From: Candidatus Magasanikiibacteriota bacterium
Lineage (GTDB): Bacteria > Patescibacteriota > Patescibacteriia > Magasanikbacterales > UBA922
Length of the DNA: 64,000 nt
NCBI GenBank assembly: GCA_041674805.1
Contig: JBAYVA010000001.1
Coordinates: 390,612 to 454,611, forward strand
Direction: 5' to 3'
Shown here piece after piece: positions 1-64,000 of the stretch. Position 1 is the stretch's first letter, and every line of letters starts with the position of its first letter. The notes below the pieces were generated by a model. The model saw nothing but the letters and a program-made list of their open reading frames with translations. It was not told the DNA's origin and ran no database searches. The translations under genes were made by a program, and so were the position numbers.

Positions 1-2791
1 ACTTTTTATATTTCTTACCTGAACCGCATGGACAAGGATCATTACGACCAACTTTGTGGCCTTCCTCATCAAGAACTTTGCCTTCCACAATCCCCGCTTC
101 AGCATTGGTAGTCTTTTCAGCACCTTTGAGCGTCATTTTGTCTGTCGCCATAATACTTGGTGCCAATTGTAAACCGATGTTAATTTTAAAGAATGTATAA
201 ACAACTTCTTTTTGAATATTGGCTAGTAATTGATTGAAAAGATGAAAACTTTCTTGTTTGTATTCAACCAGTGGATCACGTTGACCATAACCACGCAGCC
301 CAATACCAGTCCGCAAATAATCAATAGCTACCAAATAATCTACCCAAAGATTATCAATAGTTCTAAGCAAAACACTTCTTTGTAATTCTGACACCACTTT
401 TGTTTTGTTTTCATTTGTCTCAATTTGATCTTGAATATTATTCAACATTTGATTATATTCATGTCTTGCTTTGGCCAATAAAAATTCAGTCAATTTGTCA
501 CGTCTTTCTACTTCACTCAAAGTATTGTTGTCTTTGCCAAAATCCAAAATAGTTTTTTTGTCTTCTTCTGACAAAGAAAAAATAGTTTTGATAGTTTCTA
601 CTATTTCTGCCAAATTCCATTGAGTATCATCTTCTGTTCCTGTATGAAAAGATACTACAAATTCTATTTCATTTTCAATCATTTCCATTATCATGTCGTG
701 CAATGACAAATAACTTTCTTTGGTAGACAACAAAGTTGCTTCTGGTTTTATTTTTTGTTCTTCTTTGCTAACTTCAATATTTTTTGTTTCTTTATTTGCC
801 AAATCCAAAACTTGACGACGTTTTTTGTAAATAACACTACGTTGTTTATTCAAAACATCATCATATTCAAGTAAATGTTTACGAGTATCAAAATGATGAG
901 CTTCTACTTTTTTTTGTGCACTTTCAAGCATTCTAGTAATAAAAGATTGCTCAATAGGCATATCATCTGGAATATTGAAACGTGTCATGACATTTTTTAG
1001 TCTGTCTCCGGCAAAAATACGCATCAAATCATCTTCAGTTGAAACAAAAAATTGTGTTTGACCAGGATCTCCTTGACGAGCACTACGACCGCGGAGCTGA
1101 TTGTCAATTCTACGAGATTCATGACGTTCAGTACCCAAAACAAATAAACCACCCGCTTGTTTTACTTTTTCAAAAGCTTCATTATCAAAAGGAACACCAC
1201 CAAGTTTGATATCTACACCACGACCAGCCATATTGGTAGCCAAAGTCACTGCTCCAGGACGACCAGCTTGAGCAATGATTTCACCTTCACGTTCATGATT
1301 TTTAGCATTCAATACTTCGTGAGTAATACCATTGATAGCCAAATATTGACTCAAATATTCATTTTTTTCTACAGAAATAGTACCAATAAGTACTGGTTGA
1401 CCTTTGGCTTGACATTCTTTGATTTTTTCAACTATTGCTTTGTTTTTACCTTTTTCATTCTTATAAATTCTATCTGGAAAATCAGTACGAGCATCTTGTT
1501 TGTTTGTTGGTACTACTAAAACTTCTAATCCATAAATTTTGTAAAATTCTTCTTCTTCTGTTTTGGCAGTACCTGTCATACCACCAAGTTTGCGATACAT
1601 ACGGAAAAGATTTTGAAAAGTAATAGTTGCCAAAGTTCTACTTTCACGTTGAATATTAACATTTTCTTTGGCTTCAATAGCTTGATGCAAGCCTTCAGAA
1701 TAACGACGACCTGGCATTTTGCGTCCAGTAAATTCATCAATAATAATAACTTCAGAATTTTCTACGATATAATCTTTGTCACGTTTGAATAATACTTCTG
1801 CTTTCAACGCTTGTTCTATATGATGTACAATCGCAATACCACCTTCAACATAAATATTTTCAATACCTAATAATTTTTCAAATTTAGTAATACCTGTTTC
1901 TGTCAAAGTAGCACTACGCATTTTTTCATCCAAATTATAATCTTCATTTTCTTTTAATTGTTTGACCCAAGCAGCAAATTGGTAATATTTGTCAGTAGCT
2001 TCCTCAGCAGGAGAAGAAATAATAAGAGGAGTTCTAGCTTCATCTATCAAAATAGAATCTATTTCATCGATAATAGCATAATGCATTTCATTGCCTGGAC
2101 GCATCACCATGTCATCAATAGTCTGTACCATGTTATCACGCAAATAATCAAAACCAAATTCATTGTTGGTACCATAAGTGATATCACAAGCATAGGCTTC
2201 TTGACGAGAAGCGGTACGCAAAAACTCATTTTCTACTTTGAAACTTTCTTTTTCCATTTCTTCAGCTGTTAATTCTTCTGGTTTTATTACAGAAGAATCA
2301 TAAACAAAAGAAACACGTTGATTTTGAATAATACCAACAGACAAACCAAGAAAATCATAAATTTTTGCCATCCAAATAGCATCACGTTTTGCCAAATAAT
2401 CATTGACTGTCACCACATGAACGCCCTTACCTTCTAAAGCATTTAGATAAACAGCCAAAGTAGAAGTAAGAGTTTTACCTTCACCTGTACGCATCTCAGC
2501 AATTTTGCCTTTGTGCAAAGCAGCTGCACCAATAATTTGTACATCATAATGACGCATACCCAATGTACGCTTGGCAGTTTCTCGCACAGTTGCAAAAGCT
2601 TCAGGCAAAATTTCATCCAATTTTTTACCTGCTTGCAATTCTTTTTTGAATTCCAAAGTTTTGTTTTTCAACTCTTCATCTGAAAGTTTTTCATAAGATT
2701 GTTCCAAAACATTGACAGCATCTACCACAGTTTGCAATTTTTTTAATTCTTTTTTGTTTCCATCTGGAAAAATTTTGTGTAAAAATGACAT
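1..2791 (-). CDS. secA: Preprotein translocase ATPase SecA (N-terminal ~930 codons; C-terminus runs off the window start)
   Basis: Manual minus-strand translation from the ATG at plus 2789-2791: MSFLHKIFPDGNKKELKKL..., DEAD-motor Walker A GEGKTLTSTLAVYLNA, ...LFVLGTERHESRRIDNQLRGRSARQGDPG..., and at the window start the C-terminal zinc finger GRNDPCPCGSGKKYKK. Missing from the ORF track only because its stop lies outside the window. Confidence 0.9.
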   Translation of the reverse strand, partial: MSFLHKIFPDGNKKELKKLQTVVDAVNVLEQSYEKLSDEELKNKTLEFKKELQAGKKLDEILPEAFATVRETAKRTLGMRHYDVQIIGAAALHKGKIAEMRTGEGKTLTSTLAVYLNALEGKGVHVVTVNDYLAKRDAIWMAKIYDFLGLSVGIIQNQRVSFVYDSSVIKPEELTAEEMEKESFKVENEFLRTASRQEAYACDITYGTNNEFGFDYLRDNMVQTIDDMVMRPGNEMHYAIIDEIDSILIDEARTPLIISSPAEEATDKYYQFAAWVKQLKENEDYNLDEKMRSATLTETGITKFEKLLGIENIYVEGGIAIVHHIEQALKAEVLFKRDKDYIVENSEVIIIDEFTGRKMPGRRYSEGLHQAIEAKENVNIQRESRTLATITFQNLFRMYRKLGGMTGTAKTEEEEFYKIYGLEVLVVPTNKQDARTDFPDRIYKNEKGKNKAIVEKIKECQAKGQPVLIGTISVEKNEYLSQYLAINGITHEVLNAKNHEREGEIIAQAGRPGAVTLATNMAGRGVDIKLGGVPFDNEAFEKVKQAGGLFVLGTERHESRRIDNQLRGRSARQGDPGQTQFFVSTEDDLMRIFAGDRLKNVMTRFNIPDDMPIEQSFITRMLESAQKKVEAHHFDTRKHLLEYDDVLNKQRSVIYKKRRQVLDLANKETKNIEVSKEEQKIKPEATLLSTKESYLSLHDMIMEMIENEIEFVVSFHTGTEDDTQWNLAEIVETIKTIFSLSEEDKKTILDFGKDNNTLSEVERRDKLTEFLLAKARHEYNQMLNNIQDQIETNENKTKVVSELQRSVLLRTIDNLWVDYLVAIDYLRTGIGLRGYGQRDPLVEYKQESFHLFNQLLANIQKEVVYTFFKINIGLQLAPSIMATDKMTLKGAEKTTNAEAGIVEGKVLDEEGHKVGRNDPCPCGSGKKYKK

Positions 2792-2885
2792 ATTTTTGAT
2801 TATTTTTTCTGTTTAAAAAGCTGGGGTATTGTACCAGCTTTTATAGGTTTTGTCTAGATTACGTTCAAATAAATAAACAACTGAA

Positions 2886-3359
2886 TTAATTGAGGCTAAA
2901 TGTTTTAGATTTTGTAAATGTTGACTCTATATACTTAGACAACTCTGAAAACAAACCAGCCAAAGCTCCATAACTATAAACTATATCAAATAATCCATTT
3001 TTATAATCCTCAGAATCATCACTATCAATTTGTTTAAATTCATTTATTTTTTCAGAAAGAAAATTAGATTCATCTTTAAGAGAAGACAAAATAGACAAAA
3101 CTTCAGACCTCAAAACATTGTCATCTACAGTAAACATCAAAAAAGAAGTCTCAAAAAAACTCATTCTTTTTATGAATTCTTTACAAAAATCAGAAGCACT
3201 TTCCAACAACTCAGGTTTTACAGATAAACATTCTTCTTCACTTTTAGCTAAGCTTTCAAGTTCATCCATTATTTTTTTAGATGAAATAAAATTTTTTTCT
3301 AAAATACTTATTATCATTTTTAGATTTTCTAAATGATGATGCTTTTCTAATAATTCCAT
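2886..3359 (-). CDS. hypothetical acidic protein (157 aa)
   Basis: Intact ORF in the track with codon usage like its neighbours; no recognisable motif. Confidence 0.4.
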   Translation of the reverse strand: MELLEKHHHLENLKMIISILEKNFISSKKIMDELESLAKSEEECLSVKPELLESASDFCKEFIKRMSFFETSFLMFTVDDNVLRSEVLSILSSLKDESNFLSEKINEFKQIDSDDSEDYKNGLFDIVYSYGALAGLFSELSKYIESTFTKSKTFSLN

Positions 3360-3364
3360 ACAAT

Positions 3365-3703
3365 TTATTCCTGATAACCTTTGTTATTTCTCAAACTTTC
3401 TTTATCTTTGTCTCTCATTTTTCCTTTCATTTTTTCAAGTTCTACTTTCAAATGATCTTTTACTTTATCAATTGCTTTGTACAAATCTTCTGAATTCTTA
3501 CTTACTCTAAGCAGTCTCCCAGGAACTCCCAAATTTACTTCTGCAAAATAAGGTTTTTCTTTATTTTGTTTATCCATACCAACTTCAATATCAGCACTTT
3601 GAATATTATCAAAATAATGAGTCATACTTTCTATTTTTTCCAAAGCATATTCTTTTATTGCTTCTGTAAGTTCAATGTTTGTGGCTTTTATATTTGTTGT
3701 CAT
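3365..3703 (-). CDS. hpf: ribosome hibernation promoting factor (HPF/RaiA/YfiA family)
   Basis: 112 aa; MTTNIKATNIELTEAIKEYALEKIE...ADIEV...YFAEVNLGVPGRLLRV...EDLYKAID is the typical sigma-54 modulation / ribosomal S30AE pattern. Confidence 0.8.
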   Translation of the reverse strand: MTTNIKATNIELTEAIKEYALEKIESMTHYFDNIQSADIEVGMDKQNKEKPYFAEVNLGVPGRLLRVSKNSEDLYKAIDKVKDHLKVELEKMKGKMRDKDKESLRNNKGYQE

Positions 3704-3737
3704 ATTTTTTTAATTAAATGAATTAATTATTTTTTAT

Positions 3738-4148
3738 TTATTTTTCTATTGTATTGAAATCTACAAATTCATCCTCAGAAATACCATGACTTTCCAAATA
3801 CTTAGATACAAGATATCTAAGATTTCCTTGAACATTTTCTAATGGTGAATTTGAGTTACTCTTTAAATTATTTTTTATGTCATTTAAAGTACTCTGAGCT
3901 AAAGCCCTATCAGCGTTATTACCAAAATCAGATACAATTTTATCTATTTTAAAAACAACCTCAGCACATTTGATTTTTCTCTCTTCATTATTAAGTCCTG
4001 ACAAATACAACTCTTCAACTCCCTCCATACAAAATAGAAATGCATCACTTATAAATTCAAGTCTTTGATTTTTTACAGTTTCATTGTCATTACCAGCTTC
4101 CAAACCAGGCACAAAATAACCTGACAAATCATTTTTTCTCTCTGTCAT
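3738..4148 (-). CDS. hypothetical protein (136 aa)
   Basis: Intact ORF; no family recognised. Confidence 0.4.
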   Translation of the reverse strand: MTERKNDLSGYFVPGLEAGNDNETVKNQRLEFISDAFLFCMEGVEELYLSGLNNEERKIKCAEVVFKIDKIVSDFGNNADRALAQSTLNDIKNNLKSNSNSPLENVQGNLRYLVSKYLESHGISEDEFVDFNTIEK

Positions 4149-4165
4149 AATTAATTATTACGTAT

Positions 4166-5125
4166 TTAAAAGACAATTTCTTGCACTTCAGTCTCCAGAT
4201 TTATCTTAAATTTATTATACACTTTTTCTTTTACTTCATCAATAAGATTTTTGACATCTTCAGCAGTAGCCCCACCCAAATTCACAATAAAATTGGCATG
4301 TTTTTCACTAACTTGAGCCTTGCCTATCTGAAGTCCTTTGCACCCAGCGTTATCTACCAACCATCCAGCAGATATTACACCTTTATCCAAAAATTCTTGT
4401 GGAATATCCTGGCTTTTGGCTTTTGGCTTTTGGCTTTTGACTACTACATTTTTGAAAATACAACCTGAAGAAGCAAAACCTTGTGGCTGTGTAGAATTTC
4501 TATATTGAATATTTTCAAGAGCCTTCTTCATCAAGTCCTTACTTTCTTCTGTACTCTTTTCTAGTTTCAACCAAACTCGCAAAATTACGTCATTATTAAG
4601 TTTGAAACTACTTTCACGATAAGCAAATCCACATTCTTCATTTGTCAATTCCAAAATTTCACCTTGACGATAGACTTCTACCCTTTCGATATTACCTTTC
4701 ATGTCACCTCCCATAGCACCAGCATTACCACGCACAGCTCCACCGATTGTCCCAGGCACACCAATCCCCCATTCAAATCCAGTAAGCCCAAGTCTGACAC
4801 TTTCACGAGCTACAGCTACAGTGATACAGCCAGCATCTACTTGCAAAATATCATTTTCTAATTGTTTTATTTCTGAACTAGCTACTTTTATCACCACTGC
4901 GTCTAATTCCTTATCAGTACAAAGCACATTACTTCCACCACCAAGAATAACATATTCCACATTTTCTTCACGCAAAAAATTCAAAACTTCTACAAGTTTA
5001 GAGTTATTATCAATTGTGATGAAATATTTAGCAGGACCACCAAGCTTGAAAGTAGTATGCTTGGACATTGGCTCGTTTAATTTTACTTTGCCAAATTTTT
5101 TGAGAGTTGTGTAGATTGTATCCAT
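4166..5125 (-). CDS. murB: UDP-N-acetylenolpyruvoylglucosamine reductase MurB
   Basis: 319 aa; FAD-binding N-terminal domain (TFKLGGPAKYFI...ILGGGSNVL) and MurB C-terminal domain (GFASSGCIFKN...AGWLVDNAGCKGLQIGKAQVSEKHANFIVN). Carries an internal (GGCTTTT)x4 tract at 4411-4439. Confidence 0.85.
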   Translation of the reverse strand: MDTIYTTLKKFGKVKLNEPMSKHTTFKLGGPAKYFITIDNNSKLVEVLNFLREENVEYVILGGGSNVLCTDKELDAVVIKVASSEIKQLENDILQVDAGCITVAVARESVRLGLTGFEWGIGVPGTIGGAVRGNAGAMGGDMKGNIERVEVYRQGEILELTNEECGFAYRESSFKLNNDVILRVWLKLEKSTEESKDLMKKALENIQYRNSTQPQGFASSGCIFKNVVVKSQKPKAKSQDIPQEFLDKGVISAGWLVDNAGCKGLQIGKAQVSEKHANFIVNLGGATAEDVKNLIDEVKEKVYNKFKINLETEVQEIVF

Positions 5126-5185
5126 AAGATTATATCATCCTAAATCAACAGGAAGGGATCCCTGCCTGCCGGCAGGCAGGTTTTT
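5126..5185 (-). promoter_or_regulatory. murB 5' leader: 10-bp perfect GC palindrome CCTGCCTGCC/GGCAGGCAGG (5161-5180), then GATCCC and AGGATGA ahead of the ATG
   Basis: Read directly from the sequence. On the plus strand the hairpin is followed by TTTTTAAAA, so it could also terminate a plus-strand transcript. Motif shared with the mraY and GT2 leaders. Confidence 0.35.
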
Positions 5186-5251
5186 AAAATTTAAACTTTG
5201 CTAATTAAATAATTATAATTTTAATAATAAACAATTTTAACAAAATACTTA

Positions 5252-6544
5252 TTATGTTAAAGATGCTTGATCAAAATCAATCAAATAAACTCGTGGACAA
5301 CGCGTCAAATCAGGTTTACCATTTTCATCTTTATAAAATAATAAAACAAAATTTCCACCATGATAATCATGACCATGTTCTATACCCAATTTTTTTATAC
5401 ATTTTCTTATTTTTTTAATCTTTTCTTCAATTTCTACTCTGAAAATAGTAGCAACACCACCACCAATGAGATCTTCTTCTTCATAATCACCAAAAGAAGG
5501 CCCATCTATTACTCCAGAAAATACGTCAACTATTTTTGATTTACTATTCAAAGTTGAAATTTTTACAATAGGTTCGATAGGTACATAGTCAAAACCTTGT
5601 CTTTCCCAAAAAGTATAAGATTCATAAGCTTTTTTCCAAGCCATAAGTGATTGAACAGGAATTTTTCTAAGTATGACTTTATTTTTCAAAGATTCTTCTT
5701 CCTTACCAAGTACTTTGTCAAAAAGAAAAGTATCAGGACCTGTCTTTTTTTGTTTTGTTCTTACTCGAAAATCTTCTTTATATAAACCAACAGAAGTCCA
5801 TTCTGGATGTTCTCTTATAATTTCTAATTGTTGTTGTTCTGACAAAAATTGAATCATTTTTGAATATTTAAAACGTGCATAAATAATATCACTTAATAAA
5901 CCTTTTCTGATAATATCTGCTAACAATTCCTGTAATTCTAATTGTTGTTGTTCTGAAGTATATTGAATCATACTTGCAAATTCAAAACGTACATATGAAT
6001 CATTAATTAATAAACTTTTTCTGATAACACTTGCTAACAATTCCTGTAATTCTAATTGTTGTTGTTCTGAAGTATATTGAATCATACTTGCAGAATTAAA
6101 ACGTACATATGAATCATTAATTAATAAACCTTTTCTGATAATATCTGCTAACAATTCCTGTAATTCTAATTGTTGTTCATGAGGTAAATTTTTAATCATC
6201 TTTGCAAACTCAAGACATACATATATATTACGATCTGACAAACCTTTTTTAACAATTTCTATTGATAATTTTTGTGATTCTAATTGTTGTTTATGAGGTA
6301 AATTTTGGATCATCTTTGCAGATTCAATACATATAATGCTATTAGAATCTGGTAAACCTGCCTTCACAATACCAATCAATTTTCCTTTATTAAATTTATC
6401 AACACTCTCTCGATACCTATCCACATCTTCCTGAGTAAAATCACTACCAGGCAAACTGTACATAGCACGAATAACAGGATCAACATCCTGTTCTTTTGAT
6501 TCTAAAGTTTCTAATTTTTTATCTAAAATTATTGTTTCAGACAT
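5252..6544 (-). CDS. HEAT/armadillo-like 38-aa tandem-repeat protein with C-terminal RIO/Kdo-type atypical kinase-like domain
   Basis: N-terminal half holds five ~38-aa repeats (…SEQQQLELQELLADIIRKGLL(I/S)...YVRF..ASMIQYT…). C-terminus ...GIEHGHDYHGGNFVLLF...PRVYLIDFDQA resembles the HGD...N catalytic loop and IDF(P/D)QA metal-binding motif of RIO / Kdo (WaaP/KdkA) kinases. Confidence 0.55.
   Translation of the reverse strand: MSETIILDKKLETLESKEQDVDPVIRAMYSLPGSDFTQEDVDRYRESVDKFNKGKLIGIVKAGLPDSNSIICIESAKMIQNLPHKQQLESQKLSIEIVKKGLSDRNIYVCLEFAKMIKNLPHEQQLELQELLADIIRKGLLINDSYVRFNSASMIQYTSEQQQLELQELLASVIRKSLLINDSYVRFEFASMIQYTSEQQQLELQELLADIIRKGLLSDIIYARFKYSKMIQFLSEQQQLEIIREHPEWTSVGLYKEDFRVRTKQKKTGPDTFLFDKVLGKEEESLKNKVILRKIPVQSLMAWKKAYESYTFWERQGFDYVPIEPIVKISTLNSKSKIVDVFSGVIDGPSFGDYEEEDLIGGGVATIFRVEIEEKIKKIRKCIKKLGIEHGHDYHGGNFVLLFYKDENGKPDLTRCPRVYLIDFDQASLT
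5816..6300. repeat. ~114-bp tandem direct repeats (about 5 copies; the two central copies 5931-6044 and 6045-6158 are near-identical) inside the CDS
   Basis: Unit CTGTAATTCTAATTGTTGTTGTTCTGAAGTATATTGAATCATACTTGCA...CTGCTAACAATTC is visible directly in the sequence; it encodes the 38-aa protein repeats. Confidence 0.85.
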
Positions 6545-6609
6545 AAATGCAACTTGATTATTTTACACTTTTACACTATAATTTTGCTATATCATCAATA
6601 AATTAGATT

Positions 6610-8571
6610 ATGCAAAAATTACTAAACAAAAATATTATCTACGTCACCCGTGACATCGAACGTGCCACTGGTTTTGACTTGTCTAATCCTAACTATTATA
6701 TTATCTCAAATAGTAGCACATTTGCCAAGCAGATAGCCAAAGACAAAAACAACATTTTGCTAATTGAAGCTGAAAAACAAATAGATACTTGGGAACTTTT
6801 GGAAAAATCTGAAAGCAAAAATTTTATAAACAAAATTATTGATCCCCAAATATTGGTTTTCAAACCAACTACACAAATAGAAAAAATTTGTGCTGAAAAT
6901 AATTGGAAACTATTAAACCCTAGTGCTACTTTGGCAAACAAAGTAGAACAAAAAATTTCTAGTGTAAATTGGTTAGATGAAGACAGTAAATATTTTCCTG
7001 ATGCCAAAATAAATACTTGTGAAAATATTGAATTCAAAAATGAAAAGTTTATTTTACAATATAACCAATCTCACACTGGCAGTGGCACAATGCTGATTGA
7101 ATCAAAAAAACAATTAGATGAAATAAAAAATAAATTTCCTAAACGTGATTGCAAAACCAGCAGATTTGTTGAAGGTATTTTGCTTACCAACAACAATGTT
7201 GTCACAGACAAAGAAACAATGCTTGGTAATATAAATTATCAAATCACAGGACTTGAACCTTTTACCAAAAACAAATTTGCCACGATTGGCAATGATTGGG
7301 GTCTAGCACACAAATTATTAAATGAAAATTTGTTAAAACAATACCAAGAAATTGTAGAAGCCATTGGCAAAAGATTGAGAACAGAAAATTGGCGTGGACT
7401 TTTTGGAGTAGATATTATTTGGGAAACAAAAACCAACAAATTATATTTGATAGAAATCAATGCTCGCCAACCAGCTAGTACAACTTTTGAATCACAATTG
7501 CAAATGCAAAATAAAAAATCAGAAAATGACATCACGACATTTGAAGCTCATATACTAGCCTTAATCGGTGAAAGTTTGAAAAATAAAAAATTGATTGCAA
7601 TTACTGATGGTGCCCAAATAATTTTACGCAAATCACAAGAAAATATTGATACTGAAAATATAAAATCAAAATTGGAAAAAGAAAATTTCAATGTTATCAA
7701 ATACGACAATGACAAAGAAAATTCAGACTTACTTAGAATCCAAAGTAATTCTTCAATTATGAAAGAACACGAAAAATTTAACGAAAACGGCACAAAAATT
7801 GTAAGAGGAATGAAGAATGAGGAAAGAGGAATGGTTTCGAAAATGATTGAACATTATTTAAATCTAAAAGTTGGAAATACGACAGTAACCTGCCCTTACT
7901 TCAATAATCGAAGATCACAAATCCGTGGTGCTCTCGCTGTCCTCATCGGCAAAGGTAGTCCTGAAAGTATTGAAGAAGAACTACAAATAATTTCTCTCAA
8001 AGAAAAAATTGACTTGAACAACTTGCCAGCTGAAAAAATAAAAGAATTTTTGGTAAATAATAATCTTGGGGTTGACTGCTCTGGTTTCGTTTATCACATT
8101 CTAGATGCTTTAGTGCAAGATAAAAAAAATAAAAAACTAAAACAAATTATTCACTTTCCTCTCGCCAAAAGTGTGGTAAGAAAAATGATTGCCAAATTAC
8201 GTCCAGCTGAAAATTGTGGTGTCACGACTCTGGCTCACGAAATTAATAGTAAAAAAATAAATTTGAAAGAAGTGGAAGCCAATGATTTCATTATTTTTCT
8301 TGGCAGTGGACCAAAACAAGATTACAATCATATCATGTTTGTCGAAAGTGTCACTAACAAAACTATAAACTATATTCATGCGTACAAGTGGCCAAGCGAT
8401 GGACAATACAACCATGGTGTCAGACGTGGCCAAATTGAAATCATTGACGAAAACAAAAATATTCTCGAACAAAAGTGGCTTGAACAAGAAAAAACAGCTG
8501 AAAACAATTGGACTTGGTTGCAAGCCAAAAGTGCGAATGAAATATTTGTAGGAAGACTGAAAAACATTTAA
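6610..8571 (+). CDS. ATP-grasp ligase fused to a C-terminal NlpC/P60 (CHAP-like) cysteine peptidase/amidase domain
   Basis: 653 aa. N-terminal ~300 aa: ATP-grasp hallmarks (QSHTGSGTMLIES..., RGLFGVDIIWETKTNKLYLIEINARQPAS with the E-x-N catalytic loop). C-terminal ~170 aa: LGVDCSGFVYHIL ... NHIMFVESV ... YIHAY = Cys-His-His(polar) order of NlpC/P60 papain-like peptidases. Confidence 0.6.
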   Translation: MQKLLNKNIIYVTRDIERATGFDLSNPNYYIISNSSTFAKQIAKDKNNILLIEAEKQIDTWELLEKSESKNFINKIIDPQILVFKPTTQIEKICAENNWKLLNPSATLANKVEQKISSVNWLDEDSKYFPDAKINTCENIEFKNEKFILQYNQSHTGSGTMLIESKKQLDEIKNKFPKRDCKTSRFVEGILLTNNNVVTDKETMLGNINYQITGLEPFTKNKFATIGNDWGLAHKLLNENLLKQYQEIVEAIGKRLRTENWRGLFGVDIIWETKTNKLYLIEINARQPASTTFESQLQMQNKKSENDITTFEAHILALIGESLKNKKLIAITDGAQIILRKSQENIDTENIKSKLEKENFNVIKYDNDKENSDLLRIQSNSSIMKEHEKFNENGTKIVRGMKNEERGMVSKMIEHYLNLKVGNTTVTCPYFNNRRSQIRGALAVLIGKGSPESIEEELQIISLKEKIDLNNLPAEKIKEFLVNNNLGVDCSGFVYHILDALVQDKKNKKLKQIIHFPLAKSVVRKMIAKLRPAENCGVTTLAHEINSKKINLKEVEANDFIIFLGSGPKQDYNHIMFVESVTNKTINYIHAYKWPSDGQYNHGVRRGQIEIIDENKNILEQKWLEQEKTAENNWTWLQAKSANEIFVGRLKNI

Positions 8572-8599
8572 CAAATATCAAAAAACAGTCTTACCAAAT

Positions 8600-11500
8600 T
8601 TGGTATTATACACACAATATTTAATGCAATCTCTTATGCTAGAAATACCACGTTATTCTCCTTTTGACACTCCCAAAAGTAATGATGAGCTATATATAGA
8701 AATAGAAAATATTCTAAATAATCTAGAAGCAACTCTGGCTATTTTTGAATTGGAACAAGACAAAACCAAAGCCAGACAAGTAGGAATTTTAATTTACGAA
8801 CTAAAAAATCAACAAACTTTAATCAATGCCGAAAATCACAAAAAAGTTGGAAAATTGACTAAGCGAGAAAAAATAGAAAATTTACTTTCACAAGCCAGAG
8901 AGATTTTGCAAGGCAATGAATCATCCCTGTCAAGATTTGATCTAGAAAGAGAAAGTGAAATATCGCACATTCCCCTACCACCCGAAGAACTAGAAGCTAA
9001 ATATTTTAGCAAAGAAGATATTGCCGTTTCAAATGCTCTACTTGCTTTCAACATCACTGAACTTTTTTCAGAAGAAGAATTTGAAACACGAATTATTATT
9101 GATTCGAAACAAACTGGCAAAAATGACAATCACAAAATTCAAGAAGCGGTAGAACTAGTCACAGATTTTTTGATTGATAATCAGACCCTTAATTATTTTT
9201 GTGAAAATGCTGAATTTGCTACCACTCAAACAGCAATCAACATGCCACCAGATTTACTTTGGATAAAAGAAAAGAATCCCGCAGTTTGGCAAGCTATCAA
9301 TACTTTAGTCAAAAGTAAAAAAGGTCCAGAATTTTTGAGACTACTCGCTGGTCAACCGACCCACAATACAGCAGTAGAAGAAACTGATCAATATGATCTC
9401 ATGGCAAAAGAGTCTCTAGATGCTTCTCCCAATATTTTGAGTCTAGCCATAAATATATCAAGACAAAGATTGAAAAGTAGTGCAAGACAAGATTTGAGTG
9501 AAGCTGAAAAAAATGTTTTGGTGAATCTTTATGGTGCAGATTTTCTAAAAGACGCTGAAGAAGAAAGAGCCCGAGATATTATTTTTACACAATTACTTGC
9601 TCAGATTTTGAATGAAGATAAAAATGAAAAAAATAATGAGTCAATAATTCAACTTATTGATATGTTAGAATGGAGAGATATACAAAAAATGTTAAAAAAT
9701 AATGATTTGAAAAATTTTGAAAGTATTCTAAAACGTATAGCAGAATACCTACCAAATATGACAGACGAACAAGTGAAAATGGTGTTAGAAAAAATGAATA
9801 CTATCACAAAAGAAGCATTAGCTGAACCTGATAAAATACAAAAAAGAAAAGATGACGCACAAAAAAGAAAGGAAAAATTAGAACAAGACCTAGAAGAAGC
9901 ACAAAAAAATGGTGATAAAAAAATTCTAATGTTTTTAACATTAGGATTCTTTGGTTCAAGAGAGAGACGAATACCAGCAACTACAGAAAAAATTGAAGAT
10001 GTAGGAATAAAATTTTTAGAAGAAAGAAAAAATTATCAAACATCTCTAAAATTGTTATTCCTTCTATTAAAGCACAACGGGAATATTGCCAAAGAATTAA
10101 CAAAAAAAGAAGATTGGGAAAAAAGAAACAAAGAATTCGCAGATTTTTGTATCCAAATATTATATCTTTACTCTAAATTACAAAAATATCCTTCATATCG
10201 TGAAGATACCAAAGATGGTAATATAAACAATTTTGATGGTTTTGTAACAAGTTATATAAAAGTAACTACTGAATCTAAATTACCTACAGATAAAGAATTA
10301 AATTTAAATGGAGCTTCACTTGTTGGTGCAGATTTCAGAAAAGCAGACTTATCCAAAATAAATTTGGAAGGTGCTGATGTTACAAATGCTAATTTTGAAG
10401 GTGCAGATTTTAGCAAGATGACTAACAAACAAATAGAAGGAGCAAAGTTTAATAGAGAAGATGATAATATTCCTAAGTGGATCAAATATGGTTTAGATGA
10501 AGAAGGAAAGTTTTCAAAACAAAAACTACAAGAAACTATTAGAGAGAAATCTAAAACAGAAACTATAGACTTACAAGATGCTAAACTGATGGGACTAGAT
10601 TTATCAAATTTAAATTTATCAAATGCTAATTTTAGAAACTCAAATTTAAGTAGAGTAATATTTACAAATACAATTTTGATGGGTGCTGACTTTAGAGGTG
10701 CTCATATAGAAAGTTTACAATTAGCAAACACAAATCTAGAAGGTGCCAAATTTGATAAAGAAACCATTAACCCATTTAAAAAAACAAAACTAGCCAACGA
10801 ATCTAACTATAGACCAGAAAGTGTACCGAAATGGATCCAGCAGGCATTAGATACAGAAGGAAAATTTTCAAAAAAAATATTAGCTGATAATATCAAAAAA
10901 GATAAAAAGGGAGAAATAAAATTAAACAATGCAGATCTATCAGGATTATCATTGAATGGCGTAGATTTTTCTGGAAGAGAAATCACTGGTACAAAATTTA
11001 TCGGTACAAATCTAGAAGAATCCAAATGGAATAATTGTATATTAACTAATGTTGATTTTAGTGATGCAAACTTATACGAGGCTGATTTCAGAAGCACAAG
11101 CTTCAAAAATGTTAATCTTGAAGGTGCAAGATTTGAAACAATAAAAATAAAAGATTCAAATAATATTCCACCTTGGATACGATATGGTTTGGATAATCCA
11201 GGACGTTCAGGAAAATATTCCAAAAAAGACTTAATAGAATATATAAAAAGACATAGCACTCTAAATCTGAGAAATGCTGACCTGCCAGGGATTGATTTAA
11301 GTAAATTTGAATTAAATGGTGCATTATTCAGCGGTGCAAATTTAGAAGGAGCAATTTTTACTAATTGTTTATTGAAAAAAACAGAATTTGCATCTGCACA
11401 ATTAGAAAATGCTAGCTTCAGAGGTTCAATTCTAGAAGAATCCGACTTTGCCAATGCAAATTTACGTGGAGCAAATTTTAGTGGTGCTGACTTAAAAGAT

Positions 11501-11659
11501 GTAAAAAACTTAGATGGAGCCTATACCCCCGTACGCGTTGGTATTCAAAGAGAAACTGAATATTTTAATTCAAATTTAGTTGGTGCAAACTTCTCAAATG
11601 CAAAAAATATACCACCACACATCCAAGAACGATTAGACGAAAACGGTATATACCACTAA
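8600..11659 (+). CDS. large modular pentapeptide-repeat protein (1019 aa)
   Basis: C-terminal ~480 aa are dense pentapeptide repeats (ASLVGADFRKADLSKINLEGADVTNANFEGADFSKM...). They are organised in three super-modules that each begin with IP(K/P)WI(K/Q/R)YGLD..GKFSKK.L....I. N-terminal ~560 aa are helical with no recognised domain. Confidence 0.75.
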   Translation: MVLYTQYLMQSLMLEIPRYSPFDTPKSNDELYIEIENILNNLEATLAIFELEQDKTKARQVGILIYELKNQQTLINAENHKKVGKLTKREKIENLLSQAREILQGNESSLSRFDLERESEISHIPLPPEELEAKYFSKEDIAVSNALLAFNITELFSEEEFETRIIIDSKQTGKNDNHKIQEAVELVTDFLIDNQTLNYFCENAEFATTQTAINMPPDLLWIKEKNPAVWQAINTLVKSKKGPEFLRLLAGQPTHNTAVEETDQYDLMAKESLDASPNILSLAINISRQRLKSSARQDLSEAEKNVLVNLYGADFLKDAEEERARDIIFTQLLAQILNEDKNEKNNESIIQLIDMLEWRDIQKMLKNNDLKNFESILKRIAEYLPNMTDEQVKMVLEKMNTITKEALAEPDKIQKRKDDAQKRKEKLEQDLEEAQKNGDKKILMFLTLGFFGSRERRIPATTEKIEDVGIKFLEERKNYQTSLKLLFLLLKHNGNIAKELTKKEDWEKRNKEFADFCIQILYLYSKLQKYPSYREDTKDGNINNFDGFVTSYIKVTTESKLPTDKELNLNGASLVGADFRKADLSKINLEGADVTNANFEGADFSKMTNKQIEGAKFNREDDNIPKWIKYGLDEEGKFSKQKLQETIREKSKTETIDLQDAKLMGLDLSNLNLSNANFRNSNLSRVIFTNTILMGADFRGAHIESLQLANTNLEGAKFDKETINPFKKTKLANESNYRPESVPKWIQQALDTEGKFSKKILADNIKKDKKGEIKLNNADLSGLSLNGVDFSGREITGTKFIGTNLEESKWNNCILTNVDFSDANLYEADFRSTSFKNVNLEGARFETIKIKDSNNIPPWIRYGLDNPGRSGKYSKKDLIEYIKRHSTLNLRNADLPGIDLSKFELNGALFSGANLEGAIFTNCLLKKTEFASAQLENASFRGSILEESDFANANLRGANFSGADLKDVKNLDGAYTPVRVGIQRETEYFNSNLVGANFSNAKNIPPHIQERLDENGIYH

Positions 11660-11670
11660 AAACCTCCACA

Positions 11671-11698
11671 AAAAAGCCTTGTCTAAAGGCTTTTTTTG
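11671..11698 (+). terminator. rho-independent terminator after the pentapeptide-repeat gene
   Basis: AAAGCCTT-gtcta-AAGGCTTT followed by TTTTGTG, read directly. Confidence 0.7.
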
Positions 11699-11778
11699 TG
11701 CTAAACTAGATTTATTAGTTAAATATAGATATTCTTGTAAGTATTTATTATTTTTGTTAAAGAAGTTTTGACTTGAAA

Positions 11779-11825
11779 AAGATCCCTCGTCGTATTCTCG
11801 ACTCAGGATGACGAATACCCTTATG
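11779..11825 (+). promoter_or_regulatory. mraY 5' leader: GATCCC - short CG hairpin - CTCAGGATGA ahead of the start
   Basis: aaaGATCCCtcgtcgtattctcgactcAGGATGAcgaataccctt ATG. Same architecture as the murB and GT2 leaders (see findings). Confidence 0.35.
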
Positions 11826-12953
11826 CTAATACCTTTAGAATCACTAAATCTACTCAGACAGGCCATTTTCTTTGGTCTGGTTTCTTGTGTTTTAGCTTTT
11901 CTTTGGGCTCCACTTTTAACCAAATTAATGTACAAATACAAGCTGACTAGATGTCCGGAATATGATGCTACTCTAGCCATGGGAGCAAGAAAAAGCAAAA
12001 TAGGTGTGCCAGTCATGGGAGGTCTTCTCGTCATTGTGACTGTTGCTGTCATCACAATTGCTTTCAACTGGGAAAGAAAATTCACTTGGGTACCAATTGG
12101 CGTCATGCTTCTCGCTGCCCTACTTGGTGGTATTGATGACGTCATGAATATCTACGGACACAAAAGACGCAGTCGCAAACTCAAACAAATTTTGACACTT
12201 ATCAAAGTCCACAAAGATTGGAAAATGCGTGTCTGGTATGCTCTCACTTTACCTTGGTCAATCTTCAAACGTACTTCTACTTTTCTTTCACGTCATCCTG
12301 GCAAAGGTATTCACGTTCATGAAAAATTATTATTGCAATTCTTGGCTGGAACCATTACCGCTTGGTGGATTTATTTCAAACTTGGTGAAAGCTGGCGCGA
12401 AATCCACATTCCTTTTGATGGCTTCATCAATATTGGTTGGTGGATCATTCCTCTGATTATCTTCTTCGTCATGTTTACTGCCAATGCGGTCAATGTCGCC
12501 GATGGTATGGATGGACTTGCAGGAGGATCTCTGATTATCACTTTTGCTGTCCTCACTATTCTCAGTTGGTTGGCAGGTTTCAAAGAAATGGCTTTTCTAA
12601 ACGCCACCACTGTTGGTGCGCTACTTACTTATACTTATTTCAATATCAAACCAGCTCGTTTCCAGATGGGCGATGTTGGCTCACTCGGGCTAGGGTCTTT
12701 GCTGGCTATCAATACCATAGTTCTCAATCAAATGTTACTTTTGCCTTTATTTGGTTTTATTTTTTATGTAGAAATTTTAAGTGTTGTCATCCAAATTTTT
12801 GGTCGCCAACTCTTGGGCAGAAGAATTTTCAAGATGGCACCAATACATTATCACTTCGAAATGCGTGGCTGGAATGAAGAAAAGACTGTGATGCGTTTCT
12901 GGCTTATTCATGCGGCGTTTGTGTTGCTTGGACTTTGGATATCACTTTATTAA
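11808..12953 (+). CDS. mraY: phospho-N-acetylmuramoyl-pentapeptide transferase MraY
   Basis: NAVNVADGMDGLAGG, PARFQMGDVGSLGLGSLLA, APIHYHFE and about 10 TM helices. The start may be the ATG at 11823 (MLIPLES...) rather than 11808. Local GC is higher than in neighbouring genes. Confidence 0.9.
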   Translation: MTNTLMLIPLESLNLLRQAIFFGLVSCVLAFLWAPLLTKLMYKYKLTRCPEYDATLAMGARKSKIGVPVMGGLLVIVTVAVITIAFNWERKFTWVPIGVMLLAALLGGIDDVMNIYGHKRRSRKLKQILTLIKVHKDWKMRVWYALTLPWSIFKRTSTFLSRHPGKGIHVHEKLLLQFLAGTITAWWIYFKLGESWREIHIPFDGFINIGWWIIPLIIFFVMFTANAVNVADGMDGLAGGSLIITFAVLTILSWLAGFKEMAFLNATTVGALLTYTYFNIKPARFQMGDVGSLGLGSLLAINTIVLNQMLLLPLFGFIFYVEILSVVIQIFGRQLLGRRIFKMAPIHYHFEMRGWNEEKTVMRFWLIHAAFVLLGLWISLY

Positions 12954-12993
12954 GCAAAATAAGTTTATAAGCAGAATAGGCAGAATAACTATT

Positions 12994-13293
12994 ATGAAAA
13001 TAAAAAAATCTTTTTTCAATATTTTTATTATATTATCAATTGTTATTTTTGTTTTTATTGGATACGAAATGATTAGAGTTAAAAATAGTGATCATAATGT
13101 GTTTCAAAGATGCCGATATAGATTTTTTTATGAACATTGGCAATGTATATCAGAGAAATTTAAAGAAAAAAATCATTGCAATATAATACAAAATAAAAAT
13201 TTTTGTTCAATAAACCCTGGTTGCTCTTGGCTATCTTGTTCTGCTTATGGTTACAGTGTATGTGATAAAAAAGGCACTCCAATACCCTGTTAA
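12994..13293 (+). CDS. small secreted/membrane-anchored cysteine-rich protein (~99 aa, 8 Cys)
   Basis: MKIKKSFFNIFIILSIVIFVFIGYEMI (signal anchor), then RCRY..QCIS..HCNI..FCSI..GCSW..SCSA..VCDK..IPC. Start chosen at the internal Met because the track ORF (12910) overlaps the mraY 3' end. Confidence 0.45.
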   Translation: MKIKKSFFNIFIILSIVIFVFIGYEMIRVKNSDHNVFQRCRYRFFYEHWQCISEKFKEKNHCNIIQNKNFCSINPGCSWLSCSAYGYSVCDKKGTPIPC

Positions 13294-13305
13294 TAAATCT
13301 TAAAT

Positions 13306-13971
13306 ATGAACAAGTATTTAAAATGGAACGAACAAACAATCCAAGATTTTTCTCCCGAAAACATCAATAGTCTTTACAACCAAGGCTATGTTTTTACTAG
13401 AGTGGAAAAAGGTATGATGAACCAAACCAGAAGTCTAAGAATTGATTTGTCTAAATTTGAATTGTCATCTGAAAATAGAAGAGTCTTGCGCAAAGCAGAA
13501 AATTTAAAACTTGAAATAAAAGATTTACCGACGTCAGATTATCATTGGACTCTTGGCAAATTGGCCAAAGATTTTTATGATACCAAATTTGGCGATGGAG
13601 TATTTTCAGCCAACAAAGTAAAAGAGATCCTAACAACACAACAAAATTTCAACAAACTTTTTGTTTACAAAGTTGCAGAAAAAAAAATTGGTTACACTAT
13701 TTGTTTTGAATCTGCAGAAATGTTGCATTATAGCTATCCATTCTATAACCTAGAACCTAACACCCAAAACCCAATACCTAGTCTTGGCATGTCGATGATG
13801 CTGAGTGCAATTGTCTACGCACAAGAAAATAACAAAAAATATATTTATCTTGGTTCAGCTCAACGTCCGACAGATATTTATAAATTGCAATTCAAAGGAT
13901 TAGAGTGGTTTGATGGTGAGAAATGGAGTGAAGATTTGGAGGAGTTGAAAAGTATTTTGAAAGCAAAATAA
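13306..13971 (+). CDS. Ate1/Bpt-family (arginyl/leucyl-tRNA--protein transferase-like, GNAT fold) homologue lacking the CxxC zinc-binding cysteines
   Basis: NQGYVFTRVEKGMMNQTRSLRIDLSKFELSSENRRVLRK matches the ATE_N signature region (…GWRRSGKY.YKP.MNQTCCPQYTIR…F.PSKS.+KVLKK) with Cys replaced. 221 aa, about Bpt size. FemX-like is an alternative given its position between mraY and the Mur ligase. Confidence 0.45.
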   Translation: MNKYLKWNEQTIQDFSPENINSLYNQGYVFTRVEKGMMNQTRSLRIDLSKFELSSENRRVLRKAENLKLEIKDLPTSDYHWTLGKLAKDFYDTKFGDGVFSANKVKEILTTQQNFNKLFVYKVAEKKIGYTICFESAEMLHYSYPFYNLEPNTQNPIPSLGMSMMLSAIVYAQENNKKYIYLGSAQRPTDIYKLQFKGLEWFDGEKWSEDLEELKSILKAK

Positions 13972-13995
13972 AAAAAATAATCTAACAAAATAATT

Positions 13996-14742
13996 ATGAA
14001 TGAAGAAAACACAACTACTAATAAAACATTCAGAATATATAATAGCGTAATAATATTTGATATTCTTTGGTTGTCAACAACATTAATAATTACACTGTTT
14101 TTATTTTCCTCAACATTTAATATAACAAGTATTTTTTTAGGTATTTTTTCTTTAGCCTTTACTATATTCATGATTATAAAAATAATAAAAGATGCCTCAT
14201 ATAAAATAATTTTAGATAATAATATATTAAAAGAATACAATTATTCTGCACCTACTTTAAGAAGTATAGAAATAAAAGATATAACACATATTTCTCAAGT
14301 AGAGTACTCTGTATTAGAAGAAATAAAACAAGATAAAAACAATTCACCTTTTATACAAATAATCAATCAAATATTATCAAAAATTTTTACATTATTACTT
14401 AAAAAGTCTACAGAGCATACAGACATGCCTATGTTTGTACTTCAAGGTAATTTCAAAATCTCAAGATTTCCATCAGTTCCTGTTAATATAAAATTAATAC
14501 AAAGACTCATTGAATTGAATCCATCTATTATAGTAGACAAAAAATTAAGAAGGTGGTTACCAAAAAAACTTCAAAAGCAATTAAACATGCACCCTACAAA
14601 ACTAGAATATACATTTGAAATTATTGGAAAAATACTAATATCCATACTAATTGTCTTAATAATATTATGGGCAATTCCACTAACTTTTTTTTTACTAGAT
14701 AAAATTGGAATTTTAAATACTATACAAAATTTGATAAAATAG
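13996..14742 (+). CDS. hypothetical integral membrane protein (very AT-rich)
   Basis: 248 aa, N- and C-terminal TM helices; no recognised family. Confidence 0.4.
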   Translation: MNEENTTTNKTFRIYNSVIIFDILWLSTTLIITLFLFSSTFNITSIFLGIFSLAFTIFMIIKIIKDASYKIILDNNILKEYNYSAPTLRSIEIKDITHISQVEYSVLEEIKQDKNNSPFIQIINQILSKIFTLLLKKSTEHTDMPMFVLQGNFKISRFPSVPVNIKLIQRLIELNPSIIVDKKLRRWLPKKLQKQLNMHPTKLEYTFEIIGKILISILIVLIILWAIPLTFFLLDKIGILNTIQNLIK

Positions 14743-14776
14743 CTGAATCTGCTGATTTTTCTAAATAGTTTTAATT

Positions 14777-16180
14777 ATGCAAAAACAAAAACATATACAT
14801 TTCATCGGCATCTGCGGAGTAGCAATGAGTGCCCTCGCAATCGCTTTCCACAAACGCGGATATACAGTTACTGGAAGCGATAAAGGCTTCTATCCTCCAG
14901 TTTCAACTTATCTAAAAGATGCAGGTGTACCTTATTATCCAGGTTGGCACGTTGAAAAAATGACGAAAAACGGCGATCCAGATTTGATAATCGTCGGCAA
15001 TGTTGCAGGCTCAAACAATCCCGAATGGATGTACACCCAAGAAAAAAAACTAAACTACAAATCTTATCCAGAAGCTATTGCTGAATTTTTTGTCAAAGAA
15101 AATTCTATTGTCTGCGCGGGAACATTTGGTAAGACTACGACTACTTCCCTACTCGCTTGGATTTTGCAAGAAAATGATTTTGATCCAAGCTATATGTTTG
15201 GTGGTATTAGTCTAAACGATATGCCAGCAGCCAAATTGACTGACTCAAAATATTCTGTGCTTGAAGGTGATGAATACAAAAGTGCTCGTTGGGATGATGG
15301 TGCCAAATTTTTTCACTACTCACCTACTCACCTACTTTTGACTTCTGTAGTTTGGGATCATGCTGATGTCTATCCAACAGAACAATCTTATTTCACAGCT
15401 TTTGAAAAACTACTCAGCAACTTACCAGAATCTGGACTGCTCGTAACTAGCGAAAGAGTAAAAAAAGAAATGTTAGATTTTGCTAAATGCAAAATTATCA
15501 CTTACGGCAAAGATGCAAAAAATGATTATGTTTACCAAAATGTGACAGTAAACAAAACAGAAATAAAATTTGAAATAAAATATCAAGACCAAATTTTCCA
15601 AATCAATTCTCCTTTGCTTGGTGAATATTTGGTTGATAATATGACAGCTACTTTTGCCATGGCACACCAACTTGGTCTAGCACCTGACAAAATTATTCAA
15701 ACTACAAATACTTACAAAAATGTCAAAAGACGCTTGGAAAAAAGACTGGCTCTAGATATTACAGTCTTAGACGACATAGCTCATTCTCCACAAAAAGCTT
15801 CTTCTGTTTTGCAAACTCTAAAAAATATTTATTATGATGGCAAAGTAATAGCCATCTTTGAACCAAACTCAGGCAACAGACAAAAAGAAGCAATACCAGG
15901 CTATGATAACAAATTTTCTGATGCTGATTTAGTCATTATTCCCAAACTGACAGTAATCAAACAAACACCTGAAGAAGAAAAAGCTATTGAAGGAGAAGAA
16001 CTAACTGAAATAATTCGTAAGACACAAAAAAATGTAAAATATATTGATAATGATAATGAACTTGTTGATTATGTTGTCAAAATTGCTAAACCAAATGATG
16101 TGATTGCTTTCTTAGGTAGTCATGGCTTTCGTAATATGATTGAAGCAGTAGTAAAAGGCTTGAAAGGCTTAAAAAGCTAG
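14777..16180 (+). CDS. Mur ligase, MurC/Mpl family (sequence is closest to the Mpl type; by context the UDP-MurNAc--L-Ala ligase)
   Basis: IHFIGICGVAMSALAIAFHKRGYTVTGSDKGFYPPVST..., GTFGKTTTTSLLAWIL, VLEGDEYKSARWDDGAKFFHY.P..L.L..V.WDHADVY. The DEY..A.(F/W)D and YPP.ST motifs are Mpl-like rather than canonical MurC. Confidence 0.75.
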   Translation: MQKQKHIHFIGICGVAMSALAIAFHKRGYTVTGSDKGFYPPVSTYLKDAGVPYYPGWHVEKMTKNGDPDLIIVGNVAGSNNPEWMYTQEKKLNYKSYPEAIAEFFVKENSIVCAGTFGKTTTTSLLAWILQENDFDPSYMFGGISLNDMPAAKLTDSKYSVLEGDEYKSARWDDGAKFFHYSPTHLLLTSVVWDHADVYPTEQSYFTAFEKLLSNLPESGLLVTSERVKKEMLDFAKCKIITYGKDAKNDYVYQNVTVNKTEIKFEIKYQDQIFQINSPLLGEYLVDNMTATFAMAHQLGLAPDKIIQTTNTYKNVKRRLEKRLALDITVLDDIAHSPQKASSVLQTLKNIYYDGKVIAIFEPNSGNRQKEAIPGYDNKFSDADLVIIPKLTVIKQTPEEEKAIEGEELTEIIRKTQKNVKYIDNDNELVDYVVKIAKPNDVIAFLGSHGFRNMIEAVVKGLKGLKS

Positions 16181-16257
16181 AAAAGCCTGAAAGGCACAAT
16201 CAAAAATAATTCAAAAAAGCCTTTTAAGCCTTTCTGGCATTTCAGGCTTTTCCAGCA
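16154..16257. repeat. inverted pair of 9-nt-phased tandem arrays (AAAGGCTTN x5 ... GCCTTTNNN x5) overlapping the Mur-ligase stop codon
   Basis: aaaggcttg/aaaggctta/aaaagctag/aaaagcctg/aaaggc, then loop caatcaaaaataattcaaaa, then agcctttta/agcctttct/ggcatttca/ggcttttcc/agc. Can fold as a long imperfect hairpin. Same family as 20896-20942 and 54957-55027. Confidence 0.7.
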
Positions 16258-16266
16258 TTTGATTAT

Positions 16267-16821
16267 ATGAAAATTCCAAAAAACGCCAAAAAAGTTTTCA
16301 CCGGAGTTCTCTTCGATGTTTATCAATGGCCTCAAAAAATGTTTGATGGTACTTTTAAGACTTTTGAAAAACTATCAAGAAAACATAGTATACAAGTACT
16401 AGCAGTTACTACAGACAAAAAAATTATTGTTTTGAAAGAACAACATCCAGATATCAAACCTTTTTATGGTGTGATTGGTGGAGGACAAGAAGGCAAAGAA
16501 ACTCCACTACAAACTGCCAAAAGAGAACTACAAGAAGAAACAGGCTATACTGCAAAAAAATGGGAATTGATTGATAAGGAAACTCCTTCTAGCAAATTGG
16601 ACTGGACACTATACACATATCTAGCAAAAGATGCTGAAAAAACTCATGAACAAAAACTAGATTCAGGTGAAAAAGTAGAAGTCATGAAAGTAAGTTTTAC
16701 TGAGTTCATGAAATATGCTACTAATCACAATTTCATGTCTACTGGTCTTAGCTTTTATCTTCTCAAATTGAACTATCACAAAAAACTTGGGGAATTCAAG
16801 AAAAAACTTTTAAATAAATAA
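16267..16821 (+). CDS. NUDIX hydrolase
   Basis: Nudix box GGGQEGKETPLQTAKRELQEETGY. Confidence 0.75.
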   Translation: MKIPKNAKKVFTGVLFDVYQWPQKMFDGTFKTFEKLSRKHSIQVLAVTTDKKIIVLKEQHPDIKPFYGVIGGGQEGKETPLQTAKRELQEETGYTAKKWELIDKETPSSKLDWTLYTYLAKDAEKTHEQKLDSGEKVEVMKVSFTEFMKYATNHNFMSTGLSFYLLKLNYHKKLGEFKKKLLNK

Positions 16822-16850
16822 TTCAGTTTAAATCTGTTTGAATCAATGCA

Positions 16851-16877
16851 AAAAAAACAGACTCTCTTCAGAGTCTG
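16851..16877 (-). terminator. rho-independent terminator downstream of the LysW-like small gene
   Basis: CAGACTC-tcttca-GAGTCTG, followed on the minus strand by an 8-nt U tract (plus-strand CAAAAAAAA 16850-16858). Confidence 0.6.
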
Positions 16878-16914
16878 CGTAAATCCGCGTTATTTTCCGC
16901 GTAAGTCAGCTTCC

Positions 16915-17079
16915 TACTTACCTTCATCCACAATTTCAGCCAAAACATTTTCACCTTCCATATCAGTAATCATCAAAGTTATACCACACATATCACACTC
17001 TACAATGTTTTCTACTTCCAAATTTGGATAATTTACCAAATCAACTTCATTTTTACATTCTGGACAAACTAATTTCATA
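16915..17079 (-). CDS. LysW-like small zinc-ribbon protein (54 aa), not in the ORF track (below the 60-aa cutoff)
   Basis: Manual translation: MKLVCPECKNEVDLVNYPNLEVENIVECDMCGITLMITDMEGENVLAEIVDEGK. It has two CxxC pairs and an acidic C-terminal tail, and aligns with LysW/ArgW (MxxCPECGAEIELENPELGELVECxECGAELEV...L.LEPAPE.EEDWGE). It has its own terminator and replaces the implausible plus-strand track ORF 16846-17031. Confidence 0.5.
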
Positions 17080-17170
17080 TTTATTTAATTATTTGATTTA
17101 AAATTAGACATAAGATAGAATACTACATATAGTTCAAAAAATCAAGTTTTACACTTTTAAATTAAATCAC

Positions 17171-17210
17171 AGGTCACATCCGTAAATCTGGATTATCCGG
17201 ATATCCGAAT
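17171..17210. repeat. TCCGTANNN 9-nt-phased array element (copy A), includes the perfect palindrome CGGATATCCG
   Basis: aggtcacATCCGTAAATCTGGATTATCCGGATATCCGaat. Near-identical to 46909-46946; degenerate copies at 18135-18172 and 24249-24299. Confidence 0.6.
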
Positions 17211-17215
17211 TTTTT

Positions 17216-18115
17216 ATGAAAACCCCCCAACCAACATTCACCGAGCTAAACAAAACACTCGGTATCGACGTCTACCTCAAACGTGAAGACGAACACAAGT
17301 ATTCTTCACACAAAGGTCGTTCTATTCCACTCATGGTCAAAAAGTATAACAAAGAAGAAGACATCACAAACTTTGTAATTTCTTCTTCCGGCAATGCAGC
17401 CATCGCCGCTATACACACTATCCAAGCTCACAACAAAAATAATGATAAAAATTTAACATTAAAAATTTTTGTTGGCAAAAATATTGATAAACAAAAATTG
17501 AAAGTTTTGCAAGCAATTATCGAAGACAAAAATATTTCTCTTGAGCAAGTAGAAAGACCAAAACAAACAGCTTTTGCTCTCGACAAAGAAAATAAAGCCA
17601 AAAATTTACGACAATCCACCGATGATAATGCCCTTACAGGTTACTATGAACTAGCCGAGGAATTAAACAATATCCCAAACTTGCAAGCAATACTTGTACC
17701 AACATCTTCTGGCACTACAGCCCAAGGACTTGGTATGGCTTTTGACACAATACCCGCTTCCAAATTTGGTGGTCAACAACATCCCCAAATTCATATTGTA
17801 CAAACAACTAGTTGTCACCCGATTGCTGAAGAATTTGATAAAAAGTTTGAAAACACAGAGACATCCCTAGCAAGTGCTATCGTCGACAACATTGCTCACC
17901 GCAAAGAAAAAGTCATAGAACAAATAAAAAAATCCAGCGGATCTGGCTGGATAGTGACTGACGAAGATTTGAAAAATGTAGTGAATATGCTAGAAGAAAA
18001 CTGCAAAATAAAAATTTCTTATAATTCTGCTTTGTCAGTTGCCGGGCTTATCAAAGCAATGAATAACGGCTGGAAATTTGAGGGAGCGGTGGTGTGTTTG
18101 ATTACAGGAATGTAA
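17216..18115 (+). CDS. PLP-dependent enzyme, tryptophan-synthase-beta (fold type II) superfamily; ACC deaminase / D-cysteine desulfhydrase-like
   Basis: LKREDEHKYSSHKGRS (PLP-lysine region, cf. FGGNKTRKL), ISSSGNAAIAAI, glycine-rich PTSSGTTAQGLGMAF. Confidence 0.5.
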   Translation: MKTPQPTFTELNKTLGIDVYLKREDEHKYSSHKGRSIPLMVKKYNKEEDITNFVISSSGNAAIAAIHTIQAHNKNNDKNLTLKIFVGKNIDKQKLKVLQAIIEDKNISLEQVERPKQTAFALDKENKAKNLRQSTDDNALTGYYELAEELNNIPNLQAILVPTSSGTTAQGLGMAFDTIPASKFGGQQHPQIHIVQTTSCHPIAEEFDKKFENTETSLASAIVDNIAHRKEKVIEQIKKSSGSGWIVTDEDLKNVVNMLEENCKIKISYNSALSVAGLIKAMNNGWKFEGAVVCLITGM

Positions 18116-18174
18116 ACTAGAATAACACAAATATCTGTTCACATCTGAAAATCCTTATTATCTGTATATCAGTA

Positions 18175-18870
18175 TCATTTCCTCAAAATCGTCACCACAT
18201 TATTCCCCTTTTTTACATCACTCACTTTCCCTTTCTTAGAATAATAATTTTCTTCTACTTCAAAACCAGCTTCGCTGCAAATCTTATCTAAATACTCAGG
18301 AGTAAAACCATAATAATATCTCTCACCCAATACTTCACCTTGAGGATTCATCCAAGGTACAACGAATTCACCTTCACTCTCCTGCCACTTACCTTTTTCC
18401 ACAGTCTTTTGAGCTGAATCTGAATAAAGATTCCAATTAGTCAGAAGTACTCTACCAGCAGGCTTTAGAATTCTGAACATTTCAGACAAAGCCTGATGTC
18501 TAGTCTCTTCATCTGGCAAATGATGCAAAGTTGCAACACAAAAAACTAAATCAAAACTAGCATCATCAAATGGTAATTTGGTCATTTCTGCCTGAATATA
18601 TTTATTGTTCGGAAAGTCCTTCTTAGCCTCAGCTAATTGTCCCTCACTTTGGTCCAAACCTATGTAATCTATAGAGTCTTGAAATTTTGCGAAAATCTGA
18701 TATAATCTGCCAGTACCACAACCAAGATCTAAGATCTTCAAGTTTGGCTTGATATACTTTTCAAAAGGTCTCAAATCATCCCAAATATATTGTCTAGTAC
18801 TAGCAAAAAGAGGTGCAATAATATCATAAACTTCCCTATTTTGCTCAATTATTTTTTTTATTCGTGTCAT
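18175..18870 (-). CDS. Trm9/ALKBH8-type tRNA (mcm5U34) methyltransferase-like class I SAM methyltransferase
   Basis: EVYDIIAPLFASTRQYIW, ILDLGCGTGRL (motif I), ATLHHLPDEETRHQALSEMFRILKPAGRVLLTNWN, GEFVVPWM and RYYYGF align with Trm9 regions (VYNEIAPHFSQTRYKPW / DVGCGNGKY / AVVHHWSTRERR...GGQALIYCWA / QDVFVPWV / RYYHLY). Confidence 0.6.
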   Translation of the reverse strand: MTRIKKIIEQNREVYDIIAPLFASTRQYIWDDLRPFEKYIKPNLKILDLGCGTGRLYQIFAKFQDSIDYIGLDQSEGQLAEAKKDFPNNKYIQAEMTKLPFDDASFDLVFCVATLHHLPDEETRHQALSEMFRILKPAGRVLLTNWNLYSDSAQKTVEKGKWQESEGEFVVPWMNPQGEVLGERYYYGFTPEYLDKICSEAGFEVEENYYSKKGKVSDVKKGNNVVTILRK

Positions 18871-18880
18871 ATTTTTTAAA

Positions 18881-20566
18881 ATGGAAAAAACTTTAGAAGA
18901 AATTTTATTAGAAATAATATCTTACCATCCCAAAACTAAGGATGATTTTAATGATGCTCGCCGTCGAATTTGTGGTAAATTGAAAACAGTCCAACCTTCC
19001 AACATGAAGCTTTTTACAGCTTACCAGAATTTGTTAAAAAAGAAAAGTATTACCATTGACAAAAACTTAGAATTACTTCTACGCAAAGCCGATATTCGCT
19101 CAATGTCTGGTGTTGCTATTATCACTTCTCTCATCAAACCTTACACTTGCCCTGGACAATGTATCTACTGCCCGACTGAAGTAAAAATGCCAAAAAGTTA
19201 CATTGCTACTGAACCAGCGGCTGCCCGTGCGCTTGCTCTAGCTTTTAGTCCTTACAGACAAATGCAAATGCGCCTAGACATGCTCGAAAAAACTGGTCAT
19301 CCAACTGACAAAATAGAATATATTTTGAAAGGCGGAACTTGGAATGCTTATCCTCTTCGTTACCAATATTGGTTTATTTTAGAATCTTTCAAAGCTTGCA
19401 ATGATCTGACAAGGAAAACACCAACCAAAGCTACGTTGGAAAAAGACTGGAAAGAAAAAACTCTGGAAGATTTACAAAATGCTTTGAAAATTGAACAAGA
19501 GTACAATGACAAAAAAGCTAAACACAAAATCATTGGCCTGACTCTCGAAACTCGTCCCGACGCTATTTCCCCAAAAACAATTTGGCATATGCGAGAACAA
19601 GGTTGTACTCGTATTGAACTTGGTCTCCAAGCTCCAGATGACAAAATTCTTGAACTAGTAAAACGTGGCCACACTGTCGAACAATTTCGCCAAGCTATTT
19701 TACTTTTGCGCCAAGCTGGTTTCAAAGTAGATTTGCATTTCATGCCAGATTTGCCAGGTACGACCGCCAAACACGATGTGGAGATGTACGCCAGTTTGTT
19801 TACTGACGAAGGTCTAAAACCTGACATGGTGAAAATTTATCCGTGTACTGTTATCAAAAGTGCCGAGCTATATGGCTGGTTTGAATCTGGTAAATACAAA
19901 CCTTATGCTAGCCAAGATTTGTTCAACGCTATACTTGAAATGAAAAAGTTAACTCCTTATTACTGCCGTATTTCTCGTCTTATTCGTGACATTCCTAGCA
20001 ACGAAATCGAAGGTGGAAATGCTATTACCAATCTTCGTGAAGCTCTAGAAAAAGAATTACACAAGCAAGGTGACTATTGCAAATGTTTACGTTGTCGCGA
20101 AGTCGGACATTCCGAAAAAATTCACAAAATAAAAGCAGACAAATTAATACCCCAACTTTTTGTCGAAGAATTTCAAACTCGTGGTGGACGAGAATTTTTC
20201 TTGAGTTTGGAAGATGAAGAACGTCGTATAGTCTTTGCTTTCTTGCGTCTTCGTCTACCAGAATATAATGACCAAATAAAAAAATCTGAAATACTTGAAA
20301 AATACCTTGGCCTTGGTGATTTGAAAAAATTAGCTTACGTCCGCGAACTTCATACTTACGGACAACTCGTCAACGTCGGTGACAAAAACAAGTCAGCCTC
20401 ACAACACAAAGGAATGGGAACAAAACTAGTCAAAGAAGCTGACAAAATTGCTAGAGAAAATGGTTACACAAAAATTGCTGTAATTTCTGGTGTTGGTGTA
20501 CGATCTTATTATCGAAAATTTGGCTATAAAAAAATTGGCACATATATGGCCAAAAATCTAAAATAG
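18881..20566 (+). CDS. Elp3-type radical-SAM + GNAT tRNA uridine(34) carboxymethyl/acetyl-transferase homologue
   Basis: 561 aa; radical-SAM cluster CPGQCIYCP, and a C-terminal GNAT domain HKGMGTKLVKEADKIARENGYTKIAVISGVGVRSYYRKFGYKKIGTYMAK that closely matches the Elp3 C-terminus (QHQG.G..L.EEAERIA....KIAVISGVGTR.YYRK.GY...GPYM.K). Confidence 0.8.
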   Translation: MEKTLEEILLEIISYHPKTKDDFNDARRRICGKLKTVQPSNMKLFTAYQNLLKKKSITIDKNLELLLRKADIRSMSGVAIITSLIKPYTCPGQCIYCPTEVKMPKSYIATEPAAARALALAFSPYRQMQMRLDMLEKTGHPTDKIEYILKGGTWNAYPLRYQYWFILESFKACNDLTRKTPTKATLEKDWKEKTLEDLQNALKIEQEYNDKKAKHKIIGLTLETRPDAISPKTIWHMREQGCTRIELGLQAPDDKILELVKRGHTVEQFRQAILLLRQAGFKVDLHFMPDLPGTTAKHDVEMYASLFTDEGLKPDMVKIYPCTVIKSAELYGWFESGKYKPYASQDLFNAILEMKKLTPYYCRISRLIRDIPSNEIEGGNAITNLREALEKELHKQGDYCKCLRCREVGHSEKIHKIKADKLIPQLFVEEFQTRGGREFFLSLEDEERRIVFAFLRLRLPEYNDQIKKSEILEKYLGLGDLKKLAYVRELHTYGQLVNVGDKNKSASQHKGMGTKLVKEADKIARENGYTKIAVISGVGVRSYYRKFGYKKIGTYMAKNLK

Positions 20567-20610
20567 TCTATTACAAAGTTCACGGGGGCTGTCATATCGA
20601 GCATCCCCCG

Positions 20611-20790
20611 TTAGTTCTCCTCGTCCTTCTCGTACAGGCTACATTCCTGTATCCTGCGTCGAATGTACACCTCCATCAACTTGCGGTATTCCCGCCGTTG
20701 TTTTTTGAAGTGCTCAGACGATTTGAATGAACCATTTTGCGTACTGAAATTCAATAGCTTAATCAACAATTGCCTCGTTCTCCTGTTCAT
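20611..20790 (-). CDS. putative small basic protein (59 aa from the third Met; 77 aa from the first) inside a GC-rich island; it may instead be a non-coding or mobile remnant
   Basis: Track ORF MHFCGLMEASTADQGGKAMNRRTRQLLIK...RREYRKLMEVYIRRRIQECSLYEKDEEN. Only the third ATG has an SD-like AAGGGGGTAAGG upstream. GC is about 50% by my count over 20601-20700 versus about 30% in flanks. Confidence 0.25.
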   Translation of the reverse strand: MNRRTRQLLIKLLNFSTQNGSFKSSEHFKKQRREYRKLMEVYIRRRIQECSLYEKDEEN

Positions 20791-20895
20791 AGCCTTACCC
20801 CCTTGGTCGGCTGTGCTTGCTTCCATTAGACCACAAAAATGCAAATCTGTAAAATATTTGCTTCACATTTTAAAAAATGATAAAATTAAACTAAT

Positions 20896-20942
20896 AAAAA
20901 GCCTTTCTAGCATTTCAAGCTTTTTAGGCCTTTCTAGCTTTT
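20896..20942. repeat. GCCTTTNNN 9-nt-phased tandem array (single arm)
   Basis: aaaagcctt/tctagcatt/tcaagcttt/ttaggcctt/tctagcttt; same family as 16215-16257 and 54988-55027. Confidence 0.65.
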
Positions 20943-20948
20943 AACCAT

Positions 20949-21359
20949 ATGATTTTACCTCCAAACTCAATCATTGCCTCTGGCCCTGTCATCATCGAAG
21001 ATGGCAAAGTTTTACTCAACAAAGAAATCAAAGAATCTGGTATTACACCTTGGTTTTTCCCAGGTGGTGAAGTGGAAAGCTTTGATATCAATCTCGAAGA
21101 AGCCTGCAAACGTGAAGCCAAAGAAGAAGTTGGTATTGATGTAGAAATAATAAAACCACTAGACACTTTGCTACACAAAAAATCTGATGGCAGTTTAGTA
21201 ATACTTGTTCATTATTTAGCTAACAGAATTGGTGAAATTAAGAAAGGTGAAAATATTTCCGAAGTTGCCTGGCATGATATAAATAATTTGCCTGATGATT
21301 GTGCTCCTAATGTTAAAATGATAATCTCAAAATATATTGAACGAGGTGTTAGAGAATAA
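20949..21359 (+). CDS. NUDIX hydrolase
   Basis: Nudix box GGEVESFDINLEEACKREAKEEVG. Confidence 0.75.
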   Translation: MILPPNSIIASGPVIIEDGKVLLNKEIKESGITPWFFPGGEVESFDINLEEACKREAKEEVGIDVEIIKPLDTLLHKKSDGSLVILVHYLANRIGEIKKGENISEVAWHDINNLPDDCAPNVKMIISKYIERGVRE

Positions 21360-21388
21360 CACAAATAAACCACAAATAGACACAAATT
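21358..21388. repeat. CACAAAT direct-repeat array (3 units, 10-11-nt phasing), forward orientation
   Basis: aaCACAAATaaacCACAAATagaCACAAATt immediately 5' of the GxxExxY gene; inverted partner at 21785-21815. Confidence 0.65.
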
Positions 21389-21766
21389 ATGGAGGGAGAT
21401 AATAATGTTTATAAAGAACTATCTTATGTTGTAAATGGTATATTCTTTCAAGTTCAAAATGAACTTGGTACTAATTTTCAAGAAAAGCACTACGTAAGAG
21501 CTGTTGCAACTTTGCTTATAAAAAAAGGAATACCTTTTGAATTAGAATATCCTTTCAAAGTAACTTACAATGGTCAATTCTTAGGGAAATTTCAAGCCGA
21601 CATGCTAATAGATAAAAAAATAATTGTTGAATTTAAAACAGTACCATTTTTGAATAATAATCACAGACAACAATTGTTGAGATATGTAAAATCTCTAAAC
21701 GTAAAACTTGGTTTATTAGTAAATTTCAGAGAATACCCTCTTAAAATAATAAGAATCGCAAATTAA
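21389..21766 (+). CDS. GxxExxY-family protein (PD-(D/E)XK nuclease superfamily)
   Basis: 125 aa; YKELSYVVNGIFFQVQNELG..., D..IDKKIIVEFK (putative D...E.K core), ...LLRYVKSLNVKLGLLVNF. Flanked by inverted CACAAAT arrays. Confidence 0.6.
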   Translation: MEGDNNVYKELSYVVNGIFFQVQNELGTNFQEKHYVRAVATLLIKKGIPFELEYPFKVTYNGQFLGKFQADMLIDKKIIVEFKTVPFLNNNHRQQLLRYVKSLNVKLGLLVNFREYPLKIIRIAN

Positions 21767-21784
21767 AATATAAAATTAACTAGA

Positions 21785-21815
21785 AACATTTGTGTATATT
21801 TGTGCACATTTGTAC
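21785..21815. repeat. ATTTGTG array (reverse orientation of the CACAAAT family) between the GxxExxY gene and glyA
   Basis: aacATTTGTGtatATTTGTGcacATTTGTac. Confidence 0.65.
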
Positions 21816-21829
21816 TATCCTATAACTCT

Positions 21830-23083
21830 ATGAACAAACAATCCCTACAAAACTTTGACCCACAAATTCACCAAGCAATAAAAAATGAATTACGCCGTCA
21901 AGAAGAAGGCCTAGAAATGATCCCTTCAGAAAACTTCGTCTCCCCTGCAGTACTTGAAGCACTAGGCTCTGTCACAACCAACAAATACTCCGAAGGCTAC
22001 CCAGGCAAAAGATATTATGGTGGCTGTGAAAATATTGATATTATTGAACAACTAGCCATTGACCGAGCCAAACAATTGTTTGGGGCAGAGCATGTCAATG
22101 TCCAACCTTTGTCAGGTGCACCAGCTAATATCGCCGTCTATTTTGCATTACTCAATCCTGGCGATACTATTCTTGGCATGGACTTATCTCATGGTGGACA
22201 TCTTACTCACGGACACCCTGTCACTCACATGACCAAAGTTTTCAACTTTATCCGTTACAAAACAAATGCTGAAGGAAAAATTGATTTAGAAAATTTGCGT
22301 CAAATGGCAATAGAACACAAACCAAAATTAATTCTTGTTGGCTATAGTGCCTATTCACGTGAAATTGAATATGAAAAAATAAAAGCTATTGCGGACGAAG
22401 TCGGAGCGATGACCATGGCCGATATTGCACATATCGCTGGATTAATCGCTGGCGGACAGATGAACAATCCTGTACCAATTTTTGACGTCGTGACAACTAC
22501 AACACACAAAACTTTGCGTGGACCTCGTGGTGGTATGATTATGTGTAAAGAAAAATTTGGGAAACTTATTGATAAATCTGTTTTCCCAGGTTTTCAAGGT
22601 GGACCTCACGAAAATAATATTGCTGGCAAAGCTATCGCTTTCAAAGAAGCTCTTGAACCAGAATTCAAAGAATACGCTATCCAAATAAAAAAGAATGCTA
22701 AAGTCCTTGAACACCAATTTGACTCAATGGGATATAAACTAATGTTTGGTGGTACAGATAATCACCTACTTCTTATTGACGTCACTCCAAAAGGCGTGAC
22801 TGGCGCACAAGCTGAAAAAGCTTTGGACAAAGCCGGTATTACCGTCAACAAAAATATGATCCCCGATGATCCTCGTAGTCCGATGGATCCAAGTGGAATT
22901 AGACTTGGTACTCCTGCTCTGACTACTCGCGGTTTCAAAGAAGCTGAAATGGAAATTGTAGCTGGTATGATTGATAGAGCCATTACTAATTTTGAAAATG
23001 ATGCTGAATTAGAAAAAATTAGACAGGAAGTAAAAGAATTGACTTCACACTTTCCGTTGTATCCTGAGTTAAAACAAAACTAG
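21830..23083 (+). CDS. glyA: serine hydroxymethyltransferase GlyA
   Basis: [36 protein letters not shown]..., PLP site [14 protein letters not shown]. Start set at the internal ATG 21830, as the track's 21800 start adds a non-conserved hydrophobic extension. Confidence 0.9.
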
Positions 23084-23091
23084 TCAAAAAA

Positions 23092-23170
23092 ATATTTGTG
23101 TATATTTGTGAACATTTGTGATATAAAAACGTGAATAACACAAATAAATCACAAATATACACAAATTTTT
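23092..23170. repeat. palindromic pair of CACAAAT-family arrays (ATTTGTG x3 - spacer - CACAAAT x3) between glyA and tsaE
   Basis: atATTTGTGtatATTTGTGaacATTTGTGatat aaaaacgtgaat aaCACAAATaaatCACAAATataCACAAATtttt. Confidence 0.65.
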
Positions 23171-23182
23171 CGCAAACAAAAT

Positions 23183-23629
23183 ATGATTTATACAACAAAA
23201 ACAACCGAAGAAATGATCGCTCTTGGTGAAAAAATAGCTTCCAAACTAAATGGTGGTGATATTATTTTACTCCAAGGTGAACTGGGAGCTGGTAAAACTA
23301 CGATGTCAAAAGGTATTGCCAAAGGACTTAGCATCACTGACGAAATTGTCAGTCCAACTTTTACACTGATGAATGTTTATAATGTAGTCGAAAGTCAAAA
23401 GTCTAATGTCAAAAGTCTAGTACACATTGATACTTACAGACTAGAAAGTGAAGAAAATTTAATTGAGATAGGCGTTGAAGATTATTTAGGAGAACCTGAT
23501 GTAGTTACCATTATTGAATGGCCAGAAAAAATAAAAGACTTGATTAGTAATAAAAAAACAATAGAAATTTCTATTGTTAAGCAAGATGATAATAGTCGAG
23601 AGATTACGATTGTTCCTGAGATTTTTTAA
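23183..23629 (+). CDS. tsaE: tRNA t6A37 biosynthesis protein TsaE (YjeE)
   Basis: P-loop IILLQGELGAGKTTMSKGIAKGL; VSPTFTLMNVY; about 150 aa. Confidence 0.8.
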   Translation: MIYTTKTTEEMIALGEKIASKLNGGDIILLQGELGAGKTTMSKGIAKGLSITDEIVSPTFTLMNVYNVVESQKSNVKSLVHIDTYRLESEENLIEIGVEDYLGEPDVVTIIEWPEKIKDLISNKKTIEISIVKQDDNSREITIVPEIF

Positions 23630-24176
23630 CTTCCCAAAGTTTCTTATCTCTTAGAGAATAAGAACAACCACAATAATCTTGTCTATAAATATTCATATCA
23701 CAAACAAGCTGATTACTGCGTTCTTGTCTCCCCTTTTTCTTCCAATCTTCAACAAAATATTCTACTCCATATTTTTCTTGTAAAGACAAACCAATCGGAC
23801 TAATCACGTCCGATTTTTTGTTGCGACCAAAAGTGAGACTACTAGACCAGATATCAAAATTATTTTCCTTAGCATATTTTGCAGCTACATCCATTCGCAT
23901 ACGAAAGCAAAGAGGACAACGCTTTCCTGACTCTGGTTCATTTTCCAGTCCTTTGGTAATATCAAACCAACGCTCTGCATCATAATCAGCATCTATCATC
24001 TCGATTCCCCACTCGGTACAAACTTTTATTACTTGTTCTTTACGTTTCAAATATTCTGTTTGTGGGTGAATATTTGGATTATAAAAAAAGACAGTCACAG
24101 CAAACTGTGATTTCAATTCTTCAATAACAGCGATGCTACATGGAGCACAACAAGTATGTAACAAGAATTTTCGCAT
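23604..24176 (-). CDS. queH: epoxyqueuosine reductase QueH (DUF208)
   Basis: LLHTCCAPCS signature plus downstream CPLC and C..C cysteines. Confidence 0.8.
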   Translation of the reverse strand: MRKFLLHTCCAPCSIAVIEELKSQFAVTVFFYNPNIHPQTEYLKRKEQVIKVCTEWGIEMIDADYDAERWFDITKGLENEPESGKRCPLCFRMRMDVAAKYAKENNFDIWSSSLTFGRNKKSDVISPIGLSLQEKYGVEYFVEDWKKKGRQERSNQLVCDMNIYRQDYCGCSYSLRDKKLWEVKKSQEQS

Positions 24177-24248
24177 AAAAAATTTTATTTAAAAAAGATA
24201 CAAGAAACAAGTAACAAACAAATTTAAAATTACAAATTCCAAATCAAC

Positions 24249-24299
24249 TTATCCGTAAATCTGTATTCCACCCAAGGCGGACAAGTATCCGTAATATGT
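24249..24299. repeat. TCCGTANNN array element (copy D), interrupted by a 17-18-nt GC-rich insert CCACCCAAGGCGGACAAG
   Basis: cttATCCGTAAATCTGTATTccacccaaggcggacaagTATCCGTAATATg. Confidence 0.5.
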
Positions 24300-24305
24300 A
24301 TGTTT

Positions 24306-24926
24306 TTATTTCTTAAAATAATCTAAAACATTTTTATAAACATCTTCCCAAGTCAAACAAGAAACAACATTAGCATTTGATTTTATTTCTACATGATCAT
24401 ACAAAAATAGAACACCTTTATACTCTTCACCTAAAGCTTCTGCTAATTTTGGATTATCATCTATAATACCCAAAACTTGAGGGTACATATCTTTTAAGAT
24501 ATTAGCTTTCCATTCATTACCACCCAAAGTTTCGTCATTAGGTTTACAAATTAATTCAGCTTTTGGAAAATTATGTTTATCAAGCCAGTATTTAGTACCT
24601 TCAGCGACAATTTCTGGTCTAGCTGTAATATAAGCAACCACTGGGATTAATTCATTTATTTTTTGTAATAAATGATTGGAATTTTCTATTAAGAGTAATT
24701 CTTTTTGCAATTCATTATCTTTTAATTTTCCATCCAACCAGTTAGATATTTCTTCTGTTTGCCAATATGGAACTTGATGTGTATATCGATATTTTTTCTT
24801 TATTTCTTCTGAAGACAAATTTTCAGGATTAGCTAATTTAGTTATTTCTTCAAACCAATACTTTGTAGTATCAGATAATGTTTCATCAATATCAACAGCA
24901 ATACCTTGTTTTGTTAATTTAAGCAT
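24306..24926 (-). CDS. HAD-superfamily hydrolase (5'(3')-nucleotidase-like)
   Basis: Motif I IAVDIDETLSDT (DxDxT); ...IIDDNP. Confidence 0.55.
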   Translation of the reverse strand: MLKLTKQGIAVDIDETLSDTTKYWFEEITKLANPENLSSEEIKKKYRYTHQVPYWQTEEISNWLDGKLKDNELQKELLLIENSNHLLQKINELIPVVAYITARPEIVAEGTKYWLDKHNFPKAELICKPNDETLGGNEWKANILKDMYPQVLGIIDDNPKLAEALGEEYKGVLFLYDHVEIKSNANVVSCLTWEDVYKNVLDYFKK

Positions 24927-24975
24927 AAAATATTATTTTAAAAATAAATTTAGTATTATTCGTAAAATTGGTATA

Positions 24976-26199
24976 TTACTTACTAAAATAATCTTTACCC
25001 TTCAACTCTTTCGGCAAATAATCCTGTTCAACTTCTCCTTCAAAATCTGGATTATATTTATAATCTTTACCATAACCAATATTTTTCATAAATTTTGTAG
25101 GGGCATTTCGCAAATGAATTGGTACACCAAGATGAGAAGTATTGCGAGCGTCAGTTGCTGCTTTGCCATAAGCAGTATAGAGCAAATTGGATTTTTTTGA
25201 CTTGGCACAATATACCACAGCTTGAGCCAGGTGTACAGCACACTCGGGCATACCAAGCTTGTGACAAGCGTCATAAGCGGCATTGGACTGAATCATTGCC
25301 TCACTATTAGCCATACCAATATCTTCACTCGCAAAACGCAAAACACGTCTGGCAACATAAAGTGGATCTACACCGCCTTCCAGCATCCGAGCCAACCAAT
25401 ATAAAGCAGCGTTAGCATCACTACCACGCATAGATTTGTGCAAAGCTGAAATAATATTATAAAATTCTTCACCATTTTTGTCGAACACCAAATGTGTTCG
25501 CTGTAAGGCTTCTTTGATATCTTCCTTGATCAACTTTGTTTTTTTCAGATTTTTCTTGTACTTAGCACGAAAAGCAAGCTCCAAAGCATTCAAAGCTGAC
25601 CTCGCATCACCCTGACACAAATCAGCCAGCAAATCCGAAGTCTCGTCTTCAAGCTCAATTTCAAAATTTCCCAATCCCCTGTCTTTGTCAGACAAAGCAT
25701 GCTTCAACAATTTCTTCACATCTTCATTTTCCAACTTTTTCAAAATAAAAACCCGTGAACGTGAAAGTAAAGGTCCAATAATTTCAAAACTAGGATTCTC
25801 GGTCGTCGCACCAATCATGATAATACTTCCCCTCTCTACGTATGGTAAAAGTGTATCTTGTTGAGCCTTGCTCCAGCGATGAATCTCGTCTATAAATAAT
25901 ACTGTTTTTTCATTATTTTCCTGCAAATTCTTTTCAGCTTCTTTGACAGCTTTGAGCAAATCTTTCTTACCGCTCTCGACAGCCGACAAGCCCACAAATC
26001 TAGCTTTGGTGGACTGAGCTATGATATAAGCCAAACTGGTCTTACCAACACCAGGAGGACCCCAAAAAACAAGCGAAGACAGCTGATCTGTTTCAATCAA
26101 CTTACGAAGTAGTTTACCTTCTCCCACGATTTCTTCTTGTCCGAAGAATTCATCGAAGTTGGCAGGTCGCATTTTGTCGGCGAGGGGGCGTGATTCCAT
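24976..26199 (-). CDS. rarA: replication-associated recombination protein A (RarA/MgsA) AAA+ ATPase
   Basis: MRP..FDEFFGQE..., Walker A GPPGVGKTSLA, Walker B LFIDEIHRW, C-terminal MgsA domain (ISALHKSMRGSD.NAALYWLARML). Confidence 0.85.
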   Translation of the reverse strand: MESRPLADKMRPANFDEFFGQEEIVGEGKLLRKLIETDQLSSLVFWGPPGVGKTSLAYIIAQSTKARFVGLSAVESGKKDLLKAVKEAEKNLQENNEKTVLFIDEIHRWSKAQQDTLLPYVERGSIIMIGATTENPSFEIIGPLLSRSRVFILKKLENEDVKKLLKHALSDKDRGLGNFEIELEDETSDLLADLCQGDARSALNALELAFRAKYKKNLKKTKLIKEDIKEALQRTHLVFDKNGEEFYNIISALHKSMRGSDANAALYWLARMLEGGVDPLYVARRVLRFASEDIGMANSEAMIQSNAAYDACHKLGMPECAVHLAQAVVYCAKSKKSNLLYTAYGKAATDARNTSHLGVPIHLRNAPTKFMKNIGYGKDYKYNPDFEGEVEQDYLPKELKGKDYFSK

Positions 26200-26318
26200 A
26201 AAATTAGTTAATAATCATCTTCTAGATTAGCACTTTACAGAGTAATTTTCAAGTATTAAAAATTTTGCTTTTTATGGTATTTCTGGTATTATTAAAATAA
26301 TAAAATACTAAAAAAAAT

Positions 26319-27257
26319 ATGATATTTATATATATACTAATAATTTTTACTTTATTCATCATATTAGGTATTTCAGCAGATGTTACTGTAAATAATATAA
26401 AAAAAATAGCTTCAACCTTAAAATTAAAACTTTTTACTTTTGGTATAATATTAGGAATAATAACAACTTTACCAGAAATTTTTTTAGGAATAAACGCGAC
26501 TTTTGATAATATCGCATCTGTATCAATAGGAAATTTATTGGGAGGTATTATTATTTTATTTGGTCTAGTATTAGGTTTAATATTGATACTAAATAATAAA
26601 ATAAAAACTGACGACAGATTTGATTTGATTTTACCACAACTATTAGTTATTTTTTCTCCTATCTTATTAGGTCTTGATGGTGTTTACAACTTATTAGACG
26701 GTTTAATAATGGTTGGATTATACGTTGGACTAATATTATATTTATATAAATCAAATAAATCTTTAGAAAAAATTCCTAATGAAAAAATACTTTTTCATAA
26801 AACACACCTAACAAAAGCTATTATATTTTCAATATTAGGTATATCAACCATATTAATATCTTCTCATTGGATAATAGAATATACACTAAAAATATTAAAT
26901 TCTGTAAAAGTAGAACAAATATTACTTGGCACAATAATTTTTGCAATTGGTACCAATTTACCTGAGATTACCATAGCTTTTACATCATGGCTTAAAAAAA
27001 GTTCTGAGTTATCACTAAGTCACATTTTGAGTTCAGCTTTTACAAATATTTTTGTTTTAGGTATTTTATCTATTATAAAACCAATTTTTTTTACAATTAA
27101 TACACATTTCTTATTATTAATTTTATTTTTGACAATATTTTTAATTTTATTTCTTATTTTTTACCATAGTGAAAAAAAATTAGATCGTAAAGAAGGTGTG
27201 ATATTTGTTGTTACTTACATAATTTTTTTAATAGTAACTCTTTATAGTGGTAAATAA
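26319..27257 (+). CDS. CaCA-family (YrbG-like) Na+/Ca2+ exchanger-type membrane protein
   Basis: Two alpha-repeat-like motifs (LPEIFLGINATFDNIASVSIGNLLGG and GTNLPEITIAFTSW) in a ~10-TM protein. Confidence 0.55.
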   Translation: MIFIYILIIFTLFIILGISADVTVNNIKKIASTLKLKLFTFGIILGIITTLPEIFLGINATFDNIASVSIGNLLGGIIILFGLVLGLILILNNKIKTDDRFDLILPQLLVIFSPILLGLDGVYNLLDGLIMVGLYVGLILYLYKSNKSLEKIPNEKILFHKTHLTKAIIFSILGISTILISSHWIIEYTLKILNSVKVEQILLGTIIFAIGTNLPEITIAFTSWLKKSSELSLSHILSSAFTNIFVLGILSIIKPIFFTINTHFLLLILFLTIFLILFLIFYHSEKKLDRKEGVIFVVTYIIFLIVTLYSGK

Positions 27258-27265
27258 TTTGTTTA

Positions 27266-27295
27266 CAAAAACAGTCACTTTCCGTGACTGTTTTT
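27266..27295. terminator. bidirectional rho-independent terminator between convergent genes
   Basis: AAAAACAGTCAC-tttcc-GTGACTGTTTTT. Confidence 0.75.
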
Positions 27296-27304
27296 AATTT
27301 CTAT

Positions 27305-27330
27305 TAACTAAGAACTCCGAACCAAGAACT
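27305..27330. repeat. heptamer (NNNGAAC) tandem array, solo copy of the GTTC/GAAC family
   Basis: taagaac/tccgaac/caagaac abutting the pyrG stop; related copies at 30779-30806, 55393-55423, 55798-55831. Confidence 0.55.
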
Positions 27331-28960
27331 ATTTGATAGAAGCCTTCACAAACTCTCTAAACAAAGGATGTGGTTTCATCGGACGGCTCTTGAATTCTGG
27401 ATGAAATTGCGTACCCACGAAAAATGGATGACCTTTTAGCTCTACAATCTCGACTAAGCCAGATTCAGGATTGACCCCAACTACTTGCAAACCAGCATTG
27501 TCCATCTCATCTCTATAATCATTGTTGAACTCATAACGGTGTCTGTGACGCTCGCTAATCACATCTTGCTTGTAAGCCTCATAAGTCTTGGTATCGTAGC
27601 GTAGAGCGCAATCATAGGCCCCTAAACGCATGGTACCACCATACCTGTGATTCTTGACGTTGCTTTCTTGATTTGGATTGATATGGATGACTGGTTCAGT
27701 CGTCTTTGGATCCATCTCTACTGTATTGGCTTTTGTCTTGCCGAGGACATGACGAACAAATTCAATAGAAGCCAATTGCATACCATAGCATAATCCCAAA
27801 TATGGAATCTTGTTTTCACGAACGAACTCTATCGCATTGATAATACCTTCTACTCCCCTAGTTCCAAAACCACCCGGCACAATCACGCCATCAAAATTTT
27901 TCAAATCTTTTACTTTGTTTTTGTCTTTTTCGTATTCTTCTGAATCTACCCAAGTCAAGACTGGCTTGACATTACTAAACCAACTAGCATGTTTGATAGC
28001 TTCAATGACTGAAATATATGAATCTGACAAAGTAAATTTGCCAGTACCAAAGTATTTGCCAATGACCGCAATTTTGACTTCTTTTTTAGAGTTTTCAATT
28101 TTGTGGACAAAAGCTTTCCACTTAGTCAAATCTGTTTTGACACTTTTCATTTTTAACACTTTTAGTAGTTTGTTGCCAATATCTTGGGCTTCCATTTTGA
28201 GAGGTAATTCATAAATTGAGGCTACATCAGGTGCGGAAATACAATTTTCTCTACGCACTCCACAAAAGACTGCCAACTTTTCACTACGAGGCTTGTCTAG
28301 TTCCATCGAACCACGAGCCACGATAATATCTGCTTGGAGCCCTGCAGTATTCAAAGTTCTAGAAGCATATTGTGTTGGCTTAGTCTTCATTTCACCCAAA
28401 TGTGAAGGTACTGGCAAATAACTAACCATGACGACAGCAATATTTTCTGGATTTTTCATTTTCATCATACGAGCAGCTTCAAGGAAAATAAGATTTTGGT
28501 ATTCCCCAAGAGTTCCACCAACTTCAATCAGTGTAATATCTGCATCTTTTTCTTTGGCAGCAGCTTCAATTCTTCTAATCACTTCTTCCGGCACATGAGG
28601 CACGACTTCCACACATTTGCCTTTGTACTTCATGGCACGTTCATTTTCAATTACTGACAAATAGATACGACCAGTAGTCATATAATTGTTGGAATAAAGA
28701 TCGGTATCCAAAAAACGTTCATAGTTACCCATGTCTTGATCGGTCTCATCGCCATCATCAGTCACAAAGACTTCACCATGCTCAATCGGATTCATCGTAC
28801 CAGCGTCAACATTGACATAAGGATCAATCTTGAGAGCTGTAACCGAAAATCCCTTAGCTTTGAAAATCGCACCAAGAGAAGCAGTCGTCACACCTTTACC
28901 AACTCCACTTAGCACTCCACCAACCACAAAAATGAATTTACGTTTTTTGATTTTTGACAT
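27329..28960 (-). CDS. pyrG: CTP synthase PyrG
   Basis: FVVGGVLSGVGKGVTTASLG..., the glutamine amidotransferase triad region GLCYGMQLA, ...HPEF. Confidence 0.9.
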   Translation of the reverse strand: MSKIKKRKFIFVVGGVLSGVGKGVTTASLGAIFKAKGFSVTALKIDPYVNVDAGTMNPIEHGEVFVTDDGDETDQDMGNYERFLDTDLYSNNYMTTGRIYLSVIENERAMKYKGKCVEVVPHVPEEVIRRIEAAAKEKDADITLIEVGGTLGEYQNLIFLEAARMMKMKNPENIAVVMVSYLPVPSHLGEMKTKPTQYASRTLNTAGLQADIIVARGSMELDKPRSEKLAVFCGVRRENCISAPDVASIYELPLKMEAQDIGNKLLKVLKMKSVKTDLTKWKAFVHKIENSKKEVKIAVIGKYFGTGKFTLSDSYISVIEAIKHASWFSNVKPVLTWVDSEEYEKDKNKVKDLKNFDGVIVPGGFGTRGVEGIINAIEFVRENKIPYLGLCYGMQLASIEFVRHVLGKTKANTVEMDPKTTEPVIHINPNQESNVKNHRYGGTMRLGAYDCALRYDTKTYEAYKQDVISERHRHRYEFNNDYRDEMDNAGLQVVGVNPESGLVEIVELKGHPFFVGTQFHPEFKSRPMKPHPLFREFVKASIK

Positions 28961-29104
28961 ATTTTTTATAAATTAAAAATCCTAAATCTAAAATCCTAAA
29001 TCTAATAATATACTAAAAAATATTTTTGATTTATGATTTCGGATTTTTGATTTTTCAATATGCCAAACATTATACCAAATTTTTTCAAATCTGTGTAATC
29101 AGTG

Positions 29105-29132
29105 TAATTAAAAAACCACCGGCAGTCGGTGG
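29105..29132 (-). terminator. rho-independent terminator after rplI
   Basis: On the minus strand: CCACCG-actgc-CGGTGG followed by TTTTTTAATTAC. Confidence 0.7.
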
Positions 29133-29139
29133 TACGATA

Positions 29140-29586
29140 TTATTCTTCGCAGATGTTGACTCTAATGTCGGCTTCAAGACCGTGATTAAAAACTATATGA
29201 ACATCATGATCACCTATTTCTTTCAAAGGTTCTTTTAATTTAATTTGTTCTGGTTTGACAGTTACGCCTATTTGTTTCTTGATAGCTTGTGCCAATTTAG
29301 CTGAGTTGATAGCAGCATACAAGGTACCAGAATTACTTACTTTGGCAAGTATCTCTATTTCTCCACCATCTAATCTGCCAGCAATTTTTTGTTGAGACTC
29401 TAATTCTGACTCCATTTGTTTGGCTTTTTTCTTAGCTTGCCCATCTATTTTTTTCAATTCAGCGTCAGTTGCCATAATAGCCAGACCCTGCTTCATCAAA
29501 AAATTACGAGCGTATCCATCGGATACCTCTTTTGTCTCCCCCTTTTTAGCTGTACCTTTGACATCTTTTAGAAATATGACTTTCAT
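29140..29586 (-). CDS. rplI: 50S ribosomal protein L9
   Basis: [30 protein letters not shown]... is the canonical L9 N-terminus. Start moved to the third Met of the track ORF. Confidence 0.85.
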
Positions 29587-29729
29587 AAGCAAAAACAGAT
29601 AAAAATGAATTTATGTATTTATTATAGGTCAATATTGATTTTTATGCAAGAATGTGGTAGCATTGAAGTGTTAGTTTTAAAAGTTAAAGAAAATTCTCAA
29701 TAAAAACCAAACTTAAACTTTCAAAAAAG

Positions 29730-29840
29730 AGCTTACGAGGCTTACAAGGCTTACGAGGCTCATACAATCTCATTAAAAATGTTCACCTAAGTATAACAGG
29801 CCTTGTAAGCCCTGTAAGCCTTGTGAGCATTGTAAGCCTC
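29730..29840. repeat. long imperfect palindrome built from 9-nt tandem repeats (GCTTACRAG x3 ... CTTGTRAGC x5) upstream of era
   Basis: gcttacgag/gcttacaag/gcttacgag/gctcat ... loop ... ggccttgta/agccctgta/agccttgtg/agcattgta/agcctcg; it ends 5 nt before the era ATG. Confidence 0.7.
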
Positions 29841-29844
29841 GTTT

Positions 29845-30693
29845 ATGAAATCAGGATTCGCAGTTCTCATCGGACGTTCCAACGTTGGAAAATCTACACT
29901 TATGAACACTATGGTCGGTACCAAAATTGCTGCCACTTCTTTTCGTGCTCAAATGACTAGACAAGTTATTCATGGAGTTGTAAATAATGCAGAGGGACAA
30001 ATCGTTTTTATTGATACTCCTGGTATTTTCAAAGATAAAAAAAATAGATTGACTGGTAAACTAATAGAAAAAGCTAAAGAAGCTTTGGGTAATGTAGATG
30101 CTATTATCTACGTAGTAGACCCAACTAGAGAAATTGGCGACGAAGAAAAATATACTTTTGGTTTGATAAGACACTTATCCATTCCAAAAATATTGGTTAT
30201 AAACAAAAGTGATTTGCATAAAGATGAAAAGAAACATTTAGAAAGTTACCAAAATTGGGGTGAAAATTTTGATGCTATTTTTGAACTTTCAGCACTTCGT
30301 GCTAGTCATATTCAACCTTTGATAAAAAAAGTATTAGAAATTTTGCCAGAAGGTGAAGCTTTGTATGACAACGAACAACTTACCAACATAAGTGATAAAT
30401 ACTGGGTAGCTGAAATTATCAGAGAAAAAGTATTTTCTGTTTTTGATAAAGAAGTACCATACTCTATCACAGTAGAAGTAGATGAAATGGAAGACAAACC
30501 AGAAAAATTTGTTATTTCAGCAAGAATCCTAACCGATGCTGACAGATACAAAAAAATGATTATTGGTAAAGGTGGTATCAAAATAAAAGAAATTGGACAA
30601 ATGGCTAGACGTGAACTAGAACAAGCTTTGAACAAAAAAATATTTTTGGAACTAGAAGTAGAAGTAGATACACATTGGGTGGATAGAGTATAA
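29845..30693 (+). CDS. era: GTPase Era
   Basis: G1 GRSNVGKSTL, G3 DTPG, G4 NKSD; C-terminal KH domain (…IIGKGGIKIKEIG…). Confidence 0.9.
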   Translation: MKSGFAVLIGRSNVGKSTLMNTMVGTKIAATSFRAQMTRQVIHGVVNNAEGQIVFIDTPGIFKDKKNRLTGKLIEKAKEALGNVDAIIYVVDPTREIGDEEKYTFGLIRHLSIPKILVINKSDLHKDEKKHLESYQNWGENFDAIFELSALRASHIQPLIKKVLEILPEGEALYDNEQLTNISDKYWVAEIIREKVFSVFDKEVPYSITVEVDEMEDKPEKFVISARILTDADRYKKMIIGKGGIKIKEIGQMARRELEQALNKKIFLELEVEVDTHWVDRV

Positions 30694-30737
30694 AAGTTTG
30701 TAAAGTTATAAAGTTGAAAGTTTATAAAGTAACTTAA

Positions 30738-30772
30738 TAAAAAAGTCCGTGATAATATCACGGACTTTTTTA
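30738..30772. terminator. bidirectional rho-independent terminator (15-bp perfect palindrome)
   Basis: AAAAAGTCCGTGATA-a-TATCACGGACTTTTT. Confidence 0.8.
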
Positions 30773-30778
30773 TTTAAT

Positions 30779-30806
30779 TACTAAGAACTCTGAACACTAA
30801 ACTATT
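30779..30806. repeat. heptamer (NNNGAAC) tandem array, solo copy
   Basis: ctaagaac/tctgaac/actaaac, immediately after the terminator. Confidence 0.5.
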
Positions 30807-31518
30807 ATTTTACAAATCCATCAAACTCACTTTGTGAAATCACTTGCGCTTTGTAAGTAGCACCTTCAGCCACAAGTAAACTATTCAAAACTTTTAAATT
30901 TTTGCCAGAAGCTTCTTTGATTGCCTCAAAAACTTTTTTAGAAATACCATCAATTCCTCTTTCCAAATAAGTATTAACATTTTTTATCATACTTTCTTCC
31001 AAAAGTAATCCAGAGGTAAAAGCTTTGACACGCATTTCATTACCAATTGGCAACAATTTATCATAAAGTGTTTGAACTTTAGCATCTTTGAAAGTTCCTT
31101 CTTCCAAAGCAGCCACAGACAAATCCACTTGCAAACCTCCCATGACAGCAGCCAAAATTTCTCTTTGGGTAGCATGCGATTCTACCAAACTATCCAAAAT
31201 AGGCAATTCATGTTTTTCATTCCAAGTTGCAAACAAATTTTCAGCCATTTTTTCTGATTCATACATATATGGCAAAGCCATTGTATCACCTTGTGTAGCT
31301 TTGGCACCAACATTTTTGCCCAATTCTTCAAAAAAAACAGTATTATCTATACTAGCTACACCGTCACTATCTACTACTACCAAACTTTTTTCTGATATTT
31401 TGTCACCAGAATTTACATTGTCAGAAGACATTGTGTTATCATCTGAAACACTACTACAACCTGCTCCTAGCAAAAGCACAACAGAAAGAGCAGACACAGC
31501 CAAAATACTTTTTTTCAT
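30805..31518 (-). CDS. putative lipoprotein
   Basis: Signal peptide plus lipobox MKKSILAVSALSVVLLLGAGCSS. Confidence 0.55.
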   Translation of the reverse strand: MKKSILAVSALSVVLLLGAGCSSVSDDNTMSSDNVNSGDKISEKSLVVVDSDGVASIDNTVFFEELGKNVGAKATQGDTMALPYMYESEKMAENLFATWNEKHELPILDSLVESHATQREILAAVMGGLQVDLSVAALEEGTFKDAKVQTLYDKLLPIGNEMRVKAFTSGLLLEESMIKNVNTYLERGIDGISKKVFEAIKEASGKNLKVLNSLLVAEGATYKAQVISQSEFDGFVK

Positions 31519-31566
31519 AATTTTATTATTATGACAAAATAAATTTTGTCATTTGTTAAATTAAAA

Positions 31567-31926
31567 TTAATATCTACCAGCAAAAACTTCTTTGACCATT
31601 TCTATATCTTCTTTTATTTTTTCTACTAATTCTTTTATAGAATCATGGCGTTCTACCTCACTCACTTTTTGGACAAGATCTACCTCAACAAATTTTCCAT
31701 AAATATTTTTATCAAAATCCAAAATATGAAATTCAAATTTATAAGAATTACCTTTTGACAAGACAATCAAAGCTCCATTGTATTTGACTTTATCAATAAT
31801 TATTGTCGCAGCAAAAACACCTGTAGCTACTTTCGTACCTTTTTTTATTTTACATTCAATATTGGCTGTAGGAAAACCAAAATTCCGACCAATACCATCA
31901 CCATGTATAACTATTCCACTAAACAT
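31567..31926 (-). CDS. monofunctional riboflavin kinase (RibF C-terminal-domain type)
   Basis: GDGIGRNFGFPTANI is the riboflavin kinase signature. Only 119 aa, so there is no FAD synthetase domain. Confidence 0.65.
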   Translation of the reverse strand: MFSGIVIHGDGIGRNFGFPTANIECKIKKGTKVATGVFAATIIIDKVKYNGALIVLSKGNSYKFEFHILDFDKNIYGKFVEVDLVQKVSEVERHDSIKELVEKIKEDIEMVKEVFAGRY

Positions 31927-31942
31927 ATAAAAATAATAATTT

Positions 31943-33199
31943 TTATTTCAAAGTTTCCAAAGCTTTTTCCAAACCTTTATCAATATAATCTTTAGCATCT
32001 TCACCTGTAGTTTTTTCTTTTTGAACAAACATATCCCCTTCTATTAAGATATCAGCTTCCAAACCTTTACCATTTATTTGTCTAGATTTTGGAGTGTACC
32101 ACTCTGCAATAGTAATTTTCAAAGCAGAACCATCTTCCAAAATTTCAAATTCTTGAACAGATCCTTTACCATAAGTAGTCTTACCAATAGCTTGTGCTAC
32201 ACCATAATCTTGCAAAGCGCCTGTCACAATTTCAGAACCTGAAGCCGTACCTTCATCAATAAGAATTACAGTAGGTATTCCAACAAATCTATGTTTACCT
32301 TCTTTGGCAAAATATTCTTTGGTACTACCATCATTGAACTTTTCTGAAACAACAATACCTTGATCAGCTTTCAACCATTCGGCTGCCACTTTTACAGAAG
32401 TATCTAAATAACCACCAGGATTACCACGCAAATCAAGAACAATACTTTTTGGAGATTTTAGCAAAATATCTTTGACATCTTTATCAAATTCACCCCAAGT
32501 TGTATCATTGAAAGTACTAATACGTAAATAAATCACACCCTTACCTTTTTCTTCCCATTTTACTGAAGGTAACTCAATATTATCACGAATTATTTTTATT
32601 TCTTCAATTTTGTCATTATTTTTTCTTTGTACAGTCAAAGTTACTTCTGTTCCTTTTTCTCCTCTTATTTTAATAACAGCTTCTTCTACACTTAACTCAG
32701 AAACATCTTCAGCATTTACCTGCAAGATAATATCACCAGCTTTCAAGCCAGCTTTTTCCGCAGGTGAACCTTCTAATGGAGAAATTACTGTGATTTTTTC
32801 ATTTCTAATACCAATTTCAGCCCCAATTCCACTAAAAGAACCAGACAAATCTGTTAAAAATGTTTTAGCTTTTTCTGGTGGAAAATAAACAGAATAAGGA
32901 TCATCCAAACCAGCTACCAAACCTTCCATGGCTGAATAAAATAATTTGACTTCATCTACTGGCTGTTTAACATAATTTTCTTTTACTTTTTTCCAAACTG
33001 TCCAAAATTGTAAAAAATCAACACTATCTGATCTAGTATTAGAATACAAATTTACCACTTTTTTTATGTCTACCTGACCTTCTTCATTTACTAAGTTACT
33101 AGCAATATCTCGGCTTATTCCTAATAAAAAGCCTACAAAAAATATAGCAACCGTAAAAATTAAAAATAAAACAAAATTTAAAATTTTTCTTTTTGACAT
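31943..33199 (-). CDS. ctpA: carboxy-terminal processing peptidase (S41, tail-specific protease) with PDZ domain
   Basis: PDZ GSPAEKAGLKAGDIILQVN; S41 catalytic region GNPGGYL...GTASGSE; N-terminal TM anchor. Confidence 0.8.
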   Translation of the reverse strand: MSKRKILNFVLFLIFTVAIFFVGFLLGISRDIASNLVNEEGQVDIKKVVNLYSNTRSDSVDFLQFWTVWKKVKENYVKQPVDEVKLFYSAMEGLVAGLDDPYSVYFPPEKAKTFLTDLSGSFSGIGAEIGIRNEKITVISPLEGSPAEKAGLKAGDIILQVNAEDVSELSVEEAVIKIRGEKGTEVTLTVQRKNNDKIEEIKIIRDNIELPSVKWEEKGKGVIYLRISTFNDTTWGEFDKDVKDILLKSPKSIVLDLRGNPGGYLDTSVKVAAEWLKADQGIVVSEKFNDGSTKEYFAKEGKHRFVGIPTVILIDEGTASGSEIVTGALQDYGVAQAIGKTTYGKGSVQEFEILEDGSALKITIAEWYTPKSRQINGKGLEADILIEGDMFVQKEKTTGEDAKDYIDKGLEKALETLK

Positions 33200-33206
33200 A
33201 ATTATA

Positions 33207-34508
33207 TTATTCTTCGTGAGTTATTTTAGCACCAACAGTAGCCAAACGCTCTGCTAAATTTTCATAACCACGTTCTATGGTATAAGAATTACGCATTACA
33301 GATTTTCCAGAAGCAGCAATCATCGCTACCAACAAAGCTACAGCAGGACGAATAGCTGGTGGACACATAAATTCATTACCTTTAAGTTCAGTAGGACCTT
33401 CTACAAAAACACGATGTGGATCAAGCAAAGTAATATTAGCACCTAACTTTTGGAAATCTAGAAAATAAATTGCTCTATTTTCGTAAACCCAATCATGGAC
33501 AAGAGTCCTACCTTTGGCTTGAGTCAAAATAGGAACAAACAAAGGTAAATTATCAATATTCAAACCAGGGAAAGGACGTCCATAAATTTTATCAGGCAAG
33601 GCTTTTAATTCTGATTTCAAAAATTTAATATCTACCACGTCAAAATTGCCACTCAAAGATTTTCTTTTATTTTTTATTTGAAATTTTTGTCCCATGACAG
33701 ATAATTTTTCTAATTCTAATTCTAGAAAATCAAGAGGACAATTTTTTATTGTTAATTCTGATTTAGTAGTAATTGCCAAAGCTATAAAAGTCATAGCTTC
33801 TATAGGATCTGGAATAATATGATATTTTTTTATAGGATTCAATTTTTTAACACCTGTAATTTTCAGAGTTGTATTTCCAATTCCTTCAATTTTAGCACCA
33901 GCTGATTGCAAGAAATAACACAAATCTTGAACCATATAATTTGAAGAAGCAAATTTGATAGTTGTCACACCTGGAGCTAACACTGCTGCCATAATAGCAT
34001 TTTCAGTAGGTGTATCACCAGATTCGTACATTACGATATCAGCTGATTTGAGTGGTTTATTTTTTACATCATAATACTTAGCTTTGGAAACCACACTAAC
34101 CCCAAATTTTTCAAGAGCAAACAAATGAGGTTTGACAGTACGTTCACCCAAACGGCAACCACCTGATTTGTAAATTTTGAATTCTTTTTCACGAGCAGCC
34201 AAAGCACCCAAAAGCATCAAGGAAGATCTCGTGACTTCTGTAGCTTTCTTATCAATTTTGTCCATTGTCAATTTTTTGCCAGTATTTAGATACAAAGTAT
34301 GTTCATCTTTCCAAACTACTTCTACATTGATACTCTCCAAAATTTCCAAAATACGATAAACTTCTTCTATACGTGGCATATCGTACAAAACTACTTCACC
34401 TTTTACCATAAGAGAAGCACAAAGAATAGATACCGCTGAATTCTTGGCAGTATTTACAGCCAAAGATCCTGATAATTCATGGCCACCTTCTACAACGAAT
34501 TTAGACAT
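33207..34508 (-). CDS. murA: UDP-N-acetylglucosamine 1-carboxyvinyltransferase MurA
   Basis: 433 aa EPSP-synthase-fold protein: MSKFVVEGGHELSGSLAVNTAKNSAVSILCA..., catalytic Cys region KSGGCRLGERTVKPH. Confidence 0.85.
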   Translation of the reverse strand: MSKFVVEGGHELSGSLAVNTAKNSAVSILCASLMVKGEVVLYDMPRIEEVYRILEILESINVEVVWKDEHTLYLNTGKKLTMDKIDKKATEVTRSSLMLLGALAAREKEFKIYKSGGCRLGERTVKPHLFALEKFGVSVVSKAKYYDVKNKPLKSADIVMYESGDTPTENAIMAAVLAPGVTTIKFASSNYMVQDLCYFLQSAGAKIEGIGNTTLKITGVKKLNPIKKYHIIPDPIEAMTFIALAITTKSELTIKNCPLDFLELELEKLSVMGQKFQIKNKRKSLSGNFDVVDIKFLKSELKALPDKIYGRPFPGLNIDNLPLFVPILTQAKGRTLVHDWVYENRAIYFLDFQKLGANITLLDPHRVFVEGPTELKGNEFMCPPAIRPAVALLVAMIAASGKSVMRNSYTIERGYENLAERLATVGAKITHEE

Positions 34509-34571
34509 AAAATTTGATTAAAATGTTAAAATACGATATTATTATATCGCAAAAAGACACTAAAAGCAAAC

Positions 34572-35876
34572 ATGGATACAAAACACCAAAAACTTATCAA
34601 AACTCGATTAAATAGACATATAAGAATTTTTATCATGTGTTCTTTGATTACTTCTTTTTTTATAATTTCACCATTACTAATAGCTTACGCTTCAGGCTAC
34701 AGATATGATTTTGAAAAACACAAAATAAAGCAAACCGGAATTTTAAATATTGATATTTTGCCAAGAGATGCCCAAATTTTTTTAAATAACAAATTAGTTG
34801 ATCAAAAAATACCTTTCAATACTTCCTTACATCCTGATACTTATTTACTAACTATCAAAAAAAATGGTTATAAAACTTGGGAAAAAAATATTAGTATCAA
34901 TAGTACCAAAACAACTTATGTAAATTATATACAGTTAGTCAAAGATGAAAAACCTCAAGATCTAAACATTAACAATGTAAGAAGTTTTTTAAGTAATATA
35001 GATAGCAAAAATGCTTTAATAATACAAGATGAAAATAATTTACAAAAAATTTCTACATTTAACTTTTTAGAAAAAAAAGTAGATCTAATAGAAAATGATG
35101 TAAATATCACAAATTACAGTATTTCACCATACCAAAATTTTGTTTACATTACCAAAGAAAAATCCGGGGAAAAACAATTAGAATTTTTTGATTTAGATAA
35201 ATTAAATAAAAATTTTATTATTGATTTGAATACTAGTACAGAAAATCATCATATACAATGGTTAGACAATGAAAACTATTTAGCAATTGTCAAAGATAAT
35301 AATCAACTCAAATTTATAAAAACTAATGGCGAAATAAAAATTTTAGAAAAAAACATTATAGCTACAGAAAATTGGTATTCTGACCATAAAAATAATATTT
35401 GGTTATATAATGAAAATATTTTATTTTTTGAAAAAGAAAATTATATAGTAAATTCTCAAATTACAGAAATAATTTATATAGATGAACATCTTGTTATCGG
35501 CAAAACTACTAATGAATTTTTTTTGATAGATAGAAAAACTCAAAAAATAGAAAATATCAAAGCTGAAAAATATTTTTTTGACCAAAAAAATCAACAATGG
35601 GTAGTTTATTCTGATTGGGAAATATTTACTATAAAAAAAGATGCTAATGTAAATTTGGAATATCGTAATGGTGAAAAAATAAAAAATCTTTTGCTAGCGG
35701 AAAATCACAATTATATTTTGAGTACTGAAAATAAAGTAACTATTTTAGACACAAATCGTTTGACCGAATTTGATATTTTAGATAATCCTCAAAATAATAT
35801 TTATTTAAATCAAAAACAAAGAGAACTGTTTTTTATCAGTTCTCCAAATAATAATTTATATTTACTAAATTTTTAA
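34572..35876 (+). CDS. membrane-anchored PEGA-domain protein
   Basis: N-terminal TM; PEGA-like ILNIDILPRDAQIFLNNKLVDQKIPFNTSLHPDTYLLTIKKNGYKTWEKNISI; the rest is beta-rich and unrecognised. Confidence 0.45.
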   Translation: MDTKHQKLIKTRLNRHIRIFIMCSLITSFFIISPLLIAYASGYRYDFEKHKIKQTGILNIDILPRDAQIFLNNKLVDQKIPFNTSLHPDTYLLTIKKNGYKTWEKNISINSTKTTYVNYIQLVKDEKPQDLNINNVRSFLSNIDSKNALIIQDENNLQKISTFNFLEKKVDLIENDVNITNYSISPYQNFVYITKEKSGEKQLEFFDLDKLNKNFIIDLNTSTENHHIQWLDNENYLAIVKDNNQLKFIKTNGEIKILEKNIIATENWYSDHKNNIWLYNENILFFEKENYIVNSQITEIIYIDEHLVIGKTTNEFFLIDRKTQKIENIKAEKYFFDQKNQQWVVYSDWEIFTIKKDANVNLEYRNGEKIKNLLLAENHNYILSTENKVTILDTNRLTEFDILDNPQNNIYLNQKQRELFFISSPNNNLYLLNF

Positions 35877-36958
35877 ATTTCTATAATTGTTTTATCACCT
35901 ATTATCATATTTCTACCCTCATGGGTAGATTTTTTTATCAACTTTACATTCTTGCCAATCAAACTATCACTTATAACCAAATCTACATCAATCAAAGTAT
36001 TTTCCAAAATAATAGAATCTTTTATGGTAGAATTTTTGATTTCACAACCTGAACCAATCGTAGTATTTGGTCCAATAGTACAATTAGATAAAACACAATT
36101 TTCACCAATAATTACAGGACCATTCAAGACTACTTTACTATCAACACGAGAACCTAACCCGATATGAACTTTGTCACTAATCTTCACACCACTTTCCAAA
36201 GTTCCATGATTAGGAAAATCTTTTTCTGGCATTTCTTCTAAAAGAAGACGATTGGCAATAAGCAAATCCTCTATTTTACCAGTATCTTTCCACCAACCAG
36301 TAATTTCTTTGTAACCAACATTTTTATTATTTTTTAGAAAATGAGAATGAATACTTGAAATTTCGTATTCTCCCCTATCACTCTTTTCAATTTTTTCAAA
36401 AGTTTCAAAAAATAGTTTTGGACCATACAAATAAATTCCCGTTACAGCAAAATTATTTTGTGGATTGGCTGGTTTTTCCAAGACATCAATGAGCTTATTG
36501 TTTTCATCAAAAATTGGCACACCAAATCTCTGTGGATCAGGCACTTCTGACAAAGCCAACATACAATCAAAATTACTGTTTTCAAACTCTTCAAACATTG
36601 GTTTTATACTACCCAAAATAATATTATCTGATAAATAAAACATGAAAGGATCATCCCCAATAAATTGTTTAGCTTCGTTTACCACATGCGCGATACCTTG
36701 AGGTCCACCTGTTTGTTCAAAAAATTTAATCTTAATACCCCAATGACCACCATCGCCAATATAATTTTCCAAATCTTTTTCACCAGGATTAGTATTGATA
36801 AAAATTTCTTCAATGCCTGCTTCTACTGCTTTTTCAATAGCATGAAAAATCATCGGCTTATTTGCCAAAGGTAATAAATGTTTGTTGATTGTCGTAGTGA
36901 TAGGATGCAGACGAGTTGCACGTCCCCCACCAGTTAGAATTGCTTTTTTAATCTTCAT
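35873..36958 (-). CDS. sugar-1-phosphate nucleotidyltransferase, long form with C-terminal left-handed beta-helix (RmlA-like glucose-1-phosphate thymidylyltransferase)
   Basis: AILTGGGRATRLHPITTTINKHLLPLANKPMIFHAIEK (nucleotide-binding G-x-G-T-R-L signature), then hexapeptide repeats in the last ~100 aa. Confidence 0.65.
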   Translation of the reverse strand: MKIKKAILTGGGRATRLHPITTTINKHLLPLANKPMIFHAIEKAVEAGIEEIFINTNPGEKDLENYIGDGGHWGIKIKFFEQTGGPQGIAHVVNEAKQFIGDDPFMFYLSDNIILGSIKPMFEEFENSNFDCMLALSEVPDPQRFGVPIFDENNKLIDVLEKPANPQNNFAVTGIYLYGPKLFFETFEKIEKSDRGEYEISSIHSHFLKNNKNVGYKEITGWWKDTGKIEDLLIANRLLLEEMPEKDFPNHGTLESGVKISDKVHIGLGSRVDSKVVLNGPVIIGENCVLSNCTIGPNTTIGSGCEIKNSTIKDSIILENTLIDVDLVISDSLIGKNVKLIKKSTHEGRNMIIGDKTIIEI

Positions 36959-37165
36959 ATAACACTGATTACATTGATTTTAAAAAATTACACTGAAATT
37001 AAATTGATAAACTTTTCTTTAAAATATTTACTTTTAATTAATAACTTTTTTATACTCTTATATATTATCATTGATATTTTTTTATCTACACCAATTATTT
37101 TTGTAATCAAATTATTCTTTTTAAACATAATCTGCGAAATCATCAAAAATCAGTGTAATCAGTGC

Positions 37166-38269
37166 CTACCACCATATAATCCCTTTCACAATCACATAAT
37201 AATATACTTTCATTACAGGATTAGCTAAATATTTTACTAATACATTATCTGTTGAGGAATCTTGAAATAAAATTTCTGAGGCACTATGACGCAATATTTC
37301 TCTATCACTCACTTTTCTATTTTTTTGAATTTGTTTTCTTTTGTTGAGCCAAATAGACCAATTTTTAAAATTCAACCAATATTTATATACTTTCCATCTT
37401 TCTTGTAAATAACCATTTCTAAAACTAAAATACCAAAGACCAAACTCAAGACCAATTGCAATAGGTGCCAACAAAATCAAAGTAGGTATTTTGAAATACA
37501 TGAGCATTACTGCATGACGATTTCTCTCCATCCAATAAAATTTCATAATACTACGAGAAAATTGATATTGATGATAAAAAATAGAATCTTTGACCATAAC
37601 TACTTTGAAACCTAAACTACGCATACGAAGTCCCCAATCCAAATCTTCATGATAAATATAAAAGTCACTATCCCATGCTCCATATTTTTTTATAAGTTCC
37701 GTACTTATCATGAAAGCAGCACCACTAGCATAATCCACTTCTTGTACTTTTTGCAAATTCACATCTTTGATATTTTTTCGATAGTCATTACAAAAACCAA
37801 AACCAAGATAATGAAAAGAATTACCAGTACTATTTATAAGTTCAGTTTCTGGATAAAGCAAAATTAAAGATTGAGCTATCGCAATATTTTTGTCACTCTC
37901 CAAAGTTTCTACCAAAGATTCAAGTGCATTAGTAGCAAAAAAACCATCATTGTTGTGGAAGAAAACATAATCAAAACCATTTTCTACTGCCCAATTAGCA
38001 CCTTGATTATTGCCAACAGCAAAACCTAAATTTTCTTTATTAACAATAATAGTAGTATGAGGAATTTCTGTACCAGACAAAGGCATTACGACATCATCTA
38101 AATAATGAACAAAATTTCCATCTTTTTCATGATTGTTAGCTACAATAACAAGCTCTATTTTATCTTTTGGATAAGTTATTTTTTTAAGTGAAGAAACCAA
38201 ATTATCAATGTAAGATTGATTGTGATAATACAAAAGATAAACGATGACAATTTTTGGATAATTTTGCAT
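37166..38269 (-). CDS. glycosyltransferase family 2
   Basis: GT-A fold: IVIVYLLYYHNQSY..., LVIVANNHEKDG, DYVFFHNNDG (DxD). Confidence 0.65.
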   Translation of the reverse strand: MQNYPKIVIVYLLYYHNQSYIDNLVSSLKKITYPKDKIELVIVANNHEKDGNFVHYLDDVVMPLSGTEIPHTTIIVNKENLGFAVGNNQGANWAVENGFDYVFFHNNDGFFATNALESLVETLESDKNIAIAQSLILLYPETELINSTGNSFHYLGFGFCNDYRKNIKDVNLQKVQEVDYASGAAFMISTELIKKYGAWDSDFYIYHEDLDWGLRMRSLGFKVVMVKDSIFYHQYQFSRSIMKFYWMERNRHAVMLMYFKIPTLILLAPIAIGLEFGLWYFSFRNGYLQERWKVYKYWLNFKNWSIWLNKRKQIQKNRKVSDREILRHSASEILFQDSSTDNVLVKYLANPVMKVYYYVIVKGIIWW

Positions 38270-38274
38270 ATTGA

Positions 38275-39123
38275 TTATTTATATTGAGAAGCATAATATT
38301 TATGATTGTGTCGCCACTTCCATAAATAAGTAAGCCAGCTTTTGGCATGAATACGAGCTAATTTATTTTTGAAAATTGCTTTGAACAATCCTGGTATTTT
38401 GGCAGACTCCCTAGTATGAACATGATTAATTATAATATCATGCACATAGTAAACTGGATAATTTTTTTCCCACATACGATGACACCAATCAGCGTCCTCC
38501 AAATACATAAAATATTTTTCATCAAAAAATCCAATATCATCAACGACTTCTTTGCGTACAATCATAGCAGCACCCAAAACCCAATCTACAGGACGAGTAT
38601 AATTGTGATCAAAGTCTTTCATTTCCAATTTGTCAGCATGCTTCTTCACCCACTTATATTTTTTATCAAAATTTATTTGTTTCAAAGGTTTGATAAGAAT
38701 AGATGCCAAATCAAAACGGTAGCAAGTATATTGCAAAGTATCATCCATATGCAAAAGCTTTGGACCAATACAAGCAATCTTAGAGTGGCTATCCATGAAT
38801 TCCACAATTCTTTCCACTGTCCGAGAATTTTCAGGAATCAAAGTATCCGGATTAAGTGCAAAATAATAACGTGCTTGCATATTTCTAAAACCCAAATTAT
38901 TTCCTTTACCAAAACCAACATTAAACAAAGCATCAACATAATTTACTTGTGGGAATTTGTTTACTAATTCTTCTTTTATATTATCTTCATTCTTAGAATT
39001 ATCAACTACTGTAACTTGCACATCATATTTACAATTTTGTATATCCAAAAACAAAGACTCAATTGCTCTTAAAATATCTTCCTTTCTAAAATAATTTAAA
39101 AATACAATATTTATATCTTTCAT
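38275..39123 (-). CDS. glycosyltransferase family 2
   Basis: VTVVDNSKNED, FALNPDT (DxD-like), LEDADWCHRM. Confidence 0.65.
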   Translation of the reverse strand: MKDINIVFLNYFRKEDILRAIESLFLDIQNCKYDVQVTVVDNSKNEDNIKEELVNKFPQVNYVDALFNVGFGKGNNLGFRNMQARYYFALNPDTLIPENSRTVERIVEFMDSHSKIACIGPKLLHMDDTLQYTCYRFDLASILIKPLKQINFDKKYKWVKKHADKLEMKDFDHNYTRPVDWVLGAAMIVRKEVVDDIGFFDEKYFMYLEDADWCHRMWEKNYPVYYVHDIIINHVHTRESAKIPGLFKAIFKNKLARIHAKSWLTYLWKWRHNHKYYASQYK

Positions 39124-39127
39124 AAAT

Positions 39128-40123
39128 TTATGTTAGTTCCCCTGCAATATTACTAGACATAATATTATTTATTTCTTCTATAGTGTGTGCTTGTGACAAA
39201 GCCCACATAAGCTTGGTAACAGCTGCTTCTGTAGTCATATCATGAGCTGAAATTGCCCCAGCTTCTTTGGCCTTCAGACCAGCTTCATAAGCTTCCAGAT
39301 GTGTCTTTCCTCTTTCCATCTGATTAGCTATTAAAACTATAATATTTTTTTCACGGGCTTTGATAATCCCAGGAATAATTGAAGTTTCCAAAAAAGGCAC
39401 ATTGCCAGGACCAAATCCTTCAATCACAATAGCGCGAATATCTAGAGAAAGTAAATTCTCCAAAATATCAGGATTAAAACCAGGAAATAATTTTATTACT
39501 ACAATACGTCTATCAAAATCTATTTTAGCGTTCAATTCACCACCATGTCTCTTACGACACCATTCATTAAGCACAATTGGTCTGCCAAGTTCTCCCAATT
39601 CAGGAAAATTTGGTGAATGAAAAGCAGCCACAAAAGATTCATGATGTTTTTTGGCTCTATTACCTCGCAATATCTGATTTGACAACACGATACAAACTTC
39701 AGCAATATCTAGTCCTGCTGTCATACAAGCATAAAGCAAATTATTACGCGCGTCAGATCCAATTTCGAGCAATGGAATAAGTGACCCAGTGAAAACAACA
39801 GGTTTCCCCAAATTTCCCAAAGCATAAGACAAAGCACTAGCAGAATAAGCCATAGTATCAGTTCCTTGAGCTACCACAAAACCATCATAATCATGATACT
39901 TTTCTAAGATACGCTTTGCAAGCTTGATCCAATGATCTGGTACCATATTTGAACTGTCGACATTTACCACCAATTCAAAATCAATATTAGCAATTTCACT
40001 CAGCTCTGGTACATTATTCAATACTTCAAGTGCTGACTTAGCTGGTTGCAAAGCCCCTGTTTCTGGATTACTCACCATACCAATAGTACCACCAGCAAAT
40101 AACAATAAAATCTTTGGTTTCAT
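39128..40123 (-). CDS. L-asparaginase (type I / GatD-like amidohydrolase)
   Basis: ILLLFAGGTIGM (asparaginase threonine signature), GFVVAQGTDTMAYSASALS, second domain present. Confidence 0.65.
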   Translation of the reverse strand: MKPKILLLFAGGTIGMVSNPETGALQPAKSALEVLNNVPELSEIANIDFELVVNVDSSNMVPDHWIKLAKRILEKYHDYDGFVVAQGTDTMAYSASALSYALGNLGKPVVFTGSLIPLLEIGSDARNNLLYACMTAGLDIAEVCIVLSNQILRGNRAKKHHESFVAAFHSPNFPELGELGRPIVLNEWCRKRHGGELNAKIDFDRRIVVIKLFPGFNPDILENLLSLDIRAIVIEGFGPGNVPFLETSIIPGIIKAREKNIIVLIANQMERGKTHLEAYEAGLKAKEAGAISAHDMTTEAAVTKLMWALSQAHTIEEINNIMSSNIAGELT

Positions 40124-40124
40124 A

Positions 40125-41204
40125 TTATTTCCACCACACTCTTAATTCTTTATAACTTACATTCCTCATTTGTGTTACTTCTTCTCTACGTTGTTTCAAC
40201 AGTTTTTTATTTTCCCAGATGACAGATAAGCCTTTTAATACCTTTCTGTCAAACACTAAAAAGTAAACAAACTTCTTTAATTCATACCATATTATAAACA
40301 AAAAATCAAGACTAAAATTCTTCCCATATTCATTTTTGTAAAGTGTCATTAGATGATTTTTGTAACTATGATACTTGACCCAAGCTGATTGTTTTTTCTT
40401 ATTTTCAGCAGAAGTCTTGTCCCCTAGTTTTTCTTGACCTCCAGCTGACCTGTCATGATAAGTAACAGCATCTAACAAAACAAAAGATTTGAAACCAAAC
40501 AAACGCAAACGCCAAGACAAATCTACATCTTCTTTGTAAGATTCATATAAGTTATCAAAGAAGTTACCATCTGAAAATTTTACCATATCAATAGCACTTT
40601 TTCGGTACATTGGCAAAGCACCAGACACACCAAAAACTTCGAGCGATTCATCGTGTGCACGAAATGACAATTCCATTTTGGCTTTCTTTTCATCCCAATC
40701 TTTGCCAACATATTTTTCGACAACACGTCTATTTTTCATTATTTTCAAACCTAATGAATCTACATAATTTGTTAAACTATCAGAAAAATCAATATCTATT
40801 TGATTAAAATTCCATTTCATCAGTCTTGGCGTAACAGATGCTACATCTTTATTTTCATTAAGAAATTTTACAAGTTTCTCCAAAACATCCGGCATCAAAT
40901 ACATATCCTGATTCAACAAAAGAAAATATTCACTCGTTCCTCGTTCCTCGTTCCCCATTCCCCTATAAAGTTCATTATGTCCGCCTGCAAAACCTATATT
41001 TTTTTTACTATCTAAATATTCATAAGGAAGATCAAAATTTTCTAATTCTTTTTTTATGAGTTCAGCAGTATCATCACTAGAAGCATTTTCCCAAACAAAA
41101 AGTTTCCAATCTTTGTAAGTTTGTTTTTTTAGAGAATCAAAAAGATAAGGAATGTATTTACTTCCGTTCCAAGAAACTAAATGAATTGATAATTTTTGTG
41201 ACAT
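40125..41204 (-). CDS. glycosyltransferase family 2
   Basis: LSIHLVSWNGSKYIPYLFDSLKKQTY..., LLLNQDMYL. Start moved to the internal Met (MSQKL...). Confidence 0.6.
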   Translation of the reverse strand: MSQKLSIHLVSWNGSKYIPYLFDSLKKQTYKDWKLFVWENASSDDTAELIKKELENFDLPYEYLDSKKNIGFAGGHNELYRGMGNEERGTSEYFLLLNQDMYLMPDVLEKLVKFLNENKDVASVTPRLMKWNFNQIDIDFSDSLTNYVDSLGLKIMKNRRVVEKYVGKDWDEKKAKMELSFRAHDESLEVFGVSGALPMYRKSAIDMVKFSDGNFFDNLYESYKEDVDLSWRLRLFGFKSFVLLDAVTYHDRSAGGQEKLGDKTSAENKKKQSAWVKYHSYKNHLMTLYKNEYGKNFSLDFLFIIWYELKKFVYFLVFDRKVLKGLSVIWENKKLLKQRREEVTQMRNVSYKELRVWWK

Positions 41205-41328
41205 AATATATATAAATAGACAATTTTTAAATATACAAATTCCAAACAAATTACAATATACAATACAAAATTTTGTAATTTATAATTTGTGTATTATTTG
41301 GAATTTGTATATTTAATATTGTTTATTT

Positions 41329-42177
41329 TTAACTTTTAAATTTATTAATAACATACACTAAAAAAATTCCTACTGGTCTTGCAATTGCAATCCACATCCA
41401 CTTATACCACGCTTCCCATTTCTGAAAATAAATTAGCATACTTCTCGTAAAATTCTTTTGCTTCCAAAGACTTTCTTGCTTTTTGAAACTTTGACCAACA
41501 TAGTCTACAGCCGTAATCACCGGACTATACATGACTTTTAATCCCATTTTTTTCACCTCACGACAAATATCTACATCTTCATACCAAATATAATATCTAG
41601 GGTCAAAGGCAAAGCCTAGTTTCTCTACCACTTCACGACGCATCAGCATAAAAGAACCCCGCACAGAGTCAACCTCTTGTTCTTTACTTCCATCAAAATC
41701 TTTCATCAAATATTTGTCCATCATTTTTGGAAAAACATGTGGTAATTTCAAAATAAGAGCTACTTGTTCCCATACTATTGGCAATCTGCGAGGCTTGGCG
41801 TCTTCATTTAATTTTTCATTTTCATCTACCAATCTTGGACTAACAATTCCCACGTCTTTTCTTTTTTCCAGCCAATCAACAATCACATCCAGACTTCCAT
41901 CTTCTACTTTCATATCAGGGTTCAAGAACAATAAATATTCACCAGTACTAATTTCAACACCTTGATTGTTGGCATGTGAAAAACCAGTATTTTCAGTATT
42001 AGCAATGACTTTTACATTTGGCAATAATTTGACAATTTCAACAGTTTTATCAGCTGAGGCATTGTCCACTATGATTTGTTCAAATTCTAGATTTTTACAA
42101 CCCGAAATCACTGACTTCATTTGTCTTTCTATTTGTTTTTCATTGTTCCAGGTAACTGTGATGATAGATAGTTTCAT
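41329..42177 (-). CDS. glycosyltransferase family 2
   Basis: LSIITVTWNNEKQI..., IIVDNASADKT, LFLNPDMKV. Start at the second ATG, which lies 9 nt after AGGATGA. Confidence 0.65.
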   Translation of the reverse strand: MKLSIITVTWNNEKQIERQMKSVISGCKNLEFEQIIVDNASADKTVEIVKLLPNVKVIANTENTGFSHANNQGVEISTGEYLLFLNPDMKVEDGSLDVIVDWLEKRKDVGIVSPRLVDENEKLNEDAKPRRLPIVWEQVALILKLPHVFPKMMDKYLMKDFDGSKEQEVDSVRGSFMLMRREVVEKLGFAFDPRYYIWYEDVDICREVKKMGLKVMYSPVITAVDYVGQSFKKQESLWKQKNFTRSMLIYFQKWEAWYKWMWIAIARPVGIFLVYVINKFKS

Positions 42178-42222
42178 AGGACAATTCATCCTGAGCCGAC
42201 GAAGTACGGCGTGAGGATCTTT
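42178..42222 (-). promoter_or_regulatory. GT2 5' leader: GATCC - GCCG/CGGC hairpin - CTCAGGATGA
   Basis: Minus strand: aaaGATCCtcacGCCGtacttcgtCGGCtcAGGATGAattgtcct ATG. Confidence 0.35.
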
Positions 42223-42318
42223 CTTAAGATAAAATCTCGTAATTAAAATACACAGACAATTATATAAAGTCTTTCTTATATTATCAATTCTAGCCTATTT
42301 TAAACTAAAAATCAAGCA

Positions 42319-42346
42319 CAAAAAAACAACTCTTTTTTGAGTTGTT
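42319..42346 (-). terminator. rho-independent terminator after the 42366-42770 gene
   Basis: Minus strand: AACAACTC-aaaaaa-GAGTTGTT followed by TTTTTGTG. Confidence 0.65.
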
Positions 42347-42365
42347 CTTTTCGAGAAGATGTTTA

Positions 42366-42770
42366 CTAATTTAATGATTCCAGTGCTATAATAGCACCTT
42401 CAAACCTACTTATTATAACATTTACACGCTCCTCATACCAAGCACGCAAGTTCATGTGTTTAAATTCAATATCTTTTTTCAATCTTTCCTGACGAAGAGT
42501 GCTTAATTTCTCTTCTAAAAAACCAATCTTAGCTTTAATATCCAAAACAGTATAATTTTCTACTTTCAAAAACTTTTTCAAATCATATCTAGTTTCTAAA
42601 TCCATTATATACTCACGTATTTCTTTTTCTTTTGCGTCGTAATCATGTCTTTCACGAGTATCCATTTTATTTTTCCTTCTTACAACAACATCATATTCAT
42701 CCAAAACTTTTTTATCAGGGCCTTCTTTTTCTCTTTGACTAACATCAATTAACGGTTTTTCTACTGACAT
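42366..42770 (-). CDS. hypothetical coiled-coil protein
   Basis: 134 aa, charged and helical; has its own terminator. Confidence 0.4.
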   Translation of the reverse strand: MSVEKPLIDVSQREKEGPDKKVLDEYDVVVRRKNKMDTRERHDYDAKEKEIREYIMDLETRYDLKKFLKVENYTVLDIKAKIGFLEEKLSTLRQERLKKDIEFKHMNLRAWYEERVNVIISRFEGAIIALESLN

Positions 42771-42787
42771 ATAGAATTATTTAAAAT

Positions 42788-43936
42788 TTATAAACTTAAA
42801 TTATTAACCACTTCCACAATTTGTTTCTTAATTTCCTCAAATTCTTTTTTATCACTCAATCCTAATCTTACTTTAGTATAACCAAAAAACAATTTGTGAA
42901 GTAGTTTAGTTTTTTCTTTTGCAAGTCTTGCTAATTCACCCAAAACATCAATATCACCATATTCAGATAAAATATTTTCTATTGTCTTACTATGATCAAC
43001 GCCATTTTTGTTTGCCATAGCTGAGGCTGATGACATAATGAAATCAAACAAATCACGTGCCTTCTGTTCCAAAAGTGGAACATCTTTTTTATATTGTGTT
43101 TCGGGATCACAAATGTGTACTTGCTTTTCTTTATCAACAATAATATTTGGTAAAATCAATTCACCCCAAGTAACAGGTGGATCAGCTTCGTGCATTCTCT
43201 TTACTTCTCTTGTTATTTTTTTCAAAATATCAAGTAAACCATTTTCATCAATATCTTTAGCATATTCACATTCACCAAAATCTGCAATTTCTTCCCTATT
43301 AGCAAAAAGATCATAAGCATTAACATTTGGTATAAATGGTAAAACCACAACATTTGGTTCAACAATATCCAATACAGGTATTCTACTACGTTCTTCAAAA
43401 ATATCTTTCCAATCTCTTGATTTACATTTTGCCATTCTCGTACCTGTCATTCTTTTCATGAAACTATCTAAACCACGATGAATAAAAGAAGTACTATAAT
43501 TATTTATAACAAAATATTTACTACCATCAGCTAATTCTACTATCTTAGTACGTGTACTAAAATTGGCAACTTTTGAATCGTACTCTGTAGCTGTTTTATT
43601 ACCTCTTATAAGGGCAGGAGCAACAAAACCAACTTCCAACTTGAAAGCAGAAACAACTTCTTCTAATTCCAGTCTCTGTTCTGGAGGTAAAATTATTTTA
43701 CCATTTTTTATAGTATAACCTTGTCTGTTATTTTGATCAGCATTAGCTTTTTCTATTTCATCTTTTGTATTTTTTATTTGTTGTTGTCTTCTTTCAGAAG
43801 CTTCTGGTGTTTCAATTCTATGTTCAACTTCTGGTGCAACAATTTCATCACCAGTAGTTTCTAGTTTTGATCTTTCTGTATCAGGCATTTTAAATTCTTG
43901 ACCTTCTGGTCCTTTCCCTTTTTTTATTTCAGCCAT
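42788..43936 (-). CDS. hypothetical protein with possible protein-kinase-like (PKL) fold
   Basis: Acidic low-complexity N-terminus; ...VTWGELILPNIIVDKEKQVHICDPE loosely resembles the HGD...N / DFx loops of small atypical kinases. Confidence 0.3.
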   Translation of the reverse strand: MAEIKKGKGPEGQEFKMPDTERSKLETTGDEIVAPEVEHRIETPEASERRQQQIKNTKDEIEKANADQNNRQGYTIKNGKIILPPEQRLELEEVVSAFKLEVGFVAPALIRGNKTATEYDSKVANFSTRTKIVELADGSKYFVINNYSTSFIHRGLDSFMKRMTGTRMAKCKSRDWKDIFEERSRIPVLDIVEPNVVVLPFIPNVNAYDLFANREEIADFGECEYAKDIDENGLLDILKKITREVKRMHEADPPVTWGELILPNIIVDKEKQVHICDPETQYKKDVPLLEQKARDLFDFIMSSASAMANKNGVDHSKTIENILSEYGDIDVLGELARLAKEKTKLLHKLFFGYTKVRLGLSDKKEFEEIKKQIVEVVNNLSL

Positions 43937-43945
43937 ATTTTAAAA

Positions 43946-44806
43946 TTATTTACTATTTTTCAAATAATCCCCTAAAGCTTCCTGCCAACTATGCAATTTT
44001 TTAAATTTGTTATTATTCAAGACTGAAAAAGCAGGGCGTTTCGCAGGACGAGGGAAAGCATTAGACATTACTTTATTCAAAATTATTTTTTTATTACTCA
44101 ACTTAAATATTTCACTTGCAAATTCATACCAAGTACAAGCACCATCGTTAATAATATGATAAGTACCAAAGTTCTGTTTACTTTCCAATATTTCTTTTGT
44201 TGAAACAGCTAAATCAAAAGCATAAGTTGGAGCACTTACTTCTTCATCTACAACATCTAGTTTTTTCTTACCCACTTCGTTTACTAGCCAGAGCATAGTA
44301 TCAACAAAACTTTTTTTACTTCCTTCTCCACTACCAGGCAAACCAAAAATTCGTGAAGTACGAATGATAAAATATTTATCACAATTTTTTCGGACATTTT
44401 CTTCTCCAGCTAATTTTGTCTCGCCATATTTACTTATAGGTTCTGCCACAGAATCTTCATCATATCCATTTTTATTTTCACCAGAAAAAATATAATCAGT
44501 TGAGTATTGAACTAAAATAATATTTAATTCTTTCGCAATCTCAGCTAATATTTTTGGAGCTTCAGTATTTATTTTTTGTGCTATTTTATAATCACTCTCT
44601 GATTCTTCTATTTTGTCTACAGCATTATAAGCGGCAGCGTTAATTATTATATCTGGTTGTAAATTTTTTATCACTTCAAAACTTTTGATTCTGTCCGTAA
44701 TGTCCAAATCTTCTTTATCAAAAGCCAAGACTTCATGTTCAGAAGCTAAAACTTTTTGTAAATAATTTCCCAACATTCCTTTGCTACCAGTTATCAGAAT
44801 CTTCAT
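43946..44806 (-). CDS. rmlD: dTDP-4-dehydrorhamnose reductase RmlD
   Basis: MKILITGSKGMLG (Rossmann); YSTDYIF; 286 aa. Confidence 0.8.
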   Translation of the reverse strand: MKILITGSKGMLGNYLQKVLASEHEVLAFDKEDLDITDRIKSFEVIKNLQPDIIINAAAYNAVDKIEESESDYKIAQKINTEAPKILAEIAKELNIILVQYSTDYIFSGENKNGYDEDSVAEPISKYGETKLAGEENVRKNCDKYFIIRTSRIFGLPGSGEGSKKSFVDTMLWLVNEVGKKKLDVVDEEVSAPTYAFDLAVSTKEILESKQNFGTYHIINDGACTWYEFASEIFKLSNKKIILNKVMSNAFPRPAKRPAFSVLNNNKFKKLHSWQEALGDYLKNSK

Positions 44807-44809
44807 AAT

Positions 44810-45226
44810 TTAAGAAGCTAATTTTTCATCTCTAATTTTTAAATATTCATCGTAATCTTCGATATAGTCTTTTCTTTCAGGATTATAATTTGTAGATGAT
44901 AAAGCAAGGAGTACTGCGTCATTAGAAAAATCTTTGAAATGATGCCAAACATAATTGGCAATATACAAAGCAGAAGTAGGTGCTTCCATTTTTATTTCTT
45001 CAATACCTTGACCTCTATCTACCACAGCCGTACAAGTACCAACCACAAGAATAAAAAATTCTTTTTCTTCCATATGACAGTGCGCACCTGTTGGACCTTC
45101 TGGTTTTGTAATATAATAAACTCTTTTTACTTCAAAGTCTACATAATCTTTTAGCTCAATAGGACTCATAGTGAATTTACCAGGTACTACTATTTTTTTG
45201 ATTGCTAATTCACGAAAATGTTCCAT
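44810..45226 (-). CDS. cupin-fold dTDP-sugar 3,4-ketoisomerase-like (FdtA/WxcM C-terminal-domain family)
   Basis: 138 aa; VKRVYYITKPEGPTGAHCHMEEKEFFILVVGTCT; sits between rmlD and rmlB where rmlC would be expected. Confidence 0.5.
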   Translation of the reverse strand: MEHFRELAIKKIVVPGKFTMSPIELKDYVDFEVKRVYYITKPEGPTGAHCHMEEKEFFILVVGTCTAVVDRGQGIEEIKMEAPTSALYIANYVWHHFKDFSNDAVLLALSSTNYNPERKDYIEDYDEYLKIRDEKLAS

Positions 45227-45246
45227 ATTCTTCTATAATTTAAAAT

Positions 45247-46302
45247 TTAAGTATTTGATTTCATTTTGTCTTTTGAATGTTCTAGAGTTTCTTGAAATTT
45301 ATTCATTTCATCTTTTTTCTTATTTCTAAGACCTTCTACCCAAGATGTATTTTCCTTATACCAATTGATAGTTTCTTCTAGACCTTGTCTAAATTTATCA
45401 GCGGTGTAAACAGGTTTCCAACCAAGTGCAGTAATTTTACTAGCATCAATAGAATATTTTCTATCATGACCAGGCCTATCTGTCACATATTCTATTTTGT
45501 CTTCACCAAATCCTAATATTTCAAGCATCATTTTGGTCAATTCCATATTGTTTCTTTCGTTGTCTGAACCAATATTATAGACTTCACCAGCCACACCTTC
45601 ATGCAAAAGCAAATCAAGTGCACTAGCGTGATCACGTACATGAATCCAATCACGGACATTTAGACCATCACCATAAACTGGTACATTTTCTCCAGCAAGA
45701 AGTTTGAAAACAAAAAATGGAATAAGTTTTTCTGGAAATTGATAAGGACCGTAATTATTGGAACAATGAGTAACAACAACAGGTACACCGTGAGTAACAA
45801 AATAAGCATGACACATCATATCTCCACCAGCCTTGGCTGCAGCATACGGCATATTTGGTGAAATTGGAGTATCCTCTGTGAATTGAGAAGGATCTTCCAA
45901 CTCTAGTGAACCATAGACTTCATCAGTAGAAACATTTACAAATTTTTTGATATTATTTTTCTTGACGGCATCAAGAATCATTTGTACACCAAGCGTATTG
46001 GTCAAAACAAAATCTTTACAACCACCATGAATAGATCTATCAACATGTGTTTCGGCCGCAAAATTTATAACATGATCAATATTATATTTTTCAATTACTT
46101 CATTTAATTTTTCCAAATCAGTGATATCCCCTTGTACAAAAGTATAATGAGGATTATTTTCTATATGTTTATGATTTTCCAAATTTCCAGCATAAGTCAA
46201 TTTGTCAAAATTAACAATTTCATAATCTGGATATTTTTCCAACATATGATGAATAAAATTGGATCCAATAAATCCAGCCCCTCCACATACAAGTAGTTTC
46301 AT
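45247..46302 (-). CDS. rmlB: dTDP-glucose 4,6-dehydratase RmlB
   Basis: MKLLVCGGAGFIGSNF, ...FAAETHVDRS, ...YAAAKAGGD (YxxxK). Confidence 0.85.
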   Translation of the reverse strand: MKLLVCGGAGFIGSNFIHHMLEKYPDYEIVNFDKLTYAGNLENHKHIENNPHYTFVQGDITDLEKLNEVIEKYNIDHVINFAAETHVDRSIHGGCKDFVLTNTLGVQMILDAVKKNNIKKFVNVSTDEVYGSLELEDPSQFTEDTPISPNMPYAAAKAGGDMMCHAYFVTHGVPVVVTHCSNNYGPYQFPEKLIPFFVFKLLAGENVPVYGDGLNVRDWIHVRDHASALDLLLHEGVAGEVYNIGSDNERNNMELTKMMLEILGFGEDKIEYVTDRPGHDRKYSIDASKITALGWKPVYTADKFRQGLEETINWYKENTSWVEGLRNKKKDEMNKFQETLEHSKDKMKSNT

Positions 46303-46327
46303 AATTTAATCTAATTAAAAATATTTT

Positions 46328-46864
46328 TTATTTAATAAAATGATTTCTGACCAATGCCCAAACAGCCATAGTAGGTCCATTAAAAATTTCATTATTCTTT
46401 ATCATTTCTTCTATCTCATCTGGGCGACGATACAAAACATCTATTTCTTCTGAATCATCTAGATTTTGCTCACCTTGCTTAGAAACGTGAGCAATATAAA
46501 CATTACAATAATTTTTTATTTGAGCTGGAGCATAAGCAAAAATTCCAACATTTACCATTTCATCAGCAGTATAACCAGTTTCTTCTTGCAATTCAGCTTT
46601 GGCTGCTTCCAATATTGTCTGGTTACCTTTGGCTTTACCTGCAGGAAATTCAATACTTTGTTTTTCAAATAAATACCTTTGCTGTAAAACAAGTGCAATT
46701 CTACCATCTGATAAAACAGGTACAATCATAACAGAACCTTCTGATTCTAAATAAAAATAATCACCAACTTGTCCATTTGGTTTTTCATAAGTATCATGTT
46801 TATATTTACACCAAGGATTTTCGTGAAGTGTCTCTTCTGATATTTTTTTTAAATGTTTGGGCAT
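46328..46864 (-). CDS. NUDIX hydrolase
   Basis: Nudix box GKAKGNQTILEAAKAELQEETGY. Confidence 0.7.
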   Translation of the reverse strand: MPKHLKKISEETLHENPWCKYKHDTYEKPNGQVGDYFYLESEGSVMIVPVLSDGRIALVLQQRYLFEKQSIEFPAGKAKGNQTILEAAKAELQEETGYTADEMVNVGIFAYAPAQIKNYCNVYIAHVSKQGEQNLDDSEEIDVLYRRPDEIEEMIKNNEIFNGPTMAVWALVRNHFIK

Positions 46865-46908
46865 AAAACAAAATTTTCAATTTAGGAATTTTAAATTTTA
46901 AAAAATGT

Positions 46909-46946
46909 AGGTCACATCCGTAAATCCGTATTATCCGTATATCAGG
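46909..46946. repeat. TCCGTANNN 9-nt-phased array element (copy B)
   Basis: aggtcacATCCGTAAATCCGTATTATCCGTATATCagg; near-identical to 17171-17210. Confidence 0.6.
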
Positions 46947-46949
46947 ATT

Positions 46950-47354
46950 TTACTTAAACAACTGATAAACTTTCTCCACACTCTCATTTCCTGGATTATT
47001 GATTATTGAGTGCATATTACCACCACCGTCATTATTATAGCGTGGCATCACATGAATATGCAAGTGTGGAACAAGTTGTCCACCAGCCTCACCATGATTC
47101 CAACCCACATTATAACCAGCAGGTTGCAAGACTTTGTCCAATTTTTCTTGTGTTTTTTTCACAGCAATTAGCAATTTTTCTGTATATACTTCTGACAATT
47201 GCAATAAATTTTCGGCATGCATCTTTGGTATTACCAAAGTATGACCTTTGGCACGAGGCGTGATATCTAGAAACGCCAAAGCATATTCATCTTCATAAAT
47301 AGTATAATTAGGTATTTCTCCTGCTATGATTTTACAAAAAATACAATTTTCCAT
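46950..47354 (-). CDS. HIT-family (histidine triad) nucleotide hydrolase
   Basis: CIFCKIIAGEIP...; HLHIHVMPR. Confidence 0.8.
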   Translation of the reverse strand: MENCIFCKIIAGEIPNYTIYEDEYALAFLDITPRAKGHTLVIPKMHAENLLQLSEVYTEKLLIAVKKTQEKLDKVLQPAGYNVGWNHGEAGGQLVPHLHIHVMPRYNNDGGGNMHSIINNPGNESVEKVYQLFK

Positions 47355-47359
47355 ATGTT

Positions 47360-48922
47360 TTATTTTAAATTTATTTTATACAAACTATGAAATTCAAAAT
47401 CCTTAAAATAAGAAATATTGAAATTAGATTTTGATAGATGATCCAAAAGTTTTTGATTATTATCTTTAGATATATTTACAAAATAGTAGATTTCTTCATT
47501 TTTTTCAAGTAATTCATACACAGTCTTGCTAATATCTTCATTAAAAAAATCTACCATTACAGACCTTTTTGGCCAAAAATATTTATCTTCATAATCCGTA
47601 ATAATAATGGCATTGGGAGATGTGTTATCTACTGTCCAATCTTGTACTTTTTCTATATAAGTAAAATTATTTTTTATTGCAAAGATACCATCTGGTCCAT
47701 AATAAACCAAATAAAAACTAAAAAACAAATGAACTGCTAAATAAAAAAATATAAATCCGTATTTCAAATGAATATTCTTTATCTTGTCAAAAATGAAAAT
47801 CAAAGCAAAAGCAATGATTGGTACAAAACCCACAAAAACAGGCAACCAATAACGCACATAAGCCACGGTAATAGTATTCAAAGAAAACAAAGCGTCTCTA
47901 TTACTGCCATAATAGAAAAATAAGAATGAGCTCACAAACAATAAAACTAAAAAATAAACAAATTGCATTTTATTTATTTTTGTTTTAGTAAACAAATAAA
48001 CAAACAAAAATGAAGAAAACAAAGCAGACAAAGAATACAATAAATTAATTTTAAAAAAGTAAAACCAGACAGACTTGGCAGTGATCCAAAAATCAAAACC
48101 TAAAGGTAAAACAAAAAAATACCAATGTCTTATAGGCAAAGAACCAGAAGAAATATAGTTACTAAAAAAACCATTGTACAAATATTTACTAAAACCAAAA
48201 TAAAATAATAGGAAAAACAAACCAACCAAACACCAAGAAAAAAATCTAGACCATGCTATATTTTTTTTGAAAACTAACAAAAAAATCAAATAAGCAATTG
48301 CCAACCAAACAACTTCATTGGTTCTAAACAAAACACCCAACAAAAAAATAAACATACCCAAAAAATCATTGAGCCACAATCTACTTTTCACAGGACGCAC
48401 AAACAAAAACCAAACACCAATAATAACCAAAGAAACAAACGGCATATTGTGAAACATCGAACGAGAACTGTAGTACCAAACAGAATAATTTGTTACAAAC
48501 AAAAAGGCACTAAGCAGAGCTATCCTCTTTTCAAAAAGTTTTTCCACAATAAAATAAAAAGCCCACATAGCCATTATCACAAACACCGAAGTGAAAAATT
48601 TTACAGCATACACTGAAAAAATTTTACCTAACAATCCATAAACAAGCATAATTCCCCAAAAGCTAATAGGCAAAACTTGTTTATTTTCATTTACAAAAGT
48701 ACTTCTAGGATGTACAAAAAAGCTCTGTTTTCCAAAATCTTTTATAGGTTGCAAAAATAAATTGTTATTTTCCAAAAAATTGTTTACAAAAACAAAGTTA
48801 GCATTTTCATCAGGAGAATTAAAAATGAAGTTATTATTAAAATTCAAAAAATTATAAATGAAAAAAAATACTATCGACAAGAAAGCTAACAACAAATAAT
48901 TTTTATTTTTTATCCAATTCAT
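47360..48922 (-). CDS. polytopic membrane glycosyltransferase, GT-C fold (ArnT/PMT-like, GT39/GT83-type)
   Basis: 520 aa, at least 10 TM helices; a D-E motif in the first extracytoplasmic loop (NSPDENANF). Confidence 0.45.
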   Translation of the reverse strand: MNWIKNKNYLLLAFLSIVFFFIYNFLNFNNNFIFNSPDENANFVFVNNFLENNNLFLQPIKDFGKQSFFVHPRSTFVNENKQVLPISFWGIMLVYGLLGKIFSVYAVKFFTSVFVIMAMWAFYFIVEKLFEKRIALLSAFLFVTNYSVWYYSSRSMFHNMPFVSLVIIGVWFLFVRPVKSRLWLNDFLGMFIFLLGVLFRTNEVVWLAIAYLIFLLVFKKNIAWSRFFSWCLVGLFFLLFYFGFSKYLYNGFFSNYISSGSLPIRHWYFFVLPLGFDFWITAKSVWFYFFKINLLYSLSALFSSFLFVYLFTKTKINKMQFVYFLVLLFVSSFLFFYYGSNRDALFSLNTITVAYVRYWLPVFVGFVPIIAFALIFIFDKIKNIHLKYGFIFFYLAVHLFFSFYLVYYGPDGIFAIKNNFTYIEKVQDWTVDNTSPNAIIITDYEDKYFWPKRSVMVDFFNEDISKTVYELLEKNEEIYYFVNISKDNNQKLLDHLSKSNFNISYFKDFEFHSLYKINLK

Positions 48923-48928
48923 AAAAAA

Positions 48929-49555
48929 TTATATTCCGTGTCTAAAAAGACTGACCAAAGCAAAACCAACAGACAAACCAAGGATCATATTAGCCAAATT
49001 AAATAAGTAAGGATTTTCGAAAACAAGAGCGATCAAAATCAAACATATTGACAATACCTGCAAAAACATTTTTATTTTACCCCACAAATTTGCCATTCTC
49101 ACAGTTTTGAACTTTACTCTATACAAATAAGCCATACTAATAAAAATAATTTCAATACCCAACACAGCAATACCAAGCCAAAAATTATTCAAATATTTGA
49201 AAACCAAAAGTAAAACCATAGAACCAATGAGCAACTTGTCAGCCAAAGGATCTATCAAAATTCCAAATTTTGTAATTTTGTTTTGTGTGCGAGCCAAAGA
49301 ACCATCTAGAGCATCCGTAAATGCTACTAGTACAAAAGCTACCACACCAATATTATAAAATCCAAACAAAATAAGCAAAAAAACAAAAGGTGTCGCTAAA
49401 ATACGAAAAATACTTATTCTATTTGGAGTCACAGACTTAGGCAAAAAACGCAAAATATAATTCTCCAAAAAATGATCATGAGGATGAATTTCTTCTGCTG
49501 GCAAATAATCAAACAAGTCAACGTTCCTCTCTTTGAAATCCTTGATAAAAGACAT
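48929..49555 (-). CDS. CDP-alcohol phosphatidyltransferase family protein
   Basis: DALDGSLARTQNKITKFGILIDPLADKLL matches D-G-x2-A-R-x8-G-x3-D-x3-D. Confidence 0.8.
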   Translation of the reverse strand: MSFIKDFKERNVDLFDYLPAEEIHPHDHFLENYILRFLPKSVTPNRISIFRILATPFVFLLILFGFYNIGVVAFVLVAFTDALDGSLARTQNKITKFGILIDPLADKLLIGSMVLLLVFKYLNNFWLGIAVLGIEIIFISMAYLYRVKFKTVRMANLWGKIKMFLQVLSICLILIALVFENPYLFNLANMILGLSVGFALVSLFRHGI

Positions 49556-49585
49556 AAATTTGATATAATAGTGAAATTAAAGTCT

Positions 49586-51715
49586 ATGACAAAACTATTT
49601 AAAAAGTATATCACGCTTGGGACCCTTATTACAACTCTGTTGTTCCTCTCTATCTGGTATTACCAAAATCCTATTTTTGGCACTTTAACCTATATTTTAT
49701 ATTTAGTTTTTTTTGGTTACTCTCTTGGCAACTTCTTTATCAAACAGGAAAAACCATTTTGGAAGCTATTTTTTGGTATTATTGGCCTTATGGCTTTTAC
49801 TACCTCCCTATTATCTATCATCTATTGGTTTTATCAGATAGATCAATTCACCATTACTTTAGTCTTTTTATTTACCTCACTAAAAATTGTATGCTTATCT
49901 AGAAAAATGAACTTTACAGATTTGGCTATTTTACAAAAAAATCAACTAACTTTCAAAAAAACAAAAGATTATTTAAAACAAAATATTCTAGGAGTTATAA
50001 TTTTCCTAGGACAAATCTTCATACTAACAATTATATTCCAACATCGTTATGATGAAACAATTATTTCTCCTTGGACACTTTTTAGTAAAAAAATATTTAT
50101 CCTCTTCTTTTTAGTTTCAGCGCTTTTACTATTCTTTTTACAAAAATCAAAATATAAAAAAACCAATCTGCTACTTATCACCTTGCACACTGCCATTATT
50201 TTGAATGTTGCTTTTTTGGTTTTCAAATATGGTTATGGTTTTGATCCACATATTCACGAAGCTACCGAAAAATGGATTAGAGAACATCTCTTCATTACAC
50301 CCAAACAACCTTACTACATTGGACAATATATATGGGTGGTTACTACAAATTTTATTACCAAACTTTCTATTACCAATTTAGATAGAATCCTAGTACCAAT
50401 ATTTGCTTCTTTGGCTATACCACTCAGTCTTTATTTTGCTCTGGTAAAAAATAATTTCAAAAATAAAATATTTCCAGCCTTAGTTTTGATCTCACTTATA
50501 CCACTCAACTTTTTTATTTTTACTACACCAAACAATCTAGCTTTACTTATGTCAATGATTATTGTTTCTTGGATTTGGTACGAAAATCAATATAACAATC
50601 TACATACCAATGTTTTTGGAATTCTAATCAATACACTCAACATTGCTATTCACCCTATTATTGGACTACCTATGTTTGTTATTTATTTATCTTCTATTGT
50701 TTACAAAAAAATAAATAATAATCTCAAAAAAATATTTTATCCATTATATATTTTTATTTTAACATTTACCGTTCCATTAGCTCTTTACCTCAACTCTATT
50801 CTCAACAAAGGATCTTTGATACTAAAAAATACTTTTCTCAATGCCCCAGATTTTTTTGACATTTTTGCCAGACCAGATTATATCTTCATTGAACGTGGTT
50901 CAAGATTATTAAAACTTTTATATTATTATCGAGATATTTTGAAACCACTAATGATAATAATTATTATAATAGGCGTTTTTTTAGCTCTAAAAAAATACAA
51001 AAAAAATATTACCTATTTTTTCATTAGCACTTTTTTTGCTCTCTCTATTTCTTCTTTCCTAATTATTACTTCTGTCCAATTCAAAGATGTCATTTCTTAT
51101 GACCAAAAATTATATGGCACTAGACTACTTGATTTAAGTTTAATTTTATTTTTACCTTTTTTTGTTATTGCGCTTAGAGAAATATTTATCAAAATAAAAC
51201 ACCAAAAAAACTTGCAAATAATTGTCACTATTTTTTTTGCTCTATTGTTTACACTTTCTTGGTTTTTTACTTACCCAACTCACGATAATATTTCAATCTA
51301 CACTGGACAAAATTTGAGGAAAGCTGATGTAATTGCTGTCAAATTTATTGCTGACAGAAATAATAATCAAAAAGATTATATTGTACTCACCAACCAAGCT
51401 GTGGCTACAGCTGCTTTATTGGAATTTGGTTTTGACGGTTATTTAAATACAAAGGAAGGTTTGCAATATTTTTATTCTATTCCAACTGGCGGACCACTTT
51501 ATCAATACTTTAGCAAAATGATTTATGTCAAAACCGAAAGATTGTGGATGGAAGAAGCCATGAAATTTGCCAACGTCAAAAAAGCTTACTTCATCCATAC
51601 TGACTATTGGAGTCCAGCTGTCAAAATTCGTGATGACGCCAAAGTAGATGCAGACAACTGGTGGGAACTAGACAACGGTCGAATTTGGGTCTATGAATAC
51701 CTTTTGAAAAAATAA
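49586..51715 (+). CDS. large polytopic membrane protein with C-terminal soluble domain (putative glycan polymerase/transferase; family unresolved)
   Basis: Start set at the ATG at 49586 (MTKLFKKY...), because the track start 49472 overlaps the convergent upstream gene. More than 12 TM helices; no STT3 WWDYG motif. Confidence 0.45.
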   Translation: MTKLFKKYITLGTLITTLLFLSIWYYQNPIFGTLTYILYLVFFGYSLGNFFIKQEKPFWKLFFGIIGLMAFTTSLLSIIYWFYQIDQFTITLVFLFTSLKIVCLSRKMNFTDLAILQKNQLTFKKTKDYLKQNILGVIIFLGQIFILTIIFQHRYDETIISPWTLFSKKIFILFFLVSALLLFFLQKSKYKKTNLLLITLHTAIILNVAFLVFKYGYGFDPHIHEATEKWIREHLFITPKQPYYIGQYIWVVTTNFITKLSITNLDRILVPIFASLAIPLSLYFALVKNNFKNKIFPALVLISLIPLNFFIFTTPNNLALLMSMIIVSWIWYENQYNNLHTNVFGILINTLNIAIHPIIGLPMFVIYLSSIVYKKINNNLKKIFYPLYIFILTFTVPLALYLNSILNKGSLILKNTFLNAPDFFDIFARPDYIFIERGSRLLKLLYYYRDILKPLMIIIIIIGVFLALKKYKKNITYFFISTFFALSISSFLIITSVQFKDVISYDQKLYGTRLLDLSLILFLPFFVIALREIFIKIKHQKNLQIIVTIFFALLFTLSWFFTYPTHDNISIYTGQNLRKADVIAVKFIADRNNNQKDYIVLTNQAVATAALLEFGFDGYLNTKEGLQYFYSIPTGGPLYQYFSKMIYVKTERLWMEEAMKFANVKKAYFIHTDYWSPAVKIRDDAKVDADNWWELDNGRIWVYEYLLKK

Positions 51716-52894
51716 TTACTTGTACAAGTTTAATAACTCAACAAAATAATTATCACTATTTTTTTTTAAAATATTAATATCAAAATTGAGAGACATCTTT
51801 TTGATGTTTATTTTATTTTCCAAGCACCACTGCATTTTTTCTACTAAATCATTTTTCTTTTCTATATAAAAAAGCCAACCATTCTCCCCTACTTTTATAA
51901 ACTCAGGAAGAGACGAATGATTGCTAGCCAATACTGGCACAGCAAAATAAAAACTTTCAAAAATTACTGATGGATAATTCTCATAACAAATTGAAGGAAA
52001 AACCGTCACATCCATTTTAGAAAATATTTCTGGCAATTCTTCCCTACTCTTACGTCCATAAAAAATTACATTGTCCAAATTTTGAAATTTGTTTTTTAAT
52101 TCTTTGAGACAAGAACCATCACCCACTACATGCAATTTAGTATTTTTAATTTTTTTGAAAGCATCTATTAATTCAAAAATTCCCTTATGTTTTTCTATTT
52201 GTCCCAAATACAAAAAATTAAAATCTTGATTAGATTTTTTTACAATATTATTAACGTTGTCAAAAGTCAAAGGATTAGCTAAAACAATTTTTTTAGAACT
52301 AGAAAAAAAACCCTTCTTATCATAAAAGTTTAGTAAGAAATTTGAAGGTGCAATTACAATATCTGGAGACAAAAACATTCTTTTTGTCAAAAAAACATAT
52401 AAATAAACAAAAATGTTGTTGTATCTAAATGATTTTTCTTGAAGCTTCAAAATAATACCACTAGGTTCTACCAATTGCACATCATGCAAAGTATGTATGT
52501 ATTTAATTTTTAATTTTCTAATTACACTAGGTACCAAAAAACCAAGCCCCATCAAATTGTGAGTATGCACTAAATCTGGTTTTTCTTGTTGTAAAATATT
52601 TTTGATTTTTCTAGCAATACCAAAATTGAAAATATCAAAAAAATGCCAAACAAATTTTGATAAAAAAGAATGTTTATGTAAATCAAAAAAAGAAAAAATA
52701 TTTTTTGCTTTTATACGATAAATAGTCAAATTACTATTACTTATAATTTCTTCATCATTATCTTTCGGAGTAAGTGTAATTAATACTACTTGATGATTAT
52801 TTTTTAACAAAAAATCAACAATAGCTTTTACAACTTGTTCAGCACCACCTTTAGCATAAGGTTCATACAAATTATTGATAAGACAAATTTTCAT
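51716..52894 (-). CDS. glycosyltransferase family 4 (GT-B)
   Basis: INNLYEPYAKGGAEQVV (GT4 N-terminal motif); C-terminal E..xxxxE region. Start at the internal Met MKICL. Confidence 0.7.
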   Translation of the reverse strand: MKICLINNLYEPYAKGGAEQVVKAIVDFLLKNNHQVVLITLTPKDNDEEIISNSNLTIYRIKAKNIFSFFDLHKHSFLSKFVWHFFDIFNFGIARKIKNILQQEKPDLVHTHNLMGLGFLVPSVIRKLKIKYIHTLHDVQLVEPSGIILKLQEKSFRYNNIFVYLYVFLTKRMFLSPDIVIAPSNFLLNFYDKKGFFSSSKKIVLANPLTFDNVNNIVKKSNQDFNFLYLGQIEKHKGIFELIDAFKKIKNTKLHVVGDGSCLKELKNKFQNLDNVIFYGRKSREELPEIFSKMDVTVFPSICYENYPSVIFESFYFAVPVLASNHSSLPEFIKVGENGWLFYIEKKNDLVEKMQWCLENKINIKKMSLNFDINILKKNSDNYFVELLNLYK

Positions 52895-53137
52895 AAAAAA
52901 TATAATAAATACAATGTATCTGTTTATACGAAGTCCCACCATTCATCGCGGATTTTTTATTGTATTAGAACTATACCTAGTTTAGCACTTAAGTCTTCTA
53001 TTTTCAAGATGCTAGATTTGGATTAAATAAAAAATAGCACAACCATTAAAATATTAGTCGTGCTATTTTTTGAACTGTATAAATAGTATTATAGAATGTA
53101 ATGAATCCATTTTTTAGTTCAAAATTATTCTAGTAAT

Positions 53138-53326
53138 TTATTTTTTTAATTGTACAACATTATGTAATAATATTATACCAGTAACTATTGGTATGATTCC
53201 TACAAAAATTATTAACATAATACTTAAAGCTAATCCTTGATTTGGTATTTCTAGTATTAAACCTAAAATCATAAAACAGCCAACAATTATTGATATGATT
53301 CCTAGTATTAATTTAAGAATTTTCAT
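53138..53326 (-). CDS. possible small two-TM membrane protein (62 aa)
   Basis: Two clean hydrophobic helices but no SD sequence; it sits in a 620-bp intergenic region. Confidence 0.25.
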   Translation of the reverse strand: MKILKLILGIISIIVGCFMILGLILEIPNQGLALSIMLIIFVGIIPIVTGIILLHNVVQLKK

Positions 53327-53562
53327 AGATGTAAAATTATTATTTAATTGTATTTTATAATATTATCAGAATGATTTTTAATCGTCAAATCACTAAAAGT
53401 GTATTCCTTATTTCAGATAACTACTTGTATACGATAATACCATAAATTAGCAAAAAAACAAACTTTTGAACAGTCTAAACACATAATACACACAACAGGC
53501 TAAATCAAAAGCCTTGTTTTCCTGACAAATCTAATGTAATATACTATCACTAGAGATAATTT

Positions 53563-54957
53563 ATGCCAGAAATTACAGACATTGAAAAAATTCCACCACA
53601 AAATATTGAAGCCGAAAAATCACTTTTGGGCTCTATTTTAATTGATAAAGATGCCATGCTAAAAATCTCAGACATAGTAGAAAGTGCTGACTTTTACAAA
53701 AGATCACATGCCTATATCTATGAAATAATGTCCGAATTATATCAAAAAAATGAACCTATCGATGTTTTAACTGTAGCTAATCGCTTAGAAGAAAGACAAA
53801 TTCTAGAAAAATGTGGTGGTAGAAGCTACTTAGTAGAACTATCTAACTCTGTACCAACAGCTTCTCATATCAAACAATATGCTGAAATAATCAAACGTAA
53901 ATCTACTTTACGCCAATTATTGAATTCTGCACATGAAATTTCCAAATTAGGTTATCAAGAAGACGTCGACGATGTAGACCAACTTTTAGACCAAGCCCAA
54001 CAACATCTTTACGGTATAACTCAAAAGCATATGAAACAAACTTTTGTTTCTATTCGTGGTATTTTGAGTACTGCTTTTGAACGTATTGATGAACTACACA
54101 AGGAAAAAGGTAAACTCCGTGGCGTACCAAGTGGTATCACTAAATTAGATGATTTACTTGGTGGTTTCCAAAAATCTGATCTAATAATTTTAGCTGCCCG
54201 TCCATCTGTTGGTAAAACTTCTTTTGCTTTAGACATAGCTCGTCATGCTGCCACAAAACACAAAGTCCCTGTTGGTTTTTTTTCACTTGAAATGAGTAAA
54301 GAACAACTAGTAGATAGAATGCTTTGTGCTGAGGCTGGTATTGACTTGTGGAAGATGAGAACTGGCAATTTGTCAGATAAACCTGATAGCGATGACTTTC
54401 CTCGTATTGGACACGCTATGGGTGTACTTTCCGAAGCACCAATTTATATTGATGATACTCCAGGAAACAATGTTATGCAGATTAGAACAAAAGCTCGTCG
54501 CCTTCAAGCAGAACACGGACTTGGTATGATTGTTATTGACTATATGCAACTTATGGAATCTCACAATGACAAAAATAGCAGTAACCGCGTGCAAGAAGTC
54601 GCTGTTATTAGTAGAAATCTAAAAGGTATTGCCCGTGAATTGAATATTCCTGTAATTGCCCTATCTCAGTTAGCTCGTGCAGTAGAACAAAGCAAACCAG
54701 CTATTCCAAAATTATCTCACTTACGTGAATCTGGTAGTATTGAACAGGATGCTGATATCGTTATGTTTTTGTATCGTAAATCTGTTGATAGAAATTATCG
54801 CCCAGAAGATATTCCACCTGATGAAAAAAATATTGCTGAAATACACATTGCTAAACATAGAAATGGTCCAACTGGTGTAGTTCGTACTTACTTTGATGAA
54901 GCTCGTACTTCTTTCAAAAATCTTGATACCAATACGACTTATGATAGTGGGGAATAA
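53563..54957 (+). CDS. dnaB: replicative DNA helicase DnaB
   Basis: PPQNIEAEKSLLGSIL..., Walker A ARPSVGKTSFAL, Walker B IVIDYMQLM, ...SQLARAVEQ, ...LRESGSIEQDADIVMFLYR. Confidence 0.92.
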   Translation: MPEITDIEKIPPQNIEAEKSLLGSILIDKDAMLKISDIVESADFYKRSHAYIYEIMSELYQKNEPIDVLTVANRLEERQILEKCGGRSYLVELSNSVPTASHIKQYAEIIKRKSTLRQLLNSAHEISKLGYQEDVDDVDQLLDQAQQHLYGITQKHMKQTFVSIRGILSTAFERIDELHKEKGKLRGVPSGITKLDDLLGGFQKSDLIILAARPSVGKTSFALDIARHAATKHKVPVGFFSLEMSKEQLVDRMLCAEAGIDLWKMRTGNLSDKPDSDDFPRIGHAMGVLSEAPIYIDDTPGNNVMQIRTKARRLQAEHGLGMIVIDYMQLMESHNDKNSSNRVQEVAVISRNLKGIARELNIPVIALSQLARAVEQSKPAIPKLSHLRESGSIEQDADIVMFLYRKSVDRNYRPEDIPPDEKNIAEIHIAKHRNGPTGVVRTYFDEARTSFKNLDTNTTYDSGE

Positions 54958-54977
54958 AAAAGCCTGAAAGGCTTTTT
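54957..54977 (+). terminator. rho-independent terminator after dnaB
   Basis: AAAAGCCT-gaa-AGGCTTTT + TG; also the first unit of the GCCTTT array family. Confidence 0.65.
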
Positions 54978-54987
54978 GATAATAATA

Positions 54988-55027
54988 GCTTTTTAAGCCT
55001 TTCTGGCATTTTAGGCCTTTCAAGCTT
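54988..55027. repeat. GCCTTTNNN 9-nt-phased tandem array (single arm)
   Basis: agcttttta/agcctttct/ggcatttta/ggcctttca/agctt. Confidence 0.65.
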
Positions 55028-55098
55028 ACTTTAAAAATGTTAAAATATAAAAACAATATAAACTTTATTAATTAAAAAAATATTAAATATAAAACCGT

Positions 55099-55395
55099 AT
55101 GTTCAACAAACTAAAACAATTCAAAGATCTTCGTGATCAAGCCAAAGAAATGCAAAGTAAATTAGCAGAAGAAAAAGTAACAAGTTCTTCCAACGGTGTA
55201 GAACTTACTATGAATGGTAATTTGGAAATCATAAATGTTAATATTTCTCCAGAACTTTTATCTACAGACAAAAAAGCCAAATTAGAAACAGCTTTCAAGG
55301 ATGCTCACGCTGACGCTTTGAAAAAGATGCAAAGAATAATGGCTATGAAAATGAAAGAAATGGGAGGACTTCCAAATATTCCAGGACTCTCATAG
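55099..55395 (+). CDS. ybaB: nucleoid-associated protein YbaB/EbfC
   Basis: 98 aa; MFNKLKQFKDLRDQAKEMQSKL...GNLEIINVNISPELL...AFKDAHADALKKM. Confidence 0.8.
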   Translation: MFNKLKQFKDLRDQAKEMQSKLAEEKVTSSSNGVELTMNGNLEIINVNISPELLSTDKKAKLETAFKDAHADALKKMQRIMAMKMKEMGGLPNIPGLS

Positions 55396-55423
55396 TTCTT
55401 AGTTCGCAGTTCATAGTTCATAG
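55393..55423. repeat. AGTTCNN heptamer tandem array (x4), left inverted flank of the four-helix-bundle gene
   Basis: tagttctt/agttcgc/agttcat/agttcat/ag. Confidence 0.6.
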
Positions 55424-55429
55424 ATTTGT

Positions 55430-55783
55430 ATGCAAACATGCAAGGATTTGAAAGTCTGTCAAAAATCGATAAAATTAGTTACTTCAATTTATAAATTGAC
55501 AGAATCTTTCCCTGACATAGAAAAATTTGGATTGATAAGTCAGATGAGGAGAGCTTCAGTATCAATACCATCAAACATAGCTGAAGGTTTTGCCAGAAGA
55601 AACAAAAAAGAAAATGCTCATTTTATCAGCATTTCTTATGCCTCCGGCACAGAGTTAGATACTCAACTTGTTATAGCAAAAGAGTTAAATTTCATTTCTG
55701 AACAAAATTTAAAAGAAGTTGCATCACAACTCGAAGAAATTTTAAAGATGCTTTATTCTTACCGCGAATACCTATACAAATAA
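55430..55783 (+). CDS. four-helix-bundle protein (23S rRNA intervening-sequence protein family, TIGR02436-like)
   Basis: DLKVCQKSIKLVTSIYKLTESFPDIEKFGLISQMRRASVSIPSNIAEGFARR...FISISYASGTELDTQLVIAKEL. Confidence 0.7.
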   Translation: MQTCKDLKVCQKSIKLVTSIYKLTESFPDIEKFGLISQMRRASVSIPSNIAEGFARRNKKENAHFISISYASGTELDTQLVIAKELNFISEQNLKEVASQLEEILKMLYSYREYLYK

Positions 55784-55797
55784 AATATTTCAAAAAT

Positions 55798-55831
55798 TCT
55801 AAGAACTAAGAACACTGAACTCAGAACTCTG
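55798..55831. repeat. NNGAACT heptamer tandem array, right inverted flank of the four-helix-bundle gene
   Basis: ctaagaact/aagaacact/gaactcagaactctga; its reverse complement is agttctg/agttcag/tgttctt/agttctt/ag. Confidence 0.6.
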
Positions 55832-55833
55832 AT

Positions 55834-56436
55834 ATGTATAGCAAATCAATTCAAAACTTAATAAAAGCTTTTTCTCGCTTACCTAGCGTTGGTCACCGCA
55901 CTGCTGAGCGCTTTGTTTTTTATTTGCTCAAATCTGGCAAAAAAGATGTAGCTGAACTAACTATTGCCCTAAAAGAATTGATTGAAAATATCAAAAGTTG
56001 CGAAATATGTTGGGATTTTACAGATACTAGTCCTTGTCAATCTTGCACAGATCAAAAAAGAAATCACAAAATTATCTGTGTAGTTTCACAACCACAAGAC
56101 AGAGAAACTATTGAAAAAACCAAAGAATTCACAGGTGTTTATCACATTTTACGTGGAACTCTCAAACCTGATGATGAAAATATTTCTAAATTTTTAAAAA
56201 TAAATGAATTGATGAATAGACTTCACAAAAATGAAATAGACGAAATAATCTTAGCTCTAAATCCAGATATCAATGGTGAAACAACGATGATGTATCTAGA
56301 AAGACAAATCAAAAAAATAAAACCAGATATCAAAGTTACTCGTCTCGCTCGCGGTTTACCAATGGGTAGTGATTTGCAATATGCTGATGAAATTACTTTG
56401 GGTAGCGCTTTGAAAAACAGAATCTCTAGCAAATAA
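55834..56436 (+). CDS. recR: recombination protein RecR
   Basis: LIKAFSRLPSVGHRTAERFVFYLL (HhH), C4 zinc finger CEICWDFTDTSPCQSC, Toprim ICVVSQPQDRETIEKT. Confidence 0.9.
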   Translation: MYSKSIQNLIKAFSRLPSVGHRTAERFVFYLLKSGKKDVAELTIALKELIENIKSCEICWDFTDTSPCQSCTDQKRNHKIICVVSQPQDRETIEKTKEFTGVYHILRGTLKPDDENISKFLKINELMNRLHKNEIDEIILALNPDINGETTMMYLERQIKKIKPDIKVTRLARGLPMGSDLQYADEITLGSALKNRISSK

Positions 56437-56483
56437 AATTTAAATTTCAAAGTTTAAATCTAAAAATTAATTTTTAATTACTA

Positions 56484-56510
56484 AAAAATCCCGCTTAAAA
56501 CGGGATTTTT
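56484..56510. terminator. bidirectional rho-independent terminator between recR and rplU
   Basis: AAAAATCCCG-cttaaaa-CGGGATTTTT. Confidence 0.8.
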
Positions 56511-56545
56511 ATTTTAATCAGTTTAAATCTGTCTAAATCAATGTT

Positions 56546-56860
56546 TTATTTCACTTCAGCAACTTTTACTTTTGTAAAACGTTGTCTATGACCATTTGTT
56601 CTTTTGTAACGTACTTTACGTTTATATTTTATAACACGAATTGTTCTGTGTTTTCCTTGTTCTTCACACATAGCAACAATACTTGCACCTTCTAGATATG
56701 GTTTACCGATTTTTACATCTTTACCATCTTCTTTAGCAAGCATAAGAACTTTGTCAAAAACAACTTCTTTACCTACTTCAACTTCAAGTTTTTCAATTTT
56801 TAAAACATCTCCGGTTTTGATAAGATATTGCTTTCCACCGGTTTCAATTACTGCAAACAT
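56546..56860 (-). CDS. rplU: 50S ribosomal protein L21
   Basis: MFAVIETGGKQYLIKTGDVLKIEKL...HRQRFTKVKV. Confidence 0.9.
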   Translation of the reverse strand: MFAVIETGGKQYLIKTGDVLKIEKLEVEVGKEVVFDKVLMLAKEDGKDVKIGKPYLEGASIVAMCEEQGKHRTIRVIKYKRKVRYKRTNGHRQRFTKVKVAEVK

Positions 56861-56942
56861 AATTAATGTATATTTAAAATTAATTTATAAGTGTTTTTGG
56901 GAAACGTGAGTATTATACTAAACAAGACCAAAAAAGTCAAGC

Positions 56943-57470
56943 CTAGTCCTCCACAAGTAGCATTTTGTCTCCTATCTTCAGATTATGCTCTTTTACCCAG
57001 CCAGATGGTAACTCCAAAACCAAATCAGAATCTACTCTAGGTGTGTATTTTTTATACTCATATTCCTCTTTATTTGGCTCTATAGGCACATTTGGGGCAA
57101 TATCTACTACTTCTCCCTTATAAAACCAAACTATATCTATAGGGAAGCTCATGTCCCTCATTACAAATGAATGTTTGGAAGGAAACGAAAAAGGGAAAAT
57201 CATACCATCATAAGGATTAATACTATCCCTACCACCCAAACCTTTTTGTTGTCTATAAATACTGTCAGCAATCAATACTTCCAATTTTTGATCTTTCAAA
57301 GAAACTATGGTTTCTGTCCAATAATATCTTTGCCAAAAAAATAAAAAAATGGCTAAACCTAAAAAAATAAGGATAAAATAAAATTTGAAGTTATTATTTG
57401 TTTTCATAATTGCAATGTATGAATTAAAAATCCCAGACTTGTCCTGATACAAAAATTTTTGGGATTCCAC
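56943..57470 (-). CDS. DUF192 (COG1430) domain protein, membrane-anchored
   Basis: ...MRDMSFPIDIVWFYKGEVVDIA...LVLELPSGW. The start may be the internal Met (MKTNNNF...). Confidence 0.55.
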   Translation of the reverse strand: MESQKFLYQDKSGIFNSYIAIMKTNNNFKFYFILIFLGLAIFLFFWQRYYWTETIVSLKDQKLEVLIADSIYRQQKGLGGRDSINPYDGMIFPFSFPSKHSFVMRDMSFPIDIVWFYKGEVVDIAPNVPIEPNKEEYEYKKYTPRVDSDLVLELPSGWVKEHNLKIGDKMLLVED

Positions 57471-57489
57471 ATTACTAATTTTTCATTTA

Positions 57490-58593
57490 TTACTTGACCT
57501 CTTTAGGTAGATTTCTCATTCCACTTTTCTTTTTACCAAACCAAATAACTAATAATATCATTATAACAAAAAGCAAGATTAAAGCCAAAAATTTTTGACT
57601 ACTTTGCAAAAATAAAGCTGACAAACCAAACAACAAAGAAATTGCATAAAACAATAATACTGCTTGTTTTTGACTAAGTCCTGTATCCAACAAACGAAAA
57701 TGTAAATGTTCTCTATCTCCCAAATAAATAGGATGACCTTTTTTGAAACGAGCCCAAATAACTCTAGCTACATCCAAAATAGGTATAGCCATAACCAATA
57801 AAGTAATAGCAATTTTACTACCTGAAATAATAGCCAATGTACCAAGTAAAAAACCAGTCAATAAACTTCCTCCTTCACCCAAAAATATTTTGGCAGGAAA
57901 CCAATTCCAAACTAAAAAACCCAAAACCGCAGCTGCCAAAATAATAGACAAAAGAGCTACATCTGGCTGAAACCAATTCGTTTGTAAAGAAAAAAAGAAC
58001 AAAACACAAGCACCTATAAAAACTATTCCAGAAACCAAACCATCCAGCCCATCCAAGAATTTGGTAGTAAACATCATTCCCATAAGCCAAAAGAAAACTA
58101 AAACATCTGCCAAAACTACAAGTTTACCAAAATTACCAAAATTTATTTGCCAAAAATCTAAATGAATAACTCCACCAAACGGATTGGAAATAATATGTGG
58201 ACCAATACCCGAAAAAATAATAGTCATAGCAGCTAAAACTGGAAATAAAATTTGTATCTTTGGTTTTAAAACATATTTGTCATCCAAAATACCACCAACA
58301 ACCAGAAACAAAGATCCCAAAAATAATCCTAGCAAATTTCTAAATACAATATCATAATAAAAATTATCACCAAAAATCCAAGCCAAAAATACTGACAAGA
58401 AAAAACTAAAAAAAATAGCCAAACCACCACCTAAAGCAATCGGCCTTTTGTGAATTTTTCTTTTTTCTTTACTTACTTTATCAATAATACCAAATTTTCT
58501 CATAAACATAGCAACCAAAAAAGTCACTATTACAGAAACTACGAAGGTAAAACTAAAATAAAACAAATATATCATCATAATTTTAATAATCAA
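57490..58593 (-). CDS. polyprenyl-phosphate N-acetylhexosamine-1-phosphate transferase (WecA/TagO, MraY-like GT4 family)
   Basis: KFLDGLDGLVSG (DGxDGL), multiple TM helices, ...IYLGDREHLHFRLL. Confidence 0.7.
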   Translation of the reverse strand: MIIKIMMIYLFYFSFTFVVSVIVTFLVAMFMRKFGIIDKVSKEKRKIHKRPIALGGGLAIFFSFFLSVFLAWIFGDNFYYDIVFRNLLGLFLGSLFLVVGGILDDKYVLKPKIQILFPVLAAMTIIFSGIGPHIISNPFGGVIHLDFWQINFGNFGKLVVLADVLVFFWLMGMMFTTKFLDGLDGLVSGIVFIGACVLFFFSLQTNWFQPDVALLSIILAAAVLGFLVWNWFPAKIFLGEGGSLLTGFLLGTLAIISGSKIAITLLVMAIPILDVARVIWARFKKGHPIYLGDREHLHFRLLDTGLSQKQAVLLFYAISLLFGLSALFLQSSQKFLALILLFVIMILLVIWFGKKKSGMRNLPKEVK

Positions 58594-58618
58594 TTTAATT
58601 TAGTATAACAAAATACAG

Positions 58619-59512
58619 CTAAACATCAATATTACACACAGCAAAATTGTTTTCTTTAAGATAATCATCACTAATCTCATACAATACAGGTGCAAAATTA
58701 GTAGTAACTTCTTCTGTTTTTTGCAATTTACCTTCCACAAAAACTTCTCTATAAATTTCATTATAACGAAAATAATTCAAACCTTTTTTTACAAACAGAT
58801 GATTCTTTTCTACAATATGAAAATTTTCCAAAACTTTGCCATTAGACAAAATCTGTCCTTTCAAATGGTCATCTGTCAACCAAATTTTTATTTGCAAAGA
58901 AAAATTAGAAACATTTTTTACTTTTAAATCTAAATAATTATAAAAAATAGTAGCACCACTACCAAATGGCAATGTTCGACCAGAATCAGGAAAAACATCT
59001 TTGGAATGATGATGACGCTCCATAATTTCTGTAGGAGCATGCAAAAAAATCCAATACAAAAAATTTGATAATTGACACATACCACCACCCAAACCTTCTA
59101 TAACATTACCATTGGAAATAAGCATACCATCAACATAACCATCCTTATATTTTGGTTGACCTACCACTTGCCAAAATGAAAAAATTTTCCCTGGTTTTAT
59201 CACAATGCCATCCAATTTTTTGATAGCTTGTTTAAGATTTTGAATTTTTTGTTCTTGTAATTTTGGATCACTTACACCTAATTTACGACGTAACAAAGAT
59301 TGATGTCTAGCTACAACATGAGAAAAGTAAGTATCATTTTTTTGATATGTAATATTCAAATTAAAAAAATTTTGCAAATTTCTAAAAAAATGACGTACCA
59401 AAATAATAAAACTCTTCAAAAAAGGATACTTTCGAGAAAGAGCTACTCTAGTAGGACTTTCATATGTTTTTATATATAACAAAATTTTTTCTTTTAATCT
59501 TATGTCTATCAT
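58619..59512 (-). CDS. VanW-family protein
   Basis: GGGMCQLSNFLYWIFLHAP matches the VanW core GGG.CQ.S..LY. Confidence 0.6.
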   Translation of the reverse strand: MIDIRLKEKILLYIKTYESPTRVALSRKYPFLKSFIILVRHFFRNLQNFFNLNITYQKNDTYFSHVVARHQSLLRRKLGVSDPKLQEQKIQNLKQAIKKLDGIVIKPGKIFSFWQVVGQPKYKDGYVDGMLISNGNVIEGLGGGMCQLSNFLYWIFLHAPTEIMERHHHSKDVFPDSGRTLPFGSGATIFYNYLDLKVKNVSNFSLQIKIWLTDDHLKGQILSNGKVLENFHIVEKNHLFVKKGLNYFRYNEIYREVFVEGKLQKTEEVTTNFAPVLYEISDDYLKENNFAVCNIDV

Positions 59513-59622
59513 AATCTATATTATTTAAATTTGACCTATTATAGCAAAATTTACAAAAAAATCAATACCCCAAATATAAAAAAACAATCCTCAAAAAAAT
59601 TGGATTGTCTTTTGTTTTTTTA

Positions 59623-62379
59623 CTAATTTCTTTCTATATGAATTTGCAGAGCTTCTCCCAATATAATTTTATCACGTCTTTGTAATTTTCCTTGCAAAAT
59701 AAACTCTGCCAATCTATTTTCTATCCTATCCTGAATTGCACGACGCATAGGACGTGCTCCAAAATCTGGATCAAAACCAACATCAACCAAAGCTTCCAAA
59801 GATTCATCAGTGACTACCAATTCTACTCCCCTATTTTCCAAATCTTTGGCCACACGTTTCAACATATAAGCTGCAATCACTTTTATTTCTTCTCTATTCA
59901 AAGCTTTGAATAAAACTATACCATCAAAACGATTCAAAAATTCTGGACGATAATATTGCATCAGCTCACCATGCAACAAATTTTCTTTTATTCTATCTAA
60001 ATCTACACCCATTTTCATCTGAGCTTGTACATAACTTGTACCAGCATTTGAAGTAGCAATAATAATAGTATTGGTAAAATCTATCACACGACCAACACTA
60101 TCTGTCAAACGTCCATCATCAAAAACTTGCAAAAACAAATTCAAAACATTTCTGTCAGCCTTTTCAAGTTCATCTAAAAGCAAAAGTGAAAAAGGATTTT
60201 GTCTGACAGCTTCTGTCAAAAGACCAGTACCTTGTTGACCAGGTTGACCAATAAGACGATAAATACTACTTGTATCTTGAAATTCACTCATATCCAATCT
60301 AATCATTCTTTCTTCACCACCAAAATATACTTCTGCAATAGTTTTGGCCAATTCAGTCTTACCAACACCTGTTGGACCCAAAAACAAAAAGTTAGCAATT
60401 GGACGTTTTTGTGAACGCATCTCGGCTCTAGCTCTACGCAAAGCATTGGCTACTAACTCTACTGCAATATCTTGACCAACCACACGTTTATGCATTTCTT
60501 GCTCTAAACGCATCAATTTTGATGATTCATTTTCTGTAATACTAGAAACAGGCACACCAGTTTTATTGGCCACCACTTCACCAACTTCTTCAGCTGAAAC
60601 CAAAATATTATCTCCTCTTTTTGATCTTGCAAAACTACCCACTTCAGACAAAAGAGATATAGCTCCAGCAGGCATATTTTGATCAAAGAAAAATTTATCA
60701 GCCAAAACTACACATTTTTCAATAGCATCATAAGAAAAAAATATTTTATTATGATATTCTACTTCTCCAGCTTTTGATTGTAATACACGAATACTTTGTT
60801 CTTGATTCATTTCTTTGACACTAACTTTGGTAAAAACCGTACCAATTTCACTATTTACAATATGACGGTTATAACCTTCTGGCAAAGCTGTTGCAAACAT
60901 TGTAATATTACCTCCTGACAAATATTCAGCCAAAGTTTCAGATACATCTAGACTCTCACCTTGAGTTGCAGCACTGCCTGTCAAATCAGATAAATTATTT
61001 ATAAACAAAATAATATTTTTGGCACGAGAAACTTCATTCATAATTCTTATCAATCTTTCTTGAGCTCCAGACACCGTAGTACCTGCCAACAAAGATGATG
61101 TAGAAATTTGGACAAATCTTTTATCCAATAATTTTTTAGGAGCTTTGCCAGATATCATTTTTTGGACAATACCTTCTATAATGGACATTTTACCAACACC
61201 ATGTTCACCTACTAAAATTACATTATCACGACCAGCTTCTACAATATTAAAAATCTCTTCTATCTCTTTGTCACGAGCAACACATTGTGACAAATGTCCA
61301 TACTTAGCATAAATCGTCAAATCTTTACTATAATTATTCAAATATGGCGTAGCCACAGCAGTCATCGCTTTGTCCATACCATATTTACTTACACCACTAG
61401 CCGCTTTTCTAAATTTTTTGTATTCATCATATAAATATTCTTTCATACGTACCCACTCTACAACATTGTTTAATTTTTGATTTTCTACTTCCAAATCATA
61501 CAACATTTCTTGTAAAATTTCTGATTCACGAACAGTAGCTAACAAAATTTCAGTAGTACGAATTTGACTATCTTTTATTTCATAAGTAATTTCAAAAGAA
61601 TTAAAGATAATTTGCCAAAATTCTTCACCCAGTTTAGTTTCACTTTCTTTATTATTTTTTGGTAATGATTGCAACAAAGAATTAATATGTGCTTTTACCG
61701 AACGTATAGAAATATTCAAACGTACAAAAATACCAATAATTTCACTAGTATCTAGCAAAGTATAAAAAACATGTAAAGATGTAATTTCACTATGTTTATA
61801 ATTTCTAGCCAACAAATAACTTTTTTCCAAAACAGTTTTAGCATTGGCTGTCAAAAATTGACTAATATCAAATTTGTGTTTATGTGAAATTTTTTTTATT
61901 TCTTCCCAATTGTTAGCAAACAAACTATCTTGCAATGTTTTCTTATCCAAAAAATTATAATCTATTTCTTCTTTTGGCACATTGTTTGCTATCAAACGAT
62001 AAAACAAATAAGCAAAAGATACCGTAGAAAACCAGAAAAAAAGTCTAGCACCAGTAATATCATTACTCCAAAATTGTAAAGTAAAGATATTATCAAAACT
62101 TTTATTTACTTTGTAGACTTCAAACAAAAATAAGGCAAAAAAACTAAAACTAAACACAAGAGAACCAATAATTCTTACAATATCCAAAATTTGTCTAGCT
62201 TGCTTTTGTTTTATATTATAAAATGTAATAGATTGTCCAAAATAAACAAAAAGATTATTAAAAAAATAACCAACATGCAATCTTTTGCAATTTTGACAAG
62301 GATGAAAATGAATATAACCATCGCCATGACACGTATCACAAATATCCAAAGACAATTTTTTATTTTTTACAAAAAGCAT
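59623..62379 (-). CDS. membrane-anchored ClpA/ClpC-like AAA+ unfoldase with N-terminal zinc ribbon and degenerate first ATPase domain
   Basis: N-terminus CDTCHGDGY...CQNC plus 2-3 TM helices; then two Clp_N repeats; D1 has GEHGVGKMS (instead of GEPGVGKT) and IILFINNLS (instead of IILFIDELH); D2 is canonical (FLFLGPTGVGKTELAK, LLLLDELEKA, sensor/Arg-finger GARPMRR). Confidence 0.75.
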   Translation of the reverse strand: MLFVKNKKLSLDICDTCHGDGYIHFHPCQNCKRLHVGYFFNNLFVYFGQSITFYNIKQKQARQILDIVRIIGSLVFSFSFFALFLFEVYKVNKSFDNIFTLQFWSNDITGARLFFWFSTVSFAYLFYRLIANNVPKEEIDYNFLDKKTLQDSLFANNWEEIKKISHKHKFDISQFLTANAKTVLEKSYLLARNYKHSEITSLHVFYTLLDTSEIIGIFVRLNISIRSVKAHINSLLQSLPKNNKESETKLGEEFWQIIFNSFEITYEIKDSQIRTTEILLATVRESEILQEMLYDLEVENQKLNNVVEWVRMKEYLYDEYKKFRKAASGVSKYGMDKAMTAVATPYLNNYSKDLTIYAKYGHLSQCVARDKEIEEIFNIVEAGRDNVILVGEHGVGKMSIIEGIVQKMISGKAPKKLLDKRFVQISTSSLLAGTTVSGAQERLIRIMNEVSRAKNIILFINNLSDLTGSAATQGESLDVSETLAEYLSGGNITMFATALPEGYNRHIVNSEIGTVFTKVSVKEMNQEQSIRVLQSKAGEVEYHNKIFFSYDAIEKCVVLADKFFFDQNMPAGAISLLSEVGSFARSKRGDNILVSAEEVGEVVANKTGVPVSSITENESSKLMRLEQEMHKRVVGQDIAVELVANALRRARAEMRSQKRPIANFLFLGPTGVGKTELAKTIAEVYFGGEERMIRLDMSEFQDTSSIYRLIGQPGQQGTGLLTEAVRQNPFSLLLLDELEKADRNVLNLFLQVFDDGRLTDSVGRVIDFTNTIIIATSNAGTSYVQAQMKMGVDLDRIKENLLHGELMQYYRPEFLNRFDGIVLFKALNREEIKVIAAYMLKRVAKDLENRGVELVVTDESLEALVDVGFDPDFGARPMRRAIQDRIENRLAEFILQGKLQRRDKIILGEALQIHIERN

Positions 62380-62387
62380 AAGATTAT

Positions 62388-62765
62388 CTAAAAAGAAGAA
62401 TTACTAACAAATAATCCCAAAGAATCCAAAATCATATATATAACAAAAATTGGTAATATTATCCAAACAAAAAATAATCCTATTACAATGATTAACCAAA
62501 TAAAAAGTGCAATAGTTCTAAAAATTACATTAAAAAAACGCATGATGAAACTCACAAAACGACCTTGAAAATCATACTGACCAAACATTGGTACAAAAAT
62601 ATTTTTGAGCCAAAGACCAGGAGCCATCATAGCATTGACATCTTTTACGAGAGAAACACAAAACATCAAAGCTTTCCTACTACCTTCGCTATACCACCAG
62701 ATAGGAAAATAAAAAATGTCGACAATCAATTCCAAAAACATTTTTTGTAGCAAAATAATAAACAT
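62388..62765 (-). CDS. small integral membrane protein (125 aa)
   Basis: Three hydrophobic helices; unrecognised. Confidence 0.4.
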   Translation of the reverse strand: MFIILLQKMFLELIVDIFYFPIWWYSEGSRKALMFCVSLVKDVNAMMAPGLWLKNIFVPMFGQYDFQGRFVSFIMRFFNVIFRTIALFIWLIIVIGLFFVWIILPIFVIYMILDSLGLFVSNSSF

Positions 62766-62876
62766 AATAATAAAAAATCCTAAAGTTAAAATTAACTGTT
62801 TTTATTATACCATAAAAACAAAAAACACGTAACAACTTATCATCATTACGTGTCAATAATTATAAAAATAAGAAAA

Positions 62877-63221
62877 TTATCTTTTGGCGACAGAACTATC
62901 AAAAATATCTAAATATGCCACATTTGAAACAATTACTAAATCAGTTTCAGAAATTCTAGCTTGTAAATTTTGCATTGATTTATATTTGGCTACTTGTACA
63001 TCCATTTTTCTATTTTCATATTCCAAATTTGCTACTTGTTTTTCTAAGTCACTAATTACATAACCTTTTGTAGAAACTGAAGTAGTTTTCAAAATATACA
63101 AAACACCAAATACCAAAATAAAAGCAAACAAAGAAATACGAAAAGACGTACTAAAAAATAGTTTGTTAAGTACCTCTTTTTTTTGTCTGAGTGTTTGTTT
63201 TTTTTCTAAATAAGAATTCAT
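62877..63221 (-). CDS. FtsL/DivIC-like septum-formation initiator
   Basis: Single TM plus coiled coil (ISDLEKQVANLEYENRKMDVQVAKYKSMQNLQARI), immediately downstream of rsmH as in dcw clusters. Confidence 0.5.
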   Translation of the reverse strand: MNSYLEKKQTLRQKKEVLNKLFFSTSFRISLFAFILVFGVLYILKTTSVSTKGYVISDLEKQVANLEYENRKMDVQVAKYKSMQNLQARISETDLVIVSNVAYLDIFDSSVAKR

Positions 63222-63263
63222 AATGACAGGCGTGAATTTTTATAAAAATGTAAGTAATATTCT

Positions 63264-64000
63264 TTAAATTTTTTCAACTACTCTCAACTTAGCACTTCTC
63301 GATCTAGGATTACTTTTTGCTTCATCGTCACTAGCAATAATTGGTTTTTTAGTTATTATTCTAATTGTTTTATTATTTTGTGATTTGAAATAATGCTTGA
63401 CCAAACCATCTTCTATAGAATGAAAAGTAATCACAACCAACCTTCCTCCGCTTGCCAACACATCTATAGCTTGTGGCAAAACTCTTTCAATTACCCCAAG
63501 TTCATCATTTACAAAAATACGTAAAGCTTGAAATACTTTGGTTGCTGGATGCAAACCACCTACCCAAGGTATTCTTTGTTCAGCTTGATCAGCTTCAATT
63601 GGAATTTTCAATTTTTTTCTATAAACATCCAAAATTATTCCTACCAAATCACCTACTGTTTCAATTGTATAATCATTTCTTTTTTCTACGATGGCTCTGG
63701 CTATTTCTTTACTCAATTTTTCTTCACCATATTTACGAAATATTTCTTCTAATTCTTCTTCAGACTTAGTATCAAGTATTTCAGCAGCACTACAATGTAC
63801 ATACAAGTTTTTGCCATCCGGAGCTTCTGGAAGTTTTTCTTTGCCAGGAACACATTTCAAATACGTATCATAACGCATATCCAAAGGTTCTTCTGTTTTC
63901 AAAAAACTAAATCCTCTACCTCTTTCTTCAAACTGTGGACTAGACCAACCATAATCCATCAATATTCCATTTACATTTTCAAATTTATTTTCTTCTACAA
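63264..64000 (-). CDS. rsmH: 16S rRNA (cytosine1402-N4)-methyltransferase RsmH/MraW (C-terminal ~245 codons; N-terminus outside the window)
   Basis: ...LDMRYD..., ...IPWVGGLHPATKVFQALRIFVNDEL..., ...ITFHSIEDGLVKHYF..., ...NPRSRSAKLRVVEK. The Met at 63962 is internal; the reading frame stays open to the window end. Confidence 0.8.
   Translation of the reverse strand, partial: VEENKFENVNGILMDYGWSSPQFEERGRGFSFLKTEEPLDMRYDTYLKCVPGKEKLPEAPDGKNLYVHCSAAEILDTKSEEELEEIFRKYGEEKLSKEIARAIVEKRNDYTIETVGDLVGIILDVYRKKLKIPIEADQAEQRIPWVGGLHPATKVFQALRIFVNDELGVIERVLPQAIDVLASGGRLVVITFHSIEDGLVKHYFKSQNNKTIRIITKKPIIASDDEAKSNPRSRSAKLRVVEKI

What the first reader, a model, noticed from the sequence alone, without database searches (positions are those of the whole stretch)
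59623..62379. Membrane-anchored zinc-ribbon ClpA/C-like unfoldase with naturally inactivated D1 ATPase
Before the Clp_N repeats there is a CxxC...CxxC ribbon plus 2-3 TM helices, which is unusual for ClpA/ClpC. The first AAA+ module has Walker A GEHGVGKMS (Thr to Met) and Walker B IILFINNLS (DE to NN). D2 is fully canonical. A D1 that binds but cannot hydrolyse ATP resembles engineered substrate-trap mutants. It sits two genes from ftsL-rsmH, so a role in divisome or membrane-protein quality control is conceivable.
Basis: seen in the sequence. Interest (0 to 1): 0.55.

Follow-up and report, generated by a model that had tools for sequence, protein, structure and literature searches.

The report
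Membrane-tethered Clp-like ATPase without pore loops
This is a real, conserved gene of tiny uncultured bacteria (Patescibacteria) encoding a membrane-anchored relative of the Clp/Hsp100 protein-unfolding motors that has lost the parts those motors use to grip proteins and dock a protease, and that travels with a small unknown membrane protein, so it probably works in a different, still untested way.

Summary
It is not a ClpA/ClpC-type unfoldase. D1 also lacks the KYR pore loop and both arginine fingers. D2 keeps every catalytic motif, but its GYVG pore loop is replaced by a shorter, conserved GQPGQQG loop. The ClpP-docking loop and the M-domain are absent. These states hold in the 120 listed homologues and are among the protein's most conserved segments. 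The anchor module matches only 211 of 1.84 billion representative proteins; every named one checked is Patescibacteria. An unannotated 125-aa helical-hairpin membrane protein lies directly upstream, and in 69 of 70 species loci a full-length Clp-like gene follows it. Orthologues of about 600 aa that lost D2 (4 of 4) also lack it. Divergent relatives keep GAPPGY/F, so the pore-loop loss is derived. Linkage to rsmH/ftsL is clade-specific; a WecA-like GT4 gene downstream is family-wide. Best reading: a Patescibacteria-specific, membrane-tethered, ClpP-independent Clp/Hsp100 derivative that works with the hairpin partner as a non-threading ATP-driven remodeller. The anatomy is shown; the function is inferred.

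The parts
59623..62379 (-). Clp/Hsp100-derived membrane-tethered ATPase, 918 aa (identical to P0001, NCBI 'MAG: AAA family ATPase [Candidatus Magasanikbacteria bacterium]')
62269..62346 (-). Zinc hairpin, residues 12-37: C14-D-T-C17-H-G-D-G ... C28-Q-N-C31. A DnaJ cysteine-rich / anti-TRAP-type CxxCxGxG zinc centre, predicted cytoplasmic
   Evidence: Profile versus PDB: DnaJ CR domain 1exk E=0.002, anti-TRAP E=0.04-0.1. AF2 beta-strands at 12-46
62110..62184 (-). TM helix 1 (about residues 66-90), preceded by a conserved cationic juxtamembrane segment F-x-Y-F-G-E-P-L-T-x-Y-H-I-x-L-R-K-A-R-R
61987..62043 (-). TM helix 2 (about residues 113-131), following a short outside loop with a conserved F103-W104 motif
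61390..61854 (-). Clp N-terminal domain (residues about 176-330)
   Evidence: Pfam Clp_N 190-236 is weak. The ClpA model aligns from residue 178. The AF2 helical domain has pLDDT about 90
60595..61344 (-). D1 pseudo-ATPase module (residues 346-595). Walker A GEHGVGKMS (391-399), pore loop TVS instead of KYR (435-437), Walker B IILFINNLS (456-464), Arg fingers RR replaced by TV (about 514-515)
   Evidence: Conserved at 0.71-0.75 column identity
59626..60594 (-). D2 ATPase module plus D2-small domain (residues 596-918). Walker A GPTGVGKTE, Walker B LLLLDELEKA, sensor 1 TSNAG, Arg finger FLNRFD and sensor 2 GARPMRR are all canonical. There is no ClpP-docking tripeptide
60214..60258 (-). Shortened D2 pore loop RLIGQPGQQGTGLLT (residues 708-722). 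It replaces GAPPGYVG through a 4-residue deletion and has no aromatic residue, yet it is 0.89 conserved
62388..62765 (-). Small conserved partner gene, 125 aa. It ends 8 bp before the ATPase start. The product is a helical-hairpin membrane protein with invariant PxWW and NxFVPMxGQxDxQGR motifs and no annotation in any library
57490..58593 (-). GT4 polyprenyl-phosphate sugar-phosphate transferase (WecA/MraY superfamily, best match WecA, below all cut-offs). It is the conserved downstream neighbour of the ATPase across the family
   Evidence: Downstream of the ATPase in the window and in all 11 loci examined individually and in 48 of 65 scanned loci
58619..59512 (-). VanW-domain protein inserted between the ATPase and GT4. 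It is not part of the conserved block (present in 3 of 80 loci)
62877..63221 (-). FtsL-like small bitopic protein (tentative: just below the Pfam and NCBIfam cut-offs)
63264..63962 (-). rsmH (MraW methylase). Only model positions 132-309 of 309 are matched, so the true N-terminus lies upstream of this ORF start or is divergent

Best explanation
The gene encodes a Patescibacteria-specific derivative of the class-I Clp/Hsp100 ATPases. It is tethered to the cytoplasmic face of the membrane by an N-terminal TM hairpin and carries a DnaJ-type zinc hairpin and a Clp N-domain.

D1 is a conserved pseudo-ATPase ring: it has no catalytic Glu, no Mg2+ ligands, no Arg fingers and no pore-loop Tyr. It most likely serves as a structural or assembly scaffold, as NSF D2 and Pex1/Pex6 D1 do. 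D2 is the only competent ATPase. In this clade its substrate-gripping GYVG loop has been replaced by a short, conserved Gly/Gln loop, and the protein has no ClpP-docking loop and no M-domain.

It is therefore not a Clp protease subunit and probably not a processive threading unfoldase. It works together with the small helical-hairpin membrane protein encoded immediately upstream. That protein is kept wherever D2 is kept and lost wherever D2 is lost. The proposed mechanism is that D2 ATP hydrolysis drives a conformational (non-threading, Torsin-like) remodelling or switching of membrane-proximal partners. These could be the hairpin protein, or clients bound by the N-domain and zinc hairpin, in the context of cell-envelope biogenesis (the WecA-like GT4 neighbour, and the dcw genes in Magasanikbacteria).

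Shown: domain anatomy, motif states and their conservation, taxonomic restriction, and gene linkage. Inferred: hexamer formation, topology, partner interaction, non-threading mechanism and cellular role.
For: - Anatomy. The AF2 model has pLDDT 82.6, and Foldseek's top hits are ClpC, ClpC1 and ClpB.
- D1 degeneration is conserved. Walker A is GK[M/V/L/R] and Walker B is [N/K/D/H]-N in the 120 listed homologues. KYR becomes TVS and RR becomes TV. No 'DE' occurs in any of the divergent representatives examined.
- D2 catalytic motifs are invariant or nearly invariant: K674, T675, D736, E737, N778, R817 and GARPMRR.
- The D2 pore-loop deletion is conserved at 0.89 column identity and the D1 replacement loop at 0.91, against 0.59 for the N-domain. 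That indicates purifying selection on new states, not decay.
- No ClpP loop and no M-domain. ClpA and ClpB equivalog scores are about half their cut-offs.
- Family restriction: the N-terminal profile hits 211 of 1.84e9 representative proteins. All names returned are Patescibacteria lineages or unassigned.
- Partner: the small gene lies 3-8 bp upstream (overlapping by 11 bp in L004) in 7 of 7 D2-bearing loci, even though the genes further upstream differ. In 69 of 70 species-representative loci with room, a full-length Clp-like gene follows the small gene. The small gene is absent, by six-frame hmmsearch, from 4 of 4 loci of D2-less orthologues that occupy the same syntenic slot.
- The partner is modelled as one long helical hairpin with pLDDT 95.8 and hydrophobic termini.
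Against: - No experiment or interaction prediction links the two proteins. Co-occurrence with D2 rests on only four D2-less loci.
- Synteny in this region is generally conserved: RecR-YbaB-DnaB on the opposite strand is kept too. Adjacency to GT4 may therefore reflect low rearrangement rather than shared function.
- Divergent family members retain GAPPGY or GAPPGF D2 pore loops (P0265, P0213, P0269). The ancestral machine probably did thread substrates, and a non-aromatic loop might still translocate weakly.
- The existence of D2-less orthologues suggests the core function may not need any ATPase motor.
- Whether the genome encodes ClpP elsewhere could not be checked.
Confidence: 0.55

Rival explanations
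1. It is a genuine ClpC/ClpA-type unfoldase subunit of a ClpP protease, merely membrane-anchored. This is what public annotation says ('ATP-dependent Clp protease ATP-binding subunit ClpC/ClpA').
For: The best sequence and fold matches are ClpC, ClpA and ClpB. Several sources name homologues ClpC or ClpA. The N-domain/D1/D2 order without an M-domain resembles ClpA.
Against: - The ClpP-docking loop carrying [LIV]-G-[FL] is deleted, and the corresponding residues are variable (conservation 0.60).
- Both pore-loop tyrosines are absent.
- Equivalog scores are about half their cut-offs.
- No clpP is present in the window.
Confidence: 0.04
2. It is a ClpP-independent threading machine: a membrane-protein extractase or membrane-proximal disaggregase in the manner of Msp1, the FtsH ATPase or ClpB. 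D2 alone would pull substrates through the pore using the modified loop.
For: - D2 has all catalytic motifs.
- Divergent relatives keep GAPPGY/F loops, so the family ancestrally had a threading-type D2.
- Two D2-less orthologues sit behind dnaJ, with hsp20/dnaK nearby in one, which hints at a proteostasis context.
- The N-domain and a DnaJ-type zinc hairpin are client-binding modules in other chaperones (established knowledge of DnaJ and ClpC).
Against: - In ClpB, Hsp104 and ClpA the D2 pore-loop Tyr is required for translocation (established knowledge). Here it is deleted and the replacement is Gly/Gln-rich.
- D1 contributes no pore loop either.
- There is no M-domain for DnaK coupling.
- D2-less orthologues cannot thread at all, yet they persist.
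Confidence: 0.22
3. The essential function resides in the N-terminal half (zinc hairpin, TM hairpin, Clp N-domain and pseudo-D1), acting as a membrane scaffold or adaptor pseudoenzyme. One example would be organising or regulating the adjacent WecA-like GT4. D2 plus the hairpin protein would then be an accessory, dispensable regulatory module.
For: - Orthologues of about 600 aa in the same syntenic slot keep exactly this half, ending at the D1/D2 boundary (profile position about 612 of 915).
- GT4 follows the gene in all 12 contexts examined individually (the window plus 11 loci).
- D1 is well conserved despite being catalytically dead.
Against: - D2 is the most conserved part of the full-length proteins (0.84), which is not what one expects of an accessory module.
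- The D2-less forms are only 20-25% identical and may have changed function.
- GT4 adjacency may be passive synteny.
Confidence: 0.15
4. It is a dedicated divisome component, because it is encoded between ftsL and the rest of a dcw-type cluster.
For: mraZ-rsmH-ftsL-like lies directly upstream in the window and in three Magasanikbacteria loci. rsmH is upstream in 65 of 71 and the FtsL-like gene in 51 of 71 scanned loci.
Against: - In divergent members the block (hairpin gene, ATPase, GT4) sits behind TGT, the ATP synthase operon or UvrD, with no dcw genes.
- The FtsL assignment is below cut-offs.
- GT4 is WecA-like rather than MraY.
Confidence: 0.1
5. It is a decaying gene or pseudogene, so the substitutions are noise.
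For: Many catalytic residues are lost in D1.
Against: - The ORF is intact.
- The 120 listed homologues are all 879-937 aa.
- The degenerate motifs are themselves conserved at 0.82-0.91.
- D2 has dozens of invariant residues.
Confidence: 0.01

Closest known systems
ClpC / ClpA (class-I Clp/Hsp100 unfoldases, ClpP partners)
   Same: Clp N-domain, two stacked AAA+ modules and a D2-small domain. They are the best sequence and structure matches (31-40% identity over aligned regions). The lack of an M-domain resembles ClpA.
   Different: This protein has an N-terminal zinc hairpin and a TM hairpin. Its D1 is catalytically dead and lacks KYR and the Arg fingers. Its D2 GYVG loop is deleted. It has no [LIV]-G-[FL] ClpP loop. 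It scores at about half the equivalog cut-offs.
ClpB / Hsp104 disaggregases
   Same: ClpP-independent. D2 and D2-small are the strongest Pfam and NCBIfam matches (AAA_2, ClpB_D2-small).
   Different: No coiled-coil M-domain, so no DnaK coupling by the known route. No pore-loop tyrosines. D1 is inactive. The protein is membrane-anchored.
ClpE (and ClpX) with an N-terminal zinc finger
   Same: A Cys4 zinc module at the extreme N-terminus of a Clp ATPase.
   Different: Here the motif is CxxCxGxG, of DnaJ-CR / anti-TRAP type, not the ClpX/ClpE C4 ZBD. It is followed by two TM helices. ClpE has a ClpP loop and active pore loops.
Torsin ATPases with their transmembrane activators LAP1/LULL1
   Same: This is a works-like analogy only. 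Torsins have a Clp/Hsp100 D2-type AAA+ module, act at a membrane, lack aromatic pore-loop residues, and depend functionally on a membrane-anchored partner protein (PMC5425593, PMC4999309, listed but not read; the Torsin properties stated here are from general knowledge). There is a weak Pfam Torsin hit at 619-686.
   Different: Torsins are eukaryotic, ER-luminal and single-ring. They lack their own Arg finger, which the partner supplies. This protein keeps its D2 Arg finger, has a second (dead) ring, and its partner is a simple helical hairpin, not an AAA-like fold.
Type-II AAA+ proteins with one degenerate ring (NSF D2, Pex1/Pex6 D1)
   Same: One ring is catalytically inactive and conserved, presumably as an assembly scaffold, while the other ring is the motor.
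   Different: Those machines retain aromatic pore loops in the active ring and thread substrates. They belong to a different AAA+ clade.
FtsH and Msp1/ATAD1 (membrane-anchored AAA+ machines)
   Same: An N-terminal TM anchor places a hexameric AAA+ ring at the cytoplasmic membrane face.
   Different: FtsH carries an M41 protease domain and an aromatic pore loop. Msp1 is single-ring with essential aromatic pore loops. Neither is Clp/Hsp100-type.

Membership tests
ClpA/ClpC (ClpP-partner class-I unfoldase) | Clp N-terminal domain followed by two AAA+ modules | tested here: met
   The ClpA model TIGR02639 aligns in one stretch, 178-904 to 3-729 of 734. Pfam hits: Clp_N, AAA_lid_9, AAA_2, ClpB_D2-small.
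ClpA/ClpC (ClpP-partner class-I unfoldase) | Score above the curated equivalog cut-off | tested here: not met
   ClpA 485 bits against a cut-off of 993; PRK11034 338 against 1350.
ClpA/ClpC (ClpP-partner class-I unfoldase) | ClpP-docking loop with [LIV]-G-[FL] in D2 | tested here: not met
   There is a 7-residue gap opposite the ClpC RFAGFGG loop. No conserved hydrophobic-Gly-hydrophobic tripeptide exists in the family.
ClpA/ClpC (ClpP-partner class-I unfoldase) | Functional D1 Walker A GK[T/S] and Walker B hhhhDE | tested here: not met
   GKM and NN; the second Walker B position is Asn in 96% of alignment A3.
ClpA/ClpC (ClpP-partner class-I unfoldase) | Aromatic pore loops (D1 KYR, D2 GYVG) | tested here: not met
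   TVS in D1 and GQP----GQQG in D2.
ClpB/Hsp104 | Long coiled-coil M-domain inserted in D1 | tested here: not met
   ClpB models match in two stretches with the M-domain skipped. About 30 ClpC M-domain residues have no counterpart. AF2 shows no long coiled coil between 571 and 632.
ClpB/Hsp104 | Score above the equivalog cut-off | tested here: not met
   TIGR03346 540 bits against a cut-off of 1232.
Clp/Hsp100 superfamily (broad) | D2 AAA_2 module plus ClpB_D2-small with a full catalytic motif set | tested here: met
   AAA_2 E=3.5e-48 and D2-small E=1.8e-23. Walker A/B, sensor 1, Arg finger and sensor 2 are invariant or nearly invariant.
ClpE | ClpX-type C4 zinc-binding domain, ClpP loop, soluble protein | tested here: not met
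   The zinc motif matches DnaJ-CR / anti-TRAP rather than ClpX ZBD. Two TM helices are present. There is no ClpP loop.
DnaJ cysteine-rich zinc centre (CxxCxGxG) | Paired CxxCxGxG / CxxC repeats forming one Zn site | tested here: inconclusive
   The first repeat is an exact CxxCxGxG and the second is CxxC. The profile match to DnaJ 1exk is E=0.002. Metal binding is not testable here. The Cys are absent in 28 of 120 close homologues.
Torsin | Single D2-like AAA+ ring lacking its own Arg finger; ER-luminal; activated by the LAP1/LULL1 Arg finger | tested here: not met
   The D2 Arg finger is present (FLNRFD, R817 invariant). The protein has two rings and is bacterial. The Torsin Pfam hit is below its cut-off (22 vs 27 bits). 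The resemblance is functional only.
FtsH | AAA module followed by an M41 zinc metalloprotease domain | tested here: not met
   No Peptidase_M41 hit; the C-terminus is ClpB_D2-small.

The most novel reading that the evidence does not exclude
The hairpin protein and the Clp-like ATPase form a previously unrecognised two-component, non-threading AAA+ membrane machine confined to Patescibacteria, a bacterial counterpart in logic to Torsin-LAP1. ATP hydrolysis in a pore-loop-less D2 would be transmitted through a rigid pseudo-D1/N-domain to the TM hairpin and its small partner. That would switch or remodel envelope-biogenesis or division complexes. The family would also record stepwise motor reduction: a GAPPGY loop, then loop deletion, then complete loss of D2 together with the partner.
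Probability: 0.2. Interest if true: 0.85.

Novelty: new variant of a known kind. Interest (0 to 1): 0.6.

Why it matters
Clp/Hsp100 motors are textbook threading machines. Their pore-loop tyrosines and, for ClpA/C/E/X, the ClpP-docking loop define how they work. This is a conserved lineage with several unusual features:
- It is membrane-tethered.
- It has turned D1 into a pseudo-ATPase.
- It has deleted the D2 pore-loop tyrosine while keeping D2 catalytically intact.
- It is genetically coupled to an unannotated hairpin membrane protein found in at least 574 species-level genomes.
- In some branches it has shed the motor and the partner together.

That offers a natural series for asking what a Clp ring can do without threading. 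It also points to an uncharacterised, widespread Patescibacteria membrane module. Practically, public annotations of these proteins as 'ATP-dependent Clp protease ATP-binding subunit ClpC/ClpA' are probably misleading for metabolic or proteostasis reconstructions of CPR genomes.

Tried and rejected
- PHROGs, Pfam and NCBIfam found nothing for the small protein or the N-terminal module.
- A profile of the small protein against PDB sequences gave only E=1.4 noise.
- Foldseek of the small-protein model against PDB gave no hit with E<1. The best matches were generic helical hairpins, including PspA/Vipp1/ESCRT-III at E=5-9 and probability 0.14-0.25. I treat these as non-significant and reject an ESCRT-III/PspA assignment.
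- The afdb50 fold library was unavailable.
- Five literature searches found no description of a membrane-anchored or pore-loop-less Clp/Hsp100 in Patescibacteria. One further search failed on term syntax.
- MraY identity for the GT4 neighbour is rejected: mraY scores 45 bits against a cut-off of 192, and WecA is the better match at 90 bits.
- VanW as part of the system is rejected: it is present in 3 of 80 loci.


Full report
**1. The observation**

The ORF at 59623-62379 on the minus strand is real and encodes 918 aa. It is identical to a database protein named 'MAG: AAA family ATPase [Candidatus Magasanikbacteria bacterium]' on a 743,922-bp contig. The window is about 30% G+C and 89% coding, as expected for a Patescibacteria (CPR) genome.

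- C14-D-T-C17-H-G-D-G and C28-Q-N-C31 are present.
- There are two hydrophobic segments, 63-92 and 113-131.
- The alignment to S. aureus ClpC shows D1 Walker A GEHGVGKMS against GEPGVGKTA, and Walker B ILFINNLS against ILFIDELH.
- An FtsL-like gene and rsmH lie two and three genes upstream.

The N-terminal extension is not a start-codon artefact. The 120 listed homologues at 53-74% identity are 879-937 aa long, and most cover 100% of the query.

**2.

Beyond Walker A and B, D1 has also lost the KYR pore loop (now T-V-S) and the two arginine fingers (RR replaced by T-V).

'D2 is fully canonical' is only partly right. These D2 motifs are invariant or nearly so: Walker A (GPTGVGKTE), Walker B (LLDELEKA), sensor 1 (TSNAG), the Arg finger (FLNRFD) and sensor 2 (GARPMRR). 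The D2 pore loop is different. GAPPGYVG is replaced by GQP----GQQG, a four-residue deletion that removes the tyrosine.

The ClpP-docking loop is deleted. There is a 7-residue gap opposite ClpC's RFAGFGG, and the family has no conserved [LIV]-G-[FL]. There is no M-domain: the ClpB models match in two pieces, about 30 ClpC M-domain residues have no counterpart, and AF2 shows no coiled coil. The protein reaches only about half the curated cut-offs for ClpA (485 of 993 bits) and ClpB (540 of 1232 bits). No clpP lies in the window.

**3. These are fixed states, not decay**

In a 54-sequence family alignment, mean column identity by region is:

| Region | Column identity |
|---|---|
| D1 | 0.71-0.75 |
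| N-domain | 0.59 |
| D2 (large domain) | 0.84 |
| D1 replacement loop LLAGTTVSGAQER | 0.91 |
| D2 replacement loop RLIGQPGQQGTGLLT | 0.89 |
| Walker B second-position Asn | 0.96 |

The P-loop glycines are invariant and the Walker A Lys is 93% conserved. D1 is therefore a conserved pseudo-ATPase.

Whether D1 still binds nucleotide cannot be decided from sequence. The P-loop scaffold is kept, but both Mg2+ ligands and both Arg fingers are gone. The 'binds but cannot hydrolyse, like a trap mutant' reading is unsupported, because trap mutants rely on intact pore loops.

**4. The N-terminal module**

AF2, using the family alignment, gives a confident model with mean pLDDT 82.6:
- a beta-rich hairpin at 12-46;
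- a long helix at 53-92 (a cationic juxtamembrane part, then TM1);
- short helices in a roughly 20-residue outside loop carrying a conserved F-W;
- TM2 at 110-131;
- a poorly conserved linker;
- the Clp N-domain (176-330), D1 and D2.

Foldseek places the body closest to ClpC, ClpC1 and ClpB.

With two TM helices and a cytoplasmic ATPase, the zinc hairpin must also be cytoplasmic. Positive charges flank TM1 on the N-terminal side. This topology is an inference. A profile of residues 1-175 matches the DnaJ cysteine-rich domain best (1exk, E=0.002), then anti-TRAP (E=0.04-0.1). The 'zinc ribbon' is therefore more precisely a single DnaJ-type CxxCxGxG zinc centre, although these E-values are only suggestive.

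The zinc hairpin is accessory. 28 of 120 close homologues lack the full pair of CxxC motifs but keep the TM hairpin region. Nearly all of the divergent family representatives examined that include the N-terminus have it.

**5. Family and distribution**

An exhaustive profile search with the N-terminal module found only 211 hits among 1.84 billion representative proteins. The hits fall into three groups:
- fragments;
- Clp-like proteins of about 880-960 aa;
- a distinct set of about 600 aa.

The names recovered are Magasanikbacteria, Falkowbacteria, Parcubacteria group and Patescibacteria group, or unassigned 'bacterium'.

Across the divergent representatives examined:
- None has a D1 Walker B 'DE' or a KYR loop.
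- The D2 pore loop varies. It is canonical GAPPGY in P0265, GAPPGF in P0213 and P0269, long but non-aromatic in several, and shortened by 4-6 residues in the window's clade and many others.
- Two early-diverging members keep the D1 RRF Arg fingers.

D1 inactivation is therefore family-wide and old, while the pore-loop deletion is a derived loss.

**6. A linked partner gene**

The 125-aa ORF at 62388-62765 ends 8 bp before the ATPase start. It has no Pfam, NCBIfam, PHROG or PDB-sequence match. It is nonetheless highly conserved, with invariant PxWW and W..N.FVPM.GQ.D..GR..S..MR motifs. It has 3,099 homologue clusters, and every listed hit is unnamed or called 'hypothetical' or 'uncharacterized'. 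At least 574 GTDB species genomes encode it.

AF2 models it at pLDDT 95.8 as one long helical hairpin (helices 2-47 and 66-123). The invariant loop sits at one tip and hydrophobic segments at the other end. Fold search found nothing significant.

Linkage evidence:
- The small gene directly precedes the ATPase in 7 of 7 D2-bearing loci examined individually. Three of these have unrelated upstream genes: TGT, the ATP synthase operon and UvrD.
- In the 80 best species-representative loci, 69 of 70 with at least 3 kb downstream have a full-length Clp-like gene right after it. L064 is the single exception.

**7. D2-less orthologues**

The proteins of about 600 aa align to profile positions about 6-612 of 915. 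They comprise the anchor, N-domain and D1, and stop at the D1/D2 boundary. In four loci they occupy the same syntenic slot, directly before GT4 (with rplU and RecR-YbaB-DnaB beyond wherever the contig extends that far). GT4 is the next gene, so D2 is truly absent. None of these loci contains the hairpin gene, by six-frame hmmsearch at E up to 10. Two of them follow dnaJ, with hsp20 and dnaK nearby in one.

The pattern of D2 and hairpin present together or absent together is the best available clue that the hairpin protein works with the D2 motor. It rests on four loci only.

**8. Neighbourhood**

The conserved block is hairpin gene, ATPase, GT4, (DUF192), rplU.

The GT4 protein is WecA/MraY-superfamily. 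Its best match is WecA (90 bits against a cut-off of 326), and MraY is much weaker (45 against 192). Its DREHLHF motif resembles the WecA/TagO DRxHxHH motif (from memory, not tested). I therefore do not call it MraY.

mraZ-rsmH-ftsL-like lies upstream in Magasanikbacteria-type loci (rsmH in 65 of 71) but not in divergent members. The dcw link is clade-specific. VanW, which sits between the ATPase and GT4 in this window, occurs in only 3 of 80 loci. Because RecR-YbaB-DnaB on the other strand is also syntenic, adjacency to GT4 alone is weak functional evidence.

**9. Mechanism**

My best explanation (confidence about 0.55 overall) has two parts with different support.
- High confidence (about 0.9): the identity and negative claims. 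It is not a ClpP partner, D1 is a pseudo-ATPase, and D2 is the sole ATPase without an aromatic pore loop.
- Lower confidence (about 0.4): the positive mechanism. It is a membrane-tethered, ClpP-independent Clp/Hsp100 derivative in which the dead D1 ring is a scaffold. The N-domain and zinc hairpin are membrane-proximal binding modules. D2 hydrolysis drives conformational rather than threading work on, or together with, the hairpin partner. This is analogous in logic to Torsin with LAP1/LULL1, which also combine a D2-type AAA+ lacking aromatic pore loops with a membrane partner (from general knowledge; reviews PMC5425593 and PMC4999309 were listed but not read).

Rivals:
- a ClpP-independent threading extractase or disaggregase (0.22), favoured by the GAPPGY/F loops of divergent relatives;
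- a scaffold function residing in the N-terminal half (0.15), favoured by the D2-less orthologues;
- a dedicated divisome role (0.10);
- a true ClpC/ClpA protease subunit (0.04);
- a decaying gene (0.01).

**10. Novelty**

The protein belongs to the Clp/Hsp100 superfamily in the broad sense. It fails every feature that defines ClpA, ClpC, ClpB or ClpE. Five literature searches found no description of a membrane-anchored or pore-loop-less Clp/Hsp100, or of the hairpin family.

I rate it a new variant of a known kind. The notable features are:
- the TM and DnaJ-type zinc anchor;
- loss of pore-loop aromatics from both rings while the D2 active site stays intact;
- an obligate-looking small partner;
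- a natural reduction series ending in loss of the motor.

Public names such as 'ATP-dependent Clp protease ATP-binding subunit ClpC' are likely misannotations.

Interest is 0.6. The finding is surprising to AAA+ specialists and testable in vitro, but the function remains inferred and the organisms are largely uncultured.

Noticed in passing
window 61345-61389 (-), residues 331-345 of the ATPase: The linker between the N-domain and D1 (KYGMDKAMTAVATPY) is one of the most conserved stretches of the protein: 0.90 column identity, with G334, D336, A338, T340, A343, T344 and P345 invariant. AF2 nevertheless predicts it with pLDDT below 50. A conserved disordered segment like this could be a binding or regulatory site.
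   Followed up: partly
L005 5744-8896 and L090 3029-6619: In two of four loci, the D2-less ~600-aa orthologue lies just downstream of dnaJ. In L005, hsp20 and dnaK are a few genes further up; in L090 a signal peptidase S26 gene intervenes. This hints at a proteostasis context for the reduced form.
   Followed up: partly
window 58619-59512 (-): A VanW-domain protein is inserted between the ATPase and GT4 in this genome only. It occurs in 3 of 80 related loci, so this looks like a recent local insertion into an otherwise fixed gene order.
   Followed up: yes
L064 5974-9445: This is the single exception among 70 loci. The hairpin gene is present (145 bits), but the 3.1 kb downstream carries unrelated ORFs (220, 127 and 285 aa) and no Clp-like gene.
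   Followed up: partly
window 55430-55783 (+): A 117-aa '23S rRNA-intervening sequence protein' / bAvd-like four-helix-bundle gene sits between ybaB and recR. The same insertion is seen in L001 and L090 but not in L002, L004, L005, L006, L007 or L008.
   Followed up: no
window 8600-11659 (+): A 1019-aa protein whose C-terminal part is packed with pentapeptide repeats (Pfam E=1e-51). The first roughly 790 residues have no family match.
   Followed up: no
window 49472-51715 (+), 5252-6544 (-), 42788-43936 (-): Three large ORFs (747, 430 and 382 aa) have no Pfam match at E<=1e-5. They sit among glycosyltransferase and sugar-nucleotide genes (GT1, GT2, PMT_2, GDP-mannose dehydratase-like, NTP transferase), which suggests an envelope glycan locus with unknown components.
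   Followed up: no
L019, L021, L023, L034-L039 and others (titles): Many loci carrying the Patescibacteria-specific hairpin and Clp-like pair are deposited under the title 'uncultured Gammaproteobacteria bacterium'. One of them is a 1.23-Mb chromosome, OZ246405.1. These titles look like placeholder or erroneous taxonomy.
   Followed up: no
window 56943-57470 (-): The DUF192 protein downstream of GT4 has an N-terminal hydrophobic segment. It is part of the conserved block in most D2-bearing loci but is missing in L007 and in the four D2-less loci.
   Followed up: partly
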